Below are positions 1 through 36,735 of a stretch of DNA of 36,735 nt, one piece after another. The DNA comes from Candidatus Humimicrobiales bacterium (GTDB lineage Bacteria > Actinomycetota > Humimicrobiia > Humimicrobiales > Humimicrobiaceae). The notes below the pieces were generated by a model that was not told where the DNA came from, did not search any database, and saw only the letters and a program-made list of their open reading frames with translations. Within the stretch, counting starts at the first letter, position 1. Each line of letters opens with the position of its first letter. The stretch covers positions 1-36,735 of the forward strand of contig JBBQDW010000003.1 in assembly GCA_038320085.1 (NCBI GenBank), written 5' to 3'. The position numbers and the translations under genes were made by a program.

Positions 1-15
1 GATTTGGTTTAAAAC

Positions 16-1542
16 ATGAAAAAAACAGGTTTTGATAACGAAAAATATCTTGCGGAGCAGACTGCGGCAATTAGCGACAGGGTTAAGAAATTTGATAATA
101 AGCTTTACCTTGAGTTTGGCGGGAAACTCTGTTTTGATTACCATGCTGCAAGGGTGCTCCCCGGATATGACCCTAATGTCAAGATCCGTCTTCTGCAGTC
201 ACTTAAAGACGAGATAGAAATAGTGCTTTGTATCTATGCGGGTGATATTGAAAGGGGAAGGCTGCGAGGGGATTTTGGGATAACTTACGATGCTGCAACC
301 TTAAAGCTTATTGATGACCTTCGTAAATGGGAGCTTGATATTGCGGCAGTGGTAATAACACGATATACGGGCCAGTATGCAGCAGAGGTGTTTAAAAATA
401 AACTGGAACATAGGGGGGTAAAGGTCTACCTTCATTATCCGATTGATGGCTATCCTACAGATATTGACCTTATCTGCAGTGAAAAAGGTTTTGGTAAAAA
501 TGATTATATAGAGACAAAAAAACCTATAGTTGTTGTTACTGCACCCGGACCAAACAGCGGCAAACTGTCAACCTGCCTGTCACAACTTTACCAGGACCAC
601 AGGAAAGGCATAAAATCAGGGTATGCCAAGTTTGAGACCTTTCCGATATGGAACCTTTCTTTAAAGCATCCGGTTAATATTGCCTACGAAGCAGCTACAG
701 CAGATATACTGGATTTCAATCTGGTGGACCCGTTTCATTTGAGCCAGTATGGAAAAACGGCCATAAATTATAACAGGGATGTGGAAAGTTTCCCGATTTT
801 AAAGCTTATGCTTAACAGGATCATGGCTGAGAGAAACGCTGAACTGCCTGTATATAATTCACCTACGGATATGGGCGTTAACAGGGCAGGATTTGGTATA
901 GTCGATGACGAGCTTGTACAACTGGCAGCAAAACAGGAGCTTATTCGCCGTTTCTTCAGGTATAACACTGAATATGTAATGGGAGTTGAGAGAAAAGAGA
1001 CTGTAGAGCGTGTCAGGATGCTGATGGAAGAGCTTGGGGTAAAAGTAACAAGCAGGCCGGTCGTAAAAGCAGCGCGCGATGTCGCGATTGAAGCGGAGGA
1101 AAAGGGGAAGGGCCATGATGAAATATTCTGCGGCGCTGCAATAGAGTTTTCTGACGGCAGGATTGTTACCGGCAAGAATTCAAAGCTGATGCACGCATCT
1201 TCAAGTCTTATACTTAACGCAATAAAGGTCCTGGCAGGTATCCCTGATGAGATATACTTGCTCTCCCCGCATGTAATCGAGCAGATTGCAAAGCTTAAAA
1301 AAGGTATTTTTAAAGCAGATTCCGAAAGTCTTGATCTTGAAGAGACACTGATTTCTCTTTCCATAAGTGCCACTACCAGCCATACGGCTGAGCTTGCGAT
1401 GAAAAAGTTAATCGAGCTTCGGGATTGCGACATGCACATGACCCATATACCGACTCCGGGAGACGAAGTGGGTTTAAAACATTTGGGAGTAAACCTTACT
1501 ACAGACGGAAAATTCTCATCAAGAAACCTGTTTGTGGCCTGA
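16..1542 (+). CDS. DUF1846 (UPF0371) family protein
   Basis: 508 aa; family-typical N-terminus GFDNEKY...KLYLEFGGKL, P-loop-like VTAPGPNSGK, AKFETFPIWN, SPTDMGVN. Confidence 0.9.
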   Translation: MKKTGFDNEKYLAEQTAAISDRVKKFDNKLYLEFGGKLCFDYHAARVLPGYDPNVKIRLLQSLKDEIEIVLCIYAGDIERGRLRGDFGITYDAATLKLIDDLRKWELDIAAVVITRYTGQYAAEVFKNKLEHRGVKVYLHYPIDGYPTDIDLICSEKGFGKNDYIETKKPIVVVTAPGPNSGKLSTCLSQLYQDHRKGIKSGYAKFETFPIWNLSLKHPVNIAYEAATADILDFNLVDPFHLSQYGKTAINYNRDVESFPILKLMLNRIMAERNAELPVYNSPTDMGVNRAGFGIVDDELVQLAAKQELIRRFFRYNTEYVMGVERKETVERVRMLMEELGVKVTSRPVVKAARDVAIEAEEKGKGHDEIFCGAAIEFSDGRIVTGKNSKLMHASSSLILNAIKVLAGIPDEIYLLSPHVIEQIAKLKKGIFKADSESLDLEETLISLSISATTSHTAELAMKKLIELRDCDMHMTHIPTPGDEVGLKHLGVNLTTDGKFSSRNLFVA

Positions 1543-1563
1543 TCCTGATATTTGCTTTAGCAG

Positions 1564-1710
1564 TCAAAACCTGCAAACCTTTTAAACCCGCAACCCTGTA
1601 AAACTGCCAATTTGTAAAATCCTATAATTGGCTAAAACAAATAATTTGCTAATGCCATAAATCCTCTAAGGCCCCTAATCCAGTAAAATCAATAATTTCC
1701 TAAAACAGCT
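1564..1710. repeat. Degenerate ~8-10 nt tandem repeat tract
   Basis: Successive units such as aaaacctgc, aaacctttt, aaacccgc, aaccctgt, aaaactgcc, aatttgt, aaaatcctat, aattggct, aaaacaaat, aatttgct; parsed by eye. Confidence 0.5.
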
Positions 1711-2054
1711 GCGTCATTTGTAAAAATTAATTAAATTGTAATAGTTAAGAACCCTGTTTGTGCTAATTGTATATGTAAGTCTATATAATTATATTAATTA
1801 TATTTTTAATTATAAAATAAAATCACATGATAATAAATTTTATATAAAAATAAAAAAAGTATAATATAAGTATTTACTTCCATATTGTACAGTATAAAAT
1901 ATTTGTTGAAAAACGCTATATTGGATTACAAATAATGTAAATATTTGTAAGTATTTATAAAAATACATAATTATTGAAATATTTAATAAAAATATAATAA
2001 TATATATCAAAAAAAATATATAATAAAAAATTAAAAATTATTTCAATAAAAATA

Positions 2055-2084
2055 TTGACAAAATATACAACAAATATATATAAT
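2055..2084 (+). promoter_or_regulatory. Sigma70-type promoter upstream of fliA-like gene
   Basis: TTGACA (2055-2060), 18-nt spacer, TATAAT (2079-2084); AT-rich context raises the chance-match rate. Confidence 0.65.
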
Positions 2085-2154
2085 GTTAAATAGATTAATG
2101 TAGAAAATATTATAAGAATAATTTTTTAACTTGCTGGGGAAAGGATTATATCAA

Positions 2155-2889
2155 ATGGAAGCCGCAGAACAGCTGCAATGGAAAAAATTTAAAACAAATA
2201 GAAATAATTATTCCAGGGATGAGCTAATTTCAAGATACACAAATTTTGTTAAGGTAATAGCATATGAAATATTCAAGACTCTTCCTAATACCGTTGAATT
2301 TGCAGATCTTGAAAGTTACGGAAATGTGGGTTTAATGGATGCAATTGTGAAATTTAATCCAGAGAGAAATATAAAGTTTGAGACTTATGCAAGGTTTAGG
2401 ATAAAAGGTGCAATTCTTGACGGCATAAGAGAAATTGATTGGTTCCCGCGATCGCTTAGGGATAATATGAAAAAAAATAATCTAATGCGCGAAAAAAAGA
2501 GAGATACGGATAACGCTGGCCCGGGATTTTTGGCTGACAATTACGATCTAAATAAAAATGTAAAAAATGATGATTACAATTATGTCATAATATCCTATGA
2601 GGGTATGGATGTATTAAACGGAGACTTTTCCCAGAATGAAGAATCTGGAAGCTATTCACAATATAAGGCATTTATAAGTCCTGACGATTTTGTGCAAAAT
2701 CTTGAAAACGCATCTTTAATAAGCAAGGCCATGAGTAAATTAAAAGATTTCGAAAAAAAGGTTGTTTATTTTTATTATTTCAAAGGAAATACTTTCAGGG
2801 AAATAGGTAAAGCAATAGGTGTCACGGAGTCAAGAGCTTCCCAAATCCATAAAAAAGCGCTTGAGTCTTTAAAAAGAATAATGAAATAA
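2155..2889 (+). CDS. fliA: FliA/WhiG-family RNA polymerase sigma factor (sigma-28-like)
   Basis: Region 2 DLESYGNVGLMDAIVKF..KFETYARFRIKGAILDGIREIDWFPRS and region 4 TFREIGKAIGVTESRASQIH; ATG 2155 preceded by AAGGA is preferred to TTG 2131. Confidence 0.85.
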   Translation: MEAAEQLQWKKFKTNRNNYSRDELISRYTNFVKVIAYEIFKTLPNTVEFADLESYGNVGLMDAIVKFNPERNIKFETYARFRIKGAILDGIREIDWFPRSLRDNMKKNNLMREKKRDTDNAGPGFLADNYDLNKNVKNDDYNYVIISYEGMDVLNGDFSQNEESGSYSQYKAFISPDDFVQNLENASLISKAMSKLKDFEKKVVYFYYFKGNTFREIGKAIGVTESRASQIHKKALESLKRIMK

Positions 2890-2924
2890 ATTTTTATAAA
2901 TTTTAAATAGAAGAGAATAGGAAA

Positions 2925-3296
2925 ATGGTGGGTGCAGGTCCATACATACAATTTAAACAGGTAGTATTGAACGGTTCAACCAGAGAAGGCATTGTAATGC
3001 TATCTTATGAAAGAGCCATCAGGTGTTTATACAAATCGGTGGAGGGTTTTGAAAAAAGGGATTTCGAAAAAATAAATTATTATATACTTAAGACCCATGC
3101 AATAATTTCGGAACTTATATTGAACCTGAATTATGGGGCCGGTGGGGAAATTTCCACCAGTCTTTACAGGATCTATGAATATATGAATCATAGATTAGCT
3201 ACAGCCAATATTAAGAAAGATCCAAAACCAATTAAGGAAATTATCGGACTTTTGGATTTATTAAGGGATGCACGCACAATACCATTATCTGGATAA
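2925..3296 (+). CDS. fliS: FliS-like flagellin export chaperone (divergent)
   Basis: 123 aa; IISELILNLNYGAGGEISTSLYRIYEYMNHRLATANIKKD matches the FliS core; follows fliA. Confidence 0.8.
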   Translation: MVGAGPYIQFKQVVLNGSTREGIVMLSYERAIRCLYKSVEGFEKRDFEKINYYILKTHAIISELILNLNYGAGGEISTSLYRIYEYMNHRLATANIKKDPKPIKEIIGLLDLLRDARTIPLSG

Positions 3297-3406
3297 AGCT
3301 ATTTCGGATAACAGCATATTACCCAAATTTTTAACCATAACATAAGAAAAAAAGAAAAATAAAATAATTGAATATTTGTGCCACTTTATTTAGAATTGAA
3401 AATCAG

Positions 3407-3415
3407 TGTTATAAT
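3407..3415 (+). promoter_or_regulatory. Extended -10 element upstream of pckG
   Basis: TGtTATAAT about 140 nt upstream of the ATG; no clear -35. Confidence 0.4.
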
Positions 3416-3551
3416 AATACTGGTTTTAGTGCAATGGCTTAAATAAACAATAAAGATTTTGTTTTTTTATTTTTATCTAATTGATTTTTAATTAATTTTT
3501 TATCTTCTTACATCAAAATTTCTTATGTCAATGCATTGTTTGGGGGGCTAA

Positions 3552-5327
3552 ATGGAAATAAAACATGAAAAATTAAAAACCTGGGTTAAGGATATGGCGG
3601 CAATGTGCAATCCTGATGCTATCGTCTGGATAGACGGTTCTGAGGAACAAAAGAAAGTTCTGCAAAGGCAGGCCATAAAGACGGGCGAAATGCTGGAGTT
3701 AAATCAGGAAAAGCTGCCCGGATGCCTTTTCCACAGGACCGCGCTTAATGATGTGGCAAGAACGGAACATCTTACCTATATATGTACACCTGACAAAGAC
3801 CAGGCTGGCCCTACAAATAACTGGATGCATCCCGATGAGGCTTATCTAAAAGCAGGGGAGATCTTTAAGGATTCCATGGTCGGAAGGACCATGTATGTTA
3901 TCCCTTTCTCAATGGGGCCCGTTAATTCTGAGTTTAGTAAGATTGGCATAGAGCTGACAGACAGCATCTATGTTGTGTTAAATATGTTAATAATGACAAG
4001 GTCAGGCGATGAAATATTAAGAGCCCTGGGGGAAAACGGCGAATTTACAAAATGCCTTCATTCAAAAGCAGAACTTGATATAAATAAAAGGCTTATACTG
4101 CATTTTCCGCTTGATAATACGATATGGAGTGTAGGTTCAGGTTATGGCGGTAATGTACTTCTCGGTAAAAAATGCCTTTCGCTAAGGATCGCAAGCTTTC
4201 TGGGAAAAAATGAAGGCTGGCTCGCTGAGCATATGCTTATTATCGGTATTGAAGATAAAGTGGGCAATGTCACTTATCTTGCTGCTGCTTTTCCAAGCGC
4301 CTGCGGAAAGACAAATCTTGCGATGCTTATACCGCCTGAAAGTATGAAGAAAAAAGGTTACAAGATATGGACCGTCGGTGATGATATCGCCTGGATGCGG
4401 ATAAAAGAGGATGGCTCTTTATGGGCGGTTAACCCGGAGAGCGGGTTTTTTGGGGTTCTTCCGGGAACTAACAGTAAAACCAATTATAACGCTGTCGCAA
4501 CAATGCAGAAAAATACTATATATACTAACGTACTTTTAAAAGAAGACGGGACCGTATGGTGGGAAGACGCAGACGGGCCGGTTCCAGAAAAAGGAATTGA
4601 CTGGACAGGCAAGCCATGGAAACCCGGTACCAGAGATGAAAATGGAAATATAATAAAGGGAGCAAATCCCAACAGCAGGTTTACGGCACCGATAAAGCAA
4701 TGCCCTGTTGCTTCACCAAACATAGATTCACCTGAAGGGGTACCGATATCTGCTATCATATTTGGAGGGAGAAGGGCCCATGTTGCGCCGCTTGTTTATG
4801 AATCTTTTGACTGGCAGCATGGAGTATTTACCGGCTCGATAATGGCCTCAGAGATTACTGCGGCACAATACGGAACGCAGGGTGTTGTAAGAAGGGATCC
4901 TATGGCAATGCTCCCGTTCTGTGGATACAACATGGCAGATTATTTTTCTCACTGGTTAAATATTGGAAAACAGGTAAAGAACCAGCCTAAGATATTTCAT
5001 GTAAACTGGTTTAGGACAGATAAAGACGGCGGTTTTTTATGGCCGGGATATGGAGATAACCTGAGGGTCCTTGAATGGATGATAAAGAGATGCAAAAAAG
5101 AAATTGATGCAGACAAAACTCCCATTGGTTTCATACCTTTCAGGAAGGACCTTGACCTTGAGGGCCTGGGTATGGATGAAGACAGGGTTAAAGAGTTGTT
5201 AGGGGTCGATACTGCAGACTGGGCCAAAGAGGCCCGGGAGATAAAAACTTTTTATGACAAATTTGAAGGAAAAATACCTGCAGAGCTTCAGGATGAACTT
5301 AATAAGCTTGTTAAAAGATTAACTTGA
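3552..5327 (+). CDS. pckG: Phosphoenolpyruvate carboxykinase (GTP)
   Basis: 591 aa; GSGYGGN..GKKC, WLAEHM, AFPSACGKTNLAM, VGDDIAW, NSRF, RRDPMAMLPFCGYN, FHVNWFR. Confidence 0.97.
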   Translation: MEIKHEKLKTWVKDMAAMCNPDAIVWIDGSEEQKKVLQRQAIKTGEMLELNQEKLPGCLFHRTALNDVARTEHLTYICTPDKDQAGPTNNWMHPDEAYLKAGEIFKDSMVGRTMYVIPFSMGPVNSEFSKIGIELTDSIYVVLNMLIMTRSGDEILRALGENGEFTKCLHSKAELDINKRLILHFPLDNTIWSVGSGYGGNVLLGKKCLSLRIASFLGKNEGWLAEHMLIIGIEDKVGNVTYLAAAFPSACGKTNLAMLIPPESMKKKGYKIWTVGDDIAWMRIKEDGSLWAVNPESGFFGVLPGTNSKTNYNAVATMQKNTIYTNVLLKEDGTVWWEDADGPVPEKGIDWTGKPWKPGTRDENGNIIKGANPNSRFTAPIKQCPVASPNIDSPEGVPISAIIFGGRRAHVAPLVYESFDWQHGVFTGSIMASEITAAQYGTQGVVRRDPMAMLPFCGYNMADYFSHWLNIGKQVKNQPKIFHVNWFRTDKDGGFLWPGYGDNLRVLEWMIKRCKKEIDADKTPIGFIPFRKDLDLEGLGMDEDRVKELLGVDTADWAKEAREIKTFYDKFEGKIPAELQDELNKLVKRLT

Positions 5328-5340
5328 GGCAAATTAAATA

Positions 5341-5439
5341 CGGGGACTCTGTAAATAATTTGATTATATTTACGGGTGCGTGAACAATTATTGGTGCAAA
5401 AGCTTTAATCTTTTTTTGAGTTCCCGGGATTTTTACCGG
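5341..5439. terminator. Hairpin cluster between convergent pckG and DUF1015 genes; possible bidirectional terminator
   Basis: ctgtaaataat/attatatttacgg stem (5349-5375), cggggactc/gagttcccg (5341-5426), ccgg..ccgg (5424-5439); no textbook U-tract directly after a stem. Confidence 0.35.
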
Positions 5440-5448
5440 CTTATTTGC

Positions 5449-6789
5449 TTAGTTATCAAATGAATACATTACAAGTCCGCTGCAAGGTTTGGGATAAAAA
5501 TACGTAGATTTCTGCGGCATTATAAGGCCTTCGTTTGAAAGACTTTCAACTGTCGTAATAGACGGCGCATTAAGTATAAATCCAACATCAAACTCTGCTT
5601 GCGGTGTTTTATTACCAATGCTTTCAAATATTTCACTGATAGTATGAATGAATTTAATATCCATTATTTTACGGTCCTTCAGCAAAACAGAAAGCAGGAG
5701 TTTATGTAAAATGTTAACGTCGAGATTCTCAAACTCCTCATTGAATTGTCCGCAGCTTATATTTAAATCTTTATACACTGACTCGATATTTGTTTTTAAT
5801 GTTGCAAAACAGCAGGTCTGGTCATTAAAAACTATACATATGCACTTTTTGCCTGCAGACAGGCAGGAAGACATTTTTTCGGTTATATCCGGAATTTTTG
5901 CAGGAATTATTTCCACGGTAAAATATTTACTTATTTTTTCTTCCATTTTTTTCGGGGTGATTTTCCTGTTGAATTTTATCAGCCTGTGTGTGGGATGTAT
6001 TGATATGTCCTTCTGGTTTGCAGCTACAAACAGTGAAAGTATACAGTCCTGGGGCATGGCATCTTCTTGGTCAATAGTTTTGCCGGTATAGGTCCGCGGC
6101 TGCACCGGAACCGATTTACTGTAAAGCCTCGAAGTCTCATAACGATGGTGTCCGTCTGCAATTAGCAGTGTCTTGGATTTCATTATCTCTCTAATTGCTG
6201 AAAGGGTTTTTTTATCAGATACTTTCCAGAATTTAAATTTCAATGAATGGTCATATGCAGCATCAGAATAAGCGAGAGGCTCTTTCTTTTTTTCCTTATC
6301 CAGGATATCGCTAACACCGGTATCGGAATCATTGTAAATGGTATATATAAATTCAAAATTGGTTTCACACGCATTTAAAAGGTTCAGCCTGTCTTCTTTT
6401 GGTTTGGAGAGGGTTTGCTCATGCCTTAATACTTTTCCTTCGCCGTAGTCTTCTATTTTTAAGAGGCCCACCAGCCCGGTAAAGCTTTTAATTTTTGAGT
6501 CATCGTCGACAAAAAACTCTTCAAAGATATAGAAACACTTTTCCGGGTCAGCTTTTAATATGCCTTTTTTTATAAAATCCTGAAGTGTCGTTTTTGCGTT
6601 TTCATAGCGGCTCTTTTCATTTGAATCATCAGGAAGTGTTAAGTTTACAATATTATAAGGGCTCTGATCTTTCAGCTGCTGCTTTTGCAAAGGCGAGATA
6701 ATGTCATAAGGGGGAGCGATGAGTTTAGACAGTTCTCCTGTCAGATGCAAATCAAAGCGTAAACCATTGAAAGGCAGGATATCAACCAT
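5449..6789 (-). CDS. DUF1015 family protein
   Basis: IAPPYDII, RHEQT, LLIADGHHRYET, MPQKSTYFYPK motifs; AAGGA upstream of the ATG. Confidence 0.9.
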   Translation of the reverse strand: MVDILPFNGLRFDLHLTGELSKLIAPPYDIISPLQKQQLKDQSPYNIVNLTLPDDSNEKSRYENAKTTLQDFIKKGILKADPEKCFYIFEEFFVDDDSKIKSFTGLVGLLKIEDYGEGKVLRHEQTLSKPKEDRLNLLNACETNFEFIYTIYNDSDTGVSDILDKEKKKEPLAYSDAAYDHSLKFKFWKVSDKKTLSAIREIMKSKTLLIADGHHRYETSRLYSKSVPVQPRTYTGKTIDQEDAMPQDCILSLFVAANQKDISIHPTHRLIKFNRKITPKKMEEKISKYFTVEIIPAKIPDITEKMSSCLSAGKKCICIVFNDQTCCFATLKTNIESVYKDLNISCGQFNEEFENLDVNILHKLLLSVLLKDRKIMDIKFIHTISEIFESIGNKTPQAEFDVGFILNAPSITTVESLSNEGLIMPQKSTYFYPKPCSGLVMYSFDN

Positions 6790-7054
6790 TTTTTTTAAAT
6801 CCTTTTTTAGTCAGTTAAAAATTTAAATAGATTATAATTTAAAATTGGTGAAATTATAATATTTTTCTAAAAAACCTTTTTATGCTTTATGTAAAATCAT
6901 AGTGAAATTATAATAAAAAAGAAAATAAGAAAATAAAATAGTTTTACCGGCTGTCACTTAAAGAGCAGCTGTTAGAGAGTGTTGAAATTTACAAAAGATT
7001 ATGCGCTTAATGATAAAGGTTTATAAAGCGTTTTGTAAAAGCGTTTTGCAAAGG

Positions 7055-7082
7055 TTGAATTAAGTATTTAAAATAGTATAAT
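7055..7082 (+). promoter_or_regulatory. Sigma70-type promoter of hypB
   Basis: TTGAAT (7055-7060), 16 nt, TATAAT (7077-7082); AAAGCGTTTTG direct repeat immediately upstream. Confidence 0.5.
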
Positions 7083-7233
7083 CTTTTGGTTTTACACAGA
7101 CTGACAAGGTGATGGTAAAGAGAAGTCTTAAAAGAAAACAAATTAACATAATCTATTAAAAAAAACAGGCTTAAGGTCAACAGTTTTCATCCGGTTTTTA
7201 GCCTTGAGCGAAGCGAAAGGAATGGTTATAAAA

Positions 7234-7890
7234 ATGAAAATAGAAGTCGTTGAAAATGTAATGCAGTACAATAAAGAAGAAGCAGATATCAACAGGAGTC
7301 TTTTTAAAAGCAATAAAGTAATTGTCATAAATATACTTTCTGCGCCGGGAGCCGGCAAAACAACACTTATAATGGAGACAATAAGAAGGATTGGCAAAAA
7401 ATATAAAATAGGGGTAATAGAGGGTGACATATCTTCAACTCATGACTCTGAAAAAATAAAATCCTTAACAGATGATGTAGTACAGATAAATACTGGCGGA
7501 ACATGCCATCTTAATGCTTCAATGGTTGCAAAAGCAGTAGAGAAACTTGACATTGGTAGTCTTGACATATTGTTTATAGAAAATGTGGGCAACCTAATCT
7601 GTCCTGTCGGTTTTGACCTTGGTGAGTCGTACCGGCTGCTCCTCTCTTCTGTCAGTGAAGGTGATGATAAACCTGTAAAATATCCCAAAGCTTTTATTAA
7701 AACTGACCTTGTAATATTAAATAAAACTGACATGATGCCATATAGTGATTTTAATGATGATTTTTTTACCGCAAAGATTAAAGAGCTAAACCCTGAAATT
7801 GAAATAATCCGGCTGTCCTGTAAAAATGGCCTGGGTGTGGATAGCTGGATAAACTGGGTTGAAAAAAAATTCGAAGTATTAAAATATTAA
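7234..7890 (+). CDS. hypB: Hydrogenase nickel-insertion GTPase HypB (no His-rich N-terminus)
   Basis: SAPGAGKT, IEGD, TGGTCHL, IENVGNLICP, EGDDKP.KYP, NKTD; ATG 7234 after AAAGGA chosen over TTG 7204. Confidence 0.95.
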   Translation: MKIEVVENVMQYNKEEADINRSLFKSNKVIVINILSAPGAGKTTLIMETIRRIGKKYKIGVIEGDISSTHDSEKIKSLTDDVVQINTGGTCHLNASMVAKAVEKLDIGSLDILFIENVGNLICPVGFDLGESYRLLLSSVSEGDDKPVKYPKAFIKTDLVILNKTDMMPYSDFNDDFFTAKIKELNPEIEIIRLSCKNGLGVDSWINWVEKKFEVLKY

Positions 7891-7931
7891 TTAGCTATAT
7901 ATATTTTTCCTTCCCGGAGTATTATTTTTTA

Positions 7932-8030
7932 TTGTTACAAACTTATTACAAATTTGCAGTTTTTTATTGCTATAATTATTTGGAAGTGATAATATAACTT
8001 GATTTTTAAAAAGTTACAAAAATGTTACAA
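7932..8030 (+). promoter_or_regulatory. Promoter region with two pairs of 11-bp-period (G/A)TTACAA direct repeats and an extended -10
   Basis: ttgttacaaa 7932 / ttattacaaa 7943; gttacaa 8013 / 8024; TGcTATAAT 7968-7976. Confidence 0.5.
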
Positions 8031-8198
8031 GTGGATTAAATTTTTCTTAAAACGAGTTGATTTTTTGCTTTGCCGGTTGTTAAGAAACCGGGATAAATGA
8101 AAGCTTTTTAAATCGTTTAAGAAAAACAGGTATAAATTAAACCTTTTAGCGTAAAGATATTAATAAGAAAAATATAGACGGTCAGACAGCAGTGTAAA

Positions 8199-9164
8199 AT
8201 GCGTATAAAGTTTGGAAAATATTTATTAGTATTAGAAATAAACAACAGCGGCAGTACCGGCCCAGGCAAATCGGACGGCCCGGCTGCCGGTACCGGAAAC
8301 TCGGCGGATACCGATAAAGCTTTACCGGATACTTTTGATTCTGCCGCAGATACCGGCACTGCCGCCGGTACTTGCAACCAGGGGGCAGGGACTTCTAAAT
8401 CTTTAGAGCATGCTGAAAAAACTTTATGCGGTGCCGACAGTACTTCGGCCGCCAATTCCAAATCACCGGCCAGCCTTGACATTAGCGATATTAACACCAT
8501 GGAGTTTGTATCGCACGAGTTAAAAGGAGTGCTGGGCTCAACGATTTTATGCGTGTATTCAATAAGGGATGGTTTGCTTGGAATGCTTAATTTCAAGCAG
8601 CGCGCAAGCATAGAGACAACGATAAGAAATCTGCGCAGGCTTGAATCGACAATAAAGGACTTTCTGGACATTTCCAGGCTTGAAGATGGAAAATTAAAAA
8701 TCCGCAAAACAAATATTAATGTAAACGAAGATATAATAAATGAAGTTGAAGACGCTTTTTTAACAGAGATTTATGAAAACAGGGTGGTTTTTGAAAACAA
8801 GATTTCAAAGGACCTGATAATAGTTTCAGACAGGACACTGCTTATGACAATTTTTAATAATCTTGTCAGTAATGCAATCAAGTACGGTGTTAAGGAAGGC
8901 AGTATTGTTATAAGCGCAGAAAAAGAGGGCGATAATCTAATAAGATTTGTAGTATACAATGACGGAATACCGATAACACCGGAAGATAAATCGAAATTGT
9001 TTAAAAAATTCTCGCGCCTTGAGAAGGAACATGATAAAAAAATAAAAGGTACCGGACTGGGGTTGTTTATTATTAAAGATATAATTAAAAACCTTGGAGG
9101 AAGTATCTGGGTTGAAACAAATGATAACGGCAATGAATTTATATTTGAAATAGAAAGGGTTTAG
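8199..9164 (+). CDS. Cytoplasmic sensor histidine kinase (HisKA + HATPase), no recognisable sensor domain
   Basis: H-box FVSHELK, N-box NNLVSNAIKY, NDGIPI, F-box LFKKF, G2 GTGLGL; N-terminal ~100 aa are mostly Gly/Ser/Thr/Ala-rich with no transmembrane segment. Confidence 0.9.
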   Translation: MRIKFGKYLLVLEINNSGSTGPGKSDGPAAGTGNSADTDKALPDTFDSAADTGTAAGTCNQGAGTSKSLEHAEKTLCGADSTSAANSKSPASLDISDINTMEFVSHELKGVLGSTILCVYSIRDGLLGMLNFKQRASIETTIRNLRRLESTIKDFLDISRLEDGKLKIRKTNINVNEDIINEVEDAFLTEIYENRVVFENKISKDLIIVSDRTLLMTIFNNLVSNAIKYGVKEGSIVISAEKEGDNLIRFVVYNDGIPITPEDKSKLFKKFSRLEKEHDKKIKGTGLGLFIIKDIIKNLGGSIWVETNDNGNEFIFEIERV

Positions 9165-9166
9165 TT

Positions 9167-12100
9167 ATGGCAACAGCTATAGAAAACCTGAAAAGTATCA
9201 AACAGGGAGCAATACAGGACCTTATAGAAAAAGGCCTGCTTTCTGCCACTCGAATTTACGTAGGTATGTCTACGTGTGAGATTGCTGCAGGAAGCAAAGA
9301 TGTGTGGGATACTTTTCAGAAAGAGATCGCGGACAATTCGATAAAAGATATACAGTTAAAGCAGAAAGGCTGCGCCGGAAGATGTAACCTTGAACCGACT
9401 GTCGAAGTTTTGCAGGCAGGAAAGGTGCCATTCAAATACATAAACGTAAACAGCGAAAAAGCAAAAGAGATTATTAAAAAACATATTCTCGAAAACAATG
9501 TCCAGTCAGCAGAAAGATCAGAAAGCTTAAAAACGGATCCCTTCATGCTGACAGACAGGTCAAAGTTTGTTTTCGGTGATGTTGATTTTTTTAGCAAGCA
9601 GAAAAGAATCACCCTTAGAAACTGCGGGATCATTGATCCTGAAAGCATTGATGATTATCTTTCCGTAAGAGGCTATGAATCTTTAGCGAAAGTACTTACA
9701 GAATACACCCCAGCGCAGGTAATTGAAGAGATAACCAAATCCGGACTAAGAGGCAGGGGCGGGGGAGGCTTTCCGACAGGGCTCAAATGGAAACTTGTCG
9801 CACAGGAAGAGGAGAAGGAAAAATATGTCATCTGCAATGCCGACGAAGGTGATCCGGGCGCATTTATGGACAGAAGCGCCCTTGAAGGAGATCCGCATAT
9901 TGTGCTTGAAGGCATGGTGATAGCAGGCTATGCAATTGGCGCAAAAAAAGGTTTTGTCTATATAAGGGCAGAATATCCTCTTGCAATTGACAGGCTGAGG
10001 ATCGCAATAAAAGATGCAGAAAAATACGGATTTTTAGGCAAAAATATCCTGGGTACGGGGTATGATTTTGATATAGAGCTTGTACTTGGGGCTGGAGCAT
10101 TTGTCTGCGGCGAGGAAACAGCGCTGATACACTCGATAGAGGGAGGCAGGGGCGTTCCGACAACAAAACCGCCTTATCCTGCTGCGCGTGGGCTCTGGGG
10201 CAAGCCGACCCTTATAAATAATGTGGAAACATTTGCAAATATAGGCGTAATAATACTTGACGGTTACGAGAATTTTGCTTTAATCGGCACAAAAGAAAGC
10301 AAGGGCACAAAGGTTTTTGCGCTTTCTGGAAAGGTCAATAATACCGGGCTCATAGAAGTGCCGATGGGTATTACTTTAAGAGAGATTGTCTATGATATCG
10401 GCGGCGGCATAAAAGACAACAAGAAATTTAAGGCATTGCTGACAGGCGGACCCTCCGGCGGATGCATACCGGAGGAATTTCTTGACAGTACGGTAGATTA
10501 TGATTCTTTAAAAGCGCTGGGCTCTATTATGGGTTCAGGCGGGATGATAGTGCTTGATGAAGATGACTGTATGATAGATATTGCACGATATTTTCTTGAG
10601 TTTACACAGAATGAATCCTGCGGGAAATGTACCCCCTGCCGCGAAGGCACTAAAAGAATGCTTGAGATATTGACCAGGATCACTTCCGGAAATGGGGAGC
10701 AAGAAGACATCGATAATCTGATGCGCCTTGCAAATCTTATAAAAAAGACAGCGCTTTGCGGGCTCGGACAGTCTGCACCAAATCCGGTACTGACAACAAT
10801 GAAATATTTTAAAAATGAATATGATGAACATGTGAGATTAAAAAAATGCAGGGCAGCGGTGTGTAAGGGCATAATCTCATCTCCTTGCCAGCACTCATGT
10901 TTTATCGGCGGCAGCGGTATCCCTTCCTACATAGGCCTTATGGCCCAGGAAAAATTTGATAAGGCTGTACAGATACTTTACAGCGAAAATCCTTTGCCGA
11001 TTATTTGCGGGAGGGTGTGCCATCATCCATGTGAAAGCAAATGCAGGAGAGGGAAAATAGACAAACCTATAGCCATAAGGGAAATCAAGAGATTTCTTAC
11101 CGACTATGCCATGGAAAACAAGTTGGACAGCATGCCGGTCCCTAATGCGGCAAAAGACGGGAAAGTCGCTATTATCGGTTCGGGCCCTGCAGGACTTACA
11201 TGCGCTTACTATCTTGCGCTTGAAGGCTATAAAGTTACTATTTTTGAAAAACTGCCTGTTGCCGGAGGAATGCTTGCTGTTGCAATACCGGAATACAGGC
11301 TTCCAAAAGCATTGCTCAAATACGAAATAAATAATATTTTAAGCCTTGGAGTTCAGCTTAAATTAAATACTGAAATCGGAAAAGATATAAGTTTTTCTGA
11401 TATCAAAAAAGAATTTAATGCAATATTTATTGCAGCAGGAGCCCATAAAGGATTAAAACTTGGTATTCCAGGTGAAGATTTGCCTGGAGTAATAGACGCA
11501 GTCGAACTGCTCAGGGATATAAATCTTGGTAAAAAAGTAAATATCGGGCAAAAGGCAGCTGTGATAGGCGGAGGAAATGCTGCAATAGATGCAGTCAGGA
11601 CTTTAAACAGGCTTGGCGTAAAGGCGGACCTTCTTTACAGAAGAACCAAAAATGAAATGCCTGCCTGGCAGGAAGAAATAGACGAAGCCATAAAAGAAGG
11701 CATAAATATACAGTATCTGGTGGCTCCGGTAAGAGTGATTGCTGAAAACGGCAGGGTCAAAAAACTTGAGTGCATCAGGATGGAGCTTGGTGACATAGAC
11801 AAAAGCGGAAGACGTCGTCCTGTGCCAAAGCAAGGCTCAGAATTTATCATTGAAATAGACACTCTTGTCCCGGCTATAAGCCAGGAACCTGATATTGGCT
11901 TTGTTTCAAGTGAAAACGGCGGAGGAATCAAGCTCTCAAAATGGAAGACTATAGAGGTCAATAATGAGACTTATTATACCGGCTCAGAAGGTATTTTTGC
12001 AGGCGGGGATGTTGTGCTTGGCCCCAAAACAGTTACTGAGGCCATGTCTCATGGAAAGGTTGCAGCCGGGATGATAGACAAATATATAAAGGGTGAAGAG

Positions 12101-12319
12101 CTTACCAGGGAATACAGCGTTACAAAGCCCGCTGCTGATGTCGCCATTGTAGAAATGACGGAAGAGGAAATCGAAAGCCTTGAAAGATTTGATATCCCAA
12201 TGCTTGAAATGGCTCAAAGAAAAGGCAATTTTATTGAAACAGAATTAGGGTTTTCCATGCACCAGGCTGTATGTGAAGCAAAGCACTGCTTAAGGTGCGA
12301 TAAGGAGGAAAAAGAATAA
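9167..12319 (+). CDS. hydB: HydB/NuoF-type FMN/NADH subunit fused to a GltD/NfnB-like FAD/NADP(H) oxidoreductase module
   Basis: N-terminal thioredoxin-like FeS domain (VGMSTC..GCAGRC), SGLRGRGGGGFP, CNADEGDPGAFMD, FVCGEETAL, ESCGKCTPCREG; then CGRVC..PCESKC, GSGPAG, GIPGE, GGGNAAID, YRR, FAGGD. Confidence 0.9.
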   Translation: MATAIENLKSIKQGAIQDLIEKGLLSATRIYVGMSTCEIAAGSKDVWDTFQKEIADNSIKDIQLKQKGCAGRCNLEPTVEVLQAGKVPFKYINVNSEKAKEIIKKHILENNVQSAERSESLKTDPFMLTDRSKFVFGDVDFFSKQKRITLRNCGIIDPESIDDYLSVRGYESLAKVLTEYTPAQVIEEITKSGLRGRGGGGFPTGLKWKLVAQEEEKEKYVICNADEGDPGAFMDRSALEGDPHIVLEGMVIAGYAIGAKKGFVYIRAEYPLAIDRLRIAIKDAEKYGFLGKNILGTGYDFDIELVLGAGAFVCGEETALIHSIEGGRGVPTTKPPYPAARGLWGKPTLINNVETFANIGVIILDGYENFALIGTKESKGTKVFALSGKVNNTGLIEVPMGITLREIVYDIGGGIKDNKKFKALLTGGPSGGCIPEEFLDSTVDYDSLKALGSIMGSGGMIVLDEDDCMIDIARYFLEFTQNESCGKCTPCREGTKRMLEILTRITSGNGEQEDIDNLMRLANLIKKTALCGLGQSAPNPVLTTMKYFKNEYDEHVRLKKCRAAVCKGIISSPCQHSCFIGGSGIPSYIGLMAQEKFDKAVQILYSENPLPIICGRVCHHPCESKCRRGKIDKPIAIREIKRFLTDYAMENKLDSMPVPNAAKDGKVAIIGSGPAGLTCAYYLALEGYKVTIFEKLPVAGGMLAVAIPEYRLPKALLKYEINNILSLGVQLKLNTEIGKDISFSDIKKEFNAIFIAAGAHKGLKLGIPGEDLPGVIDAVELLRDINLGKKVNIGQKAAVIGGGNAAIDAVRTLNRLGVKADLLYRRTKNEMPAWQEEIDEAIKEGINIQYLVAPVRVIAENGRVKKLECIRMELGDIDKSGRRRPVPKQGSEFIIEIDTLVPAISQEPDIGFVSSENGGGIKLSKWKTIEVNNETYYTGSEGIFAGGDVVLGPKTVTEAMSHGKVAAGMIDKYIKGEELTREYSVTKPAADVAIVEMTEEEIESLERFDIPMLEMAQRKGNFIETELGFSMHQAVCEAKHCLRCDKEEKE

Positions 12320-14079
12320 TGAGCGATACTATAAAAATTAATGTAAATAACAAGGATTACGATGTTGAGTCCGGCCAGACAATTATGCAGGCCCTTGACA
12401 AAATAGGCTTTCATCTCCCAAGGCTATGTTATCATCCGAAGCTTTCTGTTGAAGGAGCATGCAGGATTTGCATTGTAGAGGTCGAAGGTAATGCAAATTA
12501 TGTTACTAGCTGTACTGCAAAAGTTGCTGAGGGTATGAAGGTAAAGACAAATACTTCAGATTTAAGAAAAGCAAGAAGGGATTTGCTTGAGCTGATTTTG
12601 GATAACCACCCGATCGACTGCAATACCTGTGAAAGAGACAGCAACTGCGAGCTTCAGAAGGTTTCCAGGTCAATCGGTATTAAAAAAAGACATTTTTCCG
12701 GTGAAAAAAAATTATATGATATAGATCTTTCTTCTCCTTCAATTACAAGGGATCCTAATAAATGTATACTTTGCGGAAGATGCGTCAGGCTTTGCGCCGA
12801 GATCCAGGGGGTTAATGCAATAAACTTTGCCGGCAGGGGATTTAACAGTGTGGTCATGACAGCGTACAACAATCCCATAAGCAGCTCAGTTTGTATAAAT
12901 TGCGGCCAGTGCATAAATGTATGCCCCACTGCAGCTCTTTCTGAAAAGTATTATACCGTAGAGCTCTTCAGGGAGCTGTCCAGTGATAAAAAGTTGAAAA
13001 TCGTCCAGGTGGCGCCAGCCGTCAGGGCCGCTATAGGTGAAGCATTCGGATTTCCTGCAGGGACAAATTTTGAAAAACAGACAGTGGCCGCGCTTAGAAA
13101 ACTTGGTTTTGACCTTGTCTTTGATACCCAGTTTTCTGCGGACCTGACTATAATGGAAGAAGGCTATGAATTCCTGGAGAGATTTACAACCGGCAGAGAT
13201 CTGCCAATGATCACATCTTGTTCACCGGCATGGATAAAGTATGCAGAGCAGTTCCATCCGGAAATACTGCCTAATATATCAACCTGTAAGTCTCCCATGA
13301 GTATGCAGAGCTCAGTGTTGAAGACCTATTATGCGCAAAAGAGGGGGATTGACCCGAAAGATATTTTAAGCGTTGCAATAATGCCATGCACAGCTAAAAA
13401 ATATGAGGCCGATAGGGAAGAACTCAGCCTTGACGGTGTCAAGCTTACTGACATAGTTGTCACAACAAGAGAGATTGCATGGATGATAAAGTCAGCAGGG
13501 ATTGATTTGGCAAAAACTGAAGGAGAGGAATTTGATAATCTGTTCGGATTCTCAAGCGGCGCTGCTACTATTTTTGGTGTAACCGGAGGAGTAATGGAAG
13601 CAGCCCTAAGGACAGCTTATGAAGTATATATGGGTGAATCGATTATCGATCTTGAGTTTGCCGCTCTGCGTGGTTTTGAAGGCATAAAGGAAGCAAAGGT
13701 AATGCTTGGCGATAAAGAAGTCAGGGTCGCAGTGGCGCATGGCCTTGGAAATGCAAATATCGTAATAGACATGATGAAAAAAGATCCAAACAGATTTCAT
13801 TTTATTGAGATAATGTCATGTCCGGGAGGATGTATCAATGGCGGGGGCCAGCCTTATGCCGGTTCAGAATACGTTGCTTTGGACGAGGAGCTTCTAAAGA
13901 AAAGGGCAAGTGTTTTATACGCGCTTGACAGGGCCAAAACCATTAGAAGAAGCCATGAAAATCCTGAGATACAGAGGATTTACAAGGAATTTTTTGAAAG
14001 GCCATTGGGGCCGAAATCTCATAAAATCCTGCATACACATTATAAGCAGAAATATCCGACAGGTGTGTATAAAAAATAA
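12319..14079 (+). CDS. hydA: [FeFe]-hydrogenase catalytic subunit, group A, with 2Fe-2S, His-ligated 4Fe-4S and 2x4Fe-4S domains
   Basis: H-cluster motifs TSCSPAW, MPCTAKKYE, EIMSCPGGCINGGGQP; HPIDCNTC..C, CILCGRC, CINCGQC; C-terminal SHENP..LHT. Confidence 0.95.
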   Translation: MSDTIKINVNNKDYDVESGQTIMQALDKIGFHLPRLCYHPKLSVEGACRICIVEVEGNANYVTSCTAKVAEGMKVKTNTSDLRKARRDLLELILDNHPIDCNTCERDSNCELQKVSRSIGIKKRHFSGEKKLYDIDLSSPSITRDPNKCILCGRCVRLCAEIQGVNAINFAGRGFNSVVMTAYNNPISSSVCINCGQCINVCPTAALSEKYYTVELFRELSSDKKLKIVQVAPAVRAAIGEAFGFPAGTNFEKQTVAALRKLGFDLVFDTQFSADLTIMEEGYEFLERFTTGRDLPMITSCSPAWIKYAEQFHPEILPNISTCKSPMSMQSSVLKTYYAQKRGIDPKDILSVAIMPCTAKKYEADREELSLDGVKLTDIVVTTREIAWMIKSAGIDLAKTEGEEFDNLFGFSSGAATIFGVTGGVMEAALRTAYEVYMGESIIDLEFAALRGFEGIKEAKVMLGDKEVRVAVAHGLGNANIVIDMMKKDPNRFHFIEIMSCPGGCINGGGQPYAGSEYVALDEELLKKRASVLYALDRAKTIRRSHENPEIQRIYKEFFERPLGPKSHKILHTHYKQKYPTGVYKK

Positions 14080-14141
14080 ACTTAAAAGTTTTGAAGGGAT
14101 TATTTTTAATTAAGTGATAATGTTAGGATAAGAGGTAAGAA

Positions 14142-14675
14142 ATGGAAAATGTTATGCAAACAAGTGAAACTGTCAGCAATAAAAAATCAGAGCTTATAAG
14201 CTTTATTTCAGAAAAGCATGAAAAGGGCTATTACAATGCGGCGCTGATGTCTATTCTTCATAAAGCGCAGGAAATCTATGGCTACATAAGTGAGGAAGCC
14301 ATAGATACAATCAGCACGAAGATGGAGATACCGTCTGCACGTATCTGGGGCATAGTGACTTTTTATCATTACTTTACATTGATACCAAGAGGGAAATATA
14401 TAATATCTGTTTGCCTTGGGACTGCCTGTTATGTAAAGGGTTCAAAGCGGGTGCTAAACAAACTTAAAGAAATACTTGGTACCGAACTTAATGAAACCAC
14501 TTCGGATGGATTGTTTACAATAGAAGCAAAATACTGTCTTGGCTGCTGCGGACTTGCGCCTGTAATGATGATAAATGGTAAAGTCTATGAGAAACTGACA
14601 ACAAAAAAAATAGCTGCAATCATACATGGGTTAAGGGCCGAAAGCGATTTGGATTTTGCCGCCGCTGTAAACTAA
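14142..14675 (+). CDS. hydC: HydC/NuoE-type 2Fe-2S subunit
   Basis: LHKAQEIYGY, VTFYHYF, VCLGTACYVKG, CLGCCGLAP. Confidence 0.93.
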   Translation: MENVMQTSETVSNKKSELISFISEKHEKGYYNAALMSILHKAQEIYGYISEEAIDTISTKMEIPSARIWGIVTFYHYFTLIPRGKYIISVCLGTACYVKGSKRVLNKLKEILGTELNETTSDGLFTIEAKYCLGCCGLAPVMMINGKVYEKLTTKKIAAIIHGLRAESDLDFAAAVN

Positions 14676-14686
14676 AGTCTGCTATT

Positions 14687-14750
14687 TTGCAGTTTTTATT
14701 TGTTGTTATTGTTACATATTTTATTTAAAATATTGCAGTTTTTATTTGTT
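14687..14750 (+). repeat. Exact 18-nt direct repeat TTGCAGTTTTTATTTGTT (x2)
   Basis: Copies at 14687-14704 and 14733-14750; related sequence at 7954. Confidence 0.75.
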
Positions 14751-14808
14751 TAATTTTTAATAATCTAGTATCTTAATAAAAGTTTAATTTTACAGGAGGT
14801 ATATCCAA

Positions 14809-15195
14809 ATGAGTGGGAAAAAGATTCTTATTATTGATGATGACCCGGATTTTGTAGATTCGATAACAGCAGTGCTTGAAGCAAGAGACTATAAGGTGGA
14901 ATCTGCTCCGGATGGCACGGAAGGTTTCAAAAAAGCAAAGGAAATAATTCCTGACCTTATAATTCTTGATGTTATGATGACAAAAAACACTGAAGGTTTT
15001 GAAGTAAGCAGAGAATTCCAGAAAGATGAAGATTTAAAATCAGTACCGATAATAATGATTACCGGCATCAGGGAACAGATGAACCTGGCTTTCGGCTTTG
15101 AGCCTGACGGCACATGGCTCCCTGTTAAAGCTGTACTTGAAAAAACAATAAAGCCCGACCAGCTTCTGGCAAAAGTCGCAGAGTTTATAAATTAG
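14809..15195 (+). CDS. Stand-alone response regulator receiver (CheY-like)
   Basis: ILIIDDD, DLIILDVMM, PIIMIT, conserved Lys in LEKT; AGGAGGT RBS; no output domain. Confidence 0.92.
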   Translation: MSGKKILIIDDDPDFVDSITAVLEARDYKVESAPDGTEGFKKAKEIIPDLIILDVMMTKNTEGFEVSREFQKDEDLKSVPIIMITGIREQMNLAFGFEPDGTWLPVKAVLEKTIKPDQLLAKVAEFIN

Positions 15196-15221
15196 TTATA
15201 AATTAATTTTAAGTTGTTTCG

Positions 15222-15275
15222 GCTGATAATTTTGCCGAGATTGATGATTTTACAGTGGCTGGTGATTTTGCAGAT
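15222..15275. repeat. Degenerate 18-nt tandem repeat (x3)
   Basis: gctgataattttgccgag / attgatgattttacagtg / gctggtgattttgcagat. Confidence 0.6.
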
Positions 15276-15431
15276 TCTGAAACGTTTACGATAAAAAAAG
15301 CTTTCGATGAGTAAAAGATTATTCATTCGAAATGATGCCTGATTTCAAAATATTTTAATTAATTCTATAAATTGATGTGGTTTTAACTTAAAATTAATCT
15401 TTAATATAGTATTATCTAAGAAGGGAGACAA

Positions 15432-16460
15432 ATGCTTTATAAAGTTCTGGACAAGAATAATTATAAGGATTTCTTATCCGGCCTAATTAAAAATTATAAT
15501 GTGATAGGGCCAAAAAAAATAAATAAGGTCCTGCATGATTTTTTACCGGTTAAAAATTTTGACGAAATCGATCTTGGCTATGTAAAAACAACACTTCCTC
15601 CTGCAAAAAAAATATTATTTCCATCAGAAGAAGGGCTTATAAGCTATACTACAAATAATATTAAGATAGAGCCTTTAAACGAGAGTGAAGAAAAAATACT
15701 TTTTGGTATAAATGCCTGGGATTTAAACGGAATGAATTTTCTTGACAGGATATTTACAACCGATTTTATTGACGATAATTATGTGGAAAAAAGGGAAAAG
15801 CTGATTGTCATAGGAATGGATACCACTCCTTCTGATACTAATTTTGCAACTGAAATGGGTTCAGAATATGCCAACTCTGGATTTGACCTTTTCATGACAG
15901 ATATTGGCAGCAAATATTTTATAAGAGTTGCCACACCAAAAGGAACGGAACTTTTATCAAAATTTGCAAAGGTAAAAGAAGCTGCTGCAGCAGATTTCAA
16001 TGCTTACGATAAATTTAAAGAAGCCTACCAAAGCAAATTTAAAGTTTCTGCTGATGTAAGTAATTTTCATGAAAATTTTGAAGTGATATATGGCAAAAAT
16101 GAGTTATGGGACAGGCTTTCAAAAAACTGTTTTTCCTGCGGTTCCTGCAACCTTGTCTGCCCGACTTGTTTTTGTTTTAACGTGAAAGATGATATGAAAA
16201 TCGATTTAGAGACAGGTATTAAGTCACGTGAATGGGACTCTTGTATGATACCGGATTACGGACTTGTTGCCGGGGGGCATAATTTCAGGCCGAACAGGGC
16301 AAACAGGTTAAAGCAGCGTTACAGATGCAAGCTTAAAACATTCGTTGATAAATTCGGGACAAATTCCTGCATCGGATGCGGGAGATGTGTTGAGACATGC
16401 CTTGCCAAAATAAATATTTATGAAGATATTAATGCAATAAAGGAAGAGGTGAGTTTGTAA
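15432..16460 (+). CDS. Group 3b [NiFe]-hydrogenase beta subunit (AsrA-like 4Fe-4S protein)
   Basis: CFSCGSCNLVCPTCFCF, WDSC, CIGCGRCVETC; first of four contiguous subunit genes. Confidence 0.9.
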   Translation: MLYKVLDKNNYKDFLSGLIKNYNVIGPKKINKVLHDFLPVKNFDEIDLGYVKTTLPPAKKILFPSEEGLISYTTNNIKIEPLNESEEKILFGINAWDLNGMNFLDRIFTTDFIDDNYVEKREKLIVIGMDTTPSDTNFATEMGSEYANSGFDLFMTDIGSKYFIRVATPKGTELLSKFAKVKEAAAADFNAYDKFKEAYQSKFKVSADVSNFHENFEVIYGKNELWDRLSKNCFSCGSCNLVCPTCFCFNVKDDMKIDLETGIKSREWDSCMIPDYGLVAGGHNFRPNRANRLKQRYRCKLKTFVDKFGTNSCIGCGRCVETCLAKINIYEDINAIKEEVSL

Positions 16461-16462
16461 AA

Positions 16463-17323
16463 ATGGTATTGGAAATGGCAGAAAAAACAAAAAATCAACC
16501 TTTATATGTTCCGGATATAGCTACTATTACAGAAACGGAAGATCTCACCCCGACAGAAAAAAAGTTTGTTATCCGGTTTGACGATAAAGAAAAAAGGGAA
16601 CAGTTTACGTTTTTACCGGGGCAGTTTTTAGAAGTCACTGTTTTTGGAATAGGTGAGGCCCCATTTTCAATTCCTTCGTCTCCAAACCAAAAGGGCTCTT
16701 TTGAATTATGCGTAAGGAATATAGGAAGTGTCTCAGGCGCAATGCATAAATTAATGGTGGGAGCCAAAATAGGGATAAGGGGCCCCTTTGGAAAAGGCTA
16801 TTTTCCATATGAAAAAATGAAAGGAAATAATGTCGTTATAATTGCCGGAGGATTAGGCCTTGCTCCTGTACGCTCCCTTATAAAACTTATTCTTGAGGAC
16901 AGAAAAAGTTATAAAGGGCTTACATTGATCTACGGTTGCGTGGAACCAAATCTTTTACTTTATAAAGATGAAGTACAAGAATTAAAGAAAAGGGATGATA
17001 TTGACGTTATGCTTACTGTTGACAGGCCTGACGAGAATTGGAATGAATCAGTAGGAGTATGCACCAATCTTATTCCGGGACTTAAATATCTTCCCGAAGA
17101 TACTTATGCAGTCGTATGCGGCCCTCCGATAATGTACCGGTTTGTAATGATTGAGCTTGAGGAAAAGAAATATAAGCCGGAAAATATCTTTCTTGATATG
17201 GAAAGAAGAATGGAATGCGGAGTCGGCAAATGCAACCACTGTCACATAGGTGATAAATTATGTTGTGTTGACGGCCCGATATTCAGTTTATGGGAAATTA
17301 AGAACTTAAAGGAGGCATTATAA
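16463..17323 (+). CDS. Group 3b [NiFe]-hydrogenase gamma subunit (FAD/NAD(P)-binding, AsrB-like)
   Basis: PGQF, GEAPFSI, RGPFG, AGGLGLAP, CGPPIM, ERRMECGVGKCNHC, DGP. Confidence 0.92.
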   Translation: MVLEMAEKTKNQPLYVPDIATITETEDLTPTEKKFVIRFDDKEKREQFTFLPGQFLEVTVFGIGEAPFSIPSSPNQKGSFELCVRNIGSVSGAMHKLMVGAKIGIRGPFGKGYFPYEKMKGNNVVIIAGGLGLAPVRSLIKLILEDRKSYKGLTLIYGCVEPNLLLYKDEVQELKKRDDIDVMLTVDRPDENWNESVGVCTNLIPGLKYLPEDTYAVVCGPPIMYRFVMIELEEKKYKPENIFLDMERRMECGVGKCNHCHIGDKLCCVDGPIFSLWEIKNLKEAL

Positions 17324-18073
17324 ATGAGTAAGCCAAAAGTTGGAGTATTTGGTCTGACCGGCTGCGGCGGCTGCCAGCTTGAAATACTAAATCTTGAAGA
17401 TCAGCTGATAGATTTTATTAGTGCTGTTGACATTGTTCATTTTACAGAGGCCATTTCTGAGCATAGTGATACATATGAGATAGCTTTGGTTGAAGGCTCT
17501 GTTACAACCATGCATGATGTTGAGAGGCTTGAACATATCGGTAAAATAGCAAAAATCATAATAGCGGTTGGAGCATGCGCAAGCACCGGAGGGCTAAACT
17601 GCTTGAAAAACCTATATGGCACCGAAAGGGCCAAAGAGCTTGTTTATGGCGATAAAAAAGGATGGATAGATTCCATAGATACAAAACCTATAAGCGATTA
17701 TGTAAAAGTGGACTATCATGCAAGGGGATGTCCTCCCACAAGATCTGAAATAGTGGATATTGTAAGCGCACTGATAATGGGAAAAGTTCCTGAAATACCA
17801 AGTTATCCGGTTTGTGTGGAGTGTAAAAGGCTTGGAAATACATGTCTTTATGAATTTGGCATACGCTGTATGGGACCTGTTGCTAGAGCCGGCTGCAACG
17901 CAAGGTGTCCAAGCGCAAAATACAGTTGTGTCGCATGCCGCGGGTCGATAGATGATCCGAACGTAAATGCCCAGAAAGATCTTCTTTCACAATATGGACT
18001 TACAGTTGAAGACATTATGGAAGGTTTTAACCTTTATAACGCTTGTGTAAAAATAGAACAAAAATCTAAATAA
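17324..18073 (+). CDS. Group 3b [NiFe]-hydrogenase small (delta) subunit
   Basis: GCGGCQ, VEGS, GACASTGG, GCPP, VCVEC..CMGPVARAGC..CP..CVACRG. Confidence 0.93.
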   Translation: MSKPKVGVFGLTGCGGCQLEILNLEDQLIDFISAVDIVHFTEAISEHSDTYEIALVEGSVTTMHDVERLEHIGKIAKIIIAVGACASTGGLNCLKNLYGTERAKELVYGDKKGWIDSIDTKPISDYVKVDYHARGCPPTRSEIVDIVSALIMGKVPEIPSYPVCVECKRLGNTCLYEFGIRCMGPVARAGCNARCPSAKYSCVACRGSIDDPNVNAQKDLLSQYGLTVEDIMEGFNLYNACVKIEQKSK

Positions 18074-18095
18074 TTATTTTTTGGAGGTCAACGAT

Positions 18096-19397
18096 ATGGC
18101 GACAAATTTAAATATAGAAGTAACACCGCTGCCGAGGGTAGAGGGCCACGGAGATTTGGTGCTTGATGTAAAGAATAAGAAAATAGAAAAACTCCAGATG
18201 AGGATACCGGAATCGCCAAGGTTTTTTGAAGCGATGCTTGTTGGCAGGAATTATACTGAACCGTCATACATAACATCAAGGATTTGCGGGATATGTTCAG
18301 TTGCACATACTTTTACATCAATTAAAGCTACAGAAGCTGTTTTTGGCATTAAGCTTAATGACCAGATAATCAAACTAAGAAAACTTGTTAACCACGGAGA
18401 ATATATTCAGAGCAACAGCCTTCATGTATTTTTCCTGGCCGCTCCCGATTTTCTTGGCATTGGAAGCGTACTGCCTCTCCTTGAAACAAATCCGGCAATT
18501 GTAAATATTGCAGTAAAAGTAAAAAAAATAGGAAATGAAATAGTAAGAATAATCGGCGGCAGAGCTATTCACCCCCTGACAACCGTAGTTGGCGGATTTA
18601 CAAAATTGCCTTCAGCTGAAGATCTCCTTAGAATAAGGGAAATGCTGGTATCTTTGTATCCCGATGTTGAGACTTCCGTTAAAGTCTTAAAGACTTTAAA
18701 GATACCTGAATTTGAAAGGGAAACTGAATATATTTGTTTATCGGATAACGAAGACTATGCCCTCTATGACGGCGATATAAAGTCTTCTGATGGTTGGACA
18801 ATAAAGCCGCAAGAATATCTTAGCAGGATTAAAGAAACAGTTGTACAGCACTCTACAGGCAAGCATTGCAGTGCATCCAGGGATTCCTATATGGTTGGGG
18901 CCCTTTCAAGAGTAAATAATAACTATTCCCAGCTTACCGACAATGCAAAGACTTATGCTGAAGAACTTGGTTTGAAAGCGCCATGCTATAATACTTATAT
19001 GATAAACATTGCGCAGTTTGTAGAAATCGTACATAGTGTTGATGACAGCATAAGGCTCATCGACGAACTCCTTGCAAGCGGCCTTGACGAAAGCAAAACA
19101 ATGGCCGAAATAAAGCCAAAAGCCGGCAGGGGAGTCGGGGCTATGGAAGCGCCGAGGGGCCTTTTGATACATGATTATACATATAATGAAGAAGGTAAAG
19201 TCACCAAGGCAAATCTTATAATACCTACAAACATGAACTATGCAAACATTGAGCTGGATATGGCGCAACTGGTTCCGGCTATAATTGAAAAGACGGAGGC
19301 AGAAATACAGCTGGCGTGCGAGATGCTTATAAGGGCATACGACCCCTGCATTTCATGCTCGACTCATATGCTTAATATCGAGTTTGTGAATAAATAG
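18096..19397 (+). CDS. Group 3b [NiFe]-hydrogenase large (alpha) subunit
   Basis: RVEGHG, L1 RICGICSVAH, EAPRG, L2 RAYDPCISCSTH plus a short cleavable C-terminal tail; GGAGG at 18083-18087 supports ATG 18096. Confidence 0.95.
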   Translation: MATNLNIEVTPLPRVEGHGDLVLDVKNKKIEKLQMRIPESPRFFEAMLVGRNYTEPSYITSRICGICSVAHTFTSIKATEAVFGIKLNDQIIKLRKLVNHGEYIQSNSLHVFFLAAPDFLGIGSVLPLLETNPAIVNIAVKVKKIGNEIVRIIGGRAIHPLTTVVGGFTKLPSAEDLLRIREMLVSLYPDVETSVKVLKTLKIPEFERETEYICLSDNEDYALYDGDIKSSDGWTIKPQEYLSRIKETVVQHSTGKHCSASRDSYMVGALSRVNNNYSQLTDNAKTYAEELGLKAPCYNTYMINIAQFVEIVHSVDDSIRLIDELLASGLDESKTMAEIKPKAGRGVGAMEAPRGLLIHDYTYNEEGKVTKANLIIPTNMNYANIELDMAQLVPAIIEKTEAEIQLACEMLIRAYDPCISCSTHMLNIEFVNK

Positions 19398-19398
19398 G

Positions 19399-19440
19399 CT
19401 AGCCTTAAGAGCTAACGTTAAGAGATAGCCTTAAGGGCTA
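19399..19440. repeat. 13-nt tandem repeat (x3) with near-palindromic units
   Basis: ctagccttaagag / ctaacgttaagag / atagccttaaggg / cta. Confidence 0.7.
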
Positions 19441-19521
19441 AAAGTTTTTAAAAATAATGAGATTTCTGAAATGCTATATTTTTAAAAAGTTTTTAATCTC
19501 GATTATGCGAGAATTGGTTCA

Positions 19522-20856
19522 ATGGTAAAACAAATCAAGGATACAATTGCAGATATTGGTAAAGCAGATGCAGAAGAAGAAGTATCGCTGCTGATAATGC
19601 CTGAAGAAGCTTTTGAGGGCGATTATATAATTGCCACCTATTTCTACGGGTCCAAAGTCGCAGGAGAAGATATATATGAGAAAGCCCAATCATTTGCAGT
19701 AGGGCAGACAATCGGGACATGGGTGCCCATACCGGGCATTACACCGCAGATGAAGAAGCAATATGGAGGCAAACTTGTAAGTATCTATGACATACCTCCT
19801 GCGGAACTTACAACAGATGAGCCGGAATTTAATTTCCATGTCATTCAGATTGCATTTCCGGATGAGAATTTTTCACCCCAGTTTCCCATGATGTTTACAA
19901 CCCTTATGGGTAATGATGTATCCACATCCGCACAGGTAAAGCTTGTAGACATCAAGTTTTCCCGGAAATACTTAAATGCATTTAAAGGGCCCGGGTTCGG
20001 AATCGATGGTATTTACAAATATCTTGGTATTCAAAAAAGAAGGCCCATAGTCCTTAATATGATAAAACCCTGCCTGGGTTACAGTCCTTCTGAAGGTGCC
20101 AAAATATTTAAAGAGATAGCTCTTGGCGGAGTCGATATTATAAAAGATGACGAGTTGCTTGCAGATACCGCCTATAGTCCGATAGTTGACAGGGTAAAAG
20201 CAAATAATACTGTATCAAAAGAAGTAGAAGCAATTACAGGACACAAGACAGTTTATTGTGTCAATATAACAGACAGGCTTGACAGATGCCTTGAAAACGC
20301 ACTCAGGGCAATTGACGCAGGAGCTAAAATGTTAATGATAAACTTTATAGCCTCAGGCCTTTCGACCTTGCAGGCTCTATCAGAAGACAGCAGAATAAAC
20401 GTTCCGGTTGTAGGGCATTACGCTGGCGCAGGTTCAATTACAGAATCCTGCAGTACAGGTCTTTCCACACCCCTGCTTCTGGGGAAAATGGCAAGAATGG
20501 CAGGGGCAGATATAGTTTTATTCAGTTCTCCTTACAGCACTTATCCGTTTCTTAAAAGAAGATACAGGCAAATTGCTGATATGCACAGGCTTGCACTGGG
20601 GGGCCTTAAATCAACAATGCCTGCAATTGGCGGGGGCGTCCATCCAAACAGCTCTGAAAAAATAGTAAAAGATCTTGGTAGAGAGATAATATTGGCAGTT
20701 GGCGGAGCAATACTCGGGCATCCAAACGGTCCGACTGAGGGCGCAAGGGCAATGATGCAAACGGCCCAAGCTCTGGGCCAGGGAATCAGCTTGTATGAAA
20801 TTGCCGGGGAAAAAGGGTATGAGTCATTAAAGATATCCCTGGATAAGTGGGAGTAA
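19522..20856 (+). CDS. RuBisCO-like protein (form IV)
   Basis: GQTIGTW, MIKPCLG, GGVDIIKDDE, VNIT, HYAGAG, GGGVH, GGAILGHP; several carboxylase active-site residues are replaced. Confidence 0.9.
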   Translation: MVKQIKDTIADIGKADAEEEVSLLIMPEEAFEGDYIIATYFYGSKVAGEDIYEKAQSFAVGQTIGTWVPIPGITPQMKKQYGGKLVSIYDIPPAELTTDEPEFNFHVIQIAFPDENFSPQFPMMFTTLMGNDVSTSAQVKLVDIKFSRKYLNAFKGPGFGIDGIYKYLGIQKRRPIVLNMIKPCLGYSPSEGAKIFKEIALGGVDIIKDDELLADTAYSPIVDRVKANNTVSKEVEAITGHKTVYCVNITDRLDRCLENALRAIDAGAKMLMINFIASGLSTLQALSEDSRINVPVVGHYAGAGSITESCSTGLSTPLLLGKMARMAGADIVLFSSPYSTYPFLKRRYRQIADMHRLALGGLKSTMPAIGGGVHPNSSEKIVKDLGREIILAVGGAILGHPNGPTEGARAMMQTAQALGQGISLYEIAGEKGYESLKISLDKWE

Positions 20857-20859
20857 AAC

Positions 20860-21567
20860 TCAAAAGAAGTCTACCAGTGTTTTTTTAATTTCTCTTACTG
20901 ACTGGTAATCATCAAGCCTTTCTTTATAGCTTTTATCTATCTGCATCGTGTTTTTAATTTTTGTAGGGAAACTGTCTTCAAGCACATAGACAAAATCGCT
21001 TACATAAGCCGCTTCTTCAATATCATGCGTTACAAAAACTACGGTCCTCTTGTCAGCTTCCCAAAGAGCCATAAAGGAGTGCAGCAGGTTTTTCTTCAGT
21101 TTGGCATCAAGACTTTTAAAAGGTTCGTCCATCAGCAGTATTTCAGAGGGATAGGCAAATGCCCTGGCAATCGACACTCTCTGCTGCATACCGCCGCTTA
21201 GATTATTAGGATAATAATCCCTGTATTTATATAGACCGACAATTTCAAGATAGTTATTTACTCTTGACTTTAACTCTTTTTCTTTATAAATGTCCCTTAA
21301 TACAAAATTTATATTTTCATAGACTGTTTTCCAATATAAAAGTCTTGGTTCCTGGAATATGTACGAAAAGTCTTTATCTTTAAAATCTGAAATATTGCCG
21401 CTCTCCGGTGCAGTAATACCGCTGATTATATTTAAAAGGGTTGTTTTTCCAATCCCGGAAGGTCCAAGAATGCATGTAATCTTATTTTCACGGATATCCA
21501 TATTAAGTCCGCTGAAAATACTGATCTTGGGATAACTTTTATATAAATTTTTAATAACCAGCGCCAT
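20860..21567 (-). CDS. NitT/TauT-family ABC transporter ATP-binding protein
   Basis: GPSGIGKT, FQEPRLL, LSGGMQQR, LMDEPF, VTHD. Confidence 0.93.
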   Translation of the reverse strand: MALVIKNLYKSYPKISIFSGLNMDIRENKITCILGPSGIGKTTLLNIISGITAPESGNISDFKDKDFSYIFQEPRLLYWKTVYENINFVLRDIYKEKELKSRVNNYLEIVGLYKYRDYYPNNLSGGMQQRVSIARAFAYPSEILLMDEPFKSLDAKLKKNLLHSFMALWEADKRTVVFVTHDIEEAAYVSDFVYVLEDSFPTKIKNTMQIDKSYKERLDDYQSVREIKKTLVDFF

Positions 21568-22327
21568 ATTCTCTTTTCCATTTCAAAGATTTTTTTTCAA
21601 TTAATCTTATGAGCCTTTCAAACAAATACCCTATAAGTATTGCAATTATGGTCCACGCAAAGACGTCGTTTATATTAAGGTATATTTTTGAATTCTGAAG
21701 GCTGCTTCCTATGGCATATTTGGGCTGGCTCAATACTTCCGCAGCTATGACCACTTTCCATCCTATTCCAAATGCAGTGGAAATCGCTGCTGTTAAAAAT
21801 GGTACGATAGACGGCAGGTAAATTTCTTTTATAACCCTTTTTCTTTTTATCCTGTATATTTTTGCCATCTCCAGCAGCTTTGGATCAATATTTTTAATAC
21901 CTTCAATTACATTTGTGCATATAATGGGAAAAGACATCAGAAAGCTTGCAAATATGGGTACATTGTTTGCCTTAAACCATATTAATGCAATTAATATTAT
22001 TGTCATTACGGGAGTCGACCGGATAATTACCAGGAAAGGTTCAAAGATCTTATTAAATATCCTGTTAAAGCCTGCAGCAAAACCCACCAATAGCCCAAGA
22101 ACAAATGATATTGCAAAACCTATGAGGCCCCGCTCGAGGGAAAAAAGGATTATGATAAAAAAATCCCGGGTTTTTAAAAGGTTAAAAAGGCTTATAAGGG
22201 TGCTTTCAGGGGATGGAACTATGATTGCTGAATTTACTATAACGGATATTATTTTCCATATTGAAAGCAGTAATACAAAAGATAAAACAGTGTAAAGCCG
22301 GTCCTTTTTAGTAATAGAAATTTTCAT
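21551..22327 (-). CDS. NitT/TauT-family ABC transporter permease
   Basis: Multiple TM segments, STPVM, GIKNID..LLEMA, GWKVVIAAEVL; start moved to ATG 22327 (MKISITKK), overlapping the end of the upstream gene. Confidence 0.9.
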   Translation of the reverse strand: MKISITKKDRLYTVLSFVLLLSIWKIISVIVNSAIIVPSPESTLISLFNLLKTRDFFIIILFSLERGLIGFAISFVLGLLVGFAAGFNRIFNKIFEPFLVIIRSTPVMTIILIALIWFKANNVPIFASFLMSFPIICTNVIEGIKNIDPKLLEMAKIYRIKRKRVIKEIYLPSIVPFLTAAISTAFGIGWKVVIAAEVLSQPKYAIGSSLQNSKIYLNINDVFAWTIIAILIGYLFERLIRLIEKKSLKWKREYGAGY

Positions 22328-23438
22328 CAGGCATTTTTCCTCCCACATCTTCAGGGGAAAATCCCAGTATGGTATTGATGTAGTTTTTAATGATTTCTTT
22401 TGAGTCATCAAGGGTTGTAAAGCGTATATTACACCTTGGTATCGCTTCTTCTGCGGTAGCGGCATCCATTCCTATCTTAAACTCCTCAACTAGTAATGAG
22501 GCGTCTTTGATATTTTCTGTGGCCCAAATAGTGCTCTGCTGATATTGCTTTAAAAACTCATCCACAATTTCCCTATGCTTGTCTGCAAAATCCCCGTTGA
22601 CCACAACGCATGACATTGGCATCGGGTCACCGTTGCCGGCTTTTTCCCATTGCTGTTCTATATCGAATGCGATTGTTACTTTTGGATTCCTTTTTATAAT
22701 CATGGTCACAAACGGTTCAGGAAGTAGTGCCAAATCTGCTTTGCCGGCAATCATTAGCTGGGAAAGCTCCACTTGTTCAAGAGTATAATCAAGCGTAACA
22801 TCGCTCAGTAAATTAGGCCCATTTTTTTCAAGCAGGTAGCGTAACGCTATATCTGGGGTTGAACCTTTTGAAATCACATTGATTGTTTTATTTCTTAAAT
22901 CATCCCAGGTCCTGATATCCGAAGTCTGCTGCAGAAGGTACAGGACCCCATAACCTGTAATGGCTGCAATCCTGTAACCGGAGCCTTTATTATAAAGTCT
23001 GGCTGCCACATTAGTAGGCAGGGAAGCAATCTGGACCTCATTGGAAAGTATTTTTGAAACCATGACTTCGGGGTTTGGAACAATTTCATAGCTTGAGCTT
23101 ACATTGTTTCCAAGAGAAGGATTTTCTTTGTGAAGCTTCAGCATACCAATGGAAGTAGGGCCCTTAAGGGAAGCTATCTTTACATTTATTGCAGAATCGG
23201 TATCCAATGATTCCTGGCGTTCACTGTTATCTATGGTAACTTTAGATGCAGTTGAATCAGAGGTGTTTTCGGAATTAGCTTCAGCTGATGATTTGGATTC
23301 TGATGCTGCCGATGCCGTATCATTTAATTCCACATCAGAATTACCTGATGTATTTGTGCTGCTTTTAATGCATCCCGTAAAAGATAAAACAGCAATTATA
23401 AGAAATATGCAAAATATTGTTAAAAAAATTTTTTTCAT
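22308..23438 (-). CDS. ABC transporter substrate-binding lipoprotein (NitT/TauT-like)
   Basis: Signal peptide with lipobox FTGC, Ser/Thr-rich linker, ASLKGPTSIG, LPEPF; operonic with permease and ATPase. Confidence 0.88.
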   Translation of the reverse strand: MKKIFLTIFCIFLIIAVLSFTGCIKSSTNTSGNSDVELNDTASAASESKSSAEANSENTSDSTASKVTIDNSERQESLDTDSAINVKIASLKGPTSIGMLKLHKENPSLGNNVSSSYEIVPNPEVMVSKILSNEVQIASLPTNVAARLYNKGSGYRIAAITGYGVLYLLQQTSDIRTWDDLRNKTINVISKGSTPDIALRYLLEKNGPNLLSDVTLDYTLEQVELSQLMIAGKADLALLPEPFVTMIIKRNPKVTIAFDIEQQWEKAGNGDPMPMSCVVVNGDFADKHREIVDEFLKQYQQSTIWATENIKDASLLVEEFKIGMDAATAEEAIPRCNIRFTTLDDSKEIIKNYINTILGFSPEDVGGKMPDENFYY

Positions 23439-23474
23439 TTTTTTCTGTCTGGCTTTTTCCTGTCTTGCTTTGTA

Positions 23475-24923
23475 TTACCATTTGCCGGTTTTTATATAAT
23501 CGTCCATTGCTATGGCAGCTGTTCTGCCTGCACCCATCGCAAGTATTACTGTCGCCGTGCCTGTGACTATGTCGCCGCCTGCAAAAACACCTTTTTTGCT
23601 TGTTTTGCCTGATTCATCCGCAACAATATTGCCGCGCTTGTTTAAAGTTATATCAGTGGATGTCTGCATAAGCACAGGATTAGGACCCTGGCCTATTGCA
23701 ATTACCACAATATCTGTATCGATCTCATATTCAGAGTCTTTGACAGGAACCGGCCTCCTGCGTCCTGAATCATCAGGCTCACCCAGTTCCATCCTGATAC
23801 ATTTTAATTTTTTGACCCATCCGTTTTCTCCAAGCAATTCAACCGGATTTGTTAAAAATACCATTTCAATGCCTTCTTCTATTGCATGGTGTATCTCTTC
23901 GATCCTGCCGGGCATTTCAACTTCGCTTCTTCTGTAGATTATGTATACTTTTTTGGCTCCAAGCCTTTTAGCGGTTCTTGCAGAGTCCAGTGCAACATTG
24001 CCGCCGCCAACAACAGAGACTATGTTTCCCTTTATAACAGGGGTGTCCCATTTTGGGAAAAGATATGCTTTCATCAGGTTTACCCTGGTAAGGTATTCAT
24101 TTGCAGAATATACGCCGTTAAGGTTTTCACCTGGAATCCCCATGAAATAGGGAAGTCCTGCGCCTGTCCCTATAAATATGCTTTTATAGCCGCTGTCAAG
24201 CAACTCATCTATTGTATAAGTCTTTCCAACTATCATATTTAGCTTTAAGTCAACTCCAAGGCTTTTTACAAAATCAACCTCCTGCTGAACGATAGCCTTC
24301 GGAAGCCTGAATTCGGGAATTCCGTATACAAGGACCCCTCCGGCATAATGCAGAGCTTCAAAGATTGTGACTGCATATCCAAGCTTTGCAAGTTCACCGG
24401 CGCAGGTAAGCCCTGCCGGTCCGGAGCCTATTACTGCAGTCTTTATTTTTTCCTTGACGGTATTTATGCTATCTGCAGGTCTGCTTTCCAAAGATTTAAT
24501 ACTGTATTGCTTTTCTTTATCGCTGTCAGCGACAAATCTTTCAAGCTTCCCGATTGCAACAGGGTCATCTTTTATTCCAAGTATACAGACCTTTTCGCAC
24601 TGGTCCTCCTGTGGGCAGACTCGTCCGCAGACTCCGGGGAGCGAATTTTTTTCCCTGATTTTTTCAAGAGCCTTTTTGTATTCTTTTTCCTTAATCAGGG
24701 CAATAAAGCTCTTTATATCGATTTCAACCGGGCAACCGTCTATGCACCTGGGTTTTTTGCACATAAGGCACCTGGAACTTTCGGCTAAGGCTTCTTCTTC
24801 AGTATAGCCTAACTCTACTTCATTAAAGTTATTTACCCTTACTTCAGGCCTCTGCTGCGCTATTTTGGTCCTTGGTATTTTGATTTTTTTTGGTTTTTCC
24901 CTATTTGTTATATCATCTTGCAT
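23475..24923 (-). CDS. nfnB: NfnB/SudA (GltD-like) large subunit of NADH-dependent reduced ferredoxin:NADP+ oxidoreductase
   Basis: RCLMCKKPRCIDGCP, CGRVCPQEDQCE, GSGPAG, YGIPEFRLP, SANEYLTRVNLM, GGGNVALD, YRR, TVILAMG; overlaps an nfnA-type gene. Confidence 0.9.
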   Translation of the reverse strand: MQDDITNREKPKKIKIPRTKIAQQRPEVRVNNFNEVELGYTEEEALAESSRCLMCKKPRCIDGCPVEIDIKSFIALIKEKEYKKALEKIREKNSLPGVCGRVCPQEDQCEKVCILGIKDDPVAIGKLERFVADSDKEKQYSIKSLESRPADSINTVKEKIKTAVIGSGPAGLTCAGELAKLGYAVTIFEALHYAGGVLVYGIPEFRLPKAIVQQEVDFVKSLGVDLKLNMIVGKTYTIDELLDSGYKSIFIGTGAGLPYFMGIPGENLNGVYSANEYLTRVNLMKAYLFPKWDTPVIKGNIVSVVGGGNVALDSARTAKRLGAKKVYIIYRRSEVEMPGRIEEIHHAIEEGIEMVFLTNPVELLGENGWVKKLKCIRMELGEPDDSGRRRPVPVKDSEYEIDTDIVVIAIGQGPNPVLMQTSTDITLNKRGNIVADESGKTSKKGVFAGGDIVTGTATVILAMGAGRTAAIAMDDYIKTGKW

Positions 24924-25765
24924 TTGTGTTTCTCCGTATATTCTTTAAAAGCTAAATTTTCTTCTTCACAATAAATATTAAGCCTGTTTAAAAGCAGGCC
25001 GAAATCAACAAGATGGCCGTCAAATTCCGGGCCGTCCACACAGGCAAATTTTGTTTTTCCATCGACTTCGACTCTGCAGGAGCCGCACATTCCGGTGCCA
25101 TCGACCATTATAGGATTTAAAGATACAATAGTGTGGATATTGTATGGCTTTGTTACTTCACATACAGCTTTCATCATTAAAGCCGGCCCTATTGCAATCA
25201 CTCGTGAAAATTTTCTTTCCGGGTTGTTTTTAAGATATTCAGAAAAAAAGCCTGAGACAAAGCCTTTGTAACCTATGCTCCCGTCATCTGTGCAGATATA
25301 AAATTCATTGCTGTTTTCTTTTATAATATCCTCAAAAATAAGTCCATCTGCATTTTTTGCGCCAAGAATGGAAACCACATAATTTCCGGCTCTTTTCATT
25401 GCTTTTATTATGGGCAGGGTTGGCGCTATACCGACACCTCCGCCAATAATTGCCACTGTGCCAAAATTTTCTATCTCTGTATTTTTTCCCAGAGGTCCGG
25501 CAACATCGCATAAGACATCGCCTACATTTAAGTCTGCCAGAAGGCGGGTTGATTTTCCCCTTTTAAGAATTGTCAGGTTGATTGTCCCTTCAGCCTTATC
25601 GCTGTCAGCTATTGTCAGAGGGATCCTTTCGCCGGTTTCAGTGGCCCTTACAACGACAAATTGTCCTGCCAGCGCTTTTGCAGCAATTATATCGTTATAT
25701 ACTTCAAGGCTGGTGATATCTTTTGACAGTATTGATTTTTTAATAATTTTATTAAAATTATTCAA
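24908..25765 (-). CDS. nfnA: NfnA/SudB small subunit
   Basis: GQFV, GERIPLTIAD, GPLG, GGGVG, MVDGTGMCGSCR, CVDGPEFD. Confidence 0.93.
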   Translation of the reverse strand: MNNFNKIIKKSILSKDITSLEVYNDIIAAKALAGQFVVVRATETGERIPLTIADSDKAEGTINLTILKRGKSTRLLADLNVGDVLCDVAGPLGKNTEIENFGTVAIIGGGVGIAPTLPIIKAMKRAGNYVVSILGAKNADGLIFEDIIKENSNEFYICTDDGSIGYKGFVSGFFSEYLKNNPERKFSRVIAIGPALMMKAVCEVTKPYNIHTIVSLNPIMVDGTGMCGSCRVEVDGKTKFACVDGPEFDGHLVDFGLLLNRLNIYCEEENLAFKEYTEKHKCKMI

Positions 25766-25989
25766 TATGGCCCCTTTTTATATTTTCTGTGTTATATTTA
25801 AAAACTGTAAAATGCAATTTAAAAATGCATAAAAACGCTGGAAAAAAAGTATACACATTTAAATATAAAAAACAATAAAATTTCAGTAAAATAAGGTATA
25901 TTAATGGTCGGATGCCAAGGACTAAAGCCTTAAAAGAAATTCTTTTCATTATTATATTGGGATTTGTTTAAAGGAATGATTTTAAAAAA

Positions 25990-26496
25990 ATGAATGAAAC
26001 AGAAACAAACATTCAAAACTGCAGCCTGATAAAAATAATAGGGTTTGGCAATATTTTTATGGCGGATGACGGCATAGGAATACGTGTAATTGAAGAGTTG
26101 CAGCAGCAGCAGGTATTTAGGGACAACGAGAATATTGAGCTTGTTGACGGCGGGACCTCAGGGATCGACCTTATTTTTATGCTTCAGGATACGGGCAGGG
26201 CCATTATTATTGATGCCGTTGATGCCGGCCAGGAAATTGCGCAGATCGTGGTTTTTTCTCCGCATGAGATAGTGGGATTTAAAAAAAAGATTTTTAAAAG
26301 TTACTCTCTTCACGACATTGACCTTGCCGAGGCATTTGAGCTTGTAAGAAACCTTAATTCAGCAGCTGATATTAAAATTATAGGTATTAAACCAAAAAAT
26401 ATCTGCTACAGCGATAAACTCAGCCCTGAAATACAAAATAGTATCCCGGAAATAATAGCAAAGATAAAGGAAGAAGTGTCTGGCTGCAGGCTTTAA
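25990..26496 (+). CDS. [NiFe]-hydrogenase maturation endopeptidase (HybD/HycI family)
   Basis: IGFGNIFMADDGIG, DGGT, IIDAV, SLH. Confidence 0.93.
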   Translation: MNETETNIQNCSLIKIIGFGNIFMADDGIGIRVIEELQQQQVFRDNENIELVDGGTSGIDLIFMLQDTGRAIIIDAVDAGQEIAQIVVFSPHEIVGFKKKIFKSYSLHDIDLAEAFELVRNLNSAADIKIIGIKPKNICYSDKLSPEIQNSIPEIIAKIKEEVSGCRL

Positions 26497-27623
26497 CAAA
26501 TACGCGGCAGCTGCTCACTGTAATAAAGGTCAAGCAACCTTTTGGTCCCGATTTCTGTGTTTAAAATAACTTTGCCGCTTCCTTTTTTAGTAACTTTTCC
26601 TATAATGCAGGCGTCTCTGCCATATTTATTCTTCCTGGCGGCTTCAAGGACAATAAAAGCGTCTTTGGCGGATACGAAAAATACCATTTTCCCCTCGTTT
26701 GCCACATACAGCGGATCCATCCCGAGAAACTCACAGATGCCTCTTGTCTCTCTTTTTACAGGGATTTCGCCGCTTGTGATCTCGAAATCATGTTTGGACG
26801 CTAATGCAAGCTCAAATAATACCCTTGCGAGCCCGCCCCTGGTGGCATCTCTTATTGCATGTATGTTTTTTGATACTGCGATCAGTTCTGCAACAAGCGG
26901 GCTTAATGGCGCGCAGTCACTTTTAAGAGATGTTTTGAAGTCAAATTCTTTTCTTTTGCTTAAAACAGCGATTCCATGATCTCCAATTGTACCGCTGACA
27001 ATAATAATATCACCGGTTTCTATGCGGGAAGGGGATATGCTGACTTCTTCATCAATTAAGCCTAAGCCTGCTGTGTTTATGTATATTTTATCCGCACTTC
27101 CTTTTTCTACGACTTTTGTATCGCCTGTGACTATTTTTAGCTGTAAATTATGGGTTTTTTTCTTCCGGCTTTCATGGGAGTTGTTGTTAATCTCATCAAT
27201 TGTATCGCTGACTGATTTCATGATCTTTTCAAGGTCTTTTATCGGAAAACCTTCTTCAAGTATCAGTGAAAAACTTAAGAAATATGGCTCTGCGCCACTG
27301 GCTGCAAGGTCATTTACTGTACCGCATATGCTAAGTTTTCCAATATCCCCGCCGGGGAAAAAGATTGGATTTATTACAAAGCTGTCAGTGGTAAAAGCTA
27401 TTTTTTTCCCGGGTAGAATAACCACTGCGCTGTCTTCAAACCTGTCAAGAATATCATTTTTTATATGTTTTGAAATGGTATTACTGATGAGCTCGCTGCT
27501 TTTTAAACCTCCTTCGCCGTGAGACATCAGGATGATATCATCCTTCTTTTGCCGATCATGCTGTTTAATGGCCGCGTTTTGTTTTTTTTCAGGAACCTTT
27601 TCCTGTTTTTCCCGGTTTTTCAT
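26493..27623 (-). CDS. hypE: Hydrogenase maturation protein HypE
   Basis: HGEGG, TTDSFV..FFPGGDIG, GDTKVV, RDATRGG, ANEGK, C-terminal LPRIC. Confidence 0.96.
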   Translation of the reverse strand: MKNREKQEKVPEKKQNAAIKQHDRQKKDDIILMSHGEGGLKSSELISNTISKHIKNDILDRFEDSAVVILPGKKIAFTTDSFVINPIFFPGGDIGKLSICGTVNDLAASGAEPYFLSFSLILEEGFPIKDLEKIMKSVSDTIDEINNNSHESRKKKTHNLQLKIVTGDTKVVEKGSADKIYINTAGLGLIDEEVSISPSRIETGDIIIVSGTIGDHGIAVLSKRKEFDFKTSLKSDCAPLSPLVAELIAVSKNIHAIRDATRGGLARVLFELALASKHDFEITSGEIPVKRETRGICEFLGMDPLYVANEGKMVFFVSAKDAFIVLEAARKNKYGRDACIIGKVTKKGSGKVILNTEIGTKRLLDLYYSEQLPRIC

Positions 27624-27817
27624 ATTGGCTGATTTTTTCTTTTAATTATCTTAATTATTAGCAATACTAATATATTGCATGACTATTGCCTTCTTGTATC
27701 TGTATCATATAATAATTTCCCGCATATTAAGGATATTATTGCCGCTGAAATAAATTACAGACATTCCTAAAAAAGCCTAAAAAATCAACAGGCAAAAACC
27801 AACTGGCAAAAAAGTTG

Positions 27818-28972
27818 CTAAGCCTGTAGTTTCAGGTATTTGAAATAAGCAGCACAAGTACCCTCGCTTGATACCATACAGGGCCCAACCGGATTATCAG
27901 GCCTGCAGGACTTTCCAAAAAGCCCGCATTCATTCGGTTTTAATATCCCTTTTAAAACCATACCGCATTTGCATCCGGCAGGCTCTTTTGAGGAAATTTT
28001 TTTGACAGGGAATAATATTTTTGCATCAAATTCTGCAAAATTATCTTTTAATTTCAAACCGCTTTGCGCAATCATGCCAAGTCCTCTCCATGAGCAATCC
28101 TGTGTTTCGAACACTTCGTATATTGCTTTAAATGCAGTTGGATTTCCTTCCGGCCTTACAACTCTTTCATATTCTATTTCAATTGAGGCCTTTTTATTCT
28201 TTATCTGTTTTAAAATCATTAAAATAGAAATAAGGACATCATAAGCATCAAACCCGGCGATAACACCCGGAATATTATAATCCCTTGCAATAAATAAATA
28301 TGGAATTGAGCCGATTATTACCGATACATGCCCCGGGAGTAAAAATCCGCTTATTCTGACGCTTTTGTCTGCAAGAAGCGCCTGAAGGGCGGGAGGAACA
28401 ATCTTATGCGTGGAAAAAACAGAAAAATTCTTTAGTTTCTTTTCACTGGCCTGCTTAATAATAACTGATGTCATGGGCGCAGTGGTCTCAAAACCGATTG
28501 CAATAAATACTACATTTTTTTCAGGGTTGTCAGCGGCAAAATTCAGGGCATCAAGAGGGGAGTAGCATACCCTGATGTCTTTTCCGGAAGTTTTTTCCAT
28601 AAAAAGGCTCGAATGTGTACCCGGGACCCTGAACATATCCCCGAATGTAAAAGTTGTGACTTCATGGATTTTAATAATTTCTATCATAGTGTCAATATCT
28701 GAAGCTGAAGTTACGCAGACGGGACAACCGGGGCCGCTTATTAAAGAAATTTCGGGAGGGAGAAGCTGGGCAATACCGTATTTTGCGATTGCCATTGTAT
28801 GTGTTCCGCATACTTCCATTATATTGATTTTATTTACGCTTTGTCCGGATCCTGTTGCATTTTCCACGGCTCCGGATTTCCCCCATGCCGCAGACCCGGC
28901 GCATATATTTCCGGTTATAGCATTTATCTCTGCAACTATATTGTATATATTCCTGTCATCAGAAAACTTCAT
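27818..28972 (-). CDS. hypD: Hydrogenase maturation protein HypD
   Basis: MEVCGTHT, GPGCPVC, GFETT, PGHVS, CMVSSEGTC. Confidence 0.97.
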   Translation of the reverse strand: MKFSDDRNIYNIVAEINAITGNICAGSAAWGKSGAVENATGSGQSVNKINIMEVCGTHTMAIAKYGIAQLLPPEISLISGPGCPVCVTSASDIDTMIEIIKIHEVTTFTFGDMFRVPGTHSSLFMEKTSGKDIRVCYSPLDALNFAADNPEKNVVFIAIGFETTAPMTSVIIKQASEKKLKNFSVFSTHKIVPPALQALLADKSVRISGFLLPGHVSVIIGSIPYLFIARDYNIPGVIAGFDAYDVLISILMILKQIKNKKASIEIEYERVVRPEGNPTAFKAIYEVFETQDCSWRGLGMIAQSGLKLKDNFAEFDAKILFPVKKISSKEPAGCKCGMVLKGILKPNECGLFGKSCRPDNPVGPCMVSSEGTCAAYFKYLKLQA

Positions 28973-29181
28973 TTTTGGTTAAATCCCTGTCATTTTAAAG
29001 TTATATTTTTGGTTAAATCCCTGCCATTATAAGTCTGCCTCTTTGGTGAAGCTCTTATGGTCAAAGGGCTTCATTTTTGGTTAACTCACTGTCATTACAA
29101 GGCTTCATTTTTGGTTAACTCACTGCCATCACAAAGCAGGCTTTTTGGTTTAAGTTCCTGTCATTAAAAGACTTCATTTTT
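28951..29181 (-). repeat. 34-nt tandem repeat array (~6.5 units) spanning the hypC stop and hypD start
   Basis: CTG(T/C)CAT anchors at 28953, 28987, 29021, 29089, 29123, 29158 (spacings 34, 34, 68, 34, 35); + strand unit approximately cttcatttttggttaa(a/c)tc(c/a)ctg(t/c)catta..ag. Confidence 0.9.
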
Positions 29182-29391
29182 ATCAAAATATTCCTGCCAG
29201 TACCCCTGTGTGATAAGGGCCTCCTCTTTGTCGATTATTTGTATCACAAACCCTGCGTGCACTATTACATAATCGCCGACTTTTACTTCCGGCACCAGAG
29301 ATATTTCAACATCTTTGATTACTCCCATACTTTCGATCTCAGCCATATTTTTGTTAATTTTATTAACAATTGCAGGTATAGCCAGGCACAT
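29164..29391 (-). CDS. hypC: Hydrogenase chaperone HypC
   Basis: MCLAIPA, VGDYVIVHAGF. Confidence 0.96.
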   Translation of the reverse strand: MCLAIPAIVNKINKNMAEIESMGVIKDVEISLVPEVKVGDYVIVHAGFVIQIIDKEEALITQGYWQEYFDKNEVF

Positions 29392-29506
29392 ATTTAAACC
29401 ACCTTTTATATATAAAAAAGCATTAATGATATAAGAATGGAAATTTTATAACATTTGCGAGTATTTTACTATTTTATTAAACATGCGACTTTTAAGAAAA
29501 AAAATA

Positions 29507-31042
29507 TTAATCCTGCCTCTTAAAATAAAATAAAGACTCTGCTGCAGATTTGCCGGCAAGCCAGCCCGTACTAAATGACTTCTGCAGGTTAAACCCTCCT
29601 TCAGGGCCGGCAAGCTCAATGATTTCTCCGGCAAAATATAATCCCTCAACCAGTCTTGATTGCATGTCCCTGGGATTTATCTCTTTTACGGGTATGCCGC
29701 CCTGTGTTACTATCGCTTCATCAAAATGCAGGCTGTTGTCTATTTTAAATTCCAGGTTTTTAATAGCGTTATAAACCAGAGCCATTTCGATTTTTGAAAG
29801 GTTGCCGAACTTTAAATTCTTCGAGAGTTTGCACCTTGTTAAAACTAAATCCAGCAGCCTTTCAGGGATGTTTTTAAATGCTATATTTAATAAAGTGAGC
29901 AGTTCTTTTTTAGGGTTGGCATTAAATATACCGGAGATCTCATTTTTAAAATTCTCAAAATCTAAATCCGGCGCCAGGTCTATTGATATTTTCAGTAAAT
30001 CCTTAGCATCTGTTTTTTGCTTATCGCCGGAAAGCAGTTTGTATACTTCGTGGCCGATACTTAAAGCGGACGGACCAGAAAGCCCTTTATGAGTAAAAAG
30101 CAAACTGCCGGAGCTTTTTGCGATTACTTTTTCTCCTGATAAAATTTTTAAACAAGCATGTTTTACAGAGACTCCGGCAAGTAAAGAAATATCCCTGTCT
30201 TTTGAAAAGATCGGCACCAGACAGGGAAGAAGCCTGTTTATTGAATGACCCATATCTTTTGCAATTTTATAGCCGTCGCCTGTAGAACCCGTCTGTGGAT
30301 AAGTCCTGCCTCCTGTTGCGATTATTACATTGCGGGCGGACAACTCAAACCCATAGTTGGTAAACGGATGTATTTTAAAAAGATATTTTTCGCCGGTTTT
30401 TTTTGGGTTTTTAACTTTTAATATTTTTTCTGACCTGAAGCCATAATAAACATGAATTTTATTTTCCTGAAGTTTGTCAATCAGGCATTGCCTCACAGAT
30501 GACGCGTTTTTATTTTTTGGAAAAACTTTTATTAGGGTCCCATTTTCCAAGGATTTTTCATACTCCGGTTCAATACCTTCCCTCTCATAGAAAGAGATAA
30601 GGTCACGGTTTGAAAATTCATTAAACGCTTCACTGAAAAACCTGCCTTTTTTGCCAAATGCCAGTGCCATTTCTTCCATTTCGATATCTGCAGTATAGTT
30701 GCACCTGCCATTGCCAGTAAGCAGAAGTTTTTTTGCCGCAGACTCGTTTCTTTCAATTATACAGATGTTAAAGCTGCAGCTGCTGTTTACTGCAGGATTT
30801 TGAATCGAGAAGCTATCCTCAGATTTAATATCCCCAGATTTATCCCCAGATTTATTATCCCCGGAGGCATAGTCCTGCTCTTTTCGGATAACAGTATTAA
30901 TATTTTTTTTACAAAAGTCGGCTTTTACTAAAGATTTAAAAAATATGGATGCAGATATTGCACCCATAATACCTGCGGGCCCGGCTCCGATTATGACAAT
31001 ATCATATTCTTTACTTTCTGAAGGATTATTTGTTTTTATCAT
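29507..31042 (-). CDS. HI0933/BaiN/YhiN-family FAD-dependent oxidoreductase
   Basis: IIGAGPAG, KLLLTGNGRCNYT, ATGG..YPQTGSTGDGY, LFTHKGLSGP, VTQGG, GLYFAGE, GGFNLQ. Confidence 0.92.
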   Translation of the reverse strand: MIKTNNPSESKEYDIVIIGAGPAGIMGAISASIFFKSLVKADFCKKNINTVIRKEQDYASGDNKSGDKSGDIKSEDSFSIQNPAVNSSCSFNICIIERNESAAKKLLLTGNGRCNYTADIEMEEMALAFGKKGRFFSEAFNEFSNRDLISFYEREGIEPEYEKSLENGTLIKVFPKNKNASSVRQCLIDKLQENKIHVYYGFRSEKILKVKNPKKTGEKYLFKIHPFTNYGFELSARNVIIATGGRTYPQTGSTGDGYKIAKDMGHSINRLLPCLVPIFSKDRDISLLAGVSVKHACLKILSGEKVIAKSSGSLLFTHKGLSGPSALSIGHEVYKLLSGDKQKTDAKDLLKISIDLAPDLDFENFKNEISGIFNANPKKELLTLLNIAFKNIPERLLDLVLTRCKLSKNLKFGNLSKIEMALVYNAIKNLEFKIDNSLHFDEAIVTQGGIPVKEINPRDMQSRLVEGLYFAGEIIELAGPEGGFNLQKSFSTGWLAGKSAAESLFYFKRQD

Positions 31043-33680
31043 TTTGATTTATTTTCCAAGCCCCATAATATGCCTGGCCCAGGGAAATACCGCCATCATT
31101 AACGGGAACTTTAAAATTTGAATATGGTTCAAATCCGTGTTTCTGCAGTAGCTTAAAGCTTTTTGCAATCAGAAGATTATTCTGGAACACTCCGCCGCTT
31201 AAGGCAACTTTTTTTATGTTATATTTTTTTTGAGCGCCCAGGCTTATTAAAACAATCGCCCTGACAAGGCTGTTATGAAACTTTGCTGATATAACTGACG
31301 GGCTGATCTTTTTTTCTATGTCGCCCAAAATCTGCCTTAAAATATGATAATCATCCAGTATAAATGTACTGTTTTCATAAAATCCGGGATCATTAAGGTA
31401 TTTTAAATCATATTCCATATCACAGTCCAATTCTGCGGCCATTTCAAGCCCTATTGCTGCTTCACCTTCATAACTTGCAATATGGGCGATATTAAGAATA
31501 GAGCTGACAGCATCAAAAAATCTGCCCATGCTGGTCGTTTTTGGTGAATTAAACCCTGTCTGGATCTGGCTCTTTAAAATTGCTATCTCGTTTGCACTTG
31601 AGATATCTTTATAGAAGGGAAAGTTTTTAAATATAAAGCTTTCAAATGCCGGGTTTATTTTGGCAATATTTTCTTTCCAGATATCGTACAGGTAGCTGAA
31701 AGCCATCCTGTAAGGTTTTTTAATTGTGATCTCTCCACCGGGCATGTACTTTTCGCTTAAGCTGCTGATTCTGTTAAAATTAAATTCTCTGTCGACTGTA
31801 AAAATCTCGCTTCCCCAGATTATATCGTCATCGCCGTATCCGGTGCCATCCCATGCAAATCCCAGAATCACTTCATCGTCCAAAACTTTTTTCCCATTAA
31901 GGCTAAAGCCGGGAGGAGTCAGCAAAACTTTTTCAGTCTCTTGTTCAAGGTTTTTATTTACAGTTATTTCACATCCAGAATTTTTGCCTGGTAAAACTTC
32001 AAAAAGCCTATTTTCTGCAATAACAGAAGCAATATGTGCCTCATGATGCTGGATTTGGATTTTCTTTGCTGATTTAAAGTTATCTCTTGCAAATTTTGTT
32101 GAAATATAATCCGGATGCCTGTCTGAAACAACAAGGTCTATTTTTTTGATGCCAAAAATTTTTTTATAGTTTTTTAATGTCTGCCGGAAAAAATCATATG
32201 AAACTGAATCATCAAGATCCCCGATATGCTGGCTGACAAAAGCATAATTTCCTGTTTGCAGACAGAAAGTGTTTTTTTCCTGGGCGCCTACAGCAAGTAC
32301 GACCGTACTGCCGCTGTCGATGTCTGTTTTAACAGGATAGGGCGCATAGCCCCTTGCCCTTCTCATTATCATCTCTTTACCCTCAAAAATCCTGATAACC
32401 GAGTCGTCATACCGTGAAAAAATATCCCTGTCATGGATAAGGAAATAATCACAGATAACTCCAAGCCGGCTTATCGCCGGGCTGTTTTTATAGACTATGG
32501 GTTCTTCGGAAATATTGCCGCTGGTCATGACAAGGGGGATGTCTGCATGCTTAAACAACAGATGGTGAAGGGGAGTATACGGAAGCATTACACCCTCATA
32601 TTTATTGTTGAAAGAAATCTCGAACGATATAACCGGATATATTTCAAATGGCATTTCACCGCATATATCGGTAATAAAAGACTCTTTGTATCCCAGGTCT
32701 GCCAGAGACTCAGGCGGCTTTTGAATTGGCAGATTTTTTACGAGGCTTTCATTTATTTTGCTGTTAACTGCCGGGTATTTTTTTCTTACAAGGACGATAG
32801 GCGCTGATGTAGAATTTAAGCTTTCCTGCTCCGTCTTGTTTAAATCATAAAGTTTGGCAATACAGGCTGCGTTTTTAAACATAAGAGCAAAAGGTTTTGC
32901 GGGCCTTGCTTTTCTTTTCCTTAATTTTTTTATAGTAGAACTGTTAGTTGCGTCACATGCAATCTGAAAACCTCCAAGGCTCTTTATGCCTATTATAAAC
33001 CCTTGCTGTAAAAGTTTTACTGCAGAAGCAACAGGGTCAGCTGTTTTTAAAACCCGGCCGTTTTTGTTTAAAAGTTTCAATACCGGGCCGCAAATACTGC
33101 AGGCATTCGGCTGGGCGTGAAATCTCCTGTTGCGCGGGTCCTCGTATTCAGCCCTGCACTCAGGGCACTGAATAAATTTCTTCATCGTAGTATTCGGCCT
33201 GTCGTAAGGCATTTTCTCGATTATTGTAAATCTGGGGCCGCAATTTGTGCAATTTGTAAAAGGATAATTAAAACGCCTTTTGTTTTTATCATCATAAATG
33301 TCTTCAATGCATTTTTCGCAGGTTGAAATATCAGGGGAGACCAGGGTAAAAGTATTTTCAATACTATAGCTTTTTTCTATATTAAAACCGGTGAATTCCT
33401 CAAACGGTACCTGGCAGTACCCGATATTTTCAATAAGTGCTGCAGCAGGCTTATTTTTTTGGATATACTCCACAAATTCTAATATTGCCGCTGTGTCCAC
33501 TGAATTGATTTTTATAATAACACCGCCGGTTGTGTTGGCCACATTTCCAAAAAGCTTTAATTTTTCAGCGGCAAGCCAGACAAAGGGCCTAAAACCAACG
33601 CCCTGCACTATACCTGTTATTGTTATAAGGTAAGTAACTATTTTTATTGTCTTACTGTCTTTGTTTTGTTTTTGAGACAT
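31026..33680 (-). CDS. hypF: Carbamoyltransferase HypF
   Basis: GIVQGVGFRPF, Zn fingers CEKC/CTNCGPR/CPEC, RFHAQPNAC, TSGN, HHEAH, DGTGYG, SMGRFFD, NDGGISLGQ. Confidence 0.97.
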   Translation of the reverse strand: MSQKQNKDSKTIKIVTYLITITGIVQGVGFRPFVWLAAEKLKLFGNVANTTGGVIIKINSVDTAAILEFVEYIQKNKPAAALIENIGYCQVPFEEFTGFNIEKSYSIENTFTLVSPDISTCEKCIEDIYDDKNKRRFNYPFTNCTNCGPRFTIIEKMPYDRPNTTMKKFIQCPECRAEYEDPRNRRFHAQPNACSICGPVLKLLNKNGRVLKTADPVASAVKLLQQGFIIGIKSLGGFQIACDATNSSTIKKLRKRKARPAKPFALMFKNAACIAKLYDLNKTEQESLNSTSAPIVLVRKKYPAVNSKINESLVKNLPIQKPPESLADLGYKESFITDICGEMPFEIYPVISFEISFNNKYEGVMLPYTPLHHLLFKHADIPLVMTSGNISEEPIVYKNSPAISRLGVICDYFLIHDRDIFSRYDDSVIRIFEGKEMIMRRARGYAPYPVKTDIDSGSTVVLAVGAQEKNTFCLQTGNYAFVSQHIGDLDDSVSYDFFRQTLKNYKKIFGIKKIDLVVSDRHPDYISTKFARDNFKSAKKIQIQHHEAHIASVIAENRLFEVLPGKNSGCEITVNKNLEQETEKVLLTPPGFSLNGKKVLDDEVILGFAWDGTGYGDDDIIWGSEIFTVDREFNFNRISSLSEKYMPGGEITIKKPYRMAFSYLYDIWKENIAKINPAFESFIFKNFPFYKDISSANEIAILKSQIQTGFNSPKTTSMGRFFDAVSSILNIAHIASYEGEAAIGLEMAAELDCDMEYDLKYLNDPGFYENSTFILDDYHILRQILGDIEKKISPSVISAKFHNSLVRAIVLISLGAQKKYNIKKVALSGGVFQNNLLIAKSFKLLQKHGFEPYSNFKVPVNDGGISLGQAYYGAWKINQNDKNK

Positions 33681-33942
33681 TGCTTTAATTTAAAATCTGC
33701 CCTCGTAATTAAAAAAACTTACTTAAGAACTTATTTATAGGTCTGTTCCCATATAATCGGGCTAAGGCCTTATTTTTTGTATTGTTAATATTTTTATAGC
33801 TTTTATTATTTTATATGTTTTGAATTTTATGTAAAATTATCATGTTTTAATTTTATATTAATTTATTTATAATGAATATTAAAAATACTATTAATTTAAT
33901 AGTATTAATAAGATTATTATAAGGCTTTTAATAATTTTCAGA

Positions 33943-34016
33943 CGAACATCAAGAAGTCAATCGCGAATACTAAGAAGTCTTGCGCAAACATTAAAAAGTC
34001 ATACGCGACTATTAAA
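33943..34016. repeat. Degenerate 21-nt tandem repeat (x3.5) in the divergent hypF/metX intergenic region
   Basis: cgaacatcaagaagtcaatcg / cgaatactaagaagtcttgcg / caaacattaaaaagtcatacg / cgactattaaa. Confidence 0.75.
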
Positions 34017-34065
34017 TTAATATTTGTCTTCAGATAAAGAAAATTAAAAAATTGCTTATTGACCC

Positions 34066-34136
34066 AGCTCACCAGGCTACTATATACAGGGGTGCCTAAG
34101 GGGCATATCATACAAGATATCGGGGTTTGTTGAGTT
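34066..34136 (+). other. Candidate structured 5' leader of metX (unassigned)
   Basis: 13-position stem 34066-34078/34124-34136 (4 G-U pairs, 1 mismatch) enclosing two small hairpins; GC-rich patch in an AT-rich region. Confidence 0.35.
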
Positions 34137-34189
34137 AAGTACATAAGTATTTAAAAAAAATAAGAAAATATATTTATGGAAATTTAGTA

Positions 34190-35407
34190 ATGGAAATAAT
34201 AAAAGAAAGCAAATTTGATAATTTTGATTCTGAAAAAAGCGTCGGAATTGTCAAAACGCAATATTTTAATTTTGGCGGCCCACCGGACGAAATGATGCTT
34301 GAAAATGGAGCAAAGCTTGGACCCGTTACCCTGGCATATGAGACTTACGGCACACTTAATCAGGACAAGGATAATACAATACTTGTTTTTCATGCTCTTT
34401 CCGGCGATGCACATGCTGCCGGATTTTCTGATAAATCTGATAAGAAGCCAGGCTGGTGGGACAGCATGATAGGGCCCGATAAACCTTTTGATACAAAAAA
34501 ATATTTTGTCCTGTGTGCAAACGTAATTGGGGGCTGCAAAGGCTCAACAGGACCTTCATCAATAAATCCTGCAACAAGAAGGCAATACGGGCTCGATTTT
34601 CCTTTAATGTCCGTGAAGGATATGGTTGACACACAGAAAAAGCTGCTGGAATATCTTGAGATAGAGAAGTTGTTTTGCATTGTTGGAGGCAGCATGGGCG
34701 GAATGCTGGCTCTGCAGTGGATAGTCTCTTACCCGGATATTTCAAAGGGGGCGATGCTTATTGCGACAGCTCCGAGCCATTCAGCGCAGGAGATAGCTTT
34801 TAACAGCATAGGCAGATATGCAATCATAAGTGATCTGAACTGGAATTGTGGTGATTATTACAATGGAAACAGACCGGAAACAGGACTGTCAATCGCCAGG
34901 ATGATAGGACATGTCACATATATAAGCGAAGGCGCGATACACAAAAAGTTTGGCCGCAATATAAATGAAGAGCATAATGCCGATGCGCACGAAAGTAATA
35001 ATGGTGAAAACAAAAACATCAAATGTCCCGGGCCGGCAGACTTTACAAATGAATTTGAAGTCGGAAGCTACCTGAAATACCAGGGTGAATCCTTTATAAA
35101 AAGGTTTGACGCAAATTCATACCTTTACATAACAAAAGCCATAGACGATTTTGATGTTTCTTCAGGATATGCTAATTTAGCTGACGCTTTAAGCAGGGTA
35201 AAAGCAAAATGTTTTGTCATATCATTTTCAACTGACTGGCTTTACCCGGCAGAGCAAGCGCTCAAAATTGTAAAAGCATTGAAAATAAACGGGATAGAAA
35301 CCACCTACACTAATTTTGAATCGCCTTTCGGGCATGACGCTTTTTTAATAGATGACGAAAGACTGAAAAAAATATTTACAGGGTTTTTAAACTCACTTTG
35401 GCAGTAA
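34190..35407 (+). CDS. metX: Homoserine O-acetyltransferase (MetX family)
   Basis: AYETYG, HALSGD, GWW, GGCKGSTGP, GGSMGG nucleophile, RFDANSY, GHDAFL. Confidence 0.95.
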   Translation: MEIIKESKFDNFDSEKSVGIVKTQYFNFGGPPDEMMLENGAKLGPVTLAYETYGTLNQDKDNTILVFHALSGDAHAAGFSDKSDKKPGWWDSMIGPDKPFDTKKYFVLCANVIGGCKGSTGPSSINPATRRQYGLDFPLMSVKDMVDTQKKLLEYLEIEKLFCIVGGSMGGMLALQWIVSYPDISKGAMLIATAPSHSAQEIAFNSIGRYAIISDLNWNCGDYYNGNRPETGLSIARMIGHVTYISEGAIHKKFGRNINEEHNADAHESNNGENKNIKCPGPADFTNEFEVGSYLKYQGESFIKRFDANSYLYITKAIDDFDVSSGYANLADALSRVKAKCFVISFSTDWLYPAEQALKIVKALKINGIETTYTNFESPFGHDAFLIDDERLKKIFTGFLNSLWQ

Positions 35408-35450
35408 AAATATCTTTTTTGGAGAAATATCTTTTTAAGGAATTTGTAAA

Positions 35451-36032
35451 ATGAGAAAATTTGAAGTCTTAAATGAATGGGTGGACATAAAAAGCAAGGT
35501 CCTGGTACTTGGATGCGGCAATGGTGAAATACTGAAAGAACTAAAAAATAAAAAAGATATCAGGGCATCCGGCCTGGATCTTGATGAGAACAAAGTATGC
35601 GAGGCGATATCTGAGGGCCTGTCGGTTATCCAGGGTGACATAAACAGGGATTTGTCAGACTGGCCGGGGAAAGCATTTGATTATGTAATAGCGCATGATA
35701 TCGTCCAGATAATGACCAGGCCGGATATTACCATAAAACAGATGGTTGCCCTGGGTGGAAAAGTCATAATAAGTTTTCCCAACTTCGCATATTTTATGAT
35801 AAGGTTTGGCATGCTCTTTTCCGGCAGAATGCCAAAATCAAACGTGCTGCCTTATGAATGGTACAACACCCCGAATATTCATTTGTTTACAATAAAGGAT
35901 TTTAAAGAATTCTGCATAAAAGAAAAAATTACCATACACAAAGAGGCCTACACCGGCGCAGGAAAAAGAAAAACCCCGGAAAAAATAATACCCAATTTTT
36001 TTGCCGAATTTGCATATTTTCTAATATCTTAA
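35451..36032 (+). CDS. metW: Methionine biosynthesis protein MetW
   Basis: LGCGNG, GLSVIQGD, SFPNF, GRMP..LPYEWYNTPNIHLFTIKDF; follows metX. Confidence 0.93.
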   Translation: MRKFEVLNEWVDIKSKVLVLGCGNGEILKELKNKKDIRASGLDLDENKVCEAISEGLSVIQGDINRDLSDWPGKAFDYVIAHDIVQIMTRPDITIKQMVALGGKVIISFPNFAYFMIRFGMLFSGRMPKSNVLPYEWYNTPNIHLFTIKDFKEFCIKEKITIHKEAYTGAGKRKTPEKIIPNFFAEFAYFLIS

Positions 36033-36260
36033 AAAAACTTATCCGGTATTTTTTATAAAATTTCAACTGACAAACACAACAGGAAATTGATAATACGCAA
36101 ACCGCAATATGTAATAATATCCCTGAAATCTTTTTATTCTGATAATAATTCCTTTCTGGTAATAATTCTGTAGTTTCTGTTTTGGCAAACTGCAGAAAAT
36201 CAGTAAGGATTTGCAATTTTAAGTATCCGCTGATTTGACCATAAATCCAACCGGTGCAAT

Positions 36261-36309
36261 AAATTGCAATAAAATTGGTTATTGCAATTTAATTATAAAA
36301 GTTTAGAAT
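36261..36309 (+). promoter_or_regulatory. 12-bp inverted repeat overlapping a putative promoter
   Basis: aaattgcaataa (36261-36272), 6 nt, ttattgcaattt (36279-36290); TTGCAA (36282), 16 nt, TAGAAT (36304). Confidence 0.5.
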
Positions 36310-36349
36310 TGAAGTGTTTTTTGTTTTTTAAGTGGAGGAGTTTTCAAAG

Positions 36350-36735
36350 TTGAACAGGGTTGTAATCAAAGAAAAGATTCTGGAGTCAGTCGATTCAAAA
36401 GAAAATGTTATTTTAATTAATGAATGTAAAAAGTCTGCCAAAGAAAATGAGGCATTATTTTTTTTAAAACCCGAATTTTTTGGGATAGAAAATATTGAAC
36501 ACATTGAACAGATGCTGTCTATGATACTGGATAAAATAAAAGAATTTGACATAGATATCTCAGGGGTACTTACCTTAAAAGGTAATTTTTTAAAAGAGGC
36601 AAAAATCATTGAAAGGCACTATGGTTTTATAAACAGGATGTCTACGCATGGCTCCAAATTGCTGACTGATTTGGATTTGGAAAAAATAAAACAGGTCCTT
36701 TCCATACAAAGCCTTGAAGGTTATAAAATATTTGG
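36350..36735 (+). CDS. Partial ORF running off the window end; possibly nucleoside-diphosphate-kinase-like
   Basis: Not in the ORF track; GGAGGAG then TTG 36350, open to the end: MNRVVIKEK...NEALFFLKPE...IERHYGFIN; KPE and HY resemble NDK N-terminal motifs. Confidence 0.6.
   Translation, partial: MNRVVIKEKILESVDSKENVILINECKKSAKENEALFFLKPEFFGIENIEHIEQMLSMILDKIKEFDIDISGVLTLKGNFLKEAKIIERHYGFINRMSTHGSKLLTDLDLEKIKQVLSIQSLEGYKIF

Follow-up and report, generated by a model that had tools for sequence, protein, structure and literature searches.

An [FeFe] hydrogenase operon whose HydB ends in a GltD-type module with predicted FAD and NADP(H) sites

The window analysed here, a stretch of 36,735 nucleotides from a Candidatus Humimicrobiales bacterium, contains three genes in the order hydB-hydA-hydC (B-A-C), set between a histidine kinase gene and a response regulator gene. 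An earlier note had read this region as an [FeFe] hydrogenase with HydB, HydA and HydC, and the NCBIfam and Pfam assignments of HydA (group A6) and HydC (NuoE-type) fit a HydABC operon. The features, all on the forward strand, are the following.

8199..9164, +, soluble histidine kinase, context gene (HisKA and HATPase_c by Pfam; low-complexity N-terminus)
9167..12319, +, HydB/BfuB-GltD fusion (P0001), 1050 aa (ORF list, translation, Pfam, NCBIfam, PDB sequence search, AF2, Foldseek)
9167..9496, +, thioredoxin-like domain at the N-terminus of HydB with the B5 site (alignment with canonical and fused HydBs)
9614..10846, +, NuoF core of HydB: FMN/NAD(H) site (GGGGFP, ADEGDPGAFMD, GEET), SLBB and B1 cluster (Pfam)
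10568..10864, +, zinc (B2) hinge ligands C468, H555, C561 and C566, all four invariant in 35 aligned homologues
10850..11122, +, Fer4_20 (DPD domain II) portion within the GltD module, with C574/C578 and C614/C618/C622/C626 (Pfam; alignments to NfnA, StnC and NfnL)
11162..12055, +, FAD and NADP(H) Rossmann domains of the module: GSGPAG 671-676, GGGNAA 801-806, YRR 824-826 (Pfam Pyr_redox_2)
12173..12304, +, C-terminal segment of the module, counterpart of the NfnL N-terminus, which supplies C1041 and C1044 (BLASTP)
12319..14079, +, HydA (586 aa), catalytic subunit of the [FeFe] hydrogenase: H-domain and, at the N-terminus, a chain of 2Fe-2S and 4Fe-4S clusters (Pfam, NCBIfam)
14142..14675, +, HydC, NuoE-type thioredoxin-like [2Fe-2S] subunit with the C1 cluster (PF01257, 166 bits; NCBIfam)
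14809..15195, +, single-domain response regulator, context gene (Pfam), its position conserved in four relatives

HydA carries the motifs TSCSPAW, MPCTAKKYE and EIMSCPGGCINGGGQP. It scores 822.7 bits against NF040763, the NCBIfam model of the group A6 NADH-dependent [FeFe] hydrogenase (cut-off 765), and its best PDB matches are HydA1 of T. kivui (609 bits) and of A. woodii (579 bits). The translation of HydC shows the cysteine pattern C-x4-C...C-x3-C for the [2Fe-2S] cluster C1. The histidine kinase gene ends 3 nt ahead of hydB, a position kept in the related genomes G004, G001, G005 and G015. The genome also encodes Rnf, PFOR and an NfnAB-like pair; the pair lies at 23475-25765 on the minus strand and holds the sole NfnS-like gene of the window. 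No canonical HydB was found in the genome, which is 91% complete. Judged by sequence, hydB*-hydA-hydC is predicted to encode a HydABC [FeFe] hydrogenase (Bfu family, group A3/A6) with an altered HydB.

The motifs on which the earlier note had relied lie where it had placed them: ADEGDPGAFMD at residues 225-235 (nt 9839-9871), GGPSGG at 427-432, DDC at 466-468, H-x5-C-x4-C at 555-566 (nt 10829-10864), GGGNAAID at 801-808 and YRR at 824-826. Pfam divides the protein into Complex1_51K (189-359), SLBB, NADH_4Fe-4S (471-555), Fer4_20 (562-652) and Pyr_redox_2 (666-963), and detects no Fer4-type dicluster domain (B3/B4) in it. In the PDB sequence search the NuoF core, with C485, C488, C491 and C531 as ligands of the B1 [4Fe-4S] cluster, gave about 674 bits to NfnB (9n5u_B), StnB (8oh5_B), NiFe-HydB (7t2r_B) and A. 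woodii HydB (7q4v_B). The B5 site retains three of the usual four cysteines (C37, C69 and C73), with glycine in place of the first cysteine, and only C73 is invariant among the 35 aligned homologues. The zinc of the Bfu hinge is coordinated by three cysteines and one histidine (PMC12018979). Aligned with canonical HydBs, the protein switches from core to module directly after the second hinge cysteine, C566, and the first module cysteine, C574, follows eight residues later; the AF2 model (pLDDT 81) falls below 50 at hinge residues 566-575. It is thus confirmed that the NuoF core and the zinc hinge (Cys/His/Cys/Cys) are retained in HydB, which then continues into a GltD-type module that replaces the 2x[4Fe-4S] domain.

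The swap for an FAD/NADP(H) module, as claimed before, is supported by Pfam and by the alignments, and CxxCxxCxxxC is indeed absent from the entire fusion protein. In contrast, the idea of a module free of Fe-S clusters did not hold: PCQHSC (573-578), CGRVCHHPCESKC (614-626) and CLRC (1041-1044) provide eight cysteines, invariant in all 35 aligned homologues, for two [4Fe-4S] sites. Y824-R825-R826 is likewise invariant (35/35) and aligns with the YRR of five NADPH-binding chains (9bov_A, 9n5u_A, 8oh5_C, 4ylf_B and 5jca_L), so that the NADP(H) signature named in the earlier note stands; in StnC, GxGxxA has been proposed as an NADP(H) motif (PMC7483475). From its motifs the module is therefore predicted to bind FAD and NADP(H) and to hold two [4Fe-4S] clusters. 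Its best PDB matches are domains that oxidise NADPH, those of C. saccharolyticus NfnA (9bov_A, 422 bits), T. sibiricus NfnA (382 bits) and StnC (340 bits), with NfnL chains behind them (331 and 315 bits), and the alignment with StnC/NfnA is collinear up to residue 566-567. In a BLASTP comparison (E 3e-8) the C-terminal segment of the module matches the NfnL-like protein encoded in the window, at residues 9-57 of the latter. Since the N-terminal segment of NfnL, with two cysteines, is thus found at the C-terminus of the module, the latter is circularly permuted relative to NfnL.

Comparison with known systems shows that the architecture is not new, contrary to the earlier suggestion of a novel system. 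The same HydB architecture was described in 2018 for the second trimeric [FeFe] hydrogenase of Vallitalea guaymasensis L81 (PMC6163223), and 'sub-type I BfuB' was described for group A3 [FeFe] hydrogenases of Hydrogenedentota and other phyla (Zheng and Huang 2024, PMC11406978), both as genomic observations. As in our protein, DPD_II (Fer4_20) and an FAD/NAD(P) domain replace B3/B4 there, within a HydABC cluster with an [FeFe] BfuA. However, the window has the order B-A-C, which PMC11406978, as far as its available text goes, gives only to sub-type III (canonical C-terminus), and in our tree its NuoF core falls together with canonical HydBs of B-A-C order. Neither the permuted segment order nor the affinity to StnC/NfnA nor missing maturases are remarked on in the accessible parts of these two papers. 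What is new here is the permutation, repeated swaps of the C-terminal module, FDH-like and GltB-like partners of the fused subunit, and a lineage in which HydE, HydF and HydG were not found. The earlier statement that no [FeFe] fusion of this kind is known to be biochemically characterised agrees with our literature search, which found no such characterisation of a HydB-GltD [FeFe] hydrogenase.

The bifurcating HydABC enzymes of T. maritima, A. woodii and T. kivui (7p5h, 7q4v and 8a6t) share HydA, HydC, the HydB core, B1 and the zinc hinge with the window, and in A. woodii HydA motif L1 takes the TSCSP form that it has in the window. They differ in that the window's HydB has the GltD module instead of the B3/B4 ferredoxin-like domain and three of four B5 cysteines. 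The large subunit of NfnSL (4ylf_B, 5jca_L) is similar in fold, in the FAD and NADPH motifs and in the two [4Fe-4S] sites; membership of this family was rejected because the segment order is permuted and the operon has no NfnS partner, the NfnS-like gene belonging to the separate pair. Group A2 (glutamate-synthase-linked) [FeFe] hydrogenases combine HydA with a free GltD-like subunit and have no NuoF or NuoE subunits (HydDB). The window does not belong to them, having NuoF and NuoE homologues and a GltD part fused to NuoF. The Nfn-Bfu/StnABC enzymes (S. ovata 8oh5, C. saccharolyticus 9bov, T. sibiricus 9n5u) have the BfuBC core and the same permuted NADPH/FAD/2x[4Fe-4S] module, collinear to its end. 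In these enzymes, however, the module is inserted in BfuA (StnC/NfnA), where it supplies the mid-potential chain, BfuB keeps B3/B4 for ferredoxin, and an H-cluster is absent, whereas in the window BfuB carries the module, at the low-potential exit, and HydA is the BfuA; membership was rejected on these grounds. In Syntrophus and Syntrophomonas, the NADH-dependent and ferredoxin-independent HydAB(C) resembles our system in having a HydB devoid of the ferredoxin-like dicluster domain, but as described this domain is simply absent, whereas the window's HydB retains the hinge and has a flavin/NADP(H) module in addition. Schut et al. 2022 define BfuB by IPR017896, a ferredoxin-type domain with two CX2CX2CX3CP motifs (PMC9304861). 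No such (B3/B4) motif occurs in the window's HydB, and a survey with this definition, in the form available to us, would thus have excluded BfuB-GltD fusions.

In the Bfu path, FMN-B1-C1 is the bifurcating site, from which C1 passes electrons to B3/B4 and on to ferredoxin (PMC12018979). We propose, with about even confidence and by homology, that NADP(H) replaces ferredoxin at the Bfu core and that H2 is linked to NAD(H) and NADP(H). H2 would be split or formed at the H-cluster, and the Fe-S chain of HydA would connect it to cluster B1 and FMN, the site of NAD(H) binding. The mobile [2Fe-2S] cluster C1 of HydC would then hand the second FMN electron not to B3/B4 but to the two clusters of the GltD module. 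As this electron would pass from there to FAD and NADP+, NADP(H) would take the place of ferredoxin, with the reversible net reaction 2 H2 + NAD+ + NADP+ = NADH + NADPH + 2 H+. The earlier note had likewise envisaged that H2 might reduce NAD+ plus NADP+, or that transhydrogenation might be built in, without ferredoxin. The Bfu literature gives in-vivo potentials of about -280 mV for NAD and about -380 mV for NADP, so that a coupling of H2, NAD and NADP would matter at low H2 pressure. At high H2, reduction of both NAD+ and NADP+ would need no bifurcation; thus the anatomy does not require energetic coupling.

In another reading the enzyme is non-bifurcating, and NADH, through a port at FMN, and NADPH, through a second one at FAD, exchange electrons with the H-cluster independently and uncoupled, like the syntroph HydAB(C) with an NADPH port added. 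Enzymes with a HydB that lacks B3/B4 have been reported to be non-bifurcating (PMC7311640; PMC9304861), both nucleotide couples are near H2 in potential, and the B5 site is degenerate; the B5 site of T. sibiricus NfnB holds zinc and that enzyme still bifurcates (PMC12018979). Nevertheless, the zinc hinge and HydC, the apparatus of conformational gating, are strictly kept, the module occupies the exact place of the low-potential exit, and the non-bifurcating homologues of the Bfu survey, as far as its text was available, lack B2-B5 altogether (PMC9304861). We thus regard the uncoupled enzyme as unlikely, although it deserves to be taken seriously. A second FAD-based bifurcation is also conceivable. 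The two cluster sites kept in the module correspond to the ferredoxin-facing clusters of NfnL, by analogy with which ferredoxin may still dock and serve as a substrate. Moreover, over 412 residues the module shares 45% identity with the NfnL-like protein encoded in the window, and Zheng and Huang raised such an idea for sub-type I BfuB (PMC11406978). The GltD FAD would then act like the L-FAD of NfnSL, with ferredoxin on the outer [4Fe-4S] cluster, and the hydrogenase, with its built-in Nfn, would have two bifurcating centres joining H2, NAD(H), NADP(H) and ferredoxin. This seems rather improbable to us, since the nearest solved relatives of the module are those of NfnA/StnC, whose FAD is described as a plain, non-bifurcating NADPH entry port to the mid-potential chain (PMC9304861; PMC12018979), and the operon lacks an NfnS-like [2Fe-2S]/FAD partner.

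Among 31 genomes of the lineage, HydA was present in 9, while HydG and HydF were above cut-off in none and HydE in one; in eight of the nine HydA-bearing genomes, including the window's own (G000), no maturase was found, at a completeness of 85-100%, which for an incomplete MAG falls short of proving absence. This makes both the route and the very occurrence of H-cluster assembly questionable. Indeed, an unassembled H-cluster would leave a complex without H2 chemistry, either an Fe-S/flavin NADH:NADPH transhydrogenase or a relay to the NiFe hydrogenase, whose group-3b-like cluster adjoins the operon in all four relatives examined. We consider this very unlikely. Each of the 5 HydA orthologues compared has the three H-cluster motifs in intact form, and dN/dS between the window and its nearest relative G004, the only pair used because the others were saturated at synonymous sites, is 0.026 for HydA, with 0.030 for the HydB core and 0.050 for the module. 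Furthermore, HydG is present in three of the five other carriers of the fused type, and archaea and some eukaryotes without maturases have been reported to make active [FeFe] hydrogenases (PMC11216029).

That the fusion arose in assembly or gene calling, from a HydB gene and a distinct GltD-like gene, is practically negligible even for a MAG fragmented into 262 contigs, given that contigs from an independent study cross the junction without gaps (X2 record 3, 9629-13001; X3 record 11, 10112-11709), that the whole cluster is syntenic and its hydB uninterrupted in the four relatives, and that the fusion recurs elsewhere; the junction is genuine. Of 80 related loci retrieved, 58 show the same fusion in a single frame, spread over more than 10 bacterial phyla and two archaeal records, and all of the at least 120 database homologues listed are of the fused type, mostly at 94-100% query coverage and a few truncated. 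The fused subunit also stands beside formate-dehydrogenase (FDH)-like and GltB/glutamate-synthase-like partners. A careful tree of the NuoF core was built from 44 rows chosen out of 102, and a quick tree from all 102. On the 44-row tree the fused-versus-canonical label requires 6 changes, of which well-supported branches force 4 or more, and 0 of 200 bootstrap trees allow a single change; the window's clade is nested in a well-supported clade (100/98) with four canonical HydBs. Our phylogeny thus indicates that the C-terminal modules of HydB have been swapped repeatedly during evolution and that the two modules are interchangeable.

Taken more broadly, BfuB-GltD could be a large overlooked Bfu branch with NADP(H) instead of ferredoxin as third, low-potential partner, offering ferredoxin-free NADH/NADPH coupling linked to H2, formate or glutamate synthase, and with an [FeFe] hydrogenase matured in this lineage without HydE, HydF and HydG; we put this forward tentatively, as possible but on balance doubtful. 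If NADP(H) truly lies on the low-potential branch, the fusion would be a natural experiment on the flavobicluster (FMN/Fe-S) gating of the two Bfu exits, and anaerobes would gain a route from H2 to NADPH, or from NADPH plus NADH to H2, that dispenses with ferredoxin. As the fused subunit is common among the fetched loci, one assay would annotate thousands of genes labelled "NuoF". Through the missing maturases, maturation without HydE, HydF and HydG, proposed so far mainly for archaea, becomes a question for a bacterial lineage as well.

The genes of the hydrogenase operon and its two neighbors, with the evidence for each in brackets, were assigned as follows.

8199-9164, forward strand: soluble histidine kinase (open reading frame list, Pfam)
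9167-12319, forward strand: HydB-like protein P0001, 1050 aa (open reading frame list, Pfam, NCBIfam)
12319-14079, forward strand: HydA, whose start overlaps the HydB stop (NCBIfam)
14142-14675, forward strand: HydC (Pfam, NCBIfam)
14809-15195, forward strand: single-domain response regulator (Pfam)

The core observation of the earlier note, that this HydB carries an FAD/NADP(H) module instead of the ferredoxin-output domain, was confirmed by Pfam, NCBIfam and alignments. Within the single protein P0001, Pfam placed a NuoF core (Complex1_51K at residues 189-359, SLBB at 383-432, NADH_4Fe-4S at 471-555) ahead of Fer4_20 (562-652) and Pyr_redox_2 (666-963), and NCBIfam assigned residues 158-556 to the NuoF family and about 525 to 1047 to GltD/NfnB-like models. 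Every HydB motif named in the note was found at its position in P0001, and CxxCxxCxxxC, said to be missing from the module, occurs nowhere in the whole protein. GEET is a mark of NADH preference at the FMN site. With 822.7 bits, HydA exceeded the cut-off (765) of the NCBIfam model of NADH-dependent [FeFe] hydrogenases, group A6, and HydC is a NuoE-type [2Fe-2S] protein according to Pfam and NCBIfam. The assembly of HydB, HydC and HydA is a textbook one. Motif L1 of HydA (13198-13218) reads TSCSPAW, not the textbook TSCCPxW; the serine is common to A. woodii HydA1 (7q4v_A) and four of four orthologues, and T. kivui HydA1 has CC. The histidine kinase and the lone receiver domain flank the operon, keep these positions in four relatives, and may therefore regulate it. 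A scan of 6800-15600 for promoter-like sites (37 versus 24.4 expected) and terminator-like sites (5 versus 7.1 expected) was uninformative, and a search for sequencing runs listed none of RNA.

Misassembly at the HydB/GltD junction was ruled out by spanning contigs, syntenic relatives and the presence of the fusion at 58 of 80 homologous loci. Logan contigs mapped on 9167-14675 came from four runs of one study, distinct from the possible source sample. Coverage across ~10870, which the note had proposed as a check, was provided by a contig of 3373 bases (9629-13001) from set X2 and another of 1598 bases (10112-11709) from set X3, both of which cross the junction without gaps or joints. Among our genome and 30 relatives, full-length uninterrupted P0001 orthologues were found in G004 (94%), G001 (82%), G005 (81%) and G015 (79%), and a fragment at a contig end in G006. 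The four complete ones keep the gene order HypB-like, kinase, fused HydB, HydA, HydC, regulator and four-gene NiFe cluster. In the comparison with G004, the HydB core had a dN/dS of 0.030, the module one of 0.050 and HydA one of 0.026, synonymous sites being saturated in more distant pairs.

In an alignment with canonical HydBs from public genomes, fused and canonical forms are conserved up to and including the hinge H555-x5-C561-x4-C566 and diverge immediately after it. Past this point canonical HydBs continue with two CxxCxxCxxxCP motifs, and P0001 and the other fused forms with "SPCQHxC ... CGRVCHHPCExKC". C468, H555, C561 and C566 are invariant among 35 aligned sequences; in the solved Bfu enzymes, this hinge coordinates a zinc with three cysteines and one histidine and connects the B3/B4 domain, which is ferredoxin-like, with the core (PMC12018979).

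Among solved structures, residues 568-1045 matched best C. saccharolyticus NfnA (9bov_A, 422 bits), followed by T. sibiricus NfnA (9n5u_A, 382 bits), S. ovata StnC (8oh5_C, 340 bits), NfnL, the large subunit of NfnSL (4ylf_B, 331 bits; 5jca_L, 315 bits), and GltD (197 bits). The closest solved counterpart of the module is thus the BfuA-embedded NADPH-oxidizing domain of the Nfn-Bfu/Stn transhydrogenases. The NADP(H) signature reported for the module held as well, "LLYRRTKNEMPA" being aligned to the YRR of all five NADPH-binding chains. Alignment of the module with StnC and NfnA is collinear up to the last residues, whereas in NfnL the counterpart of the last ~45 residues of P0001 is the N-terminus. 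Using the NfnL-like protein of the window (23478-24923, reverse strand), residues 1003-1046 of P0001 matched its residues 9-57 (E 3e-8) and residues 585-975 matched its residues 70-478 (45% identity). Compared with NfnL, the module is therefore circularly permuted, and StnC and NfnA share this permutation. One putative [4Fe-4S] site would be formed by C574 and C578 together with C1041 and C1044 of the tail, and a second by C614, C618, C622 and C626; all eight cysteines are invariant in the 35-sequence alignment. An AlphaFold2 model of P0001 had a mean pLDDT of 81.2 and a pTM of 0.68, with values below 50 in the hinge (566-575); in Foldseek searches its N-terminal half matched BfuB chains (TM-score by target 0.83-0.92) and its C-terminal half NfnA and NfnL.

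In Bfu enzymes the bifurcating site consists of FMN, the B1 cluster and a mobile cluster, C1, in BfuC, and low-potential electrons pass from C1 to B3/B4, where ferredoxin binds (PMC12018979). With B3/B4 swapped for the GltD module, NADP(H) would stand in place of ferredoxin at the Bfu core. In our best reading, NADP(H) replaces ferredoxin, and the enzyme would thus connect H2 to NAD(H) as well as to NADP(H). The closest solved relatives of the module provide a plain entry path from NADPH through FAD to two [4Fe-4S] clusters (PMC12018979, PMC9304861). An enzyme whose NAD(H) and NADP(H) ends operate without energetic coupling is an unlikely alternative to that linked use of both nucleotides, and one in which the FAD of the module would itself bifurcate, ferredoxin still docking, seems less probable again.

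The earlier interpretation stood only in part: the domain swap and the NADP(H) signature held, and the novelty of the system did not, since it has been described as sub-type I BfuB. In this sub-type, B3/B4 is replaced by DPD_II and an FAD/NAD(P) domain (Zheng and Huang 2024, PMC11406978); its homologues were reported from a number of phyla and from two strains in culture, Syntrophus gentianae DSM 8423 and Desulfotignum balticum DSM 7044, and its function was said to need study (PMC11406978). Vallitalea guaymasensis L81 is another cultured carrier that has been named in print. The definition of BfuB in the Bfu survey includes the ferredoxin-type domain IPR017896 (PMC9304861) and would therefore shut out fused forms; the main text of that survey has no mention of GltD, glutamate synthase or NfnL, nor the word fused, and its supplementary tables, like the supplementary figures of PMC11406978 on gene orders and BfuB domains, may list such forms. 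The note knew of no biochemical characterization, and none was found in full-text searches covering the main texts of openly available papers; passages of PMC5736913, PMC7325909, PMC6085437, PMC12918512 and PMC9012536 contained nothing relevant either. The fused hydrogenase is thus a member of a described kind for which no biochemical characterization was found. New here are the circular permutation of the module with its affinity to StnC/NfnA, the repeated C-terminal module swaps, the pairing of the fused subunit with partners of three types, and a HydA-bearing lineage in which known maturases were not found.

A search of 5.8 billion proteins gave at least 8000 candidates, of which the best 120 were examined. 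All 120 carry NuoF, Fer4_20 and Pyr_redox_2 domains; most have ~1000-1090 aa (94-100% query coverage), a few being longer or truncated, and where a source names them, it is mostly as "NuoF". A scan with one genome per species confirmed at least 599 relatives, and in 58 of the 80 loci kept, NuoF core and GltD module share a single reading frame. The bacterial record titles include Omnitrophota, Armatimonadota, Chloroflexota, Aminicenantota, Acidobacteriota, Thermodesulfobacteriota, Bacteroidota, Verrucomicrobiota, Planctomycetota, Spirochaetota, Bacillota and Nitrospirota, and the archaeal ones comprise one Promethearchaeota record and one "uncultured archaeon".

An [FeFe] HydA lies immediately downstream in 17 of the 58 fused loci, and a NuoG-like/molybdopterin (formate-dehydrogenase-like) partner is present in 16 (9 downstream, 7 upstream). 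Another 16 have downstream a match to the NuoG N-terminus alone, mostly a short protein (in L041 the match is to HydA, which belongs to a second HydC/HydB/HydA set), and in the remaining 9 no partner was seen or the contig edge was reached. In all three loci examined of the NuoG-N-terminus class, from Aminicenantales (L013:10129-12464), a Promethearchaeota archaeon (L045:10042-13734) and Gemmatimonadaceae (L057:10165-12430), the gene after the fused BfuB-GltD gene encodes a short BfuA-like protein with 2Fe-2S/4Fe-4S sites, and the one after that a ~525-aa protein of the glutamate synthase FMN-domain family PF01645. Such loci may encode a NuoEF-linked glutamate synthase; in the Promethearchaeota archaeon, glutamate dehydrogenase comes next.

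Our genome has a second full-length fused paralogue (contig C46: 2416-5598), 54% identical to P0001. In divergent orientation, it adjoins a NuoE-like gene and a formate-dehydrogenase-like (NuoG/molybdopterin) gene that is truncated at the end of the contig, and a gene resembling thioredoxin reductase is found downstream (C46: 1-5598, loci L002 and L006). A homologue scan found no canonical HydB in this genome. Elsewhere, fused and canonical HydABC sets lie side by side (L010, L030), and in a Verrucomicrobiota MAG a single cluster (L041:7452-14921) runs from fused BfuB through a second HydC and a canonical HydB to HydA. StnC/NfnA-like genes, in which the GltD module stands between the NuoG N-terminus and the rest of NuoG, adjoin fused BfuB-GltD in L017:2394-5403 and L023:4043-6169 and canonical HydB in L080:8812-10857. 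Both placements of the module can occur within one locus.

For the NuoF core, a careful maximum-likelihood tree was built from 44 of 102 rows, with four distant canonical HydBs as the root. On it, the clade of the window and its sister fused clade (7 rows together, support 100/97) nest within a clade that also contains four canonical HydBs (support 100/98). None of these latter four has an upstream HydC match; in three, HydA and/or HydC matches follow downstream, giving the order B-A-C. The fused or canonical label requires 6 changes on this tree, at least 4 of them being forced by well-supported branches, and none of 200 bootstrap trees permits a single change; a quick tree with all 102 rows gave a concordant result, requiring 7 changes. 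In a quick tree of the module, that of the window's clade is sister to another fused group (P0023, P0031, P0074, P0111, P0112) and that of its core-sister clade is placed elsewhere, a tentative sign that the clade of the window has exchanged its module since it and this sister clade separated. The label changes and the discord between trees therefore argue that the C-terminal module has been exchanged repeatedly, which lends indirect support to the view that both module kinds may share one functional position.

The HydA of the window is the only [FeFe] catalytic domain in our genome. Profile searches of this genome gave no match to HydF_dimer, 17.7 bits for HydG and at most 101 bits for HydF (cut-off 325), and the control genomes of B. 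thetaiotaomicron and T. maritima scored in every maturase search. HydA is present in 9 of 31 genomes (our own and 30 relatives, including the unpublished G026, which lacks HydA and on which no claim rests; denominators are 30 without it). Among these 31, HydG was above the cut-off in none, HydE in one (G021), and HydF in none, a mere fragment lying beside HydA in G021; so 8 of the 9 genomes that carry HydA (85-100% complete) yielded none of the three. Among five other fused [FeFe] carriers, chosen from the 17, three had HydG above the cut-off, one a truncated HydG match (304.7 bits), and one, a 1.1-Mb genome, none. The H-cluster motifs are intact in five of five orthologues, under strong purifying selection. 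For most archaea bearing [FeFe] hydrogenases, a comparable absence of maturases has been reported and an alternative maturation pathway proposed (PMC11216029). That the maturases were not found lowers our confidence in H2 chemistry by the complex in this lineage by roughly a tenth.

Other routes for reduced ferredoxin in our genome are Rnf, two PFOR-type genes, an NfnAB-like pair at 23475-25765 (reverse strand), additional genes for NiFe hydrogenase large subunits (contigs C6 and C72) and, on contig C52, a gene of the 49-kDa type. The NfnAB-like pair, 9 kb from the hydrogenase, consists of a 482-aa NfnL-like protein (Fer4_20 and Pyr_redox_2) and a 285-aa PyrK-like protein with DHODB_Fe-S_bind. 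Directly 3' of the [FeFe] operon, a four-gene NiFe hydrogenase cluster (15432-19397, forward strand) encodes a Fer4_22 protein, an FAD/NAD protein with a DHODB Fe-S domain, and the small and large subunits, a layout that looks like group 3b. HypB-like, HycI, HypE-like, HypD and HypF genes are also present in the window (7204-7890, forward strand, and 25990-33680). Immediately after the NiFe cluster, a RuBisCO large-chain-like protein is encoded (19522-20856, forward strand), which matched PF00016 with 124 bits in two stretches, the best covering profile positions 5-172 of 299.
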